Origin: Candidatus Multivorans sp.
GTDB taxonomy: Bacteria > Acidobacteriota > Thermoanaerobaculia > Multivoradales > Multivoraceae
Assembly: GCA_965262355.1 (NCBI GenBank)
Contig: OZ253534.1
Coordinates: forward strand, 3,343,468 to 3,407,467
Direction: 5' to 3'
DNA: 64,000 nt
This document shows, one piece after another, positions 1 to 64,000 of this stretch (positions are counted from its first letter, which is position 1; each line of letters starts with the position of its first letter). Under the pieces are notes generated by a model that saw only the letters and a program-made list of their open reading frames with translations, was not told the DNA's origin and made no database searches. Position numbers and translations under genes: made by a program.

Positions 1-1303
1 TGACCTGCCACAGGCACGTGATGCCCGGCTTCATCGACAGGCGCCGCCGCTGCCGCCTCGTGTACGGTTCCTTTTCCTCGAGAGGCCTGGGGCCGACCAG
101 GCTCATGTCGCCGCGCACGACGTTCCAGAACTGCGGGAGTTCGTCCAGGCTGAACTTGCGCAGGTAGTGCCCGAGGGGCGTGATCCGGGGATCGCGGTCC
201 ATCTTGAACGCCGGACCGCCCATCGTGTTCAGGTGCTTCAACGCGGCTTGCCTGGCGTCGGCGTCCGCGACCATGGTGCGGAGTTTGTACATGGTGAAGC
301 GGCGGCCGTTCAGACCGCAGCGCGTTTGCCGGTAGAGCACGGAGCCGGACGAAGTGACCTTGATCAGGAGCGCCAGCACGAGCATCACGGGCAGGCTGAT
401 CGCCAGCAGGACGACGCCGATGCAGATGTCGTAGAAGCGCTTGAACAGCAGCAGGGGAACGCTGGACGGCGCCGGTGACAGAGTGACAACGGGCCGGCCG
501 GCAAACGAGTCGAGTTGGACCTTGCTGTGGGCCGGCGGCAGCAGGTCGAGCGCGATGCGGGTCTGGATGCCCTGTTCCTGCAGCGCCTCGAAGATCTTCT
601 GCAGGGCGGGCAGCTCGTTGGGCGTGACGGCAAAGAACACGTCGTCGATCACGTGCTCGGAAACGACCCGCAGGATGTCGTCGATGCCGCCCCAGACCGG
701 TTGCGGGGTCTCGGCGGGCCTGCTCCCGTCCGTGTGGATCAGGCCGACGATCTTGAGGCCCCAGTAGGAGTGGTCCTCGATCGACTCGGCGAGTTTCCGG
801 GCCGCTTCCGGGGTGCCGGCGATGAGCACGGCTCGCTGGTTGAGACCGTGCTGCCGCAGGTCGCGCGAGACGATGCGCAGCGCGATTTTCTCGGCCAGCA
901 GCAGCAGGCAGGAAAGGCCGGTGAAGAGAAGCAGCCAGGTCCGGCTGAGGCTGTCCTGGAGCAGGAGTTGGTCGAGTCGGAGGACGAAGACCGCGAACAG
1001 GATCAGAAACGTGGCAACTGCCGACACCTTGAGGATCGCCGTTGCCTCGGTCCTCAGATCGGCCGTGCGATGGGAGCGGTAGCGCCGGGTGGCGATCAGG
1101 GGCGCCATCCAGGTCAGAAGCGCCAGCGGCAGCAGAGGAAGATGGTCGCCCAGTGGATAGAGCGGCCGGGGGAAGAGGTCCGGCAGCACCTGGGGGAAGA
1201 GCTCGCTGCGGATCGCGTGGGCGAGAAAGAACGCCGCTGCAACCAGCGAGAGGTCGAGGGCGAAGACCAGGGCGGCTTGCAGTCGAATGCGCTGTTGCAA
1301 CAT
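1..1303 (-). CDS. Polyprenyl-phosphate sugar phosphotransferase (WcaJ/WbaP-type priming glycosyltransferase), 3' end outside window
   Basis: Hand translation from ATG 1303 (MLQQRIRLQAALVFALD...): N-terminal TM helices, then KRFYD, YRQTRCGLNGRRFTMYKLRTM, DPRITPLGHYLRKFSLDELPQFWNVVRGDMSLVGPRP and KPGITCLWQV, the Bac_transf motifs. Absent from the ORF track because it runs off the window. Confidence 0.93.
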   Translation of the reverse strand, partial: MLQQRIRLQAALVFALDLSLVAAAFFLAHAIRSELFPQVLPDLFPRPLYPLGDHLPLLPLALLTWMAPLIATRRYRSHRTADLRTEATAILKVSAVATFLILFAVFVLRLDQLLLQDSLSRTWLLLFTGLSCLLLLAEKIALRIVSRDLRQHGLNQRAVLIAGTPEAARKLAESIEDHSYWGLKIVGLIHTDGSRPAETPQPVWGGIDDILRVVSEHVIDDVFFAVTPNELPALQKIFEALQEQGIQTRIALDLLPPAHSKVQLDSFAGRPVVTLSPAPSSVPLLLFKRFYDICIGVVLLAISLPVMLVLALLIKVTSSGSVLYRQTRCGLNGRRFTMYKLRTMVADADARQAALKHLNTMGGPAFKMDRDPRITPLGHYLRKFSLDELPQFWNVVRGDMSLVGPRPLEEKEPYTRRQRRRLSMKPGITCLWQV

Positions 1304-1405
1304 GGGTTGGGGCCCGAAGCACTACCAGTTGGGGAGTCTATCCGCCCCCTGCTCTTGACCGGGAAGGCGAGCATCCTGCCCGCTTCGGCCCGGCGCCTCG
1401 CCCCC

Positions 1406-3721
1406 TCAGCGCCTTTCGCAGAGCCGCCCGAACAGCTCCTCGTACTCGTCCGTGACCCGGTCCCAGTTGAACTCGGACGCCGCGCGGCAGGCCGCTCGTT
1501 CGCCCATGAGACGCGTCCGCACCGGGTCGCCGGCGGCCTGCTCGAAGGCCGCGGTGAGCGAGGCCTGATCCTGGACGTCGAAGTAGATGGCGGCCTCGGC
1601 GGCCGTTTCGCGGTTGGCTGGTTCGTCGTTGACCAGTACGCAGTTGCCGTAACCCATCGCCTCGACGAGCGCCGGATGGGTGCCGCCGACTTCGGTGGCG
1701 TGCACGGTCGCGAGCGCGGACGAAAGCAGGCCGCGGTAGCGGTCGCCGTACACGGCGCCTGGGAAGAGCACCCGCGGGTCGGCGGTCCCCTTCATCCCGG
1801 CGATGAAGTCCGAGGCGTAGGGCGCGTCGCCGACCATGACCAGGGGCAGGTCACCGCCTACCCGGGCGTAGGCCGCGACCACGCGGTGCGGGTTGTTCTC
1901 CGGCTCGAAGCGGCTGACGTAGAGAAAGTAGCGCCGGGGTTCGAGTCCCAGCTCGTTCAGGACGGAGTGAGAGACGATGGGTTGGGGCTCGACGCCGTAA
2001 CGGATCATCGTCGTGCTGCGGCCGTACCGGTCGCGGTAGTGGTCGGCGATGACTTCCGCGTCGCTGACTGTCGTGCCCGGCAGCAGGCAGGCCAGGCGTT
2101 CGGAGAGCGCGTACACGAGGCGGCCGGGCCAGCCCCATTTCGCTCTTCGCTTCTCGATCCCGTCGACGTGCAGGGCGGTACGGATGCGCCGTGGCCAGAG
2201 CAGCGGCAGGAAAAGCGCGTTCGCGCCGTTGACGACCAGTGCGGCGCGGGCGCCGCGGGCGAAGAGAGCCGCGTGGAGGCAGGAGAGCAGGGTGTGAACG
2301 GGGGTGTCCCCGTACTTCGTGCGCAGCGTCGGCAGGACGACCAGGTCGACGCCGCGGTGCGAGCGGCGCCGCCGGTCGACGTAGTGGGACCGGCAGTAGA
2401 CGGTGACCGGCCAACCGCGTTCCGCGAGGCGCGGCGCCAGCGCCTCGATCATCGTCTCGTAGCCGCTGTAGGCAGCGGGAATGCCGCGGCTGCCGAGGAT
2501 CAGAATCCTTGGCCGCTCAGGGTAGAGCGGCAGGGAAGCCCGCCCGAACCACCGTGCCGTCGAGTGCTTCGGCACGCGGCGGCGGGCGCGGACCAGGCGA
2601 CGCCGCTCGAGGATGCGACGCCGGTTGCGCCATAGCCAGGCGTAGGCGGCCAGCGACGAGGGCTCGCGCAGCAGCACGTAGGCGAGGATGCCGAGTTCCC
2701 GGATCGAGGTCGCGGCCAGCGTGCGTGGGGCGTCGGCCAGGCTGCGGTGGTAGAGCTGCAGCAGGTAGCGGTTCTTGAGCGAGTGGAAGTTGATGTCCCT
2801 GGACATCTGGCGCCGTCGCCGGGGCAGGTTGACCCGGCCGTGCACCGCGCGGGCCCGGGGCTCATAGAGCACCTCCCAGCCCCGTTCCCGCAGCCGGAAG
2901 CAGAGTTCCGCGTCCTCGCGGTAGGAGTGGAAGTCGTCGTCGAGGACCCGGCCCGCGACCGCCGCGTCGCGCAGCGCGGCGCTCAGGAACAGGGTGGCGG
3001 CGCCGCTGCCCCCGAACACCCGCTCCGTTACCGGATACTGGCCGCGATCGACCTGGTCGGCGCCGCGGTCCTCGTGGCGCCAACTCCGGGTCAGGCGCAT
3101 GCCGCAGGCGTCGACATGAGGCGGTGCGTCCCCGTTCGGGGCATCGTCGCGAAGCAGGCGACCGGTGACCGCGCCTACAGGTCGTTCGCTGCTCGTGAAC
3201 CGTTCCAGGCTCTCGATCAGGCGCAGCGCATAGTCGGGGGCCACCCAGGCGTCGGCGTTCAGGCTCAGCAGGTAGGTCGGTGGCCCGCCAGTCTCGGCGC
3301 CGTTGCCGAAGGCGGTCTGAAGCGCCCGGTTCAGGCCGCCTGCGAAGCCGGTGTTCTCGTCCAGCGCGATCAGCTCGACCGGGAAGGGCGCCGACTCCGC
3401 ACCCTCTCGAAGGCGCTCGAGGGTGGCGTCCGTACTGGCATTGTCGACCACGATGAGCCGGAATGGCGGGCCCTCGAGGGACGCCAGCGCGTCGAAGAAA
3501 CGGGGCAGGTTGGCCGCGTCGTTCCAGGTGACCGTGCAGATCGCAAGGTCCGGCGCGTCTCGCCCGCCCCTGGGCACGCGGGCGTCCCGCCCGCCCCTGG
3601 GCACGCGGGCGTCCCGCCCGCCCCTGGGCACGCGGGCGTCCCGCCCGCCCCTGGGCACGCGGGCGTCCCGCCCGCCCCTGGGCACGCGGGCGTCCCGCCC
3701 GCATCCGGCGCCGGCCTTCAT
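1406..3721 (-). CDS. Fused GT2 + GT4 (DUF1972-type N-terminus) glycosyltransferase with a repeat-derived N-terminal extension
   Basis: Part of ORF 1406..4939. ATG 3721 overlaps the upstream stop (ATGA). GT2 motifs: VVDNASTD, NTGFAGGLN, YREDAELC. GT4 motifs: ILGSRGIPAAYSGYET, VSRFEPENN, GGTHPALVEAM. Confidence 0.85.
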   Translation of the reverse strand: MKAGAGCGRDARVPRGGRDARVPRGGRDARVPRGGRDARVPRGGRDARVPRGGRDAPDLAICTVTWNDAANLPRFFDALASLEGPPFRLIVVDNASTDATLERLREGAESAPFPVELIALDENTGFAGGLNRALQTAFGNGAETGGPPTYLLSLNADAWVAPDYALRLIESLERFTSSERPVGAVTGRLLRDDAPNGDAPPHVDACGMRLTRSWRHEDRGADQVDRGQYPVTERVFGGSGAATLFLSAALRDAAVAGRVLDDDFHSYREDAELCFRLRERGWEVLYEPRARAVHGRVNLPRRRRQMSRDINFHSLKNRYLLQLYHRSLADAPRTLAATSIRELGILAYVLLREPSSLAAYAWLWRNRRRILERRRLVRARRRVPKHSTARWFGRASLPLYPERPRILILGSRGIPAAYSGYETMIEALAPRLAERGWPVTVYCRSHYVDRRRRSHRGVDLVVLPTLRTKYGDTPVHTLLSCLHAALFARGARAALVVNGANALFLPLLWPRRIRTALHVDGIEKRRAKWGWPGRLVYALSERLACLLPGTTVSDAEVIADHYRDRYGRSTTMIRYGVEPQPIVSHSVLNELGLEPRRYFLYVSRFEPENNPHRVVAAYARVGGDLPLVMVGDAPYASDFIAGMKGTADPRVLFPGAVYGDRYRGLLSSALATVHATEVGGTHPALVEAMGYGNCVLVNDEPANRETAAEAAIYFDVQDQASLTAAFEQAAGDPVRTRLMGERAACRAASEFNWDRVTDEYEELFGRLCERR
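3555..3713. repeat. Tandem array of a 27-bp palindromic (REP-like) unit, 5 full copies plus a partial copy, inside the coding sequence
   Basis: Unit CCTGGGCACGCGGGCGTCCCGCCCGCC starts at 3569, 3596, 3623, 3650 and 3677; partial copy at 3555-3568. Encodes (GGRDARVPR)n on the minus strand. Confidence 0.97.
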
Positions 3722-4623
3722 GGGCGCCTCCAACCGGAAGCCGCCGCCGCGGCCAGGTGGCTTAAGCTCACCAGTGCCTCGCGGCGGCTCCGCGCGCGGC
3801 GGGGCCGGCGAAACGGCAGCAGAGCGATGCGGAGCAGAGCGGCGACGACCAGCATGAGATTCAGCACGAGGGCGGCGCCGCGGCTGTGATGCTTGCGAGC
3901 GTATCGGTCCAGGTTGCGGTAGTAGGCGAGCAGGAAGGGGCCGTACCCGAGGCGAGGTACGGAGGCGCCGAGGCCATGCAGGAAGGCGGCGTCCGGCCAG
4001 TACCGGATCGTCTCGCCCAGGTCGCGGAGCCGCCGGGCGAGGTCGACGTCCTCGAACCAGGCGGGCCAGAACTCCTCGTCCATGCCCCCGGCGGCATCGA
4101 AGGCGTCGCGTCGGAGCAGCAGCGCGCAGGCCGCCGGCTGCTCGACGGGCGATCCGGCCGCCGGCGCCGGAATGGCTCTGGGCTCCACGAAGCAGCAGTA
4201 GCCGAGCAGCGTGCCCAGGCCGGGCAGCCTGCGCAGTTGCCAACCGGCCTGGGAAGCGCCGTCTGAGTCCACCAACCGGGGCGCCAGGCCGCCTGCTTCC
4301 GGATGCTCTTCCATGCCCCGAACCAGGGATTCGAGCGCCCCGGATTCGGGCCTGGCGTCGGTGTTCAGGATCAGCAGCAGGCGTCCCCCGGCATCGGCCG
4401 TACCGCGGTTGACCGCCGCCGCGAAGCCCAGGTTGCGGCCCGGTTCGAGGACGAGGACGTTCGGCCGGCCCGCTGCCAACTCGCTCAGGTTCCCACCCGA
4501 GCCGTTGTCGACCACGATCAGTTCGAAGCGTTCGTCGCGGGGCCAGCTCTTGGTGAGGAGCGCGAGGTTGTCCTCGTCGTGCCAGTGCGGCGCCACCGCG
4601 GACAGAATCGGAGTGCCGGTCAT
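3718..4623 (-). CDS. Glycosyltransferase family 2
   Basis: VVDNGSG, NLGFAAAVNRG, LILNTD, WFEDVDL. ATG 4623 overlaps the upstream stop (ATGA). Confidence 0.9.
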   Translation of the reverse strand: MTGTPILSAVAPHWHDEDNLALLTKSWPRDERFELIVVDNGSGGNLSELAAGRPNVLVLEPGRNLGFAAAVNRGTADAGGRLLLILNTDARPESGALESLVRGMEEHPEAGGLAPRLVDSDGASQAGWQLRRLPGLGTLLGYCCFVEPRAIPAPAAGSPVEQPAACALLLRRDAFDAAGGMDEEFWPAWFEDVDLARRLRDLGETIRYWPDAAFLHGLGASVPRLGYGPFLLAYYRNLDRYARKHHSRGAALVLNLMLVVAALLRIALLPFRRPRRARSRREALVSLSHLAAAAASGWRRP

Positions 4624-5735
4624 CGGCTGCTTTCGTCGTCGCGCCCGGGCGCCGGCCGCGAGAGTGCGCTGCCGAAACCGGCGAAGCGCGGCAGGAGCCG
4701 GACCGCGCGGCACCAGGCGAACAGGAGATCCACAGGTCGCGGGCGTCGTGGATCGCCCGGCAGGGTATCGGCCTTCCGGCCCCGGAGCATGTCGACCGCA
4801 TCCCGGACCAGGAGTCCCGGCAGCCGCGGCCAGAAACTCCGGCCGAGCCGCGCCGCCAGAACCAGCAGACGGTTGCAGTAGATCCGGCGGACGCGCCGCC
4901 GGGCGGCGCGGCGGCCCTGGCTCGACAGCGCGCCGGCATGTTCGATGCGCGCCGCCGGCGCCAGCACCGCCTCGTAGGATGCCCGGCGCAGCCGGTCGGC
5001 GAGTTCGACGTCCTCGTAGTAGCTCTCCAGCCGCTCGTTGAAGGGCCGGAGCGGCCGGCCAGCGGGGCTCACGGCGACCAGCGCGTCGCGGCGGTAGATC
5101 GCGGCGGTCGCCGACACGCCGTACACGGGTCTTGGCGCCCCGCCGGGCGGCGGTGCGGATTCGCCGCGGTCGACCTGGACCGCCTGCCAGCGGCGATTCC
5201 AGGCCAGACCGGCGCCATCGATCCGTACGTCATCGTCGTCGCCGGCCGGAAGCAGGTTGATCCCCTGCGCCGCCGCGATCCGGGAGTTGGGGGAGGGCTT
5301 CGGGTCGGCCCCGGCGCATGCGCCGAGCGACTCCAGCAACGCCCGGGTCCAGCCGGGCGCCAGCACGGCATCGTCGTTCACCAGGGCGATCCACCGGCCG
5401 ACGCTGGCGGCGATGCCGGCGTTGGCGGCGCGGGCGAACCCCGCCGGCCGAGGTAGTTGCACGATCCGTGGCGCCCGCCGGAAGGCGACGGGATGATCGG
5501 CCGCGAGTTGCCTGGCCAGTACCCGGAGCGCGGCCGGACCTCCGGTTCGTTCCTCCCGGTCTTGCGCCAGGTCGCGGGCGGAAGCACCCGGGTGCTGCCA
5601 GACGACGATGAGTTCGGCCGGCGCGGTCGTCTCCGACGCGTCCCGGTAGATGGACTCGAGGCATCCCGCGACGTGCTTGGGCACGCCGACCGTTGGAACG
5701 ACGTAGGAGAGTGCCGGCGCCTGTGCGGGGATCAA
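4620..5735 (-). CDS. Glycosyltransferase family 2
   Basis: C-terminal part of ORF 4620..6380: GFARAANAGI, LVNDDA, YYEDVEL. Likely start TTG 5735 overlaps the upstream stop (TTGA). Confidence 0.85.
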   Translation of the reverse strand: MIPAQAPALSYVVPTVGVPKHVAGCLESIYRDASETTAPAELIVVWQHPGASARDLAQDREERTGGPAALRVLARQLAADHPVAFRRAPRIVQLPRPAGFARAANAGIAASVGRWIALVNDDAVLAPGWTRALLESLGACAGADPKPSPNSRIAAAQGINLLPAGDDDDVRIDGAGLAWNRRWQAVQVDRGESAPPPGGAPRPVYGVSATAAIYRRDALVAVSPAGRPLRPFNERLESYYEDVELADRLRRASYEAVLAPAARIEHAGALSSQGRRAARRRVRRIYCNRLLVLAARLGRSFWPRLPGLLVRDAVDMLRGRKADTLPGDPRRPRPVDLLFAWCRAVRLLPRFAGFGSALSRPAPGRDDESSR

Positions 5736-7591
5736 GGTCCGGCAGTCCGGCCGATGTGGAGAGCGTGGAAGAGGATCACCTCGACCTCCGCGGGGAGGTC
5801 GGGATCGCGGACGATGACCAGGTTGCCGAGGCCGCACAGCGGAGCGAGATCGAACTCGGCACGGTAGCGGGTGCCGAAGAAGGGACCGTCGGCGCCGGTC
5901 GCGACCCAGTGGAGCCAGGGCGCCCGGCCGGCGGCGGCGCTGCTTTGGCGGGCGGACCACTCGCCGGTGTGAGCGCCGTGTTGCAGGTCGAGGGAGTTCT
6001 CGGTCCGTTCGGCGCCGATGCGGGCCAGCGTTCGACCCGCGGCAAGGCCGCCGCCGTGGGCGACCGCCGTATCGAGCACCAGGGTTCCGCACCCGGCCGC
6101 CCCGGCTGCCCATCGCGGCTGGTCCGGGGTCAGCACCTGCCTTGGCGAGCTGAGCAGCGTCTGCCGCGGCAGGAACGCTCCCCAGGCGCCGAGAGCGGCC
6201 GCCGTCAGCACCACGACGCCGACCGCCAGCACGATGGCCCGGGGCGCGGGCGCCCTCCGCACGAGCGCGCCGACGCCGCGCCCGATCAGGATCAGGACGA
6301 TCAGTCCAAGCCAGCGGTCGAATGCGGTATCGAGTCCGAGCGCGCTCAGTCGATCGTCGAGATGGGCGGCCCTGAGCCACGGATAGGTGGCCGAAAGCGT
6401 GGCGAAAACGAGCAGACTGCCTTGCCAGCAGAACCCGAATACGGCGGCATCGCCGCGCAGGCCGATACCCTGCCAGGGACCGGCCGGAGGCGGATCATCG
6501 GTGGACGCGGCGCTCGGCCGCCCCGCGCTCAGCAGGGTCCACAGGGCGATACCCGCCAGCAGGGCCTGCGGGGACGGCAGGAAGCGCAGCCCGGCCAGCG
6601 AAAGCAGAACCGCCGCCGCCACCGTGTGCAGGTTGCCTCGACCAACCAGGTTGGGCGCGGCAAGGAGAACCAGGGGCAATCCGGTGAGCGCCAACGGCCA
6701 GGGCGCCGCCGCCGCGGGCGGCAGCCCGAGGGCCAGGGCGCTGGCCAGAACGAGGACGATGGCGAAGGCGAACCGGCGCCAGACCACGGCGGCGGCCATT
6801 GCGGCGAGCAGAACCCCGAACGCCGGCTCGCGGACGAGAACGAGCCCCAGGATCAGCGTCAAGGTGAGCCCCAGCGCTGCCGCCGCCACGGACCAACGCT
6901 CTTCGAGGGCGCGAGCGGCCGCGTCGGCAAGCGCCGCGGCGGCGAGCACCAGGACGACATTCGAGCGCACGCCGCCCGCGGCCAGGATCAGGGCGGCTGT
7001 TCCCGCCAGGGCCGGAGCGCCCAGGCGGGCGAACAGGCCGGTCAGAAGGACCGCTGCCGCGGCGGGAATGGCGACGAGTACGACCAGCAGCCGCAGCGCT
7101 GAGCCGTCGAGCAGGTCGCCCTGCCGCAGCAGCAGGTTGAGTCCGATCAGCGCCGACAGCAGGGTGCCGCCGAGGCGTATCAAACGTGCCGGTTCCAAGG
7201 AGCCGGGCGGCGCCAGCAGATCGGCACGGCGGGCGAGCAGACTGTCCACGAGAAGCGCCGCGGGACCCAGGCAGAGCAGGGCGCCCACCGCCGTCGCGCG
7301 GCCCGGACCGTGGGCGGGGACGGCCGCGAACGCCACCACGGTCAGTACCGGCAGCGCCAGCGCTGCCGGGCTCAGCGGGCGACGCGCGGCGCCCGCGGCG
7401 GCGATCAGGACCGCCGTTGCGGCGAAGGCGAGGTAGCGTCCTTCAGCCGCCGCCTCCGCGTCGCGCTCGACCGCCGCCAGGGAGGCCATCGCCAACCCGG
7501 CCAGCAGAGGCGGCAGGGCGGCGATCCACGGCGGTGACGAAGACCCGGGAGAGGCCGGCGCGAAAGCGGATTCAGTCGTCAAGGGGGCCAT
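5732..7591 (-). CDS. Polytopic membrane protein, function unknown; first gene of the glycosyltransferase operon
   Basis: Many Leu/Ala-rich hydrophobic segments followed by a soluble C-terminal domain. Coupled to the downstream GT. Start could be 7591 or 7633. Confidence 0.7.
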
Positions 7592-7631
7592 CCTTGCCGT
7601 TGCGGACAAACGTTGGAAGACTGCCACCGCC

Positions 7632-8924
7632 ATGTTGCCCCGAGAACTGCTCAGAAGCGAACCGCAGCGGGTTGCGGACGCCCTCGAAGCGCGCGGCGCC
7701 GATGCCGCACTGGTCGATCAATGGGTGACCTGCGACCGGCGCCGCCGTGAAGCGCTGGCCGAAGTCGAGGAACTCCGTCACCGTCGTCGGTTGGCTGGTC
7801 GCGAGATTGGCAAGCTCAAGGCTCAGGGCGAGACAAGGGAAGAGGACGCCGCGACACGCATTCTAGAGATGACGGAACTCAAGACCCGCATCGAGGGTCT
7901 GGAAGGCGTTGTGGCGCAGGCCGAAGAGGAGCTCGTCGAAACCGAGCTGAAGGTTCCGAACATCGCCCACGAAACGGTACCGGTCGGCCGCGACGAGTCG
8001 GCGAACCGCGTCGAGCGGGTGGTCGGCGACCTGCCCGAGTTCGACTTCGAGCCGAAGGCGCACTGGGACATCGGCCCGGAGCTGGGGATTCTCGACTTCG
8101 AGCGCGGCGCCAAGTTGGCTGGGGCCCGGTTCACCACCTACTTCGGCTGGGGGGCACGCCTGGAGCGGGCCCTCGGCGCCTTCATGCTCGACCTGCACAC
8201 CGAGGAGCATGGCTACACGGAGGTCCTGCCTCCCTACCTGGTCAAGCGCGAGTGCCTGTTCGGCAGCGGCCAACTGCCGAAGTTCGAGGACGAAGTGTTC
8301 CACGTCCAGCCCGGTTCGCGTTACCTGATCCCGACCGGCGAGGTGCCCCTGGTCAACCTGCACGCCGACGAAGTGCTCGACGAGGATCAGTTGCCCTTGC
8401 GCTACGCCGCGCTCACGCCCTGCTTCCGCGCCGAGGCCGGGTCCTACGGTCGGGACGTGCGCGGGCTCATCCGTCAGCACCAGTTCCACAAGGTCGAACT
8501 CGTGCAACTGACGACCCCCGAGGCCAGCCACGACACGTTGGAGCAGCTCACGGGTCACGCCGAACGCGTGCTGCAGCGACTGGAACTGCCCTACCGGGTG
8601 GTGTCTCTCTGCACCGGCGACCTGGGCTTCGCCATGGCCAAGACGTACGACCTGGAGGTGTGGGTTCCCGGCCAGCAGGCGTACCGGGAGATATCCTCCT
8701 GCAGCAACGCCGAGGCCTTCCAGGCGCGGCGCGTGCATACCCGCTTCCGTCCGCGCGGCGGCGGCTCCCTGCGCTACGTCCACACCCTGAACGGTTCGGG
8801 ACTGGCAGTCGGGCGGACCCTGATTGCCGTGCTGGAGAACTACCAGACGGCGTCGGGTTCGGTACGCATTCCAGCGGCGCTCCAGCCGTATGTCGGCGGG
8901 GCCGAGGAGATACCCGCAGCCTAG
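7632..8924 (+). CDS. serS: Seryl-tRNA synthetase
   Basis: N-terminal coiled coil; [55 protein letters not shown]. Confidence 0.98.
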
Positions 8925-8946
8925 TTCTTGAGAGTTCTTCCGCCTC

Positions 8947-9036
8947 GGAGGGGTGGCTGAGTGGTCGAAAGCACCGGTCTTGAAAACCGGCGTGGATGAG
9001 AGTCCACCGTGGGTTCGAATCCCACCCCCTCCGCCA
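8947..9036 (+). tRNA. tRNA-Ser (anticodon TGA)
   Basis: Acceptor stem GGAGGGG/CCCCTCC, anticodon arm CCGGT-CTTGAAA-ACCGG, long variable arm, GTTCGAATC T-loop, encoded CCA. Confidence 0.97.
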
Positions 9037-9079
9037 TTTGTCACTCGCGGAGCGCTACGCTTGCGGAGAAGGGGTTGTC

Positions 9080-9991
9080 GTGAGTAGAAGACCGTCCGAT
9101 GCACGGAAGGCTGAGTTGCGGGCGGAGCTCGCCAACCTGGAGGAGATCGGCCTGGCGACGAAGCCGTCGTCCGGGGATCTTCCGAACCTGCGCGGTGTCG
9201 ACATCAACGGCGTCTCCGTGCCGCTGCGCCAGGCGATAGGCGGCGACCACGTGATCTACCTCGACTTCAAGCAGCGGTACGACCTGGACCGCCGCATCCG
9301 AGAGGCGGAGGCGGCCGGCAACGCGCGGGTCGTAGCGGGCCTTCGCCAGTCCCAGCAGCGCGCCGGCGTCCTGGTGGCCGACGTGTCGGGCCACAAGGCG
9401 ACGGATGCCCTGGTGGCGGCCATGCTCCATCAAGCGTTCCTGCTCGGGGCTTACTACGAACTCGACCTCTTCGGCGAGATCACGACCCGGCTCTTCGAGC
9501 ACATCAATCAGCGCTTCTACAAGTCGACCACGTTGAACAAGTACCTGACCATGCTCTACGGCGAGGTCTCGGAGCAGGGCAAGTTCCGCTTCTTCTCGGC
9601 CGGCCACCCGGCGCCCATGCTCTTCGCCGGCCGCCCGGGCCGCATCGAGCACCTCAGCGAGGACCAACTGGTCCGGTTCCCGCCGGTGGGAATGTTCGCG
9701 TCGAACGCCTACATGGACGAGCTGGTCGACCCTGGTCCCCTCGGCTACAAGCGCCCGTACGAGGTGAGCGAGGTCGACCTGCTCGAGGCCGGGGACCTGC
9801 TCCTGCTCTACACCGACGGCTTCGCCGAGCACGGCGGCGACCGCTACCTCGCTGAGCGGGCGGAGGGCGTTCTGGAGACGGTACGCAATCGGAGCGCGAA
9901 GGAGATCTGCGAGCACCTCAAGGAGGATCTGCTCGCCTTCGCTCCGCCTGAGGACGACATCAGCTTCGTGGTGATCAAGAAGACGGAGTAG
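9080..9991 (+). CDS. PP2C/SpoIIE (RsbU-like) protein serine phosphatase
   Basis: IGGD, VADVSGH, SAGHP, LLYTDG, DDISFVVIK metal-binding motifs. GTG 9080 chosen because upstream starts overlap the tRNA. Confidence 0.88.
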   Translation: MSRRPSDARKAELRAELANLEEIGLATKPSSGDLPNLRGVDINGVSVPLRQAIGGDHVIYLDFKQRYDLDRRIREAEAAGNARVVAGLRQSQQRAGVLVADVSGHKATDALVAAMLHQAFLLGAYYELDLFGEITTRLFEHINQRFYKSTTLNKYLTMLYGEVSEQGKFRFFSAGHPAPMLFAGRPGRIEHLSEDQLVRFPPVGMFASNAYMDELVDPGPLGYKRPYEVSEVDLLEAGDLLLLYTDGFAEHGGDRYLAERAEGVLETVRNRSAKEICEHLKEDLLAFAPPEDDISFVVIKKTE

Positions 9992-10082
9992 CGAGCCGAA
10001 CCACCAGACTGGGTGGGCCGGCGCACCCGGCGTTGCCATCCGGTATCGTAGAAGCTCACCTTCACAATCTGGAGGGTCGCCA

Positions 10083-12023
10083 ATGTCGCAGCCCAACCGT
10101 GCATGGTCCGCTCTTTTGGCGTTCGCCGTAACCGCCCTTTCCTGCGCTGCCCCCTCGGCCGAGGACGCGCCCTTCGTTCGAGGCTCAGGAAACGCGGCCG
10201 CCCCGCCCGCATCCGCCGCCGACCGCCTCGCCCTGTTCGGCGACCTGCACATCCACACGATGTACTCGCACGACGCCTTCATGGGCACCGTGCGGACGAC
10301 GCCTGACGACGCCTACCGGTACGCCAAGGGGGAGGCGATTCCGCACCCTTCGGGCGAGTCGCTCCGGCTTTCGGGTGCGCCGCTCGACTTCCTCGCGGTG
10401 ACCGACCATGCGGAGTACCTGGGCGCACTGGCGGCGCTGATCGATCCGTCGAGCGCGACCTACGGACATCCCCTGACCGAGGATCTCTTCGGCGGCCTTG
10501 GCCGCGGCAACCGAGCGCGGCTGGGAGCGCTGGCCCGGGTGCGGGAACTGGCGCGCGCGGGCGACCCGATCAACGGCCCGGAGGTGCGGGGAAACGCCTG
10601 GCAGCGGATCATCGCGGCCGCCGAATGGCACAACGACCCGGGCCGGTTCACTGCCCTGATCGGCTACGAGTACACGATGGGGGTGAGTAGCCGTCACTTG
10701 CACCGGAACGTGATCTTCCGCGGCAGTGAGGTGCCGGAGCTGCCCTTCAGTTCCCTCGACGGCGATCCCGAAGACCTCTGGACCTGGCTCGACGGGCTGC
10801 GCGAGGAGGGGATCGAGGCCCTGGCGATGCCGCACAACATGAACCAGAGCGATGGTCTGGCCTTTCCCGACCGGGAGACATGGAAGGGAGCGGAGATCGA
10901 CGCCGCGTTCGCGGCAAAACGGATACGGAACGAACCGGTGGCCGAGATCAGCCAGCAAAAGGGCACCTCGGAGGTCCATCCGTCGCTGTCGCCGAACGAC
11001 GAGTGGGCCGACTTCCAGATCGTCCAGTACTACCTCGACAGGGTGAACAACACGGATCCGATTTCCATCTTCAAGGGCGGCTACTACCGGGACGCGCTGC
11101 TCACGGGCCTTGAGATGGGCGAGCGCCTGGGAGTGAACCCCTACGCCCTCGGTGCAATCGGATCGAGCGACACCCACGTCAGCGCCGGCGCCTTCGAGGA
11201 GAAGAATCGCTTCTCGGGGGGGGCGAACACGCCCCAGGCGCGCGGCGCCGCCTACGGCGCGGAGGACGGCGGCTGGGACAACTTCTGGACCCCGCGCCAG
11301 GCGACCCACGGCACCGGCGGTCTGGCCGCTGTGTGGGCCGACGAGAACACTCGCGCTTCGATCTACGACGCGCTGCGGCGCCGCGAGTCGTTCGCCACGT
11401 CGGGGCCTCGCATTCGGGTCCGTTTCTTCGGCGGCTTCGGGCTCGACGAAGCGCTCGCGGGTGAACCGGATCCCGTCGCCGCGGCGTATGAGCACGGCGT
11501 GCCGATGGGCGGCGACCTCTCGGGCGGCAACCCCGGCGAGTCCCCTGGCAACCCCGGCGAGTCCCCTGGGAACGCGGGCGTCTCGCCCGCATCCGGCGCC
11601 GGCGGGCCGAGTTTCCTGGTCTGGGCGTTGCGCGACCCGGAGAACGCCTGGCTGCAGCGGGCCCAGGTCATCAAGGGCTGGTTGGAGGACGGCGAAACGA
11701 AGGAACAGGTCTACGACGTCGTTTGCTCCGACGGTCTGGAGCCCGACCCCGAAACCCACCGCTGCGGCGACAACGGCGCCCAGGTCAACCTGGACGACTG
11801 CTCGATCAGCCGCGACAAGGGCGCCGTCGAACTCCGGACCACCTGGATCGACCCGGACTTCGACCCCGGCGCGCGCTCCTTCTACTACGTCCGCGTACTC
11901 GAGAACCCCACCTGCCGCTGGTCGACGTGGGACGCGCTGGGACTCGGCATCGATCCGAACCCCGACCTGCCGGCGACCCACCAGGAACGGGCGTGGAGTT
12001 CGCCCATCTGGTACACGCCATGA
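10083..12023 (+). CDS. DUF3604 family (PHP-like metallohydrolase) putative lipoprotein
   Basis: Lipobox ALSC; FGDLHIHT, AVTDHAE, LHRNVIF, PHN, SDTH, VRVLENPTCRWS, QERAWSSPIW. Confidence 0.88.
   Translation: MSQPNRAWSALLAFAVTALSCAAPSAEDAPFVRGSGNAAAPPASAADRLALFGDLHIHTMYSHDAFMGTVRTTPDDAYRYAKGEAIPHPSGESLRLSGAPLDFLAVTDHAEYLGALAALIDPSSATYGHPLTEDLFGGLGRGNRARLGALARVRELARAGDPINGPEVRGNAWQRIIAAAEWHNDPGRFTALIGYEYTMGVSSRHLHRNVIFRGSEVPELPFSSLDGDPEDLWTWLDGLREEGIEALAMPHNMNQSDGLAFPDRETWKGAEIDAAFAAKRIRNEPVAEISQQKGTSEVHPSLSPNDEWADFQIVQYYLDRVNNTDPISIFKGGYYRDALLTGLEMGERLGVNPYALGAIGSSDTHVSAGAFEEKNRFSGGANTPQARGAAYGAEDGGWDNFWTPRQATHGTGGLAAVWADENTRASIYDALRRRESFATSGPRIRVRFFGGFGLDEALAGEPDPVAAAYEHGVPMGGDLSGGNPGESPGNPGESPGNAGVSPASGAGGPSFLVWALRDPENAWLQRAQVIKGWLEDGETKEQVYDVVCSDGLEPDPETHRCGDNGAQVNLDDCSISRDKGAVELRTTWIDPDFDPGARSFYYVRVLENPTCRWSTWDALGLGIDPNPDLPATHQERAWSSPIWYTP
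10185..10221 (+). repeat. Degenerate REP-like copy in the DUF3604 N-terminal linker
   Basis: TCAGGAAACGCGGCCGCCCCGCCCGCATCCGCCGCCG matches the copy at 11565 at 30/37 positions by manual alignment. Confidence 0.6.
11526..11603 (+). repeat. 21-bp tandem duplication followed by an intragenic REP-like copy
   Basis: GGCAACCCCGGCGAGTCCCCT twice (11526-11567); CCTGGGAACGCGGGCGTCTCGCCCGCATCCGGCGCCGGC at 11565-11603. Confidence 0.9.
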
Positions 12024-12982
12024 GGGCGCTTGCTGCGCTTTCGGAGGTGCTGAAGCCGAATCGGCGGCGAAGTTGGCAGTTGCGGGTCCGTTTCACCAGC
12101 GTGACGCTGGCGTCCGTTGCCATCATGCTGGGCTCGGGCAACGCCACGATCGCCCAGGACCGGGAGGAGCTCTCCGCGCTCGCTGCAGAGGCGCGCTCGG
12201 AAGCGGGCGTGGTGCGGATCGCCGACATCCCGTACACGGACATCGAAGGGGTCGATCCGGAGCGCGTGTTGCTCGACGTCTACGTCCGCGAGGGTCTGGT
12301 CGATGCGCCGGTCATCCTCTACGTCCACGGCGGCGGCTGGAGGCGCGGCAGCAAGGCGCAGGCGCTGTTCAAGCCGGCGGTGCTGGCCCCGGCGGGGTAT
12401 CTGTTCGTGTCGATGAACTACCGCTTCCGGCCTCAGGCGTCGCTCGAGGAGATGGCGTTCGATGTCGCGACAGCGGCGGTGTGGCTACGGGAGCACGCGG
12501 CGAACTACGGCGGCGATCCGGAGCGGCTCTTCCTGATGGGGCATTCAGCCGGCGCCCACCTCGTCTCCCTCGTGGGCACGAACGGGGCTCTGCTGGAACG
12601 CGCGGGCGGATCGCTCGGCGACCTGCGCGGCGTCATCTCGCTCGACACGGCGATGTACAACGTGCCGCTGCAGATGGAAACCGCGGGCGGGGCCCAGCGC
12701 CAGGCATTCGGCGAGGACCCGGCGGTGTGGCGCAGGGCGTCGCCCTGGCACTACGTCGAAGCGGGCAAGGGGATTCCGCCGTTCCTCGTGTTCATCTCCG
12801 ACGGCCGCGCGCAGGGCCCGGTGCAACCGATTCCGTTCACGAACCGGCTGCGCGAGGCCGGCGTCGAGGCGTCGGCGCACGAGATCGCCGGCCGGGGGCA
12901 CGGGCCGCTCGACTTCATGATCGGCACCGAGGGCGACGAGACGACGGGGCTGATCCTGGAGTTCCTGGGGCGTCACCGGTAG
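12020..12982 (+). CDS. Alpha/beta hydrolase (HSL-type carboxylesterase)
   Basis: HGGGW oxyanion motif, GHSAG nucleophile elbow, ATGA overlap with the DUF3604 stop. Confidence 0.88.
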   Translation: MRALAALSEVLKPNRRRSWQLRVRFTSVTLASVAIMLGSGNATIAQDREELSALAAEARSEAGVVRIADIPYTDIEGVDPERVLLDVYVREGLVDAPVILYVHGGGWRRGSKAQALFKPAVLAPAGYLFVSMNYRFRPQASLEEMAFDVATAAVWLREHAANYGGDPERLFLMGHSAGAHLVSLVGTNGALLERAGGSLGDLRGVISLDTAMYNVPLQMETAGGAQRQAFGEDPAVWRRASPWHYVEAGKGIPPFLVFISDGRAQGPVQPIPFTNRLREAGVEASAHEIAGRGHGPLDFMIGTEGDETTGLILEFLGRHR

Positions 12983-14465
12983 GCGAGAAGCCCGGGCGGG
13001 ACGACGGATTCCGCCTTCGGCGGATGCCGGCCGGAAGGCCGGTGCAACGACTAAACAGGTACGGTGACCCCGATCTGAGTCGCCACCGGCGTGTAGATAT
13101 CCACACTCGTTTCGGGCGTCTTGATGGTGACGATCAAGGAATAGCGTACGGGCCGCCGGTCCAGGTGAAGTCGCTCTTTCCACCATCCGCTCACCGGAAA
13201 GATCGCCAGGAAGCCGCGCTCTGCCAAGTCGGCGGCTGTGCCCGTCCACCAGTCCGAGTGGATGGAACCTCGGTTCCTATGTGTGGGGCCGACGGCCCAC
13301 CCAGGGTCATCGGGAGTCTTGCCAGGTCGTTCTTCGCTTTGCGCGTCCCTTGAGACGCGAGCACGAAAATCGTTGAGTTTCTCGGTTGGCGCCTTGATCT
13401 TGAATCTCAAGCCGTGCGACGGATAGCGATGTCGATACTTCCAGCCACGCCGCGCCGGGTTCGGCTCGATGAAGTAGGAGAGCGTGAGTCGCAACTCCAC
13501 CTCCTCTGATCCCAGGCTCGATAGCTCTTCTCGCGGCCAGGGAAGCGCATGGAGGTCCATGTCCTTCGTGACGACTCGGCCGTCTCGTTTCTCGAAGGGC
13601 ACCAGCGAGCCCTGAGCGATTAGCGTCAACGAGTTCGCTGCGCTCCAGCTTGCTCGCTCCAGGCTCGGCACTCCGTAGCCGTAGCACCGTAGAAGAAGCC
13701 TCTTCTGGTGGCCGGGCGTGTTGCGGGCCGTCGCCCTCTTCATTTCCGGAGTCCACTCGGCCGAATGGACCAGAAGGCCTCGTATGGTCTCAGGCCAAAG
13801 GTCTGGGTAGCGAGCCATCAGCATCGCGGCCATGCGCGCCGCTTGAGCGGTCGCCGCGCTCGTGTCGCCCATGGTCGTCAACGGTCTTTCTGTGGGGCGC
13901 CAATGGGTTGTCAGTAGCAGAAGAGAGTCGTCGGTGTCGGTCTCAGTTGTTCCCGGCTCGCGAATGGCATTGCCACCCTCAAGAACAAGGTCCGGCTTGT
14001 TGGGCCAGTTATCGTCCCAGTTCACGGACGTGGTACTGCTGGGGCTGAGACCTCCGGGTCGGGCCAGGGGCGTCCAGTCAGGGAAAGTGGCGTCGCTGAA
14101 CTGGACCTTCTCGGTCGTCGCACCTATAGTCAAGGCGTTCCACGCTTGGCCGGGGTCGTGGATCTGATCCACATCATTGCGGTCAGGGTAGAGGTGCCAG
14201 TTCTCCCGTTCGACGTTTCCGGCGGCCAGCAGGACAAGCCGTGGCCGGTCGTCTTGAATGCCGTAGCAGGCGTCATCGATCGCAGCGGACCACGACGACG
14301 GCTTTCCGTGGTCACGGTAGTCAGGAGTCGATACTGCCAAGCAGTAAGCCCGATTGCGTCGTGGTTCCTGCACTTCTATTCGGGCCATCGCCTCTTGTGT
14401 GACGTTGCCGTAGAGTTCTGGATCGTTCGGAGCCGAGTTGGGTGGCGGCAGGACCTTCACAGACT

Positions 14466-15548
14466 CTAGTGTACTGTCTCCAACATGGCTTTACCACGTG
14501 TAACCTTTGCGATGATGCTGTCGGCGGTGGCCGTCCAGACGAACGGCCGGGAGTTTTCGTTGCTGTGCTCCACGTAGTCGTAGATGGTCTTTACGAGGTC
14601 GTTGACGCTCTGGAATGCACCGCGCCGGATCGCCTTCGTGGTCAGACCGCCCAGCCAGCGTTCGACCAAGTTGAGCCAGGGCGACGAAGTCGGAATGAAA
14701 TGGAAGTGGAAGCGAGGCTTTCGCTCCAGCCATGCGCGCACGGCGGCGTGTTTGTGGGTCTGGTAGTTGTCCAGGATCAGGTGCAGGTCGAGATGCTTCG
14801 GGATCTCACGGTCGAGACGCTTGAGGAAACGGAGAAACTCCTGGTGGCGCTGCCGGCCCATGCACTCCGCGATCACCGTGCCCTCCAACACGTTCAGCGC
14901 AGCGAACAACGTCGTCGTCCCGTTGCGCTTGTAGTCGTGGGTCATCGTTCCCGCGCGGCCGCGCTTGAGCGGCAAGCCCGGCTGGGTCCGGTCCAGAGCC
15001 TGGATCTGGCTCTTCTCGTCCACGCACAACACAAGCGCGTTCTCGGGCGGATTCCGGTACAGGCCCACAACGTCCCGCAGCTTTTCCACGAACCTGGGGT
15101 CGTTGCTCAGCTTGAACGTCTTGACCAGATGGGGCTTCAGCCCGTGCGCCACCCAGATGCGCTGGACCGCCGCCGGACTGATGCCCTGGGCCCGAGCCAT
15201 CGAACGCACGCTCCAGTGGGTCTGACCGGGCGGCTTCTCGTGCAGCGTCGCTTCGATCATTTTACGCACGACCGACTCCGAGAGCGGCGGCTTTCCGCAA
15301 CCGCGGGGACGATCCCTGGTCAGCCCCGAAGGTCCGTCCTCCGCGAACCGACGACGCCACAGCAGCACCGTGGGCCGCGAAACGCCGAGTTTCGCCGCAA
15401 TCGCCCGATTGGCCGTGCCCTCCGCCGCAGCGAGCACGATCCGGCTACGCCGGACGGTGCGTTGCGTCGTCGTCGGCGCCTCTACCCATTTCTTGAGAAG
15501 CGCTCGATCGCTCTCTTCGATGTGAAGTCGTTCCGCTGGTTCCCACAT
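14466..15548 (-). CDS. IS630 family transposase
   Basis: HTH N-terminus; CVDEKSQIQALDR, HDYKRNGTTTLFAAL, ILDNYQTHK, WLNLVERW DDE motifs. The stop codon uses the duplicated target TA. Confidence 0.96.
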   Translation of the reverse strand: MWEPAERLHIEESDRALLKKWVEAPTTTQRTVRRSRIVLAAAEGTANRAIAAKLGVSRPTVLLWRRRFAEDGPSGLTRDRPRGCGKPPLSESVVRKMIEATLHEKPPGQTHWSVRSMARAQGISPAAVQRIWVAHGLKPHLVKTFKLSNDPRFVEKLRDVVGLYRNPPENALVLCVDEKSQIQALDRTQPGLPLKRGRAGTMTHDYKRNGTTTLFAALNVLEGTVIAECMGRQRHQEFLRFLKRLDREIPKHLDLHLILDNYQTHKHAAVRAWLERKPRFHFHFIPTSSPWLNLVERWLGGLTTKAIRRGAFQSVNDLVKTIYDYVEHSNENSRPFVWTATADSIIAKVTRGKAMLETVH

Positions 15549-15605
15549 GAACGGAATACTGACGAACTTGCCCGAGACTGTCAACCCATGTCGGAGACAC
15601 TACAC
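14469..15605 (-). mobile_element. IS630-family insertion sequence, 1137 bp, with TA target duplication
   Basis: Terminal inverted repeats GTGTACTGTCTCCAACATGG and GTGTAGTGTCTCCGACATGG; flanking TA at 14467-14468 and 15606-15607 within a CTAG target. Confidence 0.95.
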
Positions 15606-16657
15606 TAGGCCGTGCTCGATCGAAACGGGGCCTCTCTTCACGAACTGTGGCGTCAAGTCACCCCACAGACACAGCCCAGCCATTCCGGTCCCATGGTTGC
15701 GATCATCGTTGCTGCCCCACTCTGGGTCGCAGGTCAACATATTGTCGCTCGATAGGGCTTCGCGGAGCAGCGGATGGCCGTCGTTTACGCCCGTGTCCAG
15801 CAGGCAGACTGCGGGAGTGTCGCCTTCGGCCAAGTCGAGGCGCCCAAGCAGGTCTTCTATCCACTCGGCCTGCTCGTAGGGCCGGAGTTGCGTAAAGAAC
15901 TCAGGGTGCTCCTTCGCTAGCCTAAGCTCTGCGATGCAGTCCAGCAGCTCGACGGACTGGCTCATCTGTTCGACATTCGCTAGGGCGAGGACAACAGTTC
16001 GGTCTGAGAACTCGATTCGGCGGTCTTGCACTTCGATGCCAATCAGTTCGGCATGAGCGGAAAACGTCGAGGCGATCTCCTCTCGGTCTTGTCCGACTCG
16101 GAGCCAGACTTCCCACCAGGCTTGCTCTTGCGTGTCTGGAAGCGCTTCATCGTCCGTCCAGAACGACTCGATTGCGGCGCGGCGGATCTCACTTGTGCTT
16201 TCGATGAGCTTCTTGTTCTTGGGCTGGCCTCTGGAGGTGTTCTCGTCGCGATACCTGGTGATCAGGCGCTCCAGAATCTCGAGCTTGCCGTCCGGTACGA
16301 ACACCGTCGCGAGCATGGTCCGGCCTTGTTCACGAACGGCGAGTAGCTCGAGTGGCGGTCGAGTGTTCGTCCGGTCCAGACTGCGAAGCGCCAGTTCGAA
16401 GTCTGGGTCGCTCTCAAACTCAAGGTAGATACCTCTGTCCTCGGCGATGCCGACTGCACGTCGGCGTTCGCGTAGGTCGGCTCCTGATTCCCGCATACGA
16501 CCGAGAGCGTCTAGTAGTCGTTCAGCGTGCTCAGGACGAACACGAGAAGGCAGCGCGGGGTCCGGCACCCGGCTGTCGCGAGGGTATGTGTACGGCTCGG
16601 TCGTAGCTGACCTCCGCACGAGGATGTGCGGAAGCCCTTGGCGGGGCTCTTCGGGCA

Positions 16658-17647
16658 TCAGTCGTGCTGGACGAGCTTCCGGGCACCCCTTCGGCGATCC
16701 TCAAGAGCTTCTGTCAGGCTCACTGTGGTGACACGAAGGGTGTCGGCGAGTACGGCTTCCTTTGCCGCCGCTTCGCAGGCCTGCACGACATCGGCATAGC
16801 TGAGGCCGCTAGCTATATCAGCCGCGACATCCCAGTTCACACCACCGGCGTCAAAGGGGGCAAGTCGGTCTCGGAGCACTTGACGGGCTAGGTCTCGTGG
16901 TGGGGTCGTGTACTCGACGATGTCGTCGAAGCGTCTAGAGAGCGCCCGGTCGAGTGCCTCTGGGTGATTCGTCGCCGCCACGACTAAGCTTTGCGATTCG
17001 TCTTGTTCGAGAAACAGCAGGAACGAGTTCAATACTCGCCGTATCTCGCCGACATCGTTCTGCGCCGACCTCGTGACTCCTATCGCATCGAACTCGTCGA
17101 ACAGATAGACGCCGCGGTGTTCCGCCAAAGCGTCGAAGACGAGCCGCAGTTTGGCCGCCGTCTCCCCCATGAATTTGGTAATCAACCCGTGGAGAAGGAT
17201 GGTGTAGAGGGGTAGCTTCAACTCGCCAGCGAGCGCTGATGCGGTCATGGTCTTACCCGATCCAGATGGGCCGATGAGAAGCACCTTTCTACGAGGCCTG
17301 AGGCCATGTCGCAGCAACTTCTGGCGGCCCCGGTTCTCGCTGAGGATTCGCTGGAGGCGCAAGCGGATATCGCGGGAGAGGACCATGTCGCCGAGGCGGG
17401 TCGCTGGGTACGACGCCGAGAGGAGGCCTACAAGATCGCCGCGTGGTCGTGCCAGTGGAACGGGCGAAGCTGCGCTTCGCCGGTCCTTCTTCGCGTCGTC
17501 CACCAGGGCGCGAATGTCGTCCGCCATTCGACCGTGGCCGTGGCGGGCCGCGTGTGCGGCCACCTGCATCGCGACTACGAGAAAGCGGTCGTCATCGTCG
17601 CCCAGGTGGCTCTTGATGAGTGCCTTGATCTGCTGGGCAGTGGCCAT
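16658..17647 (-). CDS. ietA: AAA+ ATPase, IetA-type
   Basis: Walker A GPSGSGKT, Walker B LFDEFD, AATNH, RRFD. TGATG overlap with the S8 peptidase start. Confidence 0.9.
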   Translation of the reverse strand: MATAQQIKALIKSHLGDDDDRFLVVAMQVAAHAARHGHGRMADDIRALVDDAKKDRRSAASPVPLARPRGDLVGLLSASYPATRLGDMVLSRDIRLRLQRILSENRGRQKLLRHGLRPRRKVLLIGPSGSGKTMTASALAGELKLPLYTILLHGLITKFMGETAAKLRLVFDALAEHRGVYLFDEFDAIGVTRSAQNDVGEIRRVLNSFLLFLEQDESQSLVVAATNHPEALDRALSRRFDDIVEYTTPPRDLARQVLRDRLAPFDAGGVNWDVAADIASGLSYADVVQACEAAAKEAVLADTLRVTTVSLTEALEDRRRGARKLVQHD

Positions 17648-17842
17648 GTCGACCTCTGAGCGTCGCTTCTAGGCTCGGGAGACGGTTCCTCAGTTTCGGC
17701 GGGCCCGATCATAGCTCGTCCTGGATTCCGGGAGCCTCGCCGCCGCGCGGCTCAGGCTTGATGCGGGCCAGAAGACCGGCGCACGCAGAGATCCGGCGTG
17801 GTGGGGCTGGCGTTGCTCTTTACCGCAGCCGCGATGGCGGCG

Positions 17843-19174
17843 CTAGTCGCCGGAGGCGGTCTCTTCCTCCGTCGCCTTCTTCTCAACCGGCTCGAGCTTG
17901 AGCACCGCGGCGTCGTTCTCCTCGGTGAGGACGTAGAGCAGGCCGTCGGGGCCCTGCCGGACGTCGCGGATGCGCTTGCGGATGTCGGTGAGCAGCCACT
18001 CGCGGCCGAGTTCCTCGCCCTTGGGGCTGAAGATGAGCCGCTCGACGTGCCCGGTGCTGGGCATGCGACCGGTCATGAGCGCCCCGGCGAACAGATTGCC
18101 CTTCCACTCGGGGAAGGCGTCGCCGGTGTAGAAGGCGAGCCCGGAGGGGGCGATGGACGGCAGCCAGAAGATCGCCGGCTCCTCCATGCCTTCGGCCCAG
18201 AAGCGCTCGGAGATGCGGACTCCGTTGTAGTGGCGGCCGTAGGAGACCACGGGCCAGCCGTAGTTCTTGCCCGCCTCGATCGCGTTCAGCTCGTCGCCGC
18301 CCTGCGGGGCGTGTTCCGTGGTCCAGGGGACGCCGGTCTCGGGGTGGAGCGCCAGCCCCATCTGGTTCCGGTGGCCCATGGAGTAGACCTCGGGCTTGTG
18401 CCCTTCCTTGCCCACGAACGGGTTGTCGTCGGGGACGCTGCCGTCGAGGCGCATGCGCAACAGCTTGCCGGCGTGGCTGTTCGGGTCCTGGCCCAGCTTC
18501 GCGTGGCCGAAGAAACTCTGCGTGCCATCGACGAGGTCGGCGCCGAAGGCGCCGCCCATGGTCATGAACATGATGTCCTCGCCGGGCACGAAGGCGAGCC
18601 GGGCGGCGGCGACCGAGCCGCCCCAGGGCTCGGCGACGAACACGTCCTCGACATCGACCAGGGACGTGCCGTCGAGCCGGCCGCGGACGAGGGCCACGGT
18701 ACCCTCGCGGCCGGAAGTCTGCCGAGTGTAGGTCAGGTAGACGTACCCGTTGTCGGCGAAGTGCGGGTGCACCGCGACCTCCATCATGCCGGCGAGACTG
18801 CGGGCCAGGACATCGTCGGGCACGCCGGCGATCGGCTCGTCAACGAGCACGCCGTCGCGGATCAGGCGCAGGGCGCCCTTGCGCTCGGTCACCAGCATGT
18901 CGCCCTTGGGCAGGAAGGCCAGGGACCAGGGATGGTCGAGGCCCCGGGCGACGACGGAGACGCGCACTTCGGGGATCGCGTGGGTGTTCATGATCCACGG
19001 CTCGTCCGGCAGTTCGACCTTGGGGATGCCGCTTGGCCGGCGGTTGCCGCCGCCGCCGCCGAACTGGGCGGCGGCCTGGCCGGCGATGCCGGCTGCGAGC
19101 AGCAGGATGACGGCTACCCGCGCCGGCGGGACCGTTCGGACGGTGGGACGTTGCGTTTCGGTCTCTCGGTTCAT
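17843..19174 (-). CDS. PQQ-dependent sugar (glucose/sorbosone) dehydrogenase, YliI-like
   Basis: Signal peptide; GLDHPWSLAFLP, GHRNQMG, EHAPQGGDELN, NYGWP, RIRDVRQGPDG. Confidence 0.92.
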   Translation of the reverse strand: MNRETETQRPTVRTVPPARVAVILLLAAGIAGQAAAQFGGGGGNRRPSGIPKVELPDEPWIMNTHAIPEVRVSVVARGLDHPWSLAFLPKGDMLVTERKGALRLIRDGVLVDEPIAGVPDDVLARSLAGMMEVAVHPHFADNGYVYLTYTRQTSGREGTVALVRGRLDGTSLVDVEDVFVAEPWGGSVAAARLAFVPGEDIMFMTMGGAFGADLVDGTQSFFGHAKLGQDPNSHAGKLLRMRLDGSVPDDNPFVGKEGHKPEVYSMGHRNQMGLALHPETGVPWTTEHAPQGGDELNAIEAGKNYGWPVVSYGRHYNGVRISERFWAEGMEEPAIFWLPSIAPSGLAFYTGDAFPEWKGNLFAGALMTGRMPSTGHVERLIFSPKGEELGREWLLTDIRKRIRDVRQGPDGLLYVLTEENDAAVLKLEPVEKKATEEETASGD

Positions 19175-19192
19175 CGTCGGTCTCCGTCCGAC

Positions 19193-19319
19193 CCTGGGAA
19201 CGCGGGCATCTTGCCCGCATCAGGGTCCTGTTTTGTTTGACGTCCCCTTCTCGCATACACCTGCGCAACCCTGGCCGGCGCTGCACGCCGGATGCGGGCG
19301 AGACGCCCGCGTTCCCAGG
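19193..19319. repeat. Inverted pair of REP-like palindromes (BIME-like)
   Basis: Forward copy CCTGGGAACGCGGGCATCTTGCCCGCAT at 19193-19220; reverse copy CGCCGGATGCGGGCGAGACGCCCGCGTTCCCAGG at 19286-19319. Confidence 0.9.
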
Positions 19320-19328
19320 ACCGGGCTC

Positions 19329-19736
19329 CTAGCCATCAGCCTCGGGCCACTCCGCGCCCTGCTCGATCCAGAGGCGGATCGTCTCGATCTGCTCGTCCGT
19401 CAGTTGCGTGCCGGCCTCGTACGGCGGCATCCGCATCTCCCCGAGTTCGGAGCTCACCCGGAGGTAGAGCTCGCTGTCGTCGGGGTCGCCGGGCGCGATG
19501 TTGGGGAAACCGCCGAGGTCGGCGAAAGCGCGTTCCTTGATGTCGAGCCGCAGGTCGGCTTCCCGCTGCGCGTCGTCCGCCCCGTGGCACTGGTAGCAGT
19601 AGCCCTCGAGGATCGGCTTGACCTGAGTCAGGTAGTCGACCTTCTCTTGAGTCTGCCCGTTCGCCGGCAAGGTCACGACGAGCCCACCGGCGGCCAGCAG
19701 AGCCAGCGGAACCGTGATCAGAAGGCGCCCTCTCAT
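19329..19736 (-). CDS. Small monoheme c-type cytochrome (Planctomycete cytochrome C-like domain)
   Basis: Signal peptide; VKPILEGYCYQCHG, LRLD, PGDPDDSEL, RMPP, WIEQGA. Confidence 0.85.
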   Translation of the reverse strand: MRGRLLITVPLALLAAGGLVVTLPANGQTQEKVDYLTQVKPILEGYCYQCHGADDAQREADLRLDIKERAFADLGGFPNIAPGDPDDSELYLRVSSELGEMRMPPYEAGTQLTDEQIETIRLWIEQGAEWPEADG

Positions 19737-19923
19737 CCCTTTCTCTCCCCCAAACCACGAGACCCGCGGCACCTCAGCGATTCGTGCTGCCGGCAGCGGG
19801 TCTCGGCTACAGTGTAGCCACTTTCTCGGCAGCGGATACTGCGTGTGGGAGCGGTGGACGGTGGCAGTGCGGATGCCGGTCGGCCGGGGAGGGTCGTTTG
19901 CGTTGGGGAAGGACGGGTAGGCA

Positions 19924-21808
19924 ATGCGCGCGATGAAGCAGGCGGCTGGAACCATCGGGCTCCTGGCAGCCGCGGGGGCGGCGGCCTTGGCGATCGGCTG
20001 CGGAGCGGCATCGGATGGCGCGTTGCTCGACGGCGGCTGGCCGATGTACCGGGGCGACGCGGCCGGCACGGGCTACTCGCCGCTCGACGAACTGAACGCC
20101 GCCAACGTCGCCGGTCTCGCGCAGGCCTGGAGCTACTCCCTGGCGTCGGCGCCCGCGGCCGCCGACGGGGACGGTGAGACGCCGCGGTCGCGGCCCGCCC
20201 GCTCCCAGGCGACGCCGATCGTGGTCGACGGCGTGATGTACCTGCCGACCGCGGACGCGGTGGTTGCGCTCGATCCGGCCACGGGCGAAGAGATCTGGCG
20301 GCACACCGTGACCGGCGGAGCGCCGTCCCGCCGCGGCGTCTCGTTCTGGCCGGGGGGCGGTGCGGGCGACCTGGCGCCCCGCGTCATCTTCTGCGCCGGC
20401 GAGCGGTTGATCGCGCTCGACGCCGCGTCCGGCGCGCCGGTCGCGGACTTCGGCGACGGCGGCGAGGTCGAGATCGGCGTGCCCTACAACTCGGTGCCCC
20501 TGGTGTGGGAGGACATCGTGGTGGTGGGCGCGAACACACCGCGCGGGGCGCCGGGCGGGATCGGCAACGCGCGCGCTTTCAGTGCGGTGAGCGGTGAGAG
20601 GCTGTGGGAGTTCAACTCCGTGCCGCAGCCGGGCGAGGTCGGCCACGACACCTGGGAGGGCGACAGTTGGCGCGGGCGGCTGGGCGCGAACGCCTGGCCG
20701 TTCTACTTCACGGTCGACAACGAGCGGGAACTCGTGTTCCTGCCCCTCGCTTCGCCGATTCCGTTCGCCTACGGCGGTGACCGGCCCGGCGCCAACCTGT
20801 TTGCCAACGCGGTGGTCGCGGTGGACATCCGGACCGGCGCGTACCGCTGGCACTTCCAGACCATCCACCACGACATCTGGGACCACGACCCGCCGGCGCC
20901 GCCGGTGCTCTTCGACATCGAGCGCGGCGGCGAGACGATCGACGCCCTCGCCGTGACGACGAAATCCGGCTACCTCTTCATCCTGAACCGGGAGACGGGC
21001 GAACCGGTCTTCGGCGTCGAGGAGGCGCCGATGCCGGCTAGCGAGGCGCCCGGGGAGCAGACCCACCCGACACAGCCGATCCCGAGCACGCCCCCGCTGG
21101 GGCGGGTCGGCTACGAGCCGGAAGACCTGGTGACCGCCGACGACACGACCGCGGAGCACGCGGAGGCCTGCGCGGACCTCGTCGAAAGCGCCGGTCCGCT
21201 CCACAACGAGGGTCCGTACACGCCGTGGCTTCACAAGGGACGGGGACAGCGGCGCCACCCTGCTCTTCCCGGGGCTGGCGGGTGGCCCGAACTGGGGCGG
21301 CGTCGCGTTCGACCCGGCCAACCGCCGGCTGCTGGCCTTCAGCCAGGACGTCGGCACGATGGCCTGGGTGGAGGAGGATCTGGAGGCGGACCCCGCCACC
21401 TACGTCCTGCGGGTGGCCCGGCCGTTCTCCTTCGCGGTTCGCATCGGCGATCAGTCCTGGCCGTGCCAGAAGCCGCCGTGGGGTCAGGTGACCGCGGTCG
21501 ACGCCGACACCGGCGAGGTCGCCTGGCAGCGCCCGGTGGGCGTCACCGAAGGCCTGCCGGTCGAGAAGAGGGAGACCGGCCGTCCGGGCCGCGCCTCGGC
21601 GATCGTCACCGCCGGTGGCCTCGCCTTCATCGCCGCCACCGACGACCGCCGCTTCCGGGCGCTCGCCGCCGCCACCGGCGACGAGTTGTGGTCGGCCGAG
21701 TTGCCGCTCCACGGGAACGCAAATCCGCTGACCTACCTCGGGCCGGACGGCCGCCAGTACGTGGCGATCGCGGCAACGGAGGAGGTGCTGGCGTTCCGGC
21801 TGCCGTAG
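19924..21808 (+). pseudogene. PQQ-binding quinoprotein dehydrogenase (glucose/quinate DH-like), single +1 frameshift near 21238
   Basis: QATPIVVDG and HHDIWDHD in the first frame; FPGLAGGPNWGG, PCQKPPWG and GRQYVAI in the +1 frame. Could be a sequencing error. Confidence 0.8.
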
Positions 21809-21810
21809 AC

Positions 21811-21837
21811 CCTGGGAACGCGGGCGTCTCGCCCGCA
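21811..21837 (+). repeat. REP-like palindrome
   Basis: CCTGGGAACGCGGGCGTCTCGCCCGCA directly after the stop codon. Confidence 0.9.
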
Positions 21838-21915
21838 CTTCCGGCAGTGGGAACGCCGGCTGACTGCTACAGTTGCGGCTTCCGTTTGTAGCGCTAGCGC
21901 GTAGCCGCGAGAGGG

Positions 21916-22971
21916 ATGTCTTCACACGACGAGAGCAAGGGGCCCGAGGGCTACGACCAACCCGCGGTTGAGGCCTGGATCGCCGAGCACGTCGACGCCC
22001 TGCGACCGCCGCTTCGTTGGACACGGCTTGAGGGTGGCCACTCGAACCTGACCTACCGGCTCGACGACGCCGACGGCAGGAAGGCGGTGATCCGGCGGCC
22101 GCCCCAGGGCGTGCTGCTGCCCAAGGCTCACGACATGAGCCGGGAGTGGTCGCTGATCTCGGCGCTCGGGCCGACGGCGGTGCCGGTGCCGCCGGCGCTC
22201 GCGTTCTGCGAGAGCCCGGACGTGACCGGCGCCTGGTTCTACGTCATGGGCCTCGTGGACGGTCGGCCGCTCTACAGTTCCGCTCACACCGAGGAGTGGG
22301 TGCCCGAGGAGCGGCGCGTGAAGCTGGCGCATTCCTTCATCGACGTGCTCGCCGAGCTCCACGCCGTCGACCCGGACGAGGTGGGCCTGGGTGACCTTGG
22401 CAAGCGGGATAGCTACGTCGGAAGGCAACTCCGGACCTGGTACCGGTCCTGGACCGCCTCGGTGGAACCGGCCCAGCTCGACGACCCGCGGGCCCACGAA
22501 CTGCAGCGGTACTTCCTGGACCATCTGCCGGACCAGGGGCCGGCGCGCGTCGTCCACGGCGACTACGGGCTGCACAACTGCCTCGTTGGACCGGAGTCTG
22601 TGATCGCCGCCGTCGTCGACTGGGAGATCTCGACCCTCGGCGATCCGCTGGCCGACCTCGCCTACGCGATGAACCAGTGGACGCCGGCGGTGAACACCAT
22701 GCCGAGCGGCGGCGGCGGCGCCACCGCGGCGCCCGGCTTTCCGGCGCGCGAGGCTCTTCTGGAGCGATACGCCAATCGCACCGGCAGGGATATCTCGCAC
22801 CTGGACTACTACGTCGGCTTCAACCGCTGGAAGTCGGCGGCGATCGTCCACGGCGTCTACGCGCGCTACATGGAAGGCAAGAAGAGCACCGAGGGCGTCG
22901 ACATGGACGAGATGCGCCAGCGCATCGTGAGGACGCTGGACCTGGCAGAAGAGGCGGTAAGCAGGCTGTAG
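21916..22971 (+). CDS. Phosphotransferase family protein (APH-like, ACAD10/11 N-terminal type)
   Basis: GGHSNLTY, AHDMSRE, VHGDY, VDWE, GDPLADL. Confidence 0.9.
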   Translation: MSSHDESKGPEGYDQPAVEAWIAEHVDALRPPLRWTRLEGGHSNLTYRLDDADGRKAVIRRPPQGVLLPKAHDMSREWSLISALGPTAVPVPPALAFCESPDVTGAWFYVMGLVDGRPLYSSAHTEEWVPEERRVKLAHSFIDVLAELHAVDPDEVGLGDLGKRDSYVGRQLRTWYRSWTASVEPAQLDDPRAHELQRYFLDHLPDQGPARVVHGDYGLHNCLVGPESVIAAVVDWEISTLGDPLADLAYAMNQWTPAVNTMPSGGGGATAAPGFPAREALLERYANRTGRDISHLDYYVGFNRWKSAAIVHGVYARYMEGKKSTEGVDMDEMRQRIVRTLDLAEEAVSRL

Positions 22972-22993
22972 CCGCGGGTCTTCTGACCCGCGG
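22972..22993 (+). terminator. GC-rich hairpin after the stop codon, possible terminator
   Basis: CCGCGGGTC-TTCT-GACCCGCGG; no U-tract. Confidence 0.4.
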
Positions 22994-23098
22994 AAGACAA
23001 CGCGCCGCGAAGCGGTGACCATGCTCCGCCGCTCTAGTGGTCGATGTCGGCGCAGCCAGTAGGCTTGGGGTACGCAACACAGCCTGAAGGAGAGAGCC

Positions 23099-24322
23099 AT
23101 GACTACTCCCACGCGCGGCCCGCGACGGCCCAGCCGCCGCGCCTTACTCGGCCTGGCTGGCGCCGCCGCCGCGAGTTCGCTCCACCCGGCCGCCCGGGCG
23201 CAGACATCAGGTGAGATCCGGGATCTCGGCGAGACGCCCACCGAGTACGGGCAGCCGTCGCCGTTTGCCGGCGCCAAGCGCTGGAGCCGCGCCCCCGACG
23301 CGACGGCGTCGTCCTCGAACACGCCGCTCGCGGACACCGAGGGCATCGTCACGCCGTCCGGATTGCACTTCGAGCGCCATCACACCGGCGTACCGGGGAT
23401 CGACCCGGACACCCACCGCCTGACCATCCACGGCCTGGTCGACCGGCCGCTGGTGTTCGGGGTGGAAGATCTGGTCCGCATGCCGTCGGTGTCCCGGTTC
23501 CACTTCATCGAGTGCTCGGGGAACAGTGCGCGCGAGTGGTCGCCGGCCGGCGCCGCGAGCGTGCAGCTCAGCCACGGCCTCGCGAGCTGCAGCGAGTGGA
23601 CCGGCGTGCTGCTGGCGGATCTGTTGGCCGAGGCCGGCGTCAAGCCCGAGGCAAGCTGGGTCGTGGCCGAAGGCGCCGACGCGGGCCTGATGAGCCGCAG
23701 CGTGCCGCTCGAGAGGGCGCTCGACGACGTGATCATCGCCTACGGCCAGAACGGTGAGCCGGTGCGGCCCGAGCAGGGATATCCGCTGCGGCTACTGGCG
23801 CCGGGCTGCGAGGGCAGCGTCAACGTCAAGTGGCTGCGCCGGCTCGAGGTGGCGCACATGCCTTCGATGGCCCGTGACGAGACCTCCAAGTACACGGACC
23901 TCCTGCCCGACGGCAAGGCGCGCCAGTTCACCCTGGTCATGGACGCCAAGTCCGTGATCACGCGGCCCTCGGGCGAGCAGAAGCTGAACGGGCCTGGTTT
24001 CCACGAGATCCGCGGTCTGGCCTGGTCGGGCCGCGGCGCGATCAGCCGTGTCGAGGTGTCGACGGACGACGGCCGCTCGTGGAGCGACGCCGAGATCGAC
24101 GGCCCGCGCCACGCCAAGGCCTTCACCCGCTTCCGGTCGCCCTGGCGCTGGGACGGCGGCCGCCACGTCCTGATGTCCCGGGCCACCGATGACACCGGCT
24201 ACGTGCAGCCGACCCTGGCCGCGCTGCTCGAGGCGAGGGGCCGGTCGACGATCTACCACAACAACCGGATCAAGGCCTGGGAGGTCAAGGAGTCGGGGGA
24301 GGTGACGAATGTCGGGGCCTAG
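23099..24322 (+). CDS. soxC: Molybdopterin sulfite/sulfane dehydrogenase, SoxC-like
   Basis: Tat signal SRRALL; TPSGLHFERHH, FIECSGN, RPEQGYPLRL, VKWLRR, GLAWSGRG. Confidence 0.9.
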   Translation: MTTPTRGPRRPSRRALLGLAGAAAASSLHPAARAQTSGEIRDLGETPTEYGQPSPFAGAKRWSRAPDATASSSNTPLADTEGIVTPSGLHFERHHTGVPGIDPDTHRLTIHGLVDRPLVFGVEDLVRMPSVSRFHFIECSGNSAREWSPAGAASVQLSHGLASCSEWTGVLLADLLAEAGVKPEASWVVAEGADAGLMSRSVPLERALDDVIIAYGQNGEPVRPEQGYPLRLLAPGCEGSVNVKWLRRLEVAHMPSMARDETSKYTDLLPDGKARQFTLVMDAKSVITRPSGEQKLNGPGFHEIRGLAWSGRGAISRVEVSTDDGRSWSDAEIDGPRHAKAFTRFRSPWRWDGGRHVLMSRATDDTGYVQPTLAALLEARGRSTIYHNNRIKAWEVKESGEVTNVGA

Positions 24323-24944
24323 CGGACTGCACGGCAGAACGACCTGCCGCTCGGTTCCTGGGAACGCGGGCGTCTCGCCCGCATCCGGCGCGAAGCGCCG
24401 GCCCGTAGGCGCCAGTGCGATCGTCCTGTTCGCCCTGCTCGGCGCCACGGGCATGGCTGTTGCCGCCGAGGAGTCGGAGCGCACCGGTCTCGGCCACGAA
24501 GCCACCGCAGCGGAACTCCAGGCGGCCGGCTTCACCGTCTTTCCCGACGGCAAGGGCTTGCCGGAAGGCCAGGGAACCGCGCGCGAGGGTAGGGCCGTCT
24601 ACCAGCAATTCTGCGCCGCCTGCCATGGGCGAAACGCCGGCGGAGAGGACGCTGCGGCGCTGGTCGGCGGCCGCGGCAGCCTGACCTCGGAGCGGCCTCG
24701 GCGGACGGTTGAGAGCTACTGGCCCTACGCCACGACCGTCTGGGACTACATCCGCCGCTCCATGCCCTACGAGGCGCCCGGCTCACTCACAGACGACGAG
24801 ATCTACGCCGTCGTCGCCCACCTGCTGCACCTCGGCGGGATCGTCGGCGAGGACGAAGTGCTCGACCGCGAGAGCCTGCCGCGGGTCGAGATGCCGAACC
24901 GCGACGGGTTCGTACCGGACGACCGGCCCGACACGGGCCAGTAG
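24309..24944 (+). CDS. Monoheme cytochrome c, SoxD-like partner
   Basis: PDGKGLPEG, CAACHG, YWPYATTVWDYIRRSMP, MPNRDGF. Overlaps the soxC end. Confidence 0.88.
   Translation: MSGPSGLHGRTTCRSVPGNAGVSPASGAKRRPVGASAIVLFALLGATGMAVAAEESERTGLGHEATAAELQAAGFTVFPDGKGLPEGQGTAREGRAVYQQFCAACHGRNAGGEDAAALVGGRGSLTSERPRRTVESYWPYATTVWDYIRRSMPYEAPGSLTDDEIYAVVAHLLHLGGIVGEDEVLDRESLPRVEMPNRDGFVPDDRPDTGQ
24357..24391 (+). repeat. REP-like palindrome within the predicted cytochrome N-terminus
   Basis: CCTGGGAACGCGGGCGTCTCGCCCGCATCCGGCGC encodes PGNAGVSPASGA. Confidence 0.9.
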
Positions 24945-25000
24945 TCCGACTGTTGGTGCGCCGGCGCACCCAGGGGACGACCGTTGCCGATCTTGACGCT

Positions 25001-25936
25001 CTACTGCAGTTGCAGTAAATCCTGCTGCCGGGCAGGCGACCGCTCGATCCGCGGATAGTCGGCACCGACCGGACACGCGAGTTGACAGCTCTGGCAGCCG
25101 GTGTAGGCGCCCTGCCGCTGGACGGTGAGGTTGTAGAAGATCTGCTGCGTCACCGGGCTCCTGGCGATCTCGACTGCTTCGGCGGCGGACTTCGAATCGA
25201 ACAGGTCCTCGAGATGCTCCACCATGCGATCGGGGCCGAAGGGCTGGCAAGCCCGCGCGCAGGCGTCTTCGTCGAGACCGCGCACGTCGGCGAGCGGCGC
25301 GCCGGGGGGCGCCGACCTCGGAATCGCCCCAACGGGGCAGACCTCGGCGCAGCGGCCGCAGTCCTCGAGTCCGGGGCAGAGTTCCTCGGTTAGTGGCTGC
25401 CCGCACTCAACAGCGGCATCGGTCAGGACCCCGGCCAGGAACACCCGCGGGCCGTACTCCGGGGTCAGGATCATCTCGTTGAGGCCAAGCGTTCCCAGGC
25501 CGCTGGCGACCGCCGCCTGCCTCAGGAGCAGGGAACCCTGGCCGCCCGGACCGGCGTAGGCCATGGGCTGACGTCTGAGGTCCGGGATGGTCGCCGAGAG
25601 CACGCAGGCGATCGCGTCCCGCTGCTCCAGCCAGTAGGCGAGTTCGCCCGCGGCCTCCTCGAGATGGCGCGCCACGCGGCCGTTGGCATACTGGCGGAAG
25701 GCGGCGTCGGGCGAGCAGGCGACGCCGGTCGGGTAGCGCTTGGCGAGCACGATCAGGCGCGAGAGGTAGGTCGAGAGCTGCGACGGCTTGTCGTAGTCCG
25801 GCGCCTGCCCCTCCAGCTCCTGCCACGAGCAGAAACCGATCAGGTCGAGGCCGAGGGTCTTCGCCTTCGCTTCGATTGCCTCGGTGTTCAGCCTCGGGCC
25901 TGCGCCGTTGCCGTTTCTGCTCACCGGGTCGGTCAT
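25001..25936 (-). CDS. QueG/reductive dehalogenase-like cobalamin- and [4Fe-4S]-binding protein (paralog 3)
   Basis: AAVASGLGTLGLNEMILTPEYGPRVFLAGVLTD; CPGLEDCGRCAEVCP and CQSCQLACP. ATG 25936 with ATGA overlap. Confidence 0.82.
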   Translation of the reverse strand: MTDPVSRNGNGAGPRLNTEAIEAKAKTLGLDLIGFCSWQELEGQAPDYDKPSQLSTYLSRLIVLAKRYPTGVACSPDAAFRQYANGRVARHLEEAAGELAYWLEQRDAIACVLSATIPDLRRQPMAYAGPGGQGSLLLRQAAVASGLGTLGLNEMILTPEYGPRVFLAGVLTDAAVECGQPLTEELCPGLEDCGRCAEVCPVGAIPRSAPPGAPLADVRGLDEDACARACQPFGPDRMVEHLEDLFDSKSAAEAVEIARSPVTQQIFYNLTVQRQGAYTGCQSCQLACPVGADYPRIERSPARQQDLLQLQ

Positions 25937-26925
25937 CTGGCCCCTATGCGCACAAGATGATCGAAGTCGCGGTCCCGGATGTACTCCCGGTCCCGCTCGC
26001 TGGGCGGGCCGCGAAAGACGAGTTCGTGCTCCTCCTCGCCGCGGATGTGCACCACGCTGCCGGGCGGCAGGTCCTGCCGCCGGTAGGGGATGCGCATGAC
26101 CTTGCGGATGTCCTTCGACCCCACCGGGCAGATGTACATGCACTCGAAGCAGGCGGCGAAGGCGCCGCGCTTACTGTTCGTGGCGAGGAAGAAGTCCCGC
26201 CAGTAGCGGTTGTCGAGCACCTGGGAGACGTCGAGATCGACTTCGGCGCCCAGCAGTTTGCGCAGCACGACGTACAGCGAGCGGATGCTGATGCGCATCG
26301 CCGCCTGCGAGCAGCCCCGCTGGTCGAGATCGCGGATGTCGTTGACGCTGCTCTCGTTCGACGCCTTGAGCGGAATCGCCTGCGGCGGACAGATCACGGC
26401 GCAGCGGCCGCAGCGAAGCCCGGGGCAGAGGTCGTGGCCGAGAGGTTGGTCGGGTTCGAGTTCGGCGTCGGTGATCAGCGCCCCCAGGTAGACGCGGGAT
26501 CCGTACTCCGGGGTCAGGAAGTTGAGGTTGAGCCCGACATGGCCGAGTCCGGCGAATTCGGCCGTCCACTTGAGATCGAGCAGGCCGGCGCCGGTCCACT
26601 TCAAGTCGAGGTCGGCGTACTCGCCCGAGACCGGCAGGGCGCAGTGGCCGCGCTCCTCGAGCCACTCCGCGATCTCATAGGTGGTCTCCTCGGCGGAGTC
26701 GAGTGAAAGGTGCGAGTTCGTCGACTGGGTCGCCACGTCCTGAAGCGCCATCGCGCCGGTCAGGAGGTGCTTGGTGACCACGACGATGCTCTTCATCCCC
26801 TCGCACAGGTAGTCCGGCACCTGCCCGCTCTGGGTTATGGCGGTGTAGTCCGCAACATCGGCGACGCCGACCGAATCGGCGCCCCGCTCGAGCGCGAAAC
26901 GGGCGAGTTGCTCCTTCAGGCTCAC
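25933..26925 (-). CDS. QueG/reductive dehalogenase-like protein (paralog 2)
   Basis: GADSVGVA, AEFAGLGHVGLNLNFLTPEYGSRVYLGALITD; CPGLRCGRCAVICP and CFECMYICP. GTG 26925 with GTGA overlap. Confidence 0.82.
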   Translation of the reverse strand: MSLKEQLARFALERGADSVGVADVADYTAITQSGQVPDYLCEGMKSIVVVTKHLLTGAMALQDVATQSTNSHLSLDSAEETTYEIAEWLEERGHCALPVSGEYADLDLKWTGAGLLDLKWTAEFAGLGHVGLNLNFLTPEYGSRVYLGALITDAELEPDQPLGHDLCPGLRCGRCAVICPPQAIPLKASNESSVNDIRDLDQRGCSQAAMRISIRSLYVVLRKLLGAEVDLDVSQVLDNRYWRDFFLATNSKRGAFAACFECMYICPVGSKDIRKVMRIPYRRQDLPPGSVVHIRGEEEHELVFRGPPSERDREYIRDRDFDHLVRIGAR

Positions 26926-27908
26926 CGGCGCTCCTGGTCCCAGGTCGTGCGGCGGCGAATCTGCGGCCCCAGGTTCTCGATCTCGACGAACCCGTCCGCG
27001 TGCCGCCGCGGCAGCCGGTCGGGCAGGTCGTGGCGGCGGTGCGTGGACCAACTCAAGCGCTCGTAGTCCCGGCCGACGGGGCACACCTGGACGCACTCGC
27101 TGCAGCCGGTGAGCGAGGCCTCCTTCATCATCGCCATCTCCGACCAGATCTCGCCGGACTTGCGGCCGCGCATCCGCTGCCACATCTCGTCGCCGGTGCG
27201 CGCCTCGAAGATCGAAGCGAGATGCTCGCCGAAGGCTTCGAAACCGAAGGGCTGGCAGCTCTGCGCGCAGGCTCGCTCGTCAAGACCGCGGATTGTGGTC
27301 AGTGTGGCGCCCTGGGGGGCTCGCCTGGGGATCGCGTCCGAAGGGCAGATCGCGGCGCAGCGACCGCATTCCTCGAGGCCGAGGCAGAGATCCTCCGGCA
27401 GTTCGGCGCCCGGTTCGATCTCCGCCGAGGTCAGGACGCCGGCGAAGAAGACCCGCGGACCGTACTCCGGCGTCAGCACCATCCGGTTGAGGCCGAGCGT
27501 GCCGAGCCCGGCTAGCACGGCGCCCTGGCGGAGCAGGGGCGAGCCTTGCCCGGCGGGGAGGAGGTCTTCGGGTTTCCTGCGGTCGAAGTCGAGCGACGCC
27601 GGTGACACGGGCAGGGCGAGAAGGCCCCGTTCCTCGAGGCGAAACGCGATCCGCTCGGCGGCGAACTCCAGGGCGCGCAGGGTGCGGCCGCCGGCGAGCT
27701 GCTTGCTCGGCAAGTGCTTCGCCCACAGCACGCCGCGCAGCGTGCGCTTGCCGAGCACGATGAGAGTGCGGGACTCCGCGCTCAGCGTGGAAGGTCGGTG
27801 CCGTTCATCGAGCCGCTCCTCGAGATCGGCCACCGACGCGAAGCCGACGAGGTCGATCGCAAGGTCCTTGGCCATGGCCCGGGCGGCGCCTTCCAGCGTC
27901 TCGGCCAT
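26922..27908 (-). CDS. QueG/reductive dehalogenase-like protein (paralog 1)
   Basis: AVLAGLGTLGLNRMVLTPEYGPRVFFAGVLT; CLGLEECGRCAAICP and CSECVQVCP. TGATG overlap. Confidence 0.82.
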   Translation of the reverse strand: MAETLEGAARAMAKDLAIDLVGFASVADLEERLDERHRPSTLSAESRTLIVLGKRTLRGVLWAKHLPSKQLAGGRTLRALEFAAERIAFRLEERGLLALPVSPASLDFDRRKPEDLLPAGQGSPLLRQGAVLAGLGTLGLNRMVLTPEYGPRVFFAGVLTSAEIEPGAELPEDLCLGLEECGRCAAICPSDAIPRRAPQGATLTTIRGLDERACAQSCQPFGFEAFGEHLASIFEARTGDEMWQRMRGRKSGEIWSEMAMMKEASLTGCSECVQVCPVGRDYERLSWSTHRRHDLPDRLPRRHADGFVEIENLGPQIRRRTTWDQERR

Positions 27909-29410
27909 CAGGGCAGGGGCATCTGCTGGCTTTCCACCTCGCGCGCCTGGTCGAACGCGGCGACCGGCTCATCGGTGCGCACCTGCTCAAGCCAGAACAC
28001 GCCGTCGAACTGGGCGCTGTTGCCGCGCGTGCCGACAAAGTCGACGTCGCCGTCGCCGTCCATGTCGCGGGCGACGAAGCTGTCGAACATGCCGCGCTTG
28101 CGCCGCGAGATGTCGTGCCGGGTCCACTCGCCGTCGAGGTCGCCCGGGTTCTCGAACCAGGCGAGCCGGCCGAGCGGCGTGTCGGGCTCGACTTCGCGAT
28201 CTTCCGCCCGCCCGCTGCGGCTGTAGGCGCCGGACATGGCGTCGAGGTCGCCGTCGCCGTCGATGTCGGTGAAGGCGAAGCCGACCAGACTGTCCGGGGT
28301 CAGCCGGCCGATCCGGCGCAGTTGCCAGGCATCTCCCTGGTCGGCCGGCTGCTCCAGCCAGACGAGGACGCCGCCGAACTCGACCGACGCGAGGTCCAGC
28401 CGGCCATCGCCGGAGAGATCGACGAAGGCCATGTTGAAGCCGTTGACGAGTGCGCCAGTCTGGGGGGCGTTCGGCGGCCGGACGGTGTCGGCGGTGGTCG
28501 TCGTGCCCTCGATGAGGATCGGGTGCTCCACGAGTTCGACGTCGCCGGCGCTCCGGTTCTCGAACCAGAAGATGCGGCCCTCGCCGGTCGATCCGCCCAC
28601 GATGTCGGTGTCGCCATCGCCGTCGAGATCGACGGTCTGCGAGTTGATCGGCCAGATCACCTGCGCGATCTCGTGCTCGGTCCACTCGCCGGAGAGCGGG
28701 TCGGCCGTGGTGTCGAACCAGGAGATCGGGTTCCTGGCGGTGCTTCGCCGATCCGGGTTCTGCGCCCCCTTGTTCGGTGCGACGACTTCCGGCCGACCGT
28801 CGCCGTCGAGGTCGCCGGTGAACACGCGGATGTACGAGCCCCGATCCTTCGTGACCGGCGGAATCACCCGCGGCCAGTCGCCGCTACGCAGGGCGGCGGC
28901 CGCCTCTTCCGTCTCGGCGCCGGGGTTCTCGAAGTAGATCAGGTGGGCCAGCTCGCAGGCGGCAACGACGTCCAGATCGCCGTCGCCGTCGAAGTCGGAG
29001 ATGGCGACATCCTCGGATCCGGCGGCCTCCGCCCCCTCGGCGAGGGTCGCCAGAACCCAGGTGTCGGGGTCGCCGGTGCCGAAGGCGAGCCGGACGTGAC
29101 CCGCCCCTTCGTTGCCGTACTCGGTATCCGCCTCGTGGACGGAGACGATGTCGAGGTGGCCGTCGCCGTCGAGATCGGCCATCTTGAGTCCGTCGCCGCC
29201 GCGGATCGGGACGCCAGAGGTCTCCACGTCGTCGATGATGTGTTCGCGCCAGGAGATCCACTGGCCGTCCGTGGACTGGGCGTGGGTTGGCGTGTCGGCG
29301 ACGAGGTTCGAGGCGGGGGCAGGATCGCTGCCTTCGCCGGTCTGACAGGCCGGCAGCGTGAGGGCGAGAGCGGCGATCAGGCACCCGGCAAGGGAGCGCA
29401 AACCGCTCAT
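27908..29410 (-). CDS. FG-GAP/VCBS repeat (Ca-binding beta-propeller) lipoprotein
   Basis: Lipobox LPAC; about seven DxDGDGxxD motifs. ATG 29410 with ATGA overlap. Confidence 0.88.
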   Translation of the reverse strand: MSGLRSLAGCLIAALALTLPACQTGEGSDPAPASNLVADTPTHAQSTDGQWISWREHIIDDVETSGVPIRGGDGLKMADLDGDGHLDIVSVHEADTEYGNEGAGHVRLAFGTGDPDTWVLATLAEGAEAAGSEDVAISDFDGDGDLDVVAACELAHLIYFENPGAETEEAAAALRSGDWPRVIPPVTKDRGSYIRVFTGDLDGDGRPEVVAPNKGAQNPDRRSTARNPISWFDTTADPLSGEWTEHEIAQVIWPINSQTVDLDGDGDTDIVGGSTGEGRIFWFENRSAGDVELVEHPILIEGTTTTADTVRPPNAPQTGALVNGFNMAFVDLSGDGRLDLASVEFGGVLVWLEQPADQGDAWQLRRIGRLTPDSLVGFAFTDIDGDGDLDAMSGAYSRSGRAEDREVEPDTPLGRLAWFENPGDLDGEWTRHDISRRKRGMFDSFVARDMDGDGDVDFVGTRGNSAQFDGVFWLEQVRTDEPVAAFDQAREVESQQMPLP

Positions 29411-31266
29411 GGCCGGTACCAGATCGGCGACGACCAGGCGCGTTCCTGGATCGTCGGCTGCAGGTCGGGCCGCGGTTCGACATCGGCCCGGATCGCGTCC
29501 CAGGTCGACCAGCGGCAAGTCGGGTTCTCGAGCACCCGCAGGTAGTAGACCGCCCGCTGGCCGGGGTCGAACCCCGGGTCCTCGAACACGGTCCGGAGTT
29601 CCGCGGCGCCCAGGTCGGCCGAGACGCTGCAGTCGGAGAGGTCGACGGTGGCTCCGTTGTCGGGGCAGCGCGGCGGGTCGCCCGACGGGGTGCCGCCGTC
29701 GGAGCAGGCGACGTCGATGACAGTCTCGTGCGCCGCGCCGCCGTCGACCCAGCCCTTGACGACCTGGAGCCGCTGCAAACCCGCGCTCTCCGGGTCGCCC
29801 GACGCCCAGAGCAAGAGCTTCGGTGTACGGTCGCCGTCCGCCAGCAGGTCGCCGCCCATCGCCACGCCCTGCTCGTAGGCCTTGGCGATCATCTCGGGAT
29901 CGTCGGCCAGGCCCGCGTCGAAGTCGTAGCCGCCGAAGAAGCGCACCTGGATCCTCGGACCCGTGGTGGCGAAGGTCTCCTTGCGACGGAAGGCGTCGTA
30001 GATCGAGTCCCGAGTGTTCTCCTCGGCCCAGGCGCCGGTCAGACCGGAGGCGCCCCAGTTGTGGAAGTAGGTCTGGGCGTAGGCCGGGGAACCGTCCTCG
30101 TTCGGTTCGTCGAGCGGCACGGAGCCACGGCGTTGCGGAGTGCCGTCCCGGTTGCCGACCTTGCTGTGGTAGTTGTCCTCGTCCGGGGTGCCGCCGGCGT
30201 TGTGGCTGTCGGTGGCGCCGACGAGGCCGAAGCGGAAGGGGTTGAAGCCCTGCGTCTCCTCGAGCACCAGCCCGTCGAGATAGGCGGTGCGCACGTAGCT
30301 CCCCTTGGGCTCGCTGTAAAGCGCGGTCGCGATGCGGTAGGGCATGATCTCGAAGTCCGCCCACTCGTCGTTCGGCGACAGCAGCGGATGGACCTCGGAC
30401 GTGCCCTTGACCTGGGTTACCTCGACCAGCGGCTCGTTGCGCATCCGGGTCTCGACGTACTCGGCGTCGAGCGGCTCGCCGTCGAACGTCGCGAGGCTGA
30501 ACATGTGGCCGTTGCTGCCGTTCGAGTTGTGGGGGATGGCGAGCGCTTCAACACCCTCAGCACGCAGGCCGTCGAGCCAGACCCACAGATCCTCGGGATT
30601 GTTTGAGTCCATCGCCGTGAAGGGGACGTCCGGAGCTTCGCTGCCGCGGAAGATCACGTTGCGGTGGAGGTTGCCCTGGTCGGCGGCGGTGGTCGTGTAC
30701 TCATAGCCGATGAAGGTGGTGAAGGCGCCGGGGTCGTTGTGCTGCTCGGCGGACTCGACGATGCGCTGCCAGGCGGAGCGATTCGTCTGGGCCGCGTCGA
30801 TCTCGTGAAACTCGCCGGAGCGGTAGGCTTGCAATCCGCGCTGGAAACCCTCGGCAGGGCCCAGCTCCCGCAGCTCCTTCGCGATCGGCAGTTGATAGAG
30901 CGGATCCTCGGGGTCGTCCATCGCCGGCAGAACGCCGAGCAGGATGCCGTGGTCGGTGACTGCCTGGAAGTCGAGGGGCCGCCGGAGCTGCATCGTGTGC
31001 CCGGCGGGGTGGAGGAGGGGCGCGCCGCGGGCGAAGCGGTAGGCGTCGTCGGGGCTGGCCCGGACCTCGAAGATGTAGGCGTCCATCGAGAAGCGGGTGT
31101 GGACGTGCAGATCGCCGAAGTAGGCGTTGCGCAGGGGATTGGGCTGTGGCGCACTCGCCGCGTCCGACCCGTCAGTCCCGGCGCCGGCGCCGTCGTCGGC
31201 TTCCCCGCAGCCGATCAGCAGCATCGGAACGACAAGCGCGAGCGCTGGAAGGCGTGTCCATCTCAT
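29407..31266 (-). CDS. DUF3604 family putative lipoprotein
   Basis: Lipobox LIGC; YFGDLHVHT, VTDH, LHRNVIF, PHNSN, TDSH, QERAWSSPIW. Confidence 0.9.
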   Translation of the reverse strand: MRWTRLPALALVVPMLLIGCGEADDGAGAGTDGSDAASAPQPNPLRNAYFGDLHVHTRFSMDAYIFEVRASPDDAYRFARGAPLLHPAGHTMQLRRPLDFQAVTDHGILLGVLPAMDDPEDPLYQLPIAKELRELGPAEGFQRGLQAYRSGEFHEIDAAQTNRSAWQRIVESAEQHNDPGAFTTFIGYEYTTTAADQGNLHRNVIFRGSEAPDVPFTAMDSNNPEDLWVWLDGLRAEGVEALAIPHNSNGSNGHMFSLATFDGEPLDAEYVETRMRNEPLVEVTQVKGTSEVHPLLSPNDEWADFEIMPYRIATALYSEPKGSYVRTAYLDGLVLEETQGFNPFRFGLVGATDSHNAGGTPDEDNYHSKVGNRDGTPQRRGSVPLDEPNEDGSPAYAQTYFHNWGASGLTGAWAEENTRDSIYDAFRRKETFATTGPRIQVRFFGGYDFDAGLADDPEMIAKAYEQGVAMGGDLLADGDRTPKLLLWASGDPESAGLQRLQVVKGWVDGGAAHETVIDVACSDGGTPSGDPPRCPDNGATVDLSDCSVSADLGAAELRTVFEDPGFDPGQRAVYYLRVLENPTCRWSTWDAIRADVEPRPDLQPTIQERAWSSPIWYRP

Positions 31267-31361
31267 GGCGGATTTCCTCGAACGTAGTTGGGAGGTAGGA
31301 TGCTGAGTGTAGCGTTTGCGAATCCGGCGCTTTGCGCCGGGTTCCAGGATCGGAACGAGAA

Positions 31362-32348
31362 GTGAGCGGAAACCGGAGCAACAAGGTGATCTGTCTCGTG
31401 CCCCCAGGTCCGCGCGATCAGATCGCCCGGTTCCCGGAGCACTGGGAGGCCTGCTTCGTCCATCGCAACGACGACCTGACCGCCGAACTGACGGAGGGCG
31501 CCCGCGCTCTGCTGACCACCCACCCGTACCTGGTGGGACGGACCGAGCTGGAACTCCTGAACGGCGTGGAACTCGTGCAGCAGGTCGGTGTCGGCATCGA
31601 CAACATCGACGTGGCAGCGGCCCGCGAACTCGGGGTCCCTGTCTGCAACGTGCCCCAGGCCAACGCCGTGTCGGTGGCCGAGTACGTGATCATGGCGTGC
31701 ATCTTCCTGTTGCGCCGGATGGAGGAGGCGACGGCGGCCCTGCGAAGGCTGGAGAACCCGTACCCGGCTCTGTTCGTCAAGGGAAGCCACGAGGTCCGAG
31801 GGAAGAGGCTCGGGCTGATCGGCTACGGGGCGATCGCGCACGAGGTGGCGAAGCGGGCCCGGGCCCTCGAGATGGAGCTTCTTTCCGCCTCGGCACCGGA
31901 ACGTGAGCGCGAGCGCAGGCTGGCGCCGAGCCCGGACGAGCGCCAGCTCGGTGTCGAACGCATGTCGTTCGAGCGCCTGCTACGGGAGGCCGACGTGGTC
32001 AGCCTCCACGTGCCGCTGACCGATTCCACGCGGGATCTGATCGGCGCCCGGGAATTGGGGCTGATGAAGCCGTCGGCGTTTCTCATCAACACGTCGCGGG
32101 GAGGTATCGTCAACGAAGAGGAACTCGCTGCGGCGCTCTCCTGTGGGCGGATCGCCGGAGCGGCCATCGACGTCTTCAGCGTGGAGCCGATCCGTTCGGA
32201 CAATCCCCTGCTTTCGGCCCCCAATGCCTTTCTTTCTCCCCACAGCGGCGGCAGCACGAACGAGTGCGTGATAGACGCGATCCGGGAGAGCATCGCCAAC
32301 GTCGACCGTGTCCTGCGCGGGGAGGAGCCGCATCATCGTGTCTGCTGA
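31362..32348 (+). CDS. D-isomer-specific 2-hydroxyacid dehydrogenase
   Basis: GVGIDNID, IGYGAIA, LHVPLT, INTSRG, DVFSVEP, PHSGG. Confidence 0.92.
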   Translation: MSGNRSNKVICLVPPGPRDQIARFPEHWEACFVHRNDDLTAELTEGARALLTTHPYLVGRTELELLNGVELVQQVGVGIDNIDVAAARELGVPVCNVPQANAVSVAEYVIMACIFLLRRMEEATAALRRLENPYPALFVKGSHEVRGKRLGLIGYGAIAHEVAKRARALEMELLSASAPERERERRLAPSPDERQLGVERMSFERLLREADVVSLHVPLTDSTRDLIGARELGLMKPSAFLINTSRGGIVNEEELAAALSCGRIAGAAIDVFSVEPIRSDNPLLSAPNAFLSPHSGGSTNECVIDAIRESIANVDRVLRGEEPHHRVC

Positions 32349-32679
32349 CGTCTCACCGGTGAGCCCGGTTGCAAGCAACGACGGCGCCTCGGGCCACGTC
32401 ATCGAGGCCAGGGAGGTGCCGCGGCCGAACGTCCAGCGCGGCTACATCGAGATCTTCGAGCAGCTCTGCAAGGGCTGCGATCTCTGTATCCCTGCCTGCC
32501 CTGTGCGCATCATCGAGCCGGGGCGGGGCGCCAACATGATGGGCTGGAGGCCGGTCGTGGTGGAGGCGGACGCGATGAAGTACTGCATCGGCTGCAATCT
32601 CTGCGCGATGGTCTGCCCCGACCAGGCGATCGACGTCTTCCGGTTCGAGCAGCCGATTCCCCACGAGGAGTTGCCATGA
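32338..32679 (+). CDS. 2x[4Fe-4S] ferredoxin (2-oxoacid oxidoreductase delta subunit)
   Basis: CKGCDLCIPACP and CIGCNLCAMVCP. Confidence 0.9.
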   Translation: MSADVSPVSPVASNDGASGHVIEAREVPRPNVQRGYIEIFEQLCKGCDLCIPACPVRIIEPGRGANMMGWRPVVVEADAMKYCIGCNLCAMVCPDQAIDVFRFEQPIPHEELP

Positions 32680-33935
32680 GCGAGAAGCCCTTCGAGCCGC
32701 CGATCGGCAAGCCGACGATGGGCGCTCACGCGATGGGGATCGGCGCCATGGTCGCCGGCCTCGACTACTTCGCCGGCTATCCGATCACCCCGCAGACCGA
32801 ACTGCTCGAGTACGTCGCGGAGGCCCTGCCCGAGCATGGCGGCGTCTTCCAGCAACTCGGCGACGAGATCTCGAGCGTCATGGCGGTGTTCGGCGCCGCC
32901 GCCTGCGGCAAGCGGGCGATGACCGCGTCGGTCGGCCCCGGGCTGACGCTCATGATCGACGGCCTGACCAACGCCGCCGGCGCCGAGACGCCGATGGTGC
33001 TGGGGGCGCTCACCCGCGCCCACGTCGGCGTCTCGGGCGGTCTCTATCCGGCGCAGTCGGACATCCGCATGCTCCGGGGGCTCGGCAACGGCGACTACCA
33101 GTTGCCGCTCTACGCGCCGTCGACGATCACCGAGACCGTCCAGCTCACCGCCGAGGCGTTCGACGTCGCCGATCTCTACAGCATCCCGGCGGTGGTCTGC
33201 ATCGACGGCAAGATGGCGAACATGATCGAGACGCTGCAGCCGTTCGAGGTGCCGGAGCGCGACCTGCCGGACAAGACCTGGGCGCTCGACCGTTCGCTGC
33301 GGGAGAAGCGCCGGGTGGTCGGCGCCGCCCGAACGCCCGAACTCGACACGATGGTCTGCTACGAGATCCAGAACAAGCTCGAGCGAATGCGCGCGGAGGA
33401 GACCCGCTGGGACACCTTCCGGTGCGACGACGCCGAGTTCGTCGTGGTCGCCTACGGCATCATGGCGAGGATCGCGAGAGAGGCGGTCAAGCGGGCGCGC
33501 GAGGAAGGGATCAAGGTCGGGCTCTTCCGGCCGATCACCCTCTTCCCGTTCCCGGAGGCGCCGCTCGGCGACCTCGCCGCCAGCGCCCGGGAGATGCTGA
33601 TGGTCGAGATCAACTTCGGCCAGGTCCTCACCGACGTGCGCCTGGCGGTCGCCGGCCGGTGCCCTGTCCAGTTCTTGGGACAGCCGGCCCTGGCGATCCC
33701 GGCCGGGGCCGTGCTCGAAGCCATCCGGCAGATGGCAGCCGGGCAGCCGGTCGAGCCGCGGGACTTCTTCGACATCCATCCCACCGCCTTCCACCTCGCC
33801 GACACCCATCCCCCGGCGAGAAGGCAGATGCTCGACCAACTCGCCGCCAAACGCGGGCGCGACAGCGCCCAGGGGATGCTCGACAACCTGCTTGGCATCC
33901 GCAAGAACTCGGTGATCCCGGAGATTGGAAAGTGA
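32676..33935 (+). CDS. 2-oxoacid:ferredoxin oxidoreductase alpha subunit (Vor/Kor-like)
   Basis: AGYPITP, GPGLTL, VVAYG, GLFRPITLFPFP, VEINFGQ. Confidence 0.9.
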   Translation: MSEKPFEPPIGKPTMGAHAMGIGAMVAGLDYFAGYPITPQTELLEYVAEALPEHGGVFQQLGDEISSVMAVFGAAACGKRAMTASVGPGLTLMIDGLTNAAGAETPMVLGALTRAHVGVSGGLYPAQSDIRMLRGLGNGDYQLPLYAPSTITETVQLTAEAFDVADLYSIPAVVCIDGKMANMIETLQPFEVPERDLPDKTWALDRSLREKRRVVGAARTPELDTMVCYEIQNKLERMRAEETRWDTFRCDDAEFVVVAYGIMARIAREAVKRAREEGIKVGLFRPITLFPFPEAPLGDLAASAREMLMVEINFGQVLTDVRLAVAGRCPVQFLGQPALAIPAGAVLEAIRQMAAGQPVEPRDFFDIHPTAFHLADTHPPARRQMLDQLAAKRGRDSAQGMLDNLLGIRKNSVIPEIGK

Positions 33936-34768
33936 CTGAACCAGCCGCACGGTCGACGAAGCGCTACACGCCGCCCGAGGGCGCTGCCGCGCGCAAGATC
34001 TCGCCCCAACTCGATGTCCATACCGGGCTGCCGTCGTCCTGGTGTCCGGGGTGCGGGCACGGGTCGGTCAGCCAGATCCTGTGCGATCTGGTGACCGAGC
34101 TCGATCTGGCCGAGAGGACGATCCTGGCCCTGGGCGTCGGCTGCGGCTCGGCGATCGCGGCGCAGATGGAGGTGAACACGGTGCTCTCGCCGCACGGCCG
34201 CGCCAGCGACACCGCCACCGGCGTCTCGCGCATGGTCCCCGACCGCGTCGTCGTCCAGTACTCCGGCGACGGCGACTCCTGCGGCATCGGGCTGGCGGGC
34301 CTGATGCACGCCTGCAACCGGCGCGAGAACTTCATCGTCGTCATCTACAACAACAACGCCTACGGCATGACCGGCGGCCAGATGGGCCCGACCACCACCA
34401 AGGACGTGCCGACGACCACCTTCCAGGGCGGCCGCGACGAGGAGGTCATGGGCTATCCCATGGACATCATCAAGACCCTGGCGCACTTTCCCGGCGTGGT
34501 CTATGCGGGGCGTTGCGCTCTGACCTCGGGTGTCCGCTACGGGGAGGCGAGCCGGATGATCCGGCGGGCCTTCGAAATTCACCTCGCCGGCATCAAGGGG
34601 ATGAAGGTCATCGACTGCCTCGGCAACTGCAACGTGAACTGGAAGGGCGGCGGCGTGACCTTCACGCCGGAGAGCTCGAACCAGTTCATCGAAGACAAGA
34701 TCATGAAGTACTTCGAGATGGGCGAGGCGACGGTGCCTGAGGGCTACCCGCCGATCCGCGTGCGATGA
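33932..34768 (+). CDS. 2-oxoacid:ferredoxin oxidoreductase beta subunit (TPP-binding)
   Basis: WCPGCGH, GVGC, HGRA, GDGD...NNNAYGMTGGQ. GTGA overlap. Confidence 0.92.
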   Translation: MTEPAARSTKRYTPPEGAAARKISPQLDVHTGLPSSWCPGCGHGSVSQILCDLVTELDLAERTILALGVGCGSAIAAQMEVNTVLSPHGRASDTATGVSRMVPDRVVVQYSGDGDSCGIGLAGLMHACNRRENFIVVIYNNNAYGMTGGQMGPTTTKDVPTTTFQGGRDEEVMGYPMDIIKTLAHFPGVVYAGRCALTSGVRYGEASRMIRRAFEIHLAGIKGMKVIDCLGNCNVNWKGGGVTFTPESSNQFIEDKIMKYFEMGEATVPEGYPPIRVR

Positions 34769-35355
34769 CGGCGCACGGATGGAACGCAGGAGGGGCCGTG
34801 GTCGAGCGCGTCGGCGGCGCCGGAACCGGCGGCGCCGGTCTGCTGACCTGTCTCAAGACGCTCGGCTACGCGGCCGCCGCCAAGGGCTGGCACATGGCCT
34901 ACACCTCCGACTACAACCCGGAGACCCGCGGCGGCCTGGTGGAGGGCACGGTCGTCCTGTCGAGCGACGAGCCGATCGACAACCCGGTGATCGAGTCGTA
35001 CACCGCGGTGCTGGCGTTCGATCACGCCGGCTACCTGTCCTACGGCCCGGGCGTCGAGCCCGGCGGGCTCATCCTGTGGGACAGTTCGAGGGTCAGGAAC
35101 CCGCCGGCACTGGAAGGCGTCCGCTCCTACGGCGTGCCGGTGTTCCAGTTGGCGCGCGACGGCGGCGCCCCGGGCCTGGCGAACATGGGCATGCTGGGCC
35201 TCTACAACCGGATCGCCGGTCACTTCACGATCGACGAATTGCTCGCCGGCATGGAGGACTACCTGCCGGTGTGGCGTCACAAGCTCCTGCCGGGCAACCG
35301 GGCGGTGCTCGAAGCGGTGTCGCGGATCGATCCGGAGGAGTACCGGGTTGCCTGA
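34765..35355 (+). CDS. 2-oxoacid:ferredoxin oxidoreductase gamma subunit
   Basis: GAGTGGAG, YNPETRGG, ANMGMLG; operon position. Confidence 0.85.
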   Translation: MTAHGWNAGGAVVERVGGAGTGGAGLLTCLKTLGYAAAAKGWHMAYTSDYNPETRGGLVEGTVVLSSDEPIDNPVIESYTAVLAFDHAGYLSYGPGVEPGGLILWDSSRVRNPPALEGVRSYGVPVFQLARDGGAPGLANMGMLGLYNRIAGHFTIDELLAGMEDYLPVWRHKLLPGNRAVLEAVSRIDPEEYRVA

Positions 35356-35364
35356 GGAGCTCTC

Positions 35365-36852
35365 ATGATCAGACGATCTCTCTTCGTGGCGGTGGCGTTG
35401 GGCGCCGTGCTTGGCTGCGGCCAGGATCCGGCCGGCGAAGCGGTGGACGGCGAGGCGCAGCGGCCGCCCAACGTCGTGTTCATCCTCGCCGACGATCTCG
35501 GCTACGGCGATCTCGGGCTCTACGGCAGCGACATCATCGAGACCCCGCACATCGACGCGCTCGCCGCCGCCGGCGTGCGCTTTACGGCCGGCTACGTGAC
35601 CGCCGCGGTCTGCAGCCCGTCCCGGGCCGGCCTGATGACCGGCCGCTACCCGCAGCGTCACGGCTACGAGTTCAACCCGTCGGGCCAGGACTACGGACTG
35701 AGCCTCGACGAGACGACGCTGGCCGAAGTGATGCGGGCCGCCGGCTACGCGACCGGCGCCGTGGGCAAGTGGCAGCTCGGCTGGGGCGACGGCAAACACC
35801 CGCTCGACCGCGGCTTCGACGAGTTCTTCGGCATGCAGAGCGGCTCGATCTACATCGAACCCTCCGCCGAGGGGGTGGAGAACTGGAGTCCGCAGCCGAT
35901 GCCCGAAGTGCGGCGGCGGCCGATCTTCCGCGGGCGTGAGCCCGTCGAGGAAAACGACTACCTGACGGACGCCTTGACCCGGGAGGCCCTCGACTTCATC
36001 GACCGGCAGCGCGACCGGCCGTTCTTCCTCTACCTGGCGCACTACACGCCCCACGTTCCTCTCCAGGCGACGGCGAAGTACCTCGACCGCTACCGCCACA
36101 TCGAGGACCAGAAGACCCGCATCTTCGCGGCGATGGTCGCGGCTCTCGACGACAGCGTCGGCGCGGTCACAGCCCGGCTGCGCGAACACGGCCTGGAGGA
36201 GGACACGCTGATCGTCTTTCTCTCCGACAACGGCTGCGCCCTCTACGTCGACGGTGCCTGCACCAACGGTCCGCTCCGCGGCGGCAAGCGCTGGTTCTTC
36301 GAGGGCGGCATCCGGGTGCCGTTCTTCGTGAGCTGGCCGGGCGGGCTGGAGCCGGGGCAGGTCTACCGGCCGGCGGTTTCCTCGCTCGATCTGCTGCCCA
36401 CGCTGGCGGCCGCCGCCGGCGCGCCGTTGCCGGAGAAGCCGCTCGACGGGGTCGATCTTCTGCCCTATCTCCGCGGCGAGCAGACGGGGGTGCCGCACGA
36501 GGCGCTGTTCTGGCGCGCGGGCCCGAACCGCGCCGTCCGCCGGGGCGACTGGAAGCTGTGGCAGGTCAACCGCGCCTCGGAGGAGCGGCTCGCGCAGATC
36601 ACGCGCACCGGCGATCTGCTCCGCGATTTCGAGGCGCCCCGCGATTCGCCCCTCGGCCGGGTCCTGCGGCTGCACGACCTGGGGAGCGATCTCGGCGAGC
36701 TGAACACCGTCGCCGATCAGGAGGCCGAAGTCCTCGAAGAACTCCAGCGCGCGCTCGACGCCTGGGAGAGCGAACTCGCCGAGCCGATGTGGTGGAGCAA
36801 TCGCGGCACCGCCGCCGTCGTCGACGGCGACGGAATCCAGCTCATCTTCTGA
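35365..36852 (+). CDS. Sulfatase (FGly-dependent, arylsulfatase-like), lipoprotein
   Basis: Lipobox VLGC; ILADDLGYGD, CSPSRAGLMTGRY, GKWQLG, SDNG, EGGIRVP. Confidence 0.93.
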   Translation: MIRRSLFVAVALGAVLGCGQDPAGEAVDGEAQRPPNVVFILADDLGYGDLGLYGSDIIETPHIDALAAAGVRFTAGYVTAAVCSPSRAGLMTGRYPQRHGYEFNPSGQDYGLSLDETTLAEVMRAAGYATGAVGKWQLGWGDGKHPLDRGFDEFFGMQSGSIYIEPSAEGVENWSPQPMPEVRRRPIFRGREPVEENDYLTDALTREALDFIDRQRDRPFFLYLAHYTPHVPLQATAKYLDRYRHIEDQKTRIFAAMVAALDDSVGAVTARLREHGLEEDTLIVFLSDNGCALYVDGACTNGPLRGGKRWFFEGGIRVPFFVSWPGGLEPGQVYRPAVSSLDLLPTLAAAAGAPLPEKPLDGVDLLPYLRGEQTGVPHEALFWRAGPNRAVRRGDWKLWQVNRASEERLAQITRTGDLLRDFEAPRDSPLGRVLRLHDLGSDLGELNTVADQEAEVLEELQRALDAWESELAEPMWWSNRGTAAVVDGDGIQLIF

Positions 36853-36988
36853 CTGGGTGCGCCGACGCTCGACCTCGGAATCCGAAGAAGCCATAGGCCG
36901 AAGTTTGTCCGATAGAGTCAGCGGTTCGCTACGCTAACGCTAGCCAGCCGCAACGATCCAGCAACTTCCACTACAGAGACACACCGAC

Positions 36989-37213
36989 ATGAGCAAATCG
37001 TCGAGTAGGCGGACTATGCGAGGCACCGCGGCCAAGCGGAGGCCGATACGACCGGCACAGCCGGACGATTGGTGGCGACAGGATGGGCGTGCACTTCAGG
37101 GCGATTGGGTGGTAGTCGGACGGGACATCCGCAAGTCGCTGGAACGCTTCGCGGAGGAGAAGGATGCCCAGGAAGAAGCCGGGGTCGCTCCAGAAACGGC
37201 GACATCAGCGTGA
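36989..37213 (+). CDS. Small hypothetical protein upstream of DUF2335
   Basis: DGRALQGDWVVVGRDI motif; overlaps the next gene. Confidence 0.6.
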   Translation: MSKSSSRRTMRGTAAKRRPIRPAQPDDWWRQDGRALQGDWVVVGRDIRKSLERFAEEKDAQEEAGVAPETATSA

Positions 37214-37532
37214 CGATGGTGGTATAGCGGTCGCGTCTCAGCAGGTTGAGGTCAGCGAGTTCACATCTGGACCCCTCCCGCATCCAGAGCTCTACGGCGG
37301 ATACGAACGGGTGCTTCCCGGTTCGGCGAATCGAATCATGGGCATGGCGGAGGAAGAGGGTCGGCAGCGCCGCATGCGAAAGATGATTCTGACGGTCGCG
37401 CTTGCGCTCGTAGCGCTGTCTGGAGTTTCTGTGGCCGCGTTCCTGCTCTACCGAGGTGAGGGCCTGGCATCGGGTCTTTCCGTCCTAGGCGTGGCGGCAG
37501 TCGCTCTGGCATTCAAGGAACTGCTTCTTTAG
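37164..37532 (+). CDS. DUF2335 family membrane protein
   Basis: SGPLPHPELYGGYERVLPGSANRIMGMAEEE followed by two TM helices. Confidence 0.8.
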   Translation: MPRKKPGSLQKRRHQRDDGGIAVASQQVEVSEFTSGPLPHPELYGGYERVLPGSANRIMGMAEEEGRQRRMRKMILTVALALVALSGVSVAAFLLYRGEGLASGLSVLGVAAVALAFKELLL

Positions 37533-38884
37533 CGCTCGCCAGGCGGCGGGAACACCGCCGGCGGACGGTCAACGTCGACCCGCTCGACCTCGGTCCACGG
37601 CACGTACTCGGGGCGCTCACGGCCGTCGACGTAGATCAGCATGCCGGCATTCCCCTCGCCGAGGTCACCGGCGCACTCGAGCTTCAGGTTCTCGCCGCTG
37701 TGGAGCGTCACCCTGGCGCGCCGTGCCGCGCAGTCTTCCCGGCCTGGCGACACGATCGAGGCGATCAAGCCAAAGGGAATCGTGTAGTGGACGCCCCCGG
37801 CCGGGGCGTCGAGCGTCTCGGTCGTTTCGCTCTCGTCGAGGTCGTAGACCAGGCGGCCGGCGAGGCGACGGCCGGAGCGGGTGGTGACGGTGCCCACAAG
37901 CGGCTGCCCCGGCGGGAACTCGTCGTAGGCAGGGCCGCTGCCGCCGGGGCTGAAGTCGAGGTGCTCGAAGGCGTTCCACGAGACCAGCACCCGGCCGTAG
38001 CGCCGGTCGTCGACGTAGATCCCGCGATTGCCGTGGCCGACCTCGCGGGTACCGGAGAGCACGAAGTCGCGGCCGTCGAGCAACGTGACCAGGGAGCTGT
38101 CGCGCGAGTCGGGCGCGATGGAGCGGATGGCGTCGAACCGCAGGCTGAGTTCACCGCCGGCACTGCGGCCCTTGAGCTCATCGGCGCCGACGCCCTTCTC
38201 CCGGTCCCACTGGAGGAAGCCGGTGAAGTCGCCCTGGGGCGTGCGCACCGTACCGTGCAGCCGGTCGGGGGCGGCTGTCAGCCCGGCGGTGGGGAGAAAC
38301 TCGATGGCGCGTATGAGGCGTTCGCCGAGGTCCACGACGCCGTGCCTGCCGTCCCACACCCGCACGCCGTCGGCGAGGTCGTCGGAAGCGAAGCGGTCGA
38401 GGACATACTCGGTCCCGCTCTTGAGCGTCGCCAGGATGTCGCGGCCGCGTGGCTCGATGCGCTTAATGTCGCCGAAGCGCGCCATGAATGGCCGACCGAG
38501 AGGAATCGGACGCTCCCGCTGGGCGACCTCGACGCCGAAGATCTTGATCGGGCGGCTTTGCTTCAGCCGCTCGGGAGGCGCGTCGGCGACCCAGGGGTTC
38601 TCTTTCTTGAAGCCGTTGAAGTAGTCGCCCCAGAATGCCTCCTCGTCGCCCCCCCAGCGCAGCCGCCCTTCGTACGTGGCGGCGTCATGGGTTGTGATGC
38701 GGCCGTTGATGAAGCCTTGGTGGACCTCGGACGCCTCCGCCTCGGTCAGTTGGCTGATCGCGGGCGAGATCGCCGCATCCGGCTCGCCGTTCTGCCTGGA
38801 CAGCAGGCGGCCGAAGGTGAGGGCGAGAGCGAGGGAGAGGAGGACGAGGGCGGCGGCGCCCCCGGCGATCTGGGCTCTCGTCAT
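37529..38884 (-). CDS. Exported hypothetical protein with internally repeated beta-rich modules
   Basis: N-terminal anchor; three related segments GRITTHDAATYEGRLRW, GTVRTPQGDFTGFLQW and GTVTTRSGRRLAGRLVY. Confidence 0.7.
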   Translation of the reverse strand: MTRAQIAGGAAALVLLSLALALTFGRLLSRQNGEPDAAISPAISQLTEAEASEVHQGFINGRITTHDAATYEGRLRWGGDEEAFWGDYFNGFKKENPWVADAPPERLKQSRPIKIFGVEVAQRERPIPLGRPFMARFGDIKRIEPRGRDILATLKSGTEYVLDRFASDDLADGVRVWDGRHGVVDLGERLIRAIEFLPTAGLTAAPDRLHGTVRTPQGDFTGFLQWDREKGVGADELKGRSAGGELSLRFDAIRSIAPDSRDSSLVTLLDGRDFVLSGTREVGHGNRGIYVDDRRYGRVLVSWNAFEHLDFSPGGSGPAYDEFPPGQPLVGTVTTRSGRRLAGRLVYDLDESETTETLDAPAGGVHYTIPFGLIASIVSPGREDCAARRARVTLHSGENLKLECAGDLGEGNAGMLIYVDGRERPEYVPWTEVERVDVDRPPAVFPPPGER

Positions 38885-38953
38885 GGCCGGTACATTCTGT
38901 CCGAACCTGGGGCGGCCACCGCCTCGGCCGGCAAACTAAACTTGGAATCGCGC

Positions 38954-40018
38954 ATGAACCTCGACCAGGCCAACGCTCTCCGCTGGACTGCCGCCGTCCG
39001 CGGCTACTACGAGGTCTACTACCTGACGCTCAACGACTTGGCGAGCGAGACGGGCTGCTGGATCCGGTACGTGGTCCAGGCGCCCGAGCAGGCGGAGCGC
39101 AGCCCCGGTTTGGAGATCTGGTTCAGCTTCTTCGACCGCAGGAAGCCCACGCGCACTTTCGGCGTGTTCGAGCACCGTCCCCTCGCGACGCTCCAGTCCC
39201 GGACCGCCCCCTTTCGTCTCGGCTTCGGCGGCGGTCCGGTCGACGGAGGTCGCTTCGACGCTGCGGAACTACGCAACGGGCTGTCGCGGGGAGCGATCGG
39301 TTCGGGCGACCGGCGAGTCCGATGGGATCTGGAGTGGTCTCCAGAGTCCGAACTCATCCTGCCCTTTCCCGAAGAGCTCTACAGCTCGGGCGACGTGCCC
39401 GCAGCGATGCTCTACACGTACCCGGCGACCCAGTTAGCCGGGACGATCGAGATCGGGGACCGCCGGCTCCTGATCGAGGGCGCGCCGGGCGAGCAGAGCC
39501 ACAGCTGGGGCCGGAAGCACCCGCCGCACTGGCTCTGGGCCCACTGCAACCGATTCGCCGACGATCCGGCCGGCTACCTGGAGGTTTCCTGCATCCCGGC
39601 GTCCGCGGACGGACCGCCTCCCGTCCACATGATGATCGCCCGCATCCATGGCCGCGAAGTGCGGTTGATCTCGCCGCTGGACGGTTCCGCTGCAACCAGC
39701 GATTCGACTCCGGGCCGGTGGCGTTTCTCCGCCGAGTCCGAGCGTGAGCGAATCGAGCTGGAAGTGACCTGTCCTCTGGAGCTGATCCTCGAGGCGCCGT
39801 ACACCGACCCGGACGGGTCGAGCTGCTTCTGCCTGCACAGCGATCTGGCGAGCTGCCGGCTGCGCTTGTTCGAGCGGGGGAGTGGGAACTCCGGCCCGGC
39901 GCCGGAGTGGGAGAATGTCGGAGAACTCAACAGCAACGGTTGCTGCCACGTGGAGTGGGGGGACTGGCATGAGCATCCCGAGATCGACGGACGGATCCAG
40001 CGCGTCGGGCCAGCCTGA
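38954..40018 (+). CDS. Tocopherol cyclase/CrtC-like (lipocalin-like) domain protein
   Basis: GYYEVYYL, CWIRY, VRWDLEW, GEQSHSWGRKHPPHWLWAHCN, YTDPDG. Confidence 0.6.
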   Translation: MNLDQANALRWTAAVRGYYEVYYLTLNDLASETGCWIRYVVQAPEQAERSPGLEIWFSFFDRRKPTRTFGVFEHRPLATLQSRTAPFRLGFGGGPVDGGRFDAAELRNGLSRGAIGSGDRRVRWDLEWSPESELILPFPEELYSSGDVPAAMLYTYPATQLAGTIEIGDRRLLIEGAPGEQSHSWGRKHPPHWLWAHCNRFADDPAGYLEVSCIPASADGPPPVHMMIARIHGREVRLISPLDGSAATSDSTPGRWRFSAESERERIELEVTCPLELILEAPYTDPDGSSCFCLHSDLASCRLRLFERGSGNSGPAPEWENVGELNSNGCCHVEWGDWHEHPEIDGRIQRVGPA

Positions 40019-41516
40019 GCGAGCGCTGACTTCCAGACTCGGCGGCTGGCCTCTGGCGCTCGGCGCCCTGCTGGGGTCGCTCGCGCTCCTGGCCGGCTGC
40101 GCTCCCGCCGGTACGGACGCCGTCGACCCGGCGGCTTCCGGCGGGCCGCTCACGGTGGCCGAGACACCCTCTTCTGCACAAACCGCGGGCGGCGAGTTCA
40201 TCTCGTGGCGTGAGCACCGCATCGACGACGAGGAACTCTCCGGCGGCGTCCCGCTGCGCGGCGCCGACGGCCTGAAAATGGCCGACCTCGACGGCGATGG
40301 ACACCTGGACATCGTCTCCGTTCACGAGGACAGCGACCACGTCCGGCTCCACTTCGGGAGCGACGATCCCGACCGCTGGGCCAGCGTCACCCTGGCCGGG
40401 GGCAAGGAGGCGGCCGCGGCCGAGGACATCGCGATCGGCGACGTCAACAACGACGGTCTGCTCGACGTGCTGGTGGCGTGCGAGCTCGACCACCTGACCT
40501 ACTTCCAGAACCCGGGAACGGGAGTTCGGGACGGCCGTTGGCCGCGGCTGATCCCGTCGGTGACGGCGGGAAGGGGCTCCTGGATCCGGGTCTTTCTGGC
40601 GGATCTCGACCAGGACGGTCAGCTCGAGGCCATCGCGCCGAACAAGGGAGCGCAACAGCCGGAGGGCGAGCCGGTGCCAGACACCTTCCCCCTCGAGGAA
40701 GTGTCCCTGTTCAGGATCGACGGCGATCCCCTGGTCGATTCGAGCTGGACCGAGACCGTGCTGGCGACAGTCACCGTGCCGATGAACTCGAGGCCGGTCG
40801 ACCTGGACGGTGACGGCGATCTGGACATCCTCGCGGGCAGCCGCTCGGAAGCGAGGATCTTCTGGCTGGAGAACCTGCTCGAAGCCGGATCGGGAGAGCT
40901 GGCGTTCGAGGAGCATCCGATCGAGATCGTCGGCAGAACCGTGCCGTGGCAGCCGGGGCCGCGGCGCCTCACCGGCATGAACGTCGAGTTCACCGACCTG
41001 AACCACGACGGCCGGCTCGACTTGATCCTCCAGGAGACGCCGGTCCTCAACGTCTGGCTCGAGCAGCCGCCGGACCCGGTCATGGAACCGTGGACGATCC
41101 ATCCGATCGGAGACACGGCGCCCGACAATCCGACCGGTCTCGCGCTGTTCGACGACGACGGCGACCTCGATCTCTGGAGCGGCGGCTACAGCTCGCGGCC
41201 GCGCGACCGCGACGGCGAGGACAAGACCGCCGCCAGCGTCGCCGGCCGCCTGGGCTGGTTCGCCAATCCCGGCGATCCGACCGGCGAGTGGACCCGGCAC
41301 GACGTCTCCCGCCGCGTGCGCGGCATGTTCGACGAGTTCGTCGTCCTCGACATGGACCAGGACGGAGACAGCGATCTGGTCGCGACCCGCGGCAACAGCG
41401 GCCGCTACGACGGCGTCTTCTGGCTCGAACAGGTCCGCACCGCCGAACCCCAGCGCGCCTTCTTCCCGGCTCGCGAGTCCGAGAGCCGGCACCTGCCGCT
41501 GCCGTCTGGCGACTGA
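39969..41516 (+). CDS. FG-GAP/VCBS repeat lipoprotein, paralog of 27908-29410
   Basis: Lipobox LAGC; shared blocks ISWREHxIDD, DGLKMADLDGDGHLDIVSVHE and DGVFWLEQVRT. Confidence 0.87.
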   Translation: MSIPRSTDGSSASGQPERALTSRLGGWPLALGALLGSLALLAGCAPAGTDAVDPAASGGPLTVAETPSSAQTAGGEFISWREHRIDDEELSGGVPLRGADGLKMADLDGDGHLDIVSVHEDSDHVRLHFGSDDPDRWASVTLAGGKEAAAAEDIAIGDVNNDGLLDVLVACELDHLTYFQNPGTGVRDGRWPRLIPSVTAGRGSWIRVFLADLDQDGQLEAIAPNKGAQQPEGEPVPDTFPLEEVSLFRIDGDPLVDSSWTETVLATVTVPMNSRPVDLDGDGDLDILAGSRSEARIFWLENLLEAGSGELAFEEHPIEIVGRTVPWQPGPRRLTGMNVEFTDLNHDGRLDLILQETPVLNVWLEQPPDPVMEPWTIHPIGDTAPDNPTGLALFDDDGDLDLWSGGYSSRPRDRDGEDKTAASVAGRLGWFANPGDPTGEWTRHDVSRRVRGMFDEFVVLDMDQDGDSDLVATRGNSGRYDGVFWLEQVRTAEPQRAFFPARESESRHLPLPSGD

Positions 41517-41538
41517 AGGTCCGTCGCCGCGCCGCGGT

Positions 41539-42690
41539 TCACGCCCGCCCGTCGTAGAAGCGTTCACCGAAGCTCTTCAGCTTCTCGTCGTCGATCACGA
41601 TGCCGAGGCCTGGGCGCTGCGGCAGGTGGACGTAGCCGTCGCTGTCGACGCTGGTGGGCTCGGCGAGGAGGGCGTCGCGGCCCTCGAGCGTCCAGCCCGG
41701 CGGCTCGTAGGGGAACTCGCACCACTCGCAGTTGGGGCTGGCGGCCATCAGGTGGAGATTCGCGAGCAGGGCGAAGCCGTTGTTCCAGGTGTGGGCGGCG
41801 AATGCGAGGCCGTGGGTCTCGGCGAGAGCCGCCACCTTGCGGCAGCCCGCGATGCCGCCGAAGAACATGGCGTCGGCCTGGAGGATGTCGAGGCACTGCT
41901 TCTCGACCAGGAGTCCGTACTCGTTGAATCGCCAGTTCAGTTCGCCGCCGGCGAGTGGGATCGAGGTCCGCTGACGGAGTTCGGCCAGTGCTGCATAGTC
42001 GTTGCGGTCGAGCGGTTCCTCCAGCCAGGTCATGGCGCAGGGCTCGATGGCCTGGGCGAAGGCGGCGGCTGTGTCGGTGTCCCACTTCGGCGGTGCTCCC
42101 GGCCGGAGGGAGAAGTGGAAACCCTGGTTCGCGTCGACCATGAGCTTGAGGTCGGCGCCGACCGCGTCCCGCGCTCTCTCGATCACGGCCACGTCGTCGT
42201 GCCAGTCGTGGTGGTGGGCGCGAAGCTTGACGCCCTGGAAGCCCGTCTCCTTCAGTCGGAGCAGATTCTCGGCGCGCTCGTCCGGAGGGCGGAGTTCGGA
42301 AGTCGATGCGTAGGCCTTGATCCGGGTCCGGGTTCCGCCCAGCAGCCGGTAGACCGGTTCGTTCTTTACCTTGCCGGCGATGTCCCACAGCGCCGGTTCG
42401 AGCCAGGCCAGGCGGATGCCGAGCGCCTCTCCGGCGTCGAGCACGCTGCCGAAGCCCTCGATGTCGAGCGGGTCGCGCCCGAGGATGAAATGGCCCAGAG
42501 CGTCGCCGAGGCCGGCGTGAAACCGGCTCACGGTCATTCCCGCCGACTCGCCGACGACACCTTCGTCGGTCGTCATGCGGACGAAGGTCAGCTCGTTGTG
42601 CGTCTGTCCGACGCCGGGCTGCGCGGCAACGTGCAGAGGCGCCGGCAGGGGCGACGCGACGTGGTACAGCTCGAGCCGGTCGATCCTCAA
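41539..42690 (-). CDS. Mandelate racemase/muconate lactonizing enzyme family enolase
   Basis: ALWDIAGK, KLR, MVDANQ, WLEEP, AGGE, PGLG. TTG 42690 with TTGA overlap. Confidence 0.9.
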   Translation of the reverse strand: MRIDRLELYHVASPLPAPLHVAAQPGVGQTHNELTFVRMTTDEGVVGESAGMTVSRFHAGLGDALGHFILGRDPLDIEGFGSVLDAGEALGIRLAWLEPALWDIAGKVKNEPVYRLLGGTRTRIKAYASTSELRPPDERAENLLRLKETGFQGVKLRAHHHDWHDDVAVIERARDAVGADLKLMVDANQGFHFSLRPGAPPKWDTDTAAAFAQAIEPCAMTWLEEPLDRNDYAALAELRQRTSIPLAGGELNWRFNEYGLLVEKQCLDILQADAMFFGGIAGCRKVAALAETHGLAFAAHTWNNGFALLANLHLMAASPNCEWCEFPYEPPGWTLEGRDALLAEPTSVDSDGYVHLPQRPGLGIVIDDEKLKSFGERFYDGRA

Positions 42691-43700
42691 GGCGGCGGGC
42701 TGCCGAAGTCGACCGTCTCGAAGTCGAGCTGGTTGGGCACTCTCGGCGCGTAGCGGCCGCTCTGCTTGGCCCTGGCCAGGTGGTTCTCGGCCTGCGGGTC
42801 GGGCCCTTCGGGACGCAGCGCGCGCTGGAAGAAGCCGAGCATGTTCTCTATCCGCCGTGGGACCGAGCGTCCGGTGTGGGCGGCGCCCCGGACCAGGTGG
42901 TACTCGTGCGGGATGGCCGCGTCGAAGAGCAGGCGATGAACCAGCTCGGCGCTGAGGAACGTCAGGTTGGCATCCTCGTCGCCGGCCTCGACCAGGAGCT
43001 GCAGTCCGGAGGCGCGGAGCCGGTCGGCGCTGTCGATGACGATCGTCGGCGGATGGCGGGCCCGCCAGTACTCGATGTCGACGGGGTTGCCGAAGCGCTC
43101 GTGGAGGAACCGCATCGCGCCGGGACCGTAGGGCGTGATGTCGAGGTCGGCGAAGGAGGCCACCGGTGGGAATCCCGGTTCGAGGGCCGCCGCGGCCGCG
43201 AACGTCTCGGGGTTGCGGAGGCCGATCCGGAGCGTGCCCTGGCCCCCCGCGGAGCCGCCGCCGAGCACGGTGCCGGCCCGGTCCTGCGCCACGTTGTAGT
43301 GACCTCGGACGTGGGGCAGCAGCTCCTGGAGTATGAAGGTCTCCCAGCTCTTCCCACCGCCCTTCCAGTCGATGTAGTAGGAGCCGCCTGTGATCGGAGT
43401 GACGACCACGATGTGCTCGATCGTTCCCTCGTCCCAAGCGCGTTCGAGATGGGCGCGAAGACGACGCTCCAGGTTGCCCTCGCCGCTGGAGCCGCCGTGA
43501 AGCCAGAGCAGGAGCGGGTAGGGCTCGGCGCGTTCCGGGTCATAGGCCGGCGGCAGCAGCAGGTCGAACCGCGGCTCGCCGGGCACGAGCTCGCTAGCGA
43601 GGGCGTGGTTCGTAAGGCTGGACTCCTGCCCGGGACTCGCCGCGGCGCCCAGGAGGAGGGCGAGCATCGGGAGTGTGCTGATCAGTGAAACTCGGCGCAT
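42687..43700 (-). CDS. Exported esterase (S-formylglutathione hydrolase/Fes-like alpha/beta hydrolase)
   Basis: Signal peptide after a GGAGG RBS; YPLLLWLHG, GGSAGG, GAAH. Confidence 0.85.
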   Translation of the reverse strand: MRRVSLISTLPMLALLLGAAASPGQESSLTNHALASELVPGEPRFDLLLPPAYDPERAEPYPLLLWLHGGSSGEGNLERRLRAHLERAWDEGTIEHIVVVTPITGGSYYIDWKGGGKSWETFILQELLPHVRGHYNVAQDRAGTVLGGGSAGGQGTLRIGLRNPETFAAAAALEPGFPPVASFADLDITPYGPGAMRFLHERFGNPVDIEYWRARHPPTIVIDSADRLRASGLQLLVEAGDEDANLTFLSAELVHRLLFDAAIPHEYHLVRGAAHTGRSVPRRIENMLGFFQRALRPEGPDPQAENHLARAKQSGRYAPRVPNQLDFETVDFGSPPP

Positions 43701-43732
43701 GGTCGGACCTCCTGGAAGCGCGCGCGGCAGAA

Positions 43733-43820
43733 ACTGGGTGCGCCGGCGTGCCATCCGTACGACCGATGACGGTCGCACGGACTGGTTCGCGGGTGGCGCG
43801 GTTCCGCGCCACCCGGGTTC
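43733..43820 (-). ncRNA. Candidate structured leader element, copy A (two hairpins)
   Basis: 78/88 identical to 63194-63281, with compensatory changes in stem 2. May instead be a DNA repeat. Confidence 0.5.
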
Positions 43821-43922
43821 CCGCCGGCCTCCGGTCGTTCTGCCGCTCTGGCTCGTAGTCGAAGTCATCTGAACGTAGGCTCTCTAGTCTACGCATTGAT
43901 TGGACGAGAAGGGGCGCCTGGA

Positions 43923-45443
43923 ATGAACGCAGCACAGCTCGCCGTCGACAGTCTCGCCCGTTTCGGCGTCTATGACGCGGTGCGCTTCAGGGGCGAGACC
44001 AGAACCAACGAGGAGCAGGAACTGTTGGCACGCAAGCTGGCCGCTGTGTTGCGCTCGCGCGGCGTCGGGACAGGCGACCGGGTGGTCGTCATGATGCCGA
44101 ACTGCCCCGAGATCTTCTGCGCCTTCCAGGCGGTGTGGAAGCTGGGCGCCGTCATCCTGCCGGTCATGCCCCAACTCGGGGAGCGTGAGGTCGGCTATCT
44201 GCTCGAAGACTCGGGGGCGAAGGTCGCGCTCGTGGCGCCCGTCCTCGTTCCGGTGGTCGACGCGGCCAGGGGCGACGGCTCGACCTGCGAGGCGCTCCTC
44301 AGCCTGGGACCGGTCGAGAGGGGTGAGGCGTGCGACATTGCGGCCGAACTCGAAGCGGCGGCGCCCCTCGACATCCTGGTCGACCGGGCGGGCGACGATC
44401 TGGCCCTCCTGCTCTACACCTCGGGGACGACCGGGCGGCCCAAGGGGGTCATGCTCACCCACGACAACATCCTGTGGTCATCGCAGCAGATCGCCGGCAT
44501 GGCCGAGATGCCGGAGGGAATGCCGATCCTGCACGTGATGCCGATGGCCCACTCCTTCGGCGTCCTGATGATGTGCGTCGGCTTCGTCAAGGGCTTCAAG
44601 GCCACGCTGATGGTGCGCTGGGACACCCGCCAGGTGTTCGAGAACATCGAGCGCTACCGGATCGAGCGGCTGGGCATGGTGCCGACGATGCTCACCTACA
44701 TGCTCCACTTTCCGGAGCGCGAGCGCTACGACACGAGTTCCGTCAACTGGATCTGGTCGGGCGGGGCGGCGCTCGCCAACGAGGTTCGGGTCGATTTCGA
44801 GCGCGAGTTCGCCTGCACGGTGCGCGACGGCTACGGGTTGACCGAGTCCACCGCGGTCGCGACCGCCTACTCGGACACCGACGACTACCGGACGGGCGCT
44901 TGCGGCCGGGCGGTCGACGGTGTCGAGGTCGCCGTCCTGGACGACGATCACAACTGCCTGCCGGCCGGAACAGCGGGGGAAGTGTGCATCCGCGGCCGCA
45001 ACGTGATGAAGGGCTACTGGGGCAAGCCGGAGGCCACCGCCGAAGCGGTCCGCGACGGCTGGCTGCACTCCGGCGACATCGGAACCATGGACGCGGATGG
45101 CTTCCTGCGCATCACCGATCGCAAGAAGGACCTGATCATCAAGGGCGGCGAGAACATCTCACCGCGCGAGATCGAGGAGGCGGTCTACGAGCATCCGGCG
45201 ATCTCCGAGGTTGCGGTGGTCGCGGTGCCCCACAAGACCTGGGGCGACGACATCTGGGCGGCGGTGGCGTTCAAACCCGGCGCTGCCGCCAGCGACGAGG
45301 AGCTCCGCGCCCACACGGCGGGCTTCGTGACCCGCTTCAAGATCCCGAGCCGCTTCGTTGTCCAGGCGGAGCTGCCGAAGAACGCGGTCGGCAAGATCCT
45401 GAAGCGCGAAGTGAGGGAGCGGCTGCTCCGGGAGTTGCCCTAG
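43923..45443 (+). CDS. Long-chain acyl-CoA synthetase (AMP-binding)
   Basis: YTSGTTGRPKG, GYGLTE, SGDIG, DRKKDLIIKGGENISP, LPKNAVGK. Confidence 0.93.
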   Translation: MNAAQLAVDSLARFGVYDAVRFRGETRTNEEQELLARKLAAVLRSRGVGTGDRVVVMMPNCPEIFCAFQAVWKLGAVILPVMPQLGEREVGYLLEDSGAKVALVAPVLVPVVDAARGDGSTCEALLSLGPVERGEACDIAAELEAAAPLDILVDRAGDDLALLLYTSGTTGRPKGVMLTHDNILWSSQQIAGMAEMPEGMPILHVMPMAHSFGVLMMCVGFVKGFKATLMVRWDTRQVFENIERYRIERLGMVPTMLTYMLHFPERERYDTSSVNWIWSGGAALANEVRVDFEREFACTVRDGYGLTESTAVATAYSDTDDYRTGACGRAVDGVEVAVLDDDHNCLPAGTAGEVCIRGRNVMKGYWGKPEATAEAVRDGWLHSGDIGTMDADGFLRITDRKKDLIIKGGENISPREIEEAVYEHPAISEVAVVAVPHKTWGDDIWAAVAFKPGAAASDEELRAHTAGFVTRFKIPSRFVVQAELPKNAVGKILKREVRERLLRELP

Positions 45444-45471
45444 CAACTTGCGGGGCTCCGCCCGCATCCGC

Positions 45472-46377
45472 TCAGATCCCCGGGTCCACCCCGGTCATCT
45501 CCACCGACAGCTCCCAGAGCCGCTTGCCGAGTTTCGGGTCGCGGCTGGTCGGTGTCGCCCAGGCCTTGGCGGCGGGACCGCTCAGCTCTCCCCAGTTCCT
45601 CGGCCCGTAGTAGTCACCGCCAGCGACGCCGGCCGCCGTCGCGGCCATGAGCGTCGGCCATGCCCCCATCGCCTGGGTATTGAAGAAGGTGCGGACCAGG
45701 GGCGCCGCGAACTGGAACAAGGGGAAGTGGCGGCCGATCTCGGTCTGGGCCAAGCCTGGATGGCAGGCGACCGCGATCGTCCGGGAACCGCGGGCCTTGA
45801 GCCGCCGGTCGAGCTCGACCATGTGCAGCAGGTTCGCCAGCTTGCTCTGCTGGTAGCGAGCCTGGCGGCCGTAGAGCTTCGCGCCGTCGATGTCGTCCCA
45901 GTGGATGCGACCGCCCCGATGCGCGAGGCTGCTGGTGATGACGACGCGGCTGCCCTCGGTTTCCTCGAGCTTGGGCAGGAGGTGCCCGGTGAGCGCGAAC
46001 GGGCCGAGGTGATTGACGGCGAACTGTGACTCGAAGCCGTCCACGGTCAGAGCGCGGGGCGGCATCATGATGCCCGCGTTGTTGACGAGCACGTCGAGGC
46101 GCGGCTCGGCGGAAGCCTGCTCGGCCGCGGCGCGAACGCTCGCAAGGTCCGCCTGATCGAGCGGCAGGAACTCGACGTCCGCCTCAGGCGATTCGGCGCG
46201 GATCTTCGCGATGGCGTCCGTTGCGCGCTGCTCGGATCGGCATCCCAGCAACACCCGCCCACCGCGCTTCGCCAGCAACTTCGCCGTCTCGAAGCCGATG
46301 CCGGTGTTCGCACCGGTGACGATGAACGTGCGGCCCGACTGGTCTGCTACTTCGCGGTCGGTGAATCCTTGTGGCAT
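45472..46377 (-). CDS. Short-chain dehydrogenase (retinol DH/WWOX-like)
   Basis: TGANTGIG, NNAG, YQQSK, HPG. Confidence 0.93.
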   Translation of the reverse strand: MPQGFTDREVADQSGRTFIVTGANTGIGFETAKLLAKRGGRVLLGCRSEQRATDAIAKIRAESPEADVEFLPLDQADLASVRAAAEQASAEPRLDVLVNNAGIMMPPRALTVDGFESQFAVNHLGPFALTGHLLPKLEETEGSRVVITSSLAHRGGRIHWDDIDGAKLYGRQARYQQSKLANLLHMVELDRRLKARGSRTIAVACHPGLAQTEIGRHFPLFQFAAPLVRTFFNTQAMGAWPTLMAATAAGVAGGDYYGPRNWGELSGPAAKAWATPTSRDPKLGKRLWELSVEMTGVDPGI

Positions 46378-46458
46378 GAGCCTGGTCTCCTCGTGGTGTG
46401 CTTCCCGGCAGCCGATCCGGAGTGCGGCATCGTATGAATCTTCCGCCAGTATGGGACG

Positions 46459-46743
46459 CTATCGATACGCGGCGCCGCGGTGGGCGGCGGTGAGAAGGAA
46501 GACGAGCCGATCGTCTTCATCGATCTCGTAGAAGAAGCGCCAGGCCCCGATGCGGTAGCGCCAGGTCGGCGGCTCATAGCCTTTGAGGCGCCGAATGTGC
46601 GGGCCGATGTGGGGGTGCTGGCGCAACTGCGGGTACACGACCCTTGTCAGCTTGTCGACGACGGCTCGATGGCCGGCGCGGGCGAGCCGGCGTAGGTCCC
46701 GATCGAACTGCTCGGTCTCAAACAGCCGATAGTCAGTCAACAA
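46459..46743 (-). CDS. RelE/ParE family toxin
   Basis: IRRLKG...WRYRIGAWRFFYEID...AHRGAAYR. Confidence 0.87.
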   Translation of the reverse strand: MLTDYRLFETEQFDRDLRRLARAGHRAVVDKLTRVVYPQLRQHPHIGPHIRRLKGYEPPTWRYRIGAWRFFYEIDEDDRLVFLLTAAHRGAAYR

Positions 46744-46975
46744 GCGCGCCTTTGCGCCGCGCCGCGTCGTGCGAGCCCGCTTTCAGCCGGTTCAGCAACG
46801 ACTCGTCCTCCAGAATCTCGGCCATCTCCGCGTCGTCCACGAACTGCTGCTCGCGTACCTTGGCGAGCGCCGCTGTCTGGATGAGATTCGACAGAGGCCT
46901 GTTCTCCGCGCGTGCGGCTTCCTTGAACTCCTCGTAAGTCGCCTCGTCAAGCCTCAGGGTGACCGTCTTGCTCAT
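46733..46975 (-). CDS. Ribbon-helix-helix antitoxin
   Basis: MSKTVTLRLDEATYEEFKEAARAENRPLSNLI; overlaps the toxin gene. Confidence 0.82.
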   Translation of the reverse strand: MSKTVTLRLDEATYEEFKEAARAENRPLSNLIQTAALAKVREQQFVDDAEMAEILEDESLLNRLKAGSHDAARRKGALVD

Positions 46976-46978
46976 GGC

Positions 46979-47004
46979 GAACACGGTAGCATGCAGATGT
47001 GTTC
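46979..47004 (-). promoter_or_regulatory. Extended -10 (TGcTACCGT) within the inverted repeat GAACAC...GTGTTC; likely TA promoter/operator
   Basis: The -10 hexamer at 46988-46983 lies 7 nt before ATG 46975. Confidence 0.5.
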
Positions 47005-47068
47005 TACTTCGGCTCTGGAGTGGCGAGACCGGCTCAAAGGAGGCGACCAACATGACTCTGAGCGACAG

Positions 47069-48871
47069 ATGAACAGGCGCAGTGTCACGTTCCTCGCGCT
47101 GTCGACCGCCCTTGCGGTCGCGTGGCCGCCCATGACGGGCGCGACCGCTGGGGCACAGGGAGCACAGGAGTCTTCGTCCGGCGACTTCGTCCCGGTCACC
47201 GACGCCATGCTGCAGAACCCCGAGCCGGAAGATTGGCTCAGCTTCCGCCGCACCCTCGACGCCTGGGGCTACAGCCCGCTCGACCAGATCACGAGGGAGA
47301 ACGTCGCGCGGATCCGGATGGAGTGGACTCGATCCATGGCCTCAGGAAGCGCCGAGACCACGCCGCTGGCGTACGACGGCGTCCTGTACCTGGCCAATGC
47401 GCAGGACATCGTCCAGGCGCTGTCCGCCGAGACCGGGGATCTGATCTGGGAGTACCGGCGCGATCTGCCGGAGGGCGTCTGGGGTTACGTCGGCCCACTC
47501 GCTCGCAAGACGCGCAACATCGCCATCTGGGGCGAGTACATCCTCGGCGCCAGCGCCGACCTCTACGCCTATGCCCTCAATGCTGTGACCGGCGAACTCG
47601 CCTGGGAAACCCGGATCCTCGACTACAAGGCCAACCCGGCCCATCACAGCGCTGGGCCGATCGTCGCCGACGGCAAGCTCATCTCGGGGCGGAGCTGCAG
47701 GCCCCTCGGGGGCCCCGACGCGTGCGTCATCCTCGCCCATGACGCCCAGACCGGTCGGGAACTCTGGCGACGCCGCACGTTGCCGGCGCCCGGCGAGCCG
47801 GGAGACGAGACTTGGGGCGCGGTGCCCTACGAAGACCGCCGGCACGTCGGGACCTGGATGCCACCGAGCTACGACCCGGACCTGGAACTCGTCTACATCG
47901 GCACCGGCGTCACGGCGCCGGCGCCGAAGTTCATGCTCGGCGGCGCCGATCTCACGCACCTGTACCACAACTCGACCCTGGCTCTTGACGTCTCGACCGG
48001 CGAGATCCGCTGGTACTACCAGCATCTGAACGACTCCTGGGACCTCGATCATGTGTTCGAGCGCATCCTGGTCGACACGGTGGTCGCGCCGGCGCCGGAA
48101 ACGGTCCAGTGGATCAACCCGCGGCTCAAGACGGGCGAGGTGCGCAAGGTCGTCACCGGTATCCCCGGCAAGACCGGCCTGGTCTACACCCTCGACCGTG
48201 CCACCGGTGAGTTTCTCTGGGCGACGCCGACGGTGCCGCAGAACGTGATCACAGGCATCGACGGCGCGACCGGTGAGGTCAGCCTGAACGAAGAGGTGAT
48301 CTTCCGCGAACTCGAGCAGGTGATGTTCATCTGCCCCTCGTGGGCGGGCGGCAAGGACTGGGAAGCAGGGGCCTACAGCCCACTCACGCGCACCATGTAC
48401 TTCCCGCTGCGACAGGCGTGCGCCGAGATGCTCGTGACGACCGATTTCAAGAGCGAGAAAGTCAAGGCCCTGGACCAGACCGTCGCGCACTACGCCCTGG
48501 GCGCCAACCACCGGCTGGCGCCGGGCACTGATCAGCTCGGCACGGTGCGGGCGATCTCGGTGGAGACCGGTGAGACGCAGTGGGTCTACGAAACGCGGGC
48601 CGCCACCTTCTCGCTGCTTGCTACCGGCGGGGCTTTGCTGTTCGGGGGCGACCAGGGCGGCCGTTTCCGGGCCCTGGACCAGGAGACCGGCGATGTGCTG
48701 TGGGAGATCAACCTGGGCGCGCCGGTGATGGGCTTCCCGATCACGTACTCCCACTCCGGCCGCCAGTACGTGGCCGTCAACACCGGTCCGGGCCGGCTGA
48801 CCAACGCGCGCATGACCCCCGAACTCCGCCCGAGCCGTGGGAGCAATCTGTTCGTGTTCGCGTTGCCGTAG
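47069..48871 (+). CDS. PQQ-dependent dehydrogenase (alcohol dehydrogenase-like family)
   Basis: Signal peptide; GYSPLDQI, TPLAYDG, SYDPDL, WDLD, GGKDW, GRQYVAV. Confidence 0.88.
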   Translation: MNRRSVTFLALSTALAVAWPPMTGATAGAQGAQESSSGDFVPVTDAMLQNPEPEDWLSFRRTLDAWGYSPLDQITRENVARIRMEWTRSMASGSAETTPLAYDGVLYLANAQDIVQALSAETGDLIWEYRRDLPEGVWGYVGPLARKTRNIAIWGEYILGASADLYAYALNAVTGELAWETRILDYKANPAHHSAGPIVADGKLISGRSCRPLGGPDACVILAHDAQTGRELWRRRTLPAPGEPGDETWGAVPYEDRRHVGTWMPPSYDPDLELVYIGTGVTAPAPKFMLGGADLTHLYHNSTLALDVSTGEIRWYYQHLNDSWDLDHVFERILVDTVVAPAPETVQWINPRLKTGEVRKVVTGIPGKTGLVYTLDRATGEFLWATPTVPQNVITGIDGATGEVSLNEEVIFRELEQVMFICPSWAGGKDWEAGAYSPLTRTMYFPLRQACAEMLVTTDFKSEKVKALDQTVAHYALGANHRLAPGTDQLGTVRAISVETGETQWVYETRAATFSLLATGGALLFGGDQGGRFRALDQETGDVLWEINLGAPVMGFPITYSHSGRQYVAVNTGPGRLTNARMTPELRPSRGSNLFVFALP

Positions 48872-48905
48872 AGTGCGCTCAACCAGCACCCTCGGGAGTC
48901 ACGCC

Positions 48906-49682
48906 ATGTCTGAAATCCGCATGCGCCAGATTTGCCTGGTGGCCCACGACCTGGATCGCATCCAGCGGCAGCTCGAAACCGTGTTCGGCGTCGAGGTCTG
49001 CTACCGCGACCCCGGGGTGGGGAAGTACGGTCTGCACAACTTCCTCATCCCCTTCGGCGACCAGTTCCTCGAGACGGTCTCGCCTCAGCCCGGCGAGCAC
49101 GACACGCCCGGCGGCCGCTACCTCAAGCGTCGCGGCGGCGACGGGGGCTACATGGTGATCATGCAGGTCCCCCGCGACAGCTATGCCGGGTACGAGCGGC
49201 GGGTCGCGGATCTCGGCATTCGCCTGGTGTCGGAACCCGGCCGGAGCGAGCACGGCAAGGGCATGCAGCTTCACCCGAGGGACGTACCTGGCGCCATCCC
49301 GGAACTGCGCTGGAACGTCGACGAGGAGCGCTCGGACGGCGCCTGGTGGCCGGCGGGAACGGACTGGCAACGGGCGAAGCACACGGAGATCGTCGACGGC
49401 ATCTGTGCGGCCGAGATCCAGACCGCGGATCCGGGGGCGGTGGCCGCCCGCTGGGGCGAGGTGCTCGGCGAGCCGGTGGGCGGCGCCGACGGCCCCACGA
49501 TCGCTCTACGCGATGCCGAGATTCGCTTCGTGCCCCTGCGCGACGGTCGTCCCGAAGGTCTCGGCGGTCTGGACATTCATGTGACGGACCGAGCACGCGT
49601 CGTCGCCAACGCCGAGGCGGCCGGCTGCCGCACCGGCGACGATCTGGTGACGATCTGCGGTATGCGCCTGCGACTCGTCTGA
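48906..49682 (+). CDS. VOC/glyoxalase-like protein
   Basis: MRQICLVAHDL, DPGVGKYGLHN, RRGGDGGYMV, QLHPRD. Confidence 0.75.
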   Translation: MSEIRMRQICLVAHDLDRIQRQLETVFGVEVCYRDPGVGKYGLHNFLIPFGDQFLETVSPQPGEHDTPGGRYLKRRGGDGGYMVIMQVPRDSYAGYERRVADLGIRLVSEPGRSEHGKGMQLHPRDVPGAIPELRWNVDEERSDGAWWPAGTDWQRAKHTEIVDGICAAEIQTADPGAVAARWGEVLGEPVGGADGPTIALRDAEIRFVPLRDGRPEGLGGLDIHVTDRARVVANAEAAGCRTGDDLVTICGMRLRLV

Positions 49683-49700
49683 AGTTAGGCCGGCGCTGTG

Positions 49701-49734
49701 CGCCGGATGCCGGCGGGGACGCCGGCGCACCTAG
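49701..49734 (-). repeat. Variant REP-like palindrome
   Basis: Reverse complement CTAGGTGCGCCGGCGTCCCCGCCGGCATCCGGCG has the same ATCCGGCG tail and a 7-bp stem. Confidence 0.65.
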
Positions 49735-49784
49735 TGACGGCCAGTTCCCTGCGCGGCAGCGCCGCGTGCACGCGGCGAGTACTC

Positions 49785-50069
49785 CTAGGCCGAGAACCGG
49801 AGCTTCAAGCCGCAGGCCGCGGTCACTTTCGTGAGCGTGTCGAGTCTTGGGTTTCTACGGCCCGACAAGGCACGCGAGAGCGCCACCCGGTCCAGCTCGG
49901 CTTGGCGGGCCACGGCGGATACTCCACCCCGCGCCTCGGCCACATTGCGAAACGCCTTCATGAGCAGGCGCGGATCATCGCCCATCTCCTCCAGCGCCGC
50001 ATTCAGGTAGGCGGCCGCGTCCTCCGGCGCCTTGAGATAGTCACTCGCCTTGTGAGCTTTCACTGGCAT
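49785..50069 (-). CDS. Addiction module antidote (HTH antitoxin, HigA-like)
   Basis: AAYLNAALE, RGGVSAVA, NPRLDTL. Confidence 0.88.
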   Translation of the reverse strand: MPVKAHKASDYLKAPEDAAAYLNAALEEMGDDPRLLMKAFRNVAEARGGVSAVARQAELDRVALSRALSGRRNPRLDTLTKVTAACGLKLRFSA

Positions 50070-50388
50070 TACGCTTCTCCTTCTTGTACGCCTGCCAACG
50101 CAAGCGCGCTGCTGTGATGTCAGCCGCTTGGCCCCTCTTCACGCCGCCCCCCAACAGAATCACGAGCGTCTCACCGTCGCGACCAAAGTAGAGCCGATAC
50201 CCGGGGCCGCTGTCGATCCGAAGCTCCGAGACTCCGCCACCCACTGTCTTGTGATCTCCGAAGTTGCCGAACTCCATTCGGTCGATCCGTGTCTGGACGC
50301 GGGCCCGGGCCTCATGCGATTGTCGTCGAAACCAGGTATCGAAGTAGTCTTTGCCGTCCCCGGAAACGTAGTGGACGACCTGGATCAA
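50041..50388 (-). CDS. Addiction module killer (RelE/HigB-like toxin)
   Basis: GNFGDHKTVGGGVSELRIDSGPGYRLYF, LLGGGVK, DI; toxin-first gene order. Confidence 0.9.
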   Translation of the reverse strand: MIQVVHYVSGDGKDYFDTWFRRQSHEARARVQTRIDRMEFGNFGDHKTVGGGVSELRIDSGPGYRLYFGRDGETLVILLGGGVKRGQAADITAARLRWQAYKKEKRNASESSQGE

Positions 50389-50395
50389 GCACCAG

Positions 50396-50425
50396 ATCGT
50401 AGCCAACTGGCTACAGTTCTGTCAA
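50396..50425 (-). promoter_or_regulatory. Sigma70 promoter TTGACA-18-TACGAT overlapped by the palindrome GTAGCCA-AC-TGGCTAC
   Basis: -35 at 50425-50420, -10 at 50401-50396, palindrome at 50399-50414; the -10 ends 7 nt before TTG 50388. Confidence 0.7.
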
Positions 50426-50543
50426 CGACTCGTCGCTAGGCACAGGAGCCGAGAATCATGCGCATCGAAGGACACCGGCGGCGGTACGCCTCTACGTGTT
50501 CGACGGTAGACCCGTCCGAAAGCCGCTGCAGGGAGGGATCAGC

Positions 50544-51513
50544 ATGAGGTACACGAAGTTGGGCAGTTCCGGTCTGGAGGTCTCCCGGATCTGCCTCGGG
50601 TGCATGAGTTTCGGCGAGAAGTCGGCCGGCGCTCACGACTGGAGCCTCGACGAAGCCAGCAGCCGTCCGATCATCGAGAGGGCGCTCGACCTGGGGATCA
50701 ACTTCTTCGACACGGCGAATGCCTATTCGCTCGGTTCGAGCGAGGAGATCACGGGAAGGGCCCTACGCGACATGGCGAACCGCGACGAGGTCGTGATCGC
50801 GACCAAGGTCTACTTCCCGGTCCGCCGCGGACGCAACAGCCGCGGGCTCTCGCGCAAGGCGATCATGACCGAGGTCGACGCGTCCCTGCGCCGTCTGGGC
50901 ACCGACTACATCGACCTCTACCAGATCCACCGCTGGGATCACCGGACGTCGATCGAAGAGACTCTGGGAGCACTCCACGACGTGGTGACCTCGGGCAAGG
51001 TCCGCTACATCGGCGCCTCGTCGATGTGGGCGTGGCAGTTCAGCAAGGCGCTCTACACCAGCGAGATGCGCGGTTTCTCGAAGTTCATCAGCATGCAGAA
51101 CCAGTACAGCCTGCTCCAGCGCGAAGAAGAGCGCGAGATGCTGCCCCTCTGTGCCGATCAGGGCATCGGGACGATCCCGTGGAGCCCGCTGGGCCTGAGG
51201 TCTGCTGACCCGCGACTGGGAAGAGACGACGCACCGGTCGAAGAGCGATCCGATGACCGCGAGGCGCTTTGACGAGGCGAAGGATCGACCGATCGTCGAG
51301 CGCGTGGCAGAGGTGGCGCGGGAAAAGGGGGTCTCGCGAGCCCAGGTTGCCCTGGCCTGGGTGCTGGCCAATCCCGTCGTCGCGTCGCCGATCGTCGGCG
51401 TCACGAAGATGAGCCATCTCGAAGACGCGGTGGCGGCGCTCGAGGTCGAGCTCACGGCCGACGACAGGCAGCGGCTCGAAGAGGTCTACACGCCCCGGGC
51501 GAACCTCTTCTGA
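50544..51513 (+). pseudogene. Aldo/keto reductase with a +1 frameshift near 51196
   Basis: [28 protein letters not shown]. Removing T51196 gives WSPLGRGLLTRDW, continuous with the 51253..51513 ORF. Confidence 0.82.
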
Positions 51514-51618
51514 GACGTCGTTCAGCCCGTGGACGGGTTCTCGAGAGATGGCAGCGGTCGGTCTTCGCCGGCAGTCGGCTGGCGCCGACCGCCCTGTGGG
51601 CCGCTGCCGGTTCGCGGC

Positions 51619-52305
51619 TCACTCCGTGACCCGGCGAGGTGCAAGAGCTTCCAGACGGTCCAGCCACTCACCAAAGTGGCGGCACTCGGCGCGCATGCGG
51701 CAAAGGCCGATGCGACCCGCGATAGCGACTCCATGGCGGGTCTTGCTGTACCGGGGTAGAAGGGCGGTCAAGCGTGCTGACGGGTGGGTGGTCGGGCCGT
51801 CGTTGATGTGTTCTGGACTCGGGGCGGACTGTCGTGCGACCTTGAGATCCTTCAGTTGCGGCGTCCACTGTCGTTCGGCCTCCGCGAATCGGTCGACATC
51901 CGAGAACAGTAGCGCCTCGAACTCGTAAGGCTGAATGTGAGGCAGGAACCGTTCGGGCCGACATCCGGCTTCGCCGACCACGGCCGCGTGCAGCCTCTGT
52001 TCGAGAGCGCTCGCTCGTTGCAGTGGATCCGTGAACTCAGCCGCCTCAGCTTGCCCAGGGAAGTCCAAGGGGAGCCCATAGAGATCGAAGAGGGTCGTCA
52101 CGAACGTGTCTTGCCGTTCTCTCAGAGTGTTCCGAAGAAAGGGGAGCACTCGAGCAAATTTCAGTGCGCCTCCTTTCGCGTTGCGAGACGTTGGGATCAG
52201 TCTTGGCTGGACGAACACGCCCTGTTCGGCCAAGGCGTGCGCTAGGACCGTAACGGTGAATAGCTGTTCGGTCGGCCCTTCTCCTACGACAACGATGTCT
52301 GTCAT
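51619..52305 (-). CDS. DUF4276 family (TOPRIM-like) protein
   Basis: VVGEGPTE, TTLFDLYG, PYEFEALLFSD, PEHINDGPTTHPSARL, CRHFGEW. ATGA coupling to the ATPase. Confidence 0.82.
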   Translation of the reverse strand: MTDIVVVGEGPTEQLFTVTVLAHALAEQGVFVQPRLIPTSRNAKGGALKFARVLPFLRNTLRERQDTFVTTLFDLYGLPLDFPGQAEAAEFTDPLQRASALEQRLHAAVVGEAGCRPERFLPHIQPYEFEALLFSDVDRFAEAERQWTPQLKDLKVARQSAPSPEHINDGPTTHPSARLTALLPRYSKTRHGVAIAGRIGLCRMRAECRHFGEWLDRLEALAPRRVTE

Positions 52306-53429
52306 CGCGACGGTGCGCCACCCACCACATTCATCCTGAAGAGGTCCCCAAGCGAGTACTCCTCAAGCCAGTCTTTCAGCGAGTCAGGGTCGAGTCTCCG
52401 GAAAGTGGAAGCGCCGTCGTGCCGTTCGACAACGACGACGTCTGCCGGATCGAGTTCGCTGACCAAATCGGCCGACTGTGTTGACACGATCACCTGCCGC
52501 TTGTGACTGGCGTGCTGCAGCATCTCGGCCAGCAGGACGAGAGCATGGGGGTGCAAGCCCAACTCCGGCTCGTCGATCACGAGAACGCTGGGCTGTAGCG
52601 CGGACGGTTGAAGGAGCAGCGTGGCGAGACAGATGAACCGCAGTGTGCCGTCCGAGAACTGAAGCGGACCGAGTACCGTGTCCGGCTCACTTGCCTGAAA
52701 CCACTCCAGTTCCATCTTCTCGTCCACCTCCTCGCGATGGACGAAGTCTCCGAAGAAGGGCGCCGCGAGCCTGACCGTCTCAACTATCCGCCGGTACTGA
52801 TCGGGGTGGCGATCGTTGAGGACCCTGAGAAATGGGGCCAGGTTGCCGGCGTCCGGTTTGAGCCGGCGGTTGTCCCGCACGCCCGAGGCCAGCCGCACCT
52901 GGGCAACCCGACTCACGTCCTGGAAGTGGAACACGCGCCACTCGTGCATCTCGGAGCGCACATGGGAGACGAAGCCGTCTGCACGGCACTTCGCCAAGCG
53001 CGCCTCGTCGTGCCCGCTCCACTCTCGCGGGCCCTGAACGGCCGGGAAAGACCTGAGATGTGGATCGTTGAGCCACTCCACGTCGTTGATGGGGAAGACG
53101 TACTCGCGCGCAAAGGCCAGGGCGTCCCCTGCCACAGGTGAAAGCGAAAACTCGTACTTGTAGCGCCCGCCATCGAATCCAAGCGCTACTGAGGCCTCGG
53201 GCGTTCGCCTACGGCCGCCGAAGAGTAGAACCTCGGCGCCACCCTCCCGCTTGATGAAGAGCTGCAGCCGTTCCGTCAGGAGGTGCTCCAACATCCGGAA
53301 CAGACTGAGCAGGTTGCTCTTGCCCGCCCCGTTGGCGCCGACCAGCACGTTCAAGTTCCGTGGCTCGAAGTCCTCGAGCGACCGAATCGACTTGAACCCG
53401 CGAACGGTGAGACGGTCTAGCGAAGCCAT
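52302..53429 (-). CDS. ABC-type (AAA_21-like) ATPase
   Basis: GFKSI, GANGAGKSN, FSDGTLRF, IDEPELGLHP, STQS. Confidence 0.9.
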   Translation of the reverse strand: MASLDRLTVRGFKSIRSLEDFEPRNLNVLVGANGAGKSNLLSLFRMLEHLLTERLQLFIKREGGAEVLLFGGRRRTPEASVALGFDGGRYKYEFSLSPVAGDALAFAREYVFPINDVEWLNDPHLRSFPAVQGPREWSGHDEARLAKCRADGFVSHVRSEMHEWRVFHFQDVSRVAQVRLASGVRDNRRLKPDAGNLAPFLRVLNDRHPDQYRRIVETVRLAAPFFGDFVHREEVDEKMELEWFQASEPDTVLGPLQFSDGTLRFICLATLLLQPSALQPSVLVIDEPELGLHPHALVLLAEMLQHASHKRQVIVSTQSADLVSELDPADVVVVERHDGASTFRRLDPDSLKDWLEEYSLGDLFRMNVVGGAPSR

Positions 53430-53650
53430 GGCTGCCTTGCTCGTGGTCTAGGGCGTCTGACGCCGCCAAGCGCTACGCCGTGTCTTGCGTGAGGCCTTGG
53501 CGGACCGGTGGGCAACGATACAGGAGCGGGCGCCTGCCCAAACCCAACTCTCAGCCACAGCCGCCACTGCCGATGGACCTGACCGTCGGGAAGTTCCAGG
53601 CCGGCGTGACCGGTCGCGGGCAGCCCGGTGCTTCCTTACGCCGTCGTCGC

Positions 53651-54457
53651 TTACCTCCCGGCCCTATGCCGTGCCCCCGGAGCCGGCGGTGTCTCGGGCG
53701 CGCCGGCGAAACACTGCGCCATGCCCATCCACTCGGTGGCGATGGGCCCTGTGACCTCCAGCGACGTGTCGGCGACGTTGCGCACCTGGGTGACGACCTG
53801 GGCGAAGTCGACGGCGTTGCCCGTGATCCGGTTGGCGGCTTCCTCCGCGTTCCAGGTCCAGGTCTCGCCGGACGGGGCGGCAAGACGCAGGCAGGGAATG
53901 ACATCGGGGATCTTAAGTCCGCGCACCGCGTAGGTCCAGCCGAAGGTGTTGAGCCCCAGGAAGACGATGTTCTTGATCCTGTCCGTCTCGACACGGTCGA
54001 GTCCGAGCACGTCGAAGATCTCCTGGCCGTGCGCCCAGGTCTCCATCTGCCTCGCGGTGATGGAGCTGCGCACACTCATCGACGGTCCGAACCACTCCGC
54101 ACGCTGCTTCGGATCGACCCCCTCGAGCCGTTCGCACATCCGCGGGTAGTACTCGCGCCAGAGGTCGTAGACGGCGCGGTTGCGCCTGCCCTCGAACCAC
54201 TCGTCGGTCAGCTCGCGCAGGCTGAGCCGGCCGCGCCGCGCCGCCATGAACTGCTTGAAGCCGTCGAAGGCGGCAAGATCGTGGATCGAGGCGTCGGCGG
54301 CGTAGTTGAAGATGTGGAGGTGCGCGACGACGTCGTGAAGGGTCCACTCCTTGAACAGGGTGGCGCGCTCGAAGTCGTCGTCCGAGAGTGGCGCCAGGAC
54401 CTCCGCCAGACAGTCGCACTCGGCTCGGAAGTCAGCGACCTGCTGAAAGCTGCTCAA
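53651..54457 (-). CDS. TIGR03084-type MDMPI/DinB superfamily metal-binding protein
   Basis: WTLHDVVAHL, WFGPSMS, ARQMETWAHGQ, AQCFAG. Confidence 0.8.
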   Translation of the reverse strand: MSSFQQVADFRAECDCLAEVLAPLSDDDFERATLFKEWTLHDVVAHLHIFNYAADASIHDLAAFDGFKQFMAARRGRLSLRELTDEWFEGRRNRAVYDLWREYYPRMCERLEGVDPKQRAEWFGPSMSVRSSITARQMETWAHGQEIFDVLGLDRVETDRIKNIVFLGLNTFGWTYAVRGLKIPDVIPCLRLAAPSGETWTWNAEEAANRITGNAVDFAQVVTQVRNVADTSLEVTGPIATEWMGMAQCFAGAPETPPAPGARHRAGR

Positions 54458-54684
54458 CTCGTCTCCTGCGTGGAATGGGTCACTGGGACTCGCCGAGGCG
54501 AGCTGGTCTCCGGTACGGTGAGCGTACGCGATGCTTCGCGAACTGGCACTCGAGAGGAGGCGTCGCGAGCTGACCTGGAGCTTCGGACCGGGCTGCTAGG
54601 GTGCGCGCGTGAGCGGGAACTGCCGCCTACCGTCCCGGTCCATTGAATACGTACCGGCTTGACCTCTCGGAGGAGAACTGAACC

Positions 54685-55185
54685 ATGGCGATCGCCTTCA
54701 AGCTCAACGGCAGGTCGACGACGGTCGAGGCGCCGCCGGAGATGCCCCTGCTCTGGGTCCTCCGTGACGAGCTCGACCTCAAGGGAACCAAGTTCGGCTG
54801 CGGCCGGTCCTTCTGCGGGGCCTGCACCGTGCACGTCGATGGCGTTCCGCAGCGCAGTTGCCGCATGCCGGTCTCGCGCGCGGAGGGGAAGGAGATCACG
54901 ACGATCGAGGGCCTGTCCGCGGACGGCGGCCATCCCGTGCAGCTCGCCTGGCAGGAGATCGACGTGCCGCAGTGCGGCTACTGCCAGGCCGGCCAGATCA
55001 TGTCGGCCTCGGCTCTCCTCGCGAGCACCCCGGCGCCCACGGACGGGGACATCGACGAGGCCATGAGCGGGAACCTCTGCCGGTGTGCGACCTACACACG
55101 GATCCGGGCCGCGATCCATCGCGCCGCCGAGATCGCGCAGGCGCCGTCAAGTGTTAGCGAGACCACGGGAGGGAGTGAGGCATGA
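54685..55185 (+). CDS. iorA: Molybdo-oxidoreductase [2Fe-2S] small subunit (IorA-like)
   Basis: GTKFGCG..CGACTV, QCGYCQ, NLCRC. Confidence 0.88.
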
Positions 55186-57374
55186 GCGCCGTGAACAGAC
55201 CGGGCAACGTCTCGCGACGCAGCTTCCTTCAGGTCACCGCCTTGGCAGGAGGAGGAATGCTCCTCGGTGTGCGCTTCGGACTGGACGGTCCGCGCGGCGC
55301 CGGCGCCGCCGTTGCCGATGCCGGTGTCCAGGCGGTCCTCAACGCGTTCATCCGCCTCACGCCGGATGGCGTGGTGACGATCATGGCCCAGAATCCCGAG
55401 ATCGGGCAGGGCGTCAAGACGATGCTGCCGATGCTCATCGCCGAGGAACTCGACATCCCCTGGAGTCAGGTGCGCGTGGAGCAGGCGGACTTCGACCCGA
55501 CCAAGTACCGGGGCCAGATGGCCGGCGGCAGCATGGCGACGCCGATGCACTACGAGTCGATGCGCCGCGCCGGGGCTGCCGCTCGCTCCATGCTCGTGGA
55601 AGCCGCGGCGAAGGAGTGGGGCGCCAAGCCGGAGAAGTGCACGACCGAAGCCGGAGTCGTCCACTTCAAGAACAAGTCGATGTCCTACGGCGAACTGGCG
55701 AGTGCCGCGGCGCGGCTTGAGCCGCCCAATCCGAGGACCGTCGCGCTCAAGGACCCGAAGGACTTCACGATCATCGGGCAGCCGATTCCGGGCGTAGACA
55801 ACCCGAAGATCGTCGTTGGCGAGCCGCTGTTCGGCATCGACGTCTCGGTGCCCGGGATGAAGCACGCCGTGTTCGAGAAGTGCCCGGTCCACGGCGGTCG
55901 TGTGAAGAGCGTCGACCTCGACGCCGTCAAGGCGGCGCCCGGCGTCACCGATGCCTTCGTCGTCGACTCGAACGCCGCGCAACTGCCGATCAACGGTGTC
56001 GCCATCGTTGGCGATTCCTGGTGGCTGGTCAACGAGGCACGGGGCAAGCTCGAGGTCACCTGGGAGGAAGGATCGACCGCGACCCAGAGCACCGAGGACT
56101 TCGATCGTCAGGCGCAGGCACTGTCGAAGAAGGCCCCGGAGCAGACCCTCACGAGCGACGGCGATGCGGCCGGCGCGCTGGGTTCTGCGGCGAAGACGCT
56201 CAAGGCCGCCTACGAGTATCCCTTCCTCGCCCACGCGCCGCTCGAGCCGCAGAACACGACGGCCCACTTCCGCGATGGCGAGCTCGAGATGTGGGCGCCG
56301 ACCCAGACGCCCCAGTTCGCGCGCGGCGACCTCGGCAAGGCCGTGGGCATTCCCCAGGACAAGGTCACGATCCACCTGACCCGCATGGGTGGGGGCTTCG
56401 GCAGGCGCCTGTACTTCGACTACATGCTTGAGGCCGCGCTCATCGCGCAGCAGGCGGGAGTCCCGGTCAAGCTGCTGTGGACGCGCGAAGACGACACGCG
56501 CTACGACTTCTTCCGCCCCGGCGGCTACCACTTCCTGGAAGGTGGTCTCGACGACGCCGGGAACCTCGTGGCGTGGCGCGACCACTTCGTCACCTTCGGT
56601 GAGGGCCGGCGCTTCGCCTCGAGCGCCGAAATGTCCCGGAACGAGTTCCCGCAGGCGTTCGTGCCGAACTACGCGCTCGAGGCCTCGAAGATGCCGCTCG
56701 GCATCCCGACCGGAGCGCTGCGTGCCCCGACCAGCAACGCGATCTCGTTCGTGGTGCAGTCGTTCATCGACGAACTCGCGGCCGAGGCCGGGAAGGACCC
56801 GCTGCAGTTCCGCCTCGACCTGCTCGACTCGGCCCCGGCCGGTACCAAAACCGCGTTCGACCCCCAGAGAATGAAGGCCGTGCTCGAACTGGTGCGCGAC
56901 AAGTCGGGCTGGGGCAAGACCGACTTGGCCGACGGGACCGGCCAGGGCGTGGCGTTCCACTTCAGCCATCGCGGGTACTTTGCCGAAGTGGTTCAGGCCA
57001 CGATCAGTCCGGAAGGAGAACTCGGCGTCGACAAGATCTGGGTCGCCGGCGACGTCGGCAATCAGATCGTCAACCCGAGCAACGCGGTCAACCAGGTCCA
57101 GGGTGCGGCGCTCGACGGCCTCGGCCAGGCGCTCGACCAGGAGATCACCTTCGAGGGCGGGCGCACGAAGCAGAGCAACTTCCACGACTTCAAGCTGCTG
57201 CGCATGGACCAGGCGCCGCCGGTGGAAGTGCACTTCGTCAAGAGCGACCATCCCCCAACCGGCCTGGGCGAACCGGCGCTGCCGCCGGTCCCGCCGGCCC
57301 TGTGCAACGCCATCTTCTCCGTGACCGGCAAGCGCGTGCGCTCGCTGCCACTCTCCAAGCACGATCTGAGCTAA
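55182..57374 (+). CDS. iorB: Isoquinoline 1-oxidoreductase beta-like molybdopterin-binding subunit
   Basis: Tat signal SRRSFL; EIGQG, AHAPLEP, GGGFGRR, GLGEP. Confidence 0.88.
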
Positions 57375-59588
<2,214 letters not shown>

Positions 59589-59785
59589 TCTTCAGGCAGC
59601 GTGTGAGCCGGGTCCGGCCAGCGCGCCGAGCGATCTCTGCGATCGAGGCAAGGCCGGCATCAATCCGGAGGCTTGGCGGGCTTGCGCGGCGGTTCGGGAT
59701 GTAGAATGTCGCCACAGGGTGAGTGGCCCCTGTGACGAGCCAGAAGGGAACGCAGCCGCATAGCGGGCGGAGGAGTCAGGTCCCA

Positions 59786-60115
59786 ATGACTGTCGAGGTG
59801 AACCGCCAACTGGTGAACTCGATCAAGGCGTTCATAGTCGAGGATCTCTCGGGGCATTTCGGGGACGCCTTTGAGTTTGGCCCGATCGTAGTCAGGGAAC
59901 TCATAGATCACGACGGCGACCCGTATCTGCGAGTGGACATCGTGTTCCGGGGAGACCAAGACAAACTCGACCCGGACTGGACCCTTGGCTTGACGAGACG
60001 AGTCCTGCACAGGCTTCGCGAAAAAGGCATGGATGCCGATCTAGCTCCGCACTTCAGTGAGAAGGCGGACTGGGATTGGTATCGCGAGCAGGTGCCGATC
60101 GTTGAAGCCGGATGA
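59786..60115 (+). CDS. Small acidic hypothetical protein, possibly a nucleotidyltransferase-like partner of the HEPN gene
   Basis: RBS GGAGGAG; DHDGDPYLRVDIVF; overlaps the next gene. Confidence 0.6.
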   Translation: MTVEVNRQLVNSIKAFIVEDLSGHFGDAFEFGPIVVRELIDHDGDPYLRVDIVFRGDQDKLDPDWTLGLTRRVLHRLREKGMDADLAPHFSEKADWDWYREQVPIVEAG

Positions 60116-60323
60116 CTTCATCAAGACAGCTCGCTCGCTAGTCGGTCAGCAGGGAGCTGGTCGTCCCAGAGAGACAGACCTCCGACGTGCTGTCAGCACC
60201 GCCTATTACGGTTTGTTCCACTGTGTCGCGAGTTCCGGCGCGGACCTGCTGGTGGGTGGAAAGCAGGCAGATCGCAGCGAGCGGGCTTGGCGGCAGGCAT
60301 ACCGAGCCCTCAATCATGGCTAG
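60102..60323 (+). pseudogene. Truncated HEPN-like protein
   Basis: DLRRAVSTAYYGLFH matches the HEPN N-terminal motif. TAG follows ALNHG, and no C-terminal half is recognisable. Confidence 0.6.
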
Positions 60324-60427
60324 GCCAAGAACCGGTGCAGAGAGATCACCGGCAAGGAGAGTCGCTTCGGTTGGAGTACCTAGGGTGGACATTGTGCGCT
60401 GACAATGCATAATTGTCGCTTTGAAGG

Positions 60428-61660
60428 GTGGCGAGGCGAATGCAGCACTACATCGAGCGATCACTGGAACCGGTCTTGCGGCGGGCGGCCTCCGACTTCC
60501 CGGCGGTGATGCTGACCGGTCCACGGCAGGCCGGCAAGACGACGTTGCTCCAGCGGGTGTTCGGCGCCAGCCACGGCTACGTCTCTCTGGATCTCCCCGA
60601 TGTGCGGGCGGCAGCTCTCGAAGACCCGCGGGGCTTCCTCGAGATGAACGAGCCGCCCGTGATCTTCGACGAAGTGCAGCACGCTCCGAACCTGTTGCCC
60701 TACATCCGGGAGCGGATCGACGCGAATCGCGACGCGCGTGGTCAGTACCTGTTGACTGGATCCCAGAATCTCATGCTGGCCGAGAAGGTGACGGAGTCGC
60801 TCGCGGGCCGCACGGCGGTTCTCCGGCTGTTTCCTCTCTCCAGGCGTGAGTCCGAAGGCCGGCCGGAGCTTGCCCTGCCTTGGGAGGGTGGCTCTGCGAG
60901 AAGGCCAGCGCCGCGGGACGCCTACGGTGACCTTTGGCGCGCGTTTCTTCGGGGAGGCTATCCGGAACTCGCGGCGGACCCCGACCGGGATCCGTTCCTG
61001 TGGCATGCGAGCTACCTTCAGACCTATCTCGAACGGGACATCCGGACCGTCCGCAATGTGGGGGACCTGAACCAGTACCAGAGCTTCCTTCGGGTGTTGG
61101 CGGCACGGAGCGCCCAGTTGCTGAACCTGACCGATGTTGCCAGGGACCTCGGAGTTGCCGTCAACACGGCCAAGGCGTGGCTGTCGATGCTCGAAGCGAC
61201 GTATCAGGTGATCGTGCTTCGTCCGTACTTCGCGAATGTCGGCAAGCGGCTCGTCAAGACGCCAAAGGTGTACTTCACCGATGTCGGCACTCTGTGCCAC
61301 CTGGTCGGGTTGAAAGACCCGGAACACGCGGCCTCCGGGCCAATGAGCGGCCCGATCATGGAGACTGCGGTCCTCTGCGAGATCGTCAAGACCTTCACTC
61401 ACAGGGGAGAGCCGCCACGGGTCTACTTCTGGCGAACGAGGGCCGGGACCGAGGTCGACTTCGTGATCGAGGCAGGCGAGAGTCTCGTGCCCGTCGAGGT
61501 GAAGGTCTCAGCGACGCCGCGACCAGCGATGGCCAAGGCGATCAGGATGTTGCAAAGGGAGCTCGGAGCGACCGCTACTCCCGGGTACGTCGTTCATCCG
61601 GGCGACGTGGCCTTGCCGCTGGGCCAGGGAGCAAGGGCTCTGCCATTCGGTGAGTTGTAG
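60428..61660 (+). CDS. AAA_14 + DUF4143 ATP-binding protein
   Basis: GPRQAGKT, DEVQ, LTGS, GGYP, YLERD, KTPKVYFTDVG, EVDF, EVK. Confidence 0.92.
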   Translation: MARRMQHYIERSLEPVLRRAASDFPAVMLTGPRQAGKTTLLQRVFGASHGYVSLDLPDVRAAALEDPRGFLEMNEPPVIFDEVQHAPNLLPYIRERIDANRDARGQYLLTGSQNLMLAEKVTESLAGRTAVLRLFPLSRRESEGRPELALPWEGGSARRPAPRDAYGDLWRAFLRGGYPELAADPDRDPFLWHASYLQTYLERDIRTVRNVGDLNQYQSFLRVLAARSAQLLNLTDVARDLGVAVNTAKAWLSMLEATYQVIVLRPYFANVGKRLVKTPKVYFTDVGTLCHLVGLKDPEHAASGPMSGPIMETAVLCEIVKTFTHRGEPPRVYFWRTRAGTEVDFVIEAGESLVPVEVKVSATPRPAMAKAIRMLQRELGATATPGYVVHPGDVALPLGQGARALPFGEL

Positions 61661-61682
61661 TTCCGTTGGCTATCGGCCGGAC

Positions 61683-63215
61683 TCAGGGGCCGGCCCGGCG
61701 AACCGGCATGCCGGGCCGGTTACCCGTGGTCTCGCCGCCGTCGAACACCAGTTGCCCGTTGACCCAGACCTTCTCGATCCCCAGGGAAGGCACATGCGGG
61801 TCCTCGTAGGTCGATTGCTCCTTGACCGCGTCGGGGTCGAACAGCACCAGATCGGCGTAGTGACCCTCCTGGATCGAGCCGCGTTCGGTGATGCTCATGT
61901 GTTGGGCGGAGAGCGAGGTCATCTTCCGGACACCCTCCTCAAGGCTGACGACGTTGCGGTCACGAATGTAGTGCCCGAGAAACCGGGTGAAGGCGCCGAA
62001 TCCGCGTGGGTGGGAACCTGCAAGCCCGCCGTCGCTGCCGACGACGGTATGGGCCCAGGCCATGATGGACTCGATGTCGGGCTCGTCCATGGCGAAACCC
62101 AACATGGGGGATTCTCCGCCCATGTCGGTGTCGGCCTTCAGCAGCTCCATCAGGGTCGTCTCCGGGTCGGAACCACGGAGTTCGGCGATCTCGGCGAGCG
62201 TCAGGCCGTTGTAGGCCGGCTCGGGCAGATAGTCGGGAAGGAGGACGTCCTCGGGCGAAAGCAGGTCGCGGAGGATGTACTCCGCTCCGTCCCGCCGATC
62301 GAGATCACGGTCCGGGAAGACGGTCGTGAGCCACGTGAAGGACGTGGCCCAGGCCCGGTAGGGGTAGATATCCGCCGTGATCTCGACGCCTGACGCCCGG
62401 GCTTCATCCAGTTGGGTCGTGAGACGCTCGGCCTGCCCCCACCAGCGGTTCATGGCGAGCTTGATGTGGGTCACCTGCACCGGTAGCTGAGCTTCGCGGC
62501 CGATCTCGATGATCTCTTCGATGGCTTCCCAGAAGTAGCGATCCTCGCTGCGGATGTGGCTGATGTAGCGGCCTCCGTGAGCCGCCGCCACACGGGCGAG
62601 TTCCACGCCCTCTTTGGTGGTCGAGAAGGACCCGGGGTCGTATTCCAGCCCGGACGAAGGCCCGAGGGCACCGGCCTCCAGCTCGGCCCGCAGCAGATCC
62701 GCCATATCGGCGACCTCTTCCGGTGTCGCATGGCGCTCGTAGTCCTCGCCCATGACCTGGGCACGCAGCGTCCCGTGACCGGCGTAGGACGCGACGTGGA
62801 CGGCGACGGGCGAGGTCTCGATTTCGGCGAAGAACTCCGCCAGAGGGTACTGCTGGCTTCCGTCCTGCCCGGCCACGATGGTGGTGATGCCCTGGTTGAC
62901 GGCCGCCAGCGCTTCAGGCAGCTCGAACAGCTTGTAGTCGTGGTGACTGTGGTCGTCGATGAGCCCGGGCGCCAGCACCAGGCCGTCGGCATCGACGGCG
63001 GTCTCGTCCGCAGAGGGTTCGAAGTCGCCGACGGTGGCGATGCGGTCCCCGACGACGCGTACGTTGACGTTTCGTGAGGGTTGGCCAGTGCCGTCGATGA
63101 CGCGTGCATTGACGATGACGACGGGGGCGGGCTCCGGGGGGCCGGGGGCGCAGGCCGCGAGAGCGAGCCCAACGCTGGCCACTAGCGTCAAACACTGGGT
63201 GCGCCGGCCTGCCAT
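61683..63215 (-). CDS. N-acyl-D-amino-acid deacylase (amidohydrolase), lipoprotein
   Basis: Lipobox LAAC; APGLIDDHSH, SHIRSE, HIK, GSDG, HPRGFG, ADLVLFD. Confidence 0.9.
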   Translation of the reverse strand: MAGRRTQCLTLVASVGLALAACAPGPPEPAPVVIVNARVIDGTGQPSRNVNVRVVGDRIATVGDFEPSADETAVDADGLVLAPGLIDDHSHHDYKLFELPEALAAVNQGITTIVAGQDGSQQYPLAEFFAEIETSPVAVHVASYAGHGTLRAQVMGEDYERHATPEEVADMADLLRAELEAGALGPSSGLEYDPGSFSTTKEGVELARVAAAHGGRYISHIRSEDRYFWEAIEEIIEIGREAQLPVQVTHIKLAMNRWWGQAERLTTQLDEARASGVEITADIYPYRAWATSFTWLTTVFPDRDLDRRDGAEYILRDLLSPEDVLLPDYLPEPAYNGLTLAEIAELRGSDPETTLMELLKADTDMGGESPMLGFAMDEPDIESIMAWAHTVVGSDGGLAGSHPRGFGAFTRFLGHYIRDRNVVSLEEGVRKMTSLSAQHMSITERGSIQEGHYADLVLFDPDAVKEQSTYEDPHVPSLGIEKVWVNGQLVFDGGETTGNRPGMPVRRAGP

Positions 63216-63281
63216 CTGTGCGCCCGATGACGGGCGCACAGAGTGGTTCGCGGGTGGCGCGGGATCGCGCCACCCGGGTTC
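63194..63281 (-). ncRNA. Candidate structured leader element, copy B
   Basis: Paralog of 43733-43820; contains the likely ATG (63215) of the deacylase. Confidence 0.5.
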
Positions 63282-63340
63282 TGGCCGGCTCTGGGAGGAA
63301 CGCGCGAGGCGGCAGGACTCGCTCCGCTGTGCTCTCCTCA

Positions 63341-64000
63341 TCATCCGCGATCTCCAGAAGACAGGGTCCGCACATCCAGCGCTGGCTGCTTCTCGAACAC
63401 GAGGCCCCGCTCCGAGCCCGAGCTCAGACTGAACCCGGTGATTGCGCCGGATGGGTTGCGCTTGAACTCCAGCCGGGCTGGCGACGCCGCCCAGCCCCGG
63501 CTCTCGAACGTGACCTCGAACTTGTCCTCGGTGACCGGGGTGACCTGAAGCGCCGGCTGTTGCTCGATACGCGCGGTCAGACTGCCGCCCTTCACTGCAA
63601 ACCGGTAGGTGGCGTCCAGCTCGGCGGAGAAGAAGCTGCCGGCGAACTCGGCCAGCTCGACGGACGACAGGGATGGCGGCGGGGATCGCGCCTCGGCATC
63701 CTCCTGGTCGTCATCGGATTCCTCTTCCTCATCGTTGCTTTCGGGTCCAAGCTGATCGGCCAGGTAGTGGTCCGCAACCCGCCGTCCCAGGTCGCCGGAC
63801 TCGGCGAACTCGGCGTTGCAGGCGATGGCGATCGACAGGCCGGATGCCGTGAACCGCCTGAGCTCCGTGCGGAACCCCCAGGAGTGGCCGCTGTGCCCCA
63901 CGGTACGGAGGCCGCGATACTCACCGGGAGTGATGCCGTGGGCATAGTCGATCGGGTCGCCGTTGTTCAGCGTTCCCTCGGTCAGCATCGACCCATGGAT
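63341..64000 (-). CDS. Serine hydrolase (beta-lactamase family), C-terminal part; 5' end outside window
   Basis: YAHG...YRGLRTVGHSG...GFR...IAIACN, then a C-terminal FAGSFFSAELD domain. Confidence 0.78.
   Translation of the reverse strand: MHGSMLTEGTLNNGDPIDYAHGITPGEYRGLRTVGHSGHSWGFRTELRRFTASGLSIAIACNAEFAESGDLGRRVADHYLADQLGPESNDEEEESDDDQEDAEARSPPPSLSSVELAEFAGSFFSAELDATYRFAVKGGSLTARIEQQPALQVTPVTEDKFEVTFESRGWAASPARLEFKRNPSGAITGFSLSSGSERGLVFEKQPALDVRTLSSGDRG

Follow-up and report, generated by a model that had tools for sequence, protein, structure and literature searches.

To our knowledge, only three activities have been established for the fold shared by QueG and RdhA: epoxyqueuosine reduction, respiratory dehalogenation and catabolic dehalogenation. 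The dehalogenase PceA oligomerises through its corrinoid domain as a homodimer. Among aromatic-CoA reductases, Thauera aromatica encodes a 2-oxoglutarate:ferredoxin oxidoreductase together with benzoyl-CoA reductase, and the oxidoreductase serves to regenerate reduced ferredoxin. According to the accessible parts of two reports, QueG is a monomer (PMC4646009, PMC5175355), and the first of these also describes class III enzymes as having no sequence motif for corrinoid binding (PMC4646009). NpRdhA-type enzymes, as portrayed in the available portion of a third report, contain a second, vestigial cobalamin-type domain within one chain (PMC12219181), which provides a precedent for multi-module assemblies of the QueG/RdhA fold.

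The window analysed here, a 64,000-nucleotide stretch of a Candidatus Multivorans contig, carries at 25001-31266 five minus-strand genes, which encode a DUF3604 lipoprotein, an FG-GAP lipoprotein and three paralogs termed A1, B and A2 (Table 1). A start/stop overlap had been claimed for every junction, and four of four were confirmed on the minus strand: the DUF3604 stop overlaps the FG-GAP start in ATGA (29410-29407), the FG-GAP stop overlaps the A1 start in TGATG (27910-27906), the A1 stop overlaps the B start in GTGA (26925-26922) and the B stop overlaps the A2 start in ATGA (25936-25933). Upstream of the DUF3604 ATG (31266) is an RBS-like GAGGA, the GTG start of B falls at the same point where its orthologues begin, and a convergent cytochrome c gene marks the operon edge.

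Table 1 Features of the A1-B-A2 locus and its divergent neighbours (window coordinates)
Feature	Coordinates	Strand	Remarks
A2 subunit, P0001, 311 aa	25001..25936	-	A1 paralog, 46% identity
B subunit, P0002, 330 aa, GTG start	25933..26925	-	divergent paralog; invariant NSH and DxKW; all eight Cys
A1 subunit, P0003, 328 aa	26922..27908	-	QueG/RdhA fold, two [4Fe-4S] Cys motifs, GQGS loop
FG-GAP/VCBS-repeat lipoprotein, P0004, 500 aa	27908..29410	-	PF13517 100.5 bits; lipobox-like N-terminus
DUF3604 lipoprotein, P0005, 619 aa	29407..31266	-	PF12228 736 bits; GDLHVHT metal motif
D-2-hydroxyacid dehydrogenase family gene	31332..32348	+	NCBIfam 2-hydroxyacid dehydrogenase models 188-203 bits, all below cut-offs
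Four-subunit 2-oxoacid:ferredoxin oxidoreductase (OFOR)	32308..35355	+	VorB-like alpha; beta and gamma also match
OFOR delta (ferredoxin)	32308-32679	+	
OFOR alpha	32676-33935	+	
OFOR beta	~33899-34768	+	
OFOR gamma	34765-35355	+	

The three paralogs have in common an AGLGxxGLN...LTPEYGxRV block and a Cys pattern with an expanded first motif, C-x4/5-C-x2-C-x3-CP, followed by a single Cys and then C-x2-C-x3-CP; the block, the two Cys clusters and the expanded first motif had already been read from the DNA letters. All eight Cys are invariant across 22 relatives and in the B-type alignment; in a set of 80 relatives, seven never vary and the eighth (C214) is kept in at least 90%. The expected distinction between paralogs 1 and 3 and paralog 2 was likewise seen, with GQGSxLLRQ and CQPFG in A1 and A2 but absent from B, and A1 is only 34% identical to B, as against 46% to A2. 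Inspection by eye revealed no twin-arginine motif at the N-termini of A1, B and A2, and no ORF for a small membrane protein lies inside the operon, in agreement with the proposed lack of both a Tat signal and an RdhB anchor.

We next compared the paralogs with the described branches of the fold. Using VIA, the AF2 model of A1 (pLDDT 93.4) gave Z scores of 17.2 with NpRdhA, 17.1 with QueG, and 17.0 and 16.4 with PceA, a match to three solved branches (Z 16.4-17.2) that spans model residues 1-318, whereas CblC reached 10.7 and flavin nitroreductases 5-6.7 at most. The top Foldseek matches to the paralog model were QueG (E 4e-8), and hhalign aligned the paralog family to QueG with a probability of 99% (E 8e-18) and B to QueG with 97.6%. 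A corrinoid-type alpha/beta domain precedes a ferredoxin domain that has the eight Cys for a pair of [4Fe-4S] clusters. The fold named in the original prediction is thereby borne out at Z ~17, and family profiles place the proteins outside both known groups: A1, B and A2 scored 39.6, 51.3 and 42.7 bits to TIGR00276 (QueG; curated cut-off 200 bits), at model positions ~52-198 only, and 29.4-40.6 bits to TIGR02486 (RdhA; cut-off 160), and profile E-values against NpRdhA/BhbA chains were only ~3e-3. Within the QueG/RdhA (class III B12) fold, A1, B and A2 are remote members that lie in neither family. At E values of 1e-30 or below, the triplet family comprises ~100 representative clusters; relatives are annotated 'ferredoxin', 'hypothetical' or, wrongly, 'QueG'.

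Each of the solved relatives shares part of this architecture. QueG (PDB 5d6s, 5d08; rmsd 3.1 over 207 residues) has the same order of a corrinoid-type alpha/beta domain and a two-[4Fe-4S] ferredoxin domain, the common AG(L/I)GxxGKN...TPExG block and a cytoplasmic location, but its first Cys spacing is x2, compared with x4/5 in the triplet family, and it is a monomer, whereas the triplet family occurs as coupled paralogs. The NpRdhA/BhbA type (PDB 6zxu, 4ras), which gave the best Z score, is also cytoplasmic and has neither Tat signal nor RdhB; however, these proteins are ~700 aa long, often with a fused reductase domain, whereas the triplet modules are separate and full-length with all Cys kept. 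PceA (PDB 4uqu, 8q4h) has the same core fold but comes with a Tat signal, an RdhB membrane anchor and quinol/respiratory coupling, none of which accompanies the triplet. CblC/MMACHC, a trafficking and dealkylation enzyme, has the same corrinoid-binding domain fold and, unlike the triplet proteins, no ferredoxin domain.

Since QueG is the best PDB sequence match of the paralogs and some sources label relatives 'epoxyqueuosine reductase QueG', A1, B and A2 could be taken for extra QueG-type tRNA or nucleoside epoxide reductases acting on queuosine-like substrates. We regard this as scarcely credible, given scores of 40-51 bits where 200 would be needed, and given the absence of a HEAT-like tRNA-binding domain from these 311-330 aa proteins, which end soon after the second Cys motif. 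The hhalign alignment with QueG stops at column 242 (A-type) or 287 (B) of 333, in VIA the model residues 3-285 pair with QueG 1-250 of 370, and PF08331 has no match in the paralogs. Opposite the QueG DYH, hhalign (possibly 1-2 residues off) places GGR in A-type proteins and NSH in B; opposite the catalytic Asp loop VDTGP, A-type proteins have DxTPAGQGS, and in B a Gly stands in place of the Asp. A separate true queG, which the original prediction had proposed looking for, is encoded elsewhere in the same genome (321.3 bits to TIGR00276), and QueG is present also in congeners without the triplet (for example G381 and G296). More serious, though still a clear minority view in our estimation, is the possibility that the paralogs keep the QueG/RdhA scaffold without B12 use, as Fe-S (possibly flavin) oxidoreductase or electron-transfer subunits whose N-terminal domain holds another cofactor or none. 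It would account for the class III Tyr/DYH motif not being conserved in A- or B-type proteins: the Tyr that lies over the corrin in QueG, PceA and NpRdhA has no counterpart at the hhalign-equivalent position, as judged from distant profile alignment, not superposition; the same fold binds FMN in the nitroreductases, CobS and CobQ were not found in this 99.3% complete genome, and vestigial cobalamin-binding domains are known in NpRdhA-type enzymes, as far as the accessible part of that report goes (PMC12219181). Against it, the model is far closer to corrinoid enzymes (Z 16-17; 10.7 for CblC) than to flavoenzymes, the paralogs retain the block in which QueG, RdhA and the triplet family are most alike, and the cell uses B12, encoding QueG and four PF02310 proteins with B12-binding domains. 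On the strength of the modelled fold, we infer that A1-B-A2 may use a corrinoid.

Synteny argues for the triplet as a unit. Acidobacteriota, Gemmatimonadota, Rhodospirillales and metagenomes all have loci in the A1-B-A2 order, which is kept in L006-L009 and in five metagenome loci with every paralog in its own clade (A1 groups with its L008 and L009 counterparts), and all loci with enough flank have two or three tandem copies. Related coupled pairs (two-gene loci) also exist, and in the natural fusions P0127 and P0131 two pair-type paralogs are joined in operon order. Relatives of 725-813 aa are multi-module. A complex model of A1-B-A2 reached an ipSAE of 0.90, compared with 0.45 for the best control, with three runs agreeing in at least 90% of contacts, a partner pLDDT of 81 and B touching both A1 and A2. 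Among solved complexes, 116 of 157 attain this mark, as do 2 of 215 mismatched pairs, counts that apply only roughly to a three-chain job with custom alignments that is unlike the tool's calibration, and the pass may be owed partly to the solved PceA homodimer. Overlapping start/stop codons, conserved order, distinct clades, natural fusions and the complex model thus point the same way as the earlier suggestion of a cytoplasmic, possibly heteromeric enzyme, and A1-B-A2 is probably a cytoplasmic heteromer. Its subunits, each with an N-terminal corrinoid-type alpha/beta domain and a two-[4Fe-4S] ferredoxin domain, would probably assemble head-to-tail 1:1:1, and the clusters could relay electrons to a corrinoid (or other) centre close to a subunit interface.

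A source of such electrons may lie next door. The D-2-hydroxyacid dehydrogenase gene is divergent from DUF3604 across a 65 bp gap and is absent together with the triplet in two congeners (G381, G196), and it may be the first gene of a co-occurring module. The VorB-like alpha of the OFOR scores 330.7 bits (below the cut-off of 399). Of 42 genus genomes, 18 carry both OFOR alpha and B and the remaining 24 carry neither, and a tree of the rpoB region from 30 genomes has at least seven changes of carrier status. As the OFOR and the triplet are 3.4 kb apart, whole-locus recombination could move both, and their co-occurrence is therefore not independent evidence. We propose that the OFOR supplies reduced ferredoxin and/or acyl-CoA; reduced ferredoxin, probably made by this enzyme, would donate electrons to the triplet. 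The Thauera aromatica OFOR, encoded beside a low-potential aromatic-CoA reductase, is a functional analogy for this pairing, although that reductase is an ATP-dependent class I BCR, whereas here the OFOR is VorB-like and the link is by co-occurrence only.

Neighbours outside the genus suggest a substrate class. A PaaK-like CoA ligase lies within 54-105 bp of the triplet in four of nine such loci (L008, L051, L058, L062), and a 4-hydroxybenzoyl-CoA-reductase-like Mo enzyme adjoins it in two (TIGR03194 at 822 bits in L051 and 711 bits in L010, ~180-270 bits above the next model). L008 also has a Dch-like hydratase and UbiX near the triplet, and L059 has IclR and the only 4HBT thioesterase among the nine. 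At pair-type loci we found a gene of the benzoate-CoA ligase family (L013; 497 bits, exceeding the cut-off of 375), a PaaK-like ligase (L024) and PaaX regulators (L019, L027). Three of the nine outside loci have no CoA-related neighbour (L009, L053/L054, L056). In the genome studied here, no PaaK-like ligase lies beside the triplet, the sole copy being 1.66 Mb away at 36% identity, and there is no close Dch, UbiX or thioesterase orthologue. The likeliest small-molecule substrates would be aromatic or other acyl-CoA thioesters, or the corresponding acids, and the chemistry could be a two-electron reductive elimination, namely dehalogenation, deoxygenation or dehydroxylation.

These neighbours could also be read as the mark of a new dearomatising benzoyl-CoA (aryl-CoA) reductase that replaces the class I and II enzymes, as the L008 triplet has on its flanks the PaaK-like ligase and the hydratase, which scores highest to the model for cyclohexa-1,5-dienecarbonyl-CoA hydratase (238 bits, with 143 for the second-best model), 4-hydroxybenzoyl-CoA-reductase-like enzymes adjoin the triplet in L051 and L010, and BCR-B was not found in four of five carrier genomes. 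However, the L008 hydratase falls below its cut-off of 292.5 bits, the ring-opening hydrolase Oah is above cut-off in one of the five carriers only, and that carrier (G440) is already equipped with a class I BCR (821 bits); the missing close Dch in the present genome also counts against this reading, which we consider very unlikely. We know of no precedent for corrinoid-based arene reduction. Unlikely too, if less starkly so, is that all five genes form one functional system in which a surface DUF3604 hydrolase and an FG-GAP binder feed the cytoplasmic reducing triplet, as had originally been envisaged. Besides the four overlapping junctions, this idea draws on the five-gene order being kept in L005-L007, G236 and G349, and on B lying ~6-8 kb from the OFOR gene in 18 of 18 carrier genomes, which is consistent with the same arrangement. 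The DUF3604 protein itself matches PF12228 over its full length (736.4 bits, profile positions 2-591 of 591, above the gathering score). Against the idea, of 14 full-length copies in the genome one alone adjoins the triplet, and in a short locus form DUF3604 adjoins a sulfatase. DUF3604 and FG-GAP are linked to the triplet in 3 of 28 genome loci, in this genus and near relatives only, and neither had a match at any of the nine triplet loci outside the genus. Moreover, congeners G381 and G196 retain DUF3604 and FG-GAP with the triplet cleanly absent: in G381 a cytochrome c gene lies within ~26 bp of the FG-GAP stop, and in G196 1.35 kb of other DNA occupies the place where the triplet would be. 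Conservation elsewhere therefore holds for the triplet order but not for its linkage to DUF3604 and FG-GAP. The FG-GAP and DUF3604 genes are a module independent of the triplet despite their co-operonic position, and the two probably share transcription, not function.

We favour, with a probability of about 0.55, the joint reading that A1-B-A2 represents an uncharacterised branch within the QueG/RdhA superfamily and is a cytoplasmic, ferredoxin-fed, heteromeric accessory reductase acting on an aryl-/acyl-CoA-type substrate, a rare and patchily distributed module that in this genus was added at the 3' end of an already existing DUF3604-FG-GAP operon. More speculatively, and no better than a tentative proposal, A1-B-A2 might be the founding heterotrimeric class III corrinoid/Fe-S enzyme, a three-module ring with interface active sites and a dedicated OFOR as feeder, and might strip a halogen, hydroxyl or epoxide oxygen from aromatic CoA thioesters in a reductive step not yet described. 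If so, it would constitute a new enzyme class in peripheral aromatic catabolism, and its relatives, whether two-gene, fused two-module or multi-module (725-813 aa), would represent versions of one machine.

Tight translational coupling, as this composite of two modules illustrates, is not proof of common function. In the part of their report available, the authors of a QueG structure predicted that further B12/[4Fe-4S] families are hidden under ferredoxin-like annotations (PMC4646009), and the triplet family is a candidate for such a hidden family. Its obligate tandem or fused organisation, together with aromatic-acid CoA ligase and 4-hydroxybenzoyl-CoA-reductase-like neighbours, offers a testable lead to a missing aromatic or organohalide reaction, and bench work is feasible with Pseudonocardia acaciae DSM 45401, a cultured carrier of the pair type.

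Reading of the window sequence confirmed five minus-strand ORFs, with overlaps at all four junctions (see the table), so the original prediction of an overlapping five-gene operon with three paralogs was right. Pfam identifies the product of the first gene, P0005, as a full-length DUF3604 protein (736 bits) and that of the second, P0004, as an FG-GAP repeat protein; both have lipoprotein-like signal sequences at the N-terminus. The QueG/RdhA-like paralogs follow in the order A1 (P0003), B (P0002) and A2 (P0001). A convergent cytochrome c gene marks the 3′ limit of the operon, and on its 5′ side a 2-hydroxyacid dehydrogenase gene runs divergently across a gap of 65 bp. A scan of positions 24700-31500 returned no promoter-like site and one terminator-like site, which lies on the strand opposite to the operon; shuffled sequences gave more. 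Rfam at gathering thresholds found no cobalamin riboswitch in the window, where a tRNA was its sole match. The convergent cytochrome c gene is itself the partner of a SoxC-type sulfite dehydrogenase gene (561 bits, above its cut-off), the two lying directly downstream of the operon.

Coordinates of the operon junctions and of other features in the window
Feature	Position	Strand	Detail
SoxC-type sulfite dehydrogenase and cytochrome c partner	23099-24944	+	convergent with operon
Cytochrome c gene	24309-24944	+	operon 3′ limit
Overlap ATGA	29410-29407	-	DUF3604/FG-GAP junction
Overlap TGATG	27910-27906	-	FG-GAP/A1 junction
Overlap GTGA	26925-26922	-	A1/B junction
Overlap ATGA	25936-25933	-	B/A2 junction
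2-hydroxyacid dehydrogenase and OFOR	31332-35355	+	OFOR alpha VorB-like, 331 bits
Sulfatase gene	35365-36852	+	start 10 bp past OFOR gamma stop
Second DUF3604 copy	10221-12020	+	
Second FG-GAP paralog	40155-41504	+	54% identical to P0004

A2 and B are 46% and 34% identical to A1, respectively, and the paralogs carry the motifs listed in the original prediction. All eight cysteines are invariant among 22 relatives; in a set of 80, seven remain so and conservation of C214 is at least 90%. Relatives carry the source labels 'ferredoxin', 'hypothetical' or 'QueG'. For A1, B and A2, Pfam returned Fer4-type domains only, and NCBIfam scores were 40-51 bits for QueG (cut-off 200) and 29-41 bits for RdhA (cut-off 160). 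The AlphaFold2 model of A1 (pLDDT 93.4, from an alignment of 80 sequences) was equally close to three solved branches when searched against structure representatives, namely NpRdhA (Z 17.2), QueG (Z 17.1) and PceA (Z 17.0 and 16.4); CblC (Z 10.7) and flavin nitroreductases (at most 6.7) followed lower down, and Foldseek agreed. In a profile-profile comparison against nine QueG sequences from relatives, a family alignment of mostly A-type sequences (A3) matched with 99% probability (E 8e-18) and the B-type with 97.6%. The fold of the paralogs is that of class III B12 enzymes, without the features that define QueG and RdhA. Unlike QueG, they have no tRNA-binding HEAT domain, and the QueG DYH motif lies opposite GGR in A-type and NSH in B-type sequences in the profile alignment; unlike RdhA, the triplet has neither a Tat signal nor an RdhB gene. 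These profile scores, the missing HEAT domain and the replaced DYH motif place the proteins outside canonical QueG. A separate true queG, for which the original prediction had proposed a check, was found 1.6 Mb from the triplet (321 bits), and QueG occurs in 25 of 26 relatives, triplet-less congeners among them. Class III enzymes are described as lacking a cobalamin sequence motif in the QueG structure paper (PMC4646009). A very distant fourth superfamily member, 26-28% identical to A1 and B, differs in its first Cys motif and occurs as a solitary gene, upstream of one for a luciferase-like protein, elsewhere in the genome (G000:C1:4001256-4002269, plus strand).

The literature searched, with subscription journals outside its coverage, yielded no description of the A1/B/A2 family and nothing on Candidatus Multivorans. 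The cold-seep 'RdhA-like novel clade' is a different group, since its members carry membrane helices and RdhB (PMC12219181).

A pattern scan with one genome per species, followed by tblastn for gene content, gave 28 loci. The full five-gene cassette was present at three of them (L005-L007, from Ca. Multivorans and an Acidobacteria MAG, 82-92% identity). A1-B-A2 without DUF3604 or FG-GAP occurred at L008 (Acidobacteriota) and L009 (Gemmatimonadales), and L010 (Rhodospirillales) has B followed by an A-type gene at the contig start. Tandem pairs were found at 13 further loci (Rokubacteria/Methylomirabilota, Binatia, Tectomicrobia, Entotheonella, Gaiellaceae, Micromonosporaceae and Pseudonocardia acaciae), and the remaining loci are truncated at contig edges, unrelated or fragments. 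Scanning metagenomes with a B-type alignment yielded 13 loci, of which the seven longer than 3.7 kb were analysed (L053 and L054 are identical in sequence) and the six of at most 2.1 kb (L052, L055, L057, L060, L061 and L063) were left out of neighbourhood counts. All five full metagenome loci keep the order A1-B-A2, L062 has B-A2, and none of those analysed has DUF3604 or FG-GAP. Synteny of the triplet, as at L008, L009 and these five, is thus conserved. Carriage is sparse in surveys of Acidobacteriota (B gene in 7 of 401 genomes and 2 of 227 genera) and Gemmatimonadota (B-type in 1 of 401, the centre genome only, with no new loci); within the genus of the window, the B gene is carried by 18 of 42 genomes. 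The B gene appears split into two overlapping frames in a Ca. Multivorans MAG (L005, 10615-11321) and at G432:C279:10618-11321, and holds one in-frame TAG at G309:C15:640033-641007; these copies may be assembly errors or decaying.

The same conservation did not extend to the five genes as a unit. In a 15-kb comparison with congeners, G236 and G349 were collinear with the window. In G381 the end of the cytochrome c gene comes within ~26 bp of the FG-GAP stop, exactly the three paralog genes are missing, and FG-GAP and DUF3604 are retained at 86% identity; G196 is alike but has 1.35 kb of other DNA at the triplet site, and G186 holds FG-GAP pieces only. The window's own genome (5.4 Mb) encodes 14 full-length DUF3604 genes, among which P0005 alone adjoins the triplet or any FG-GAP gene. 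Because congeners keep both genes without the triplet and only one of the 14 DUF3604 genes adjoins it, DUF3604-FG-GAP is an independent module, at whose 3′ end the triplet was either added or lost. The proposal that these surface proteins supply the reductase is accordingly not supported, the linkage being only local. Of the other DUF3604 copies, one lies in the window and 12 lie elsewhere in the genome, ~8 ORFs some 860-950 aa long have short DUF3604-like stretches only, and the family was found in none of 14 control genomes; the literature searched gives no function for it. The second FG-GAP paralog has no DUF3604 neighbour.

In a 47-row tree, whose root is unsure because the QueG outgroup branch is very long, A1, A2 and B form separate clades (support 97-100%), each uniting the window copy with those of L008 and L009, and the first and second genes of the pair-type loci make up another two sister clades, the overlap within a pair being 4 nt in most cases. 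HMMER over 1.84 billion representatives gave 5,591 relatives at E ≤1e-3, 1,206 at 1e-10 and 98 at 1e-30. Among the best 150 of the 5,591, in P0127 (670 aa) and P0131 (678 aa) the first and second pair paralogs are fused head to tail in operon order, and ~30 proteins of 725-813 aa, including P0159 and P0162, have two or three QueG/RdhA-type modules per chain. One of these multi-module proteins is labelled 'QueG' by its source.

When A1, B and A2 were predicted together as three chains and B was scored as the partner, ipSAE was 0.90 in three runs (partner pLDDT 81), at least 90% of contacts agreeing between runs. Unrelated proteins in place of B scored 0.00 both times; replacement of A1 gave 0.45, and therefore B was still placed on A2. 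The mark that the triplet passed was also attained by 116 of 157 solved complexes and by 2 of 215 mismatched pairs, counts that are only rough for our own alignments and a three-chain job, and memory of the solved PceA homodimer could add to the score. In the model, B contacts both A1 and A2, and the segment equivalent to the QueG DYH region (A1 57-79, B 55-73) packs onto residues 83-107 and 93-121 of the next chain, A2 93-121 including the equivalent of the QueG Asp loop. We infer a predicted head-to-tail ring, with putative active sites near the interfaces. As the original prediction had suggested, and as both the complex score and the fusions indicate, the triplet is probably one heteromeric unit.

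The nine triplet loci outside the genus (L008, L009, L010, L051, L053/L054, L056, L058, L059 and L062) were examined for neighbours. A PaaK-like CoA ligase gene lies 54-105 bp from the triplet at four (L008, L051, L058 and L062). At L051 and L010 a three-subunit molybdenum enzyme follows, whose alpha subunit best matches 4-hydroxybenzoyl-CoA reductase (822 and 711 bits, short of the 995 cut-off; 548 and 527 against xanthine dehydrogenase). L008 also encodes a UbiX-type prenyltransferase and a hydratase whose best model is cyclohexa-1,5-dienecarbonyl-CoA hydratase (238 bits, cut-off 292.5; next model 143), and at L059 the triplet is preceded by IclR and followed by a 4HBT thioesterase; no CoA-related neighbour occurs at L009, L053/L054 or L056. 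Among the pair-type loci, L013 has a gene of the benzoate-CoA ligase family (497 bits, above the cut-off of 375), L024 a PaaK-like ligase, L026 another acyl-CoA synthetase, and L019 and L027 PaaX-type regulators; the neighbours of the low-GC L012 fell outside annotation. The theme common to both sets is that aromatic acyl-CoA thioesters are made or handled. A search of the window's own genome for orthologues of the neighbours seen outside the genus gave one distant PaaK-like ligase and no close Dch, UbiX or thioesterase. A URO-D-family, methyltransferase-like protein is encoded near the triplet at L010 (5984-7231).

Were the triplet to replace benzoyl-CoA reductase, genomes with it would be expected to have the lower pathway without known reductases, and we sought Oah and BCR-B in five carrier genomes. 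Oah exceeded its cut-off only in G440, the L010 genome, but this genome also has the class I reductase (821 bits); the other four have neither Oah over the cut-off nor a class I reductase. Such a replacement is thus unlikely. The class I benzoyl-CoA reductase of G440 is complete and lies, with Oah, elsewhere in the genome; judged by its genes, this organism is a bona fide anaerobic aromatic degrader.

Within the genus, the neighbouring four-subunit 2-oxoacid:ferredoxin oxidoreductase (OFOR) cluster could offer a different route to an acyl-CoA. Together with the 2-hydroxyacid dehydrogenase gene it is also missing in G381 and G196, where DUF3604 directly faces the sulfatase gene, and across the 42 genus genomes OFOR alpha and B are both present in the same 18 and both absent from the other 24. 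Both trees used here are single-marker trees: on the rpoB tree (a 5.1-kb region; 30 genomes out of the 42, including 13 carriers) carrier status changes at least seven times, against a mean of 10.0 for shuffled labels (4.5% of shuffles need seven or fewer), and on the QueG-locus tree of 16 genomes carriers and non-carriers are interspersed. Because the modules are 3.4 kb apart and whole-locus recombination could move both, the co-occurrence is suggestive rather than independent evidence. By yielding acyl-CoA and reduced ferredoxin in one step, the OFOR could replace the ligase and supply low-potential electrons. The sulfatase gene abuts OFOR gamma in the window and lies 65 bp from the promoter side of DUF3604 in congeners without the cluster; therefore both accessory modules were inserted seamlessly at existing operon ends.

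B12 is in use in this cell, whose genome encodes QueG and four PF02310 domains. The same genome, 99.3% complete, gave no CobS and a CobQ score of just 22 bits; with QueG and the four B12-binding-domain proteins nonetheless present, the organism looks like an auxotroph that takes up its B12. B12 dependence of the triplet itself is a candidate property suggested by the fold. Our best reading is that the triplet is a so far undescribed enzyme with the QueG/RdhA fold, cytoplasmic and heteromeric, and the best lead to its step is a putative aryl- or acyl-CoA-linked, ferredoxin-driven reduction.
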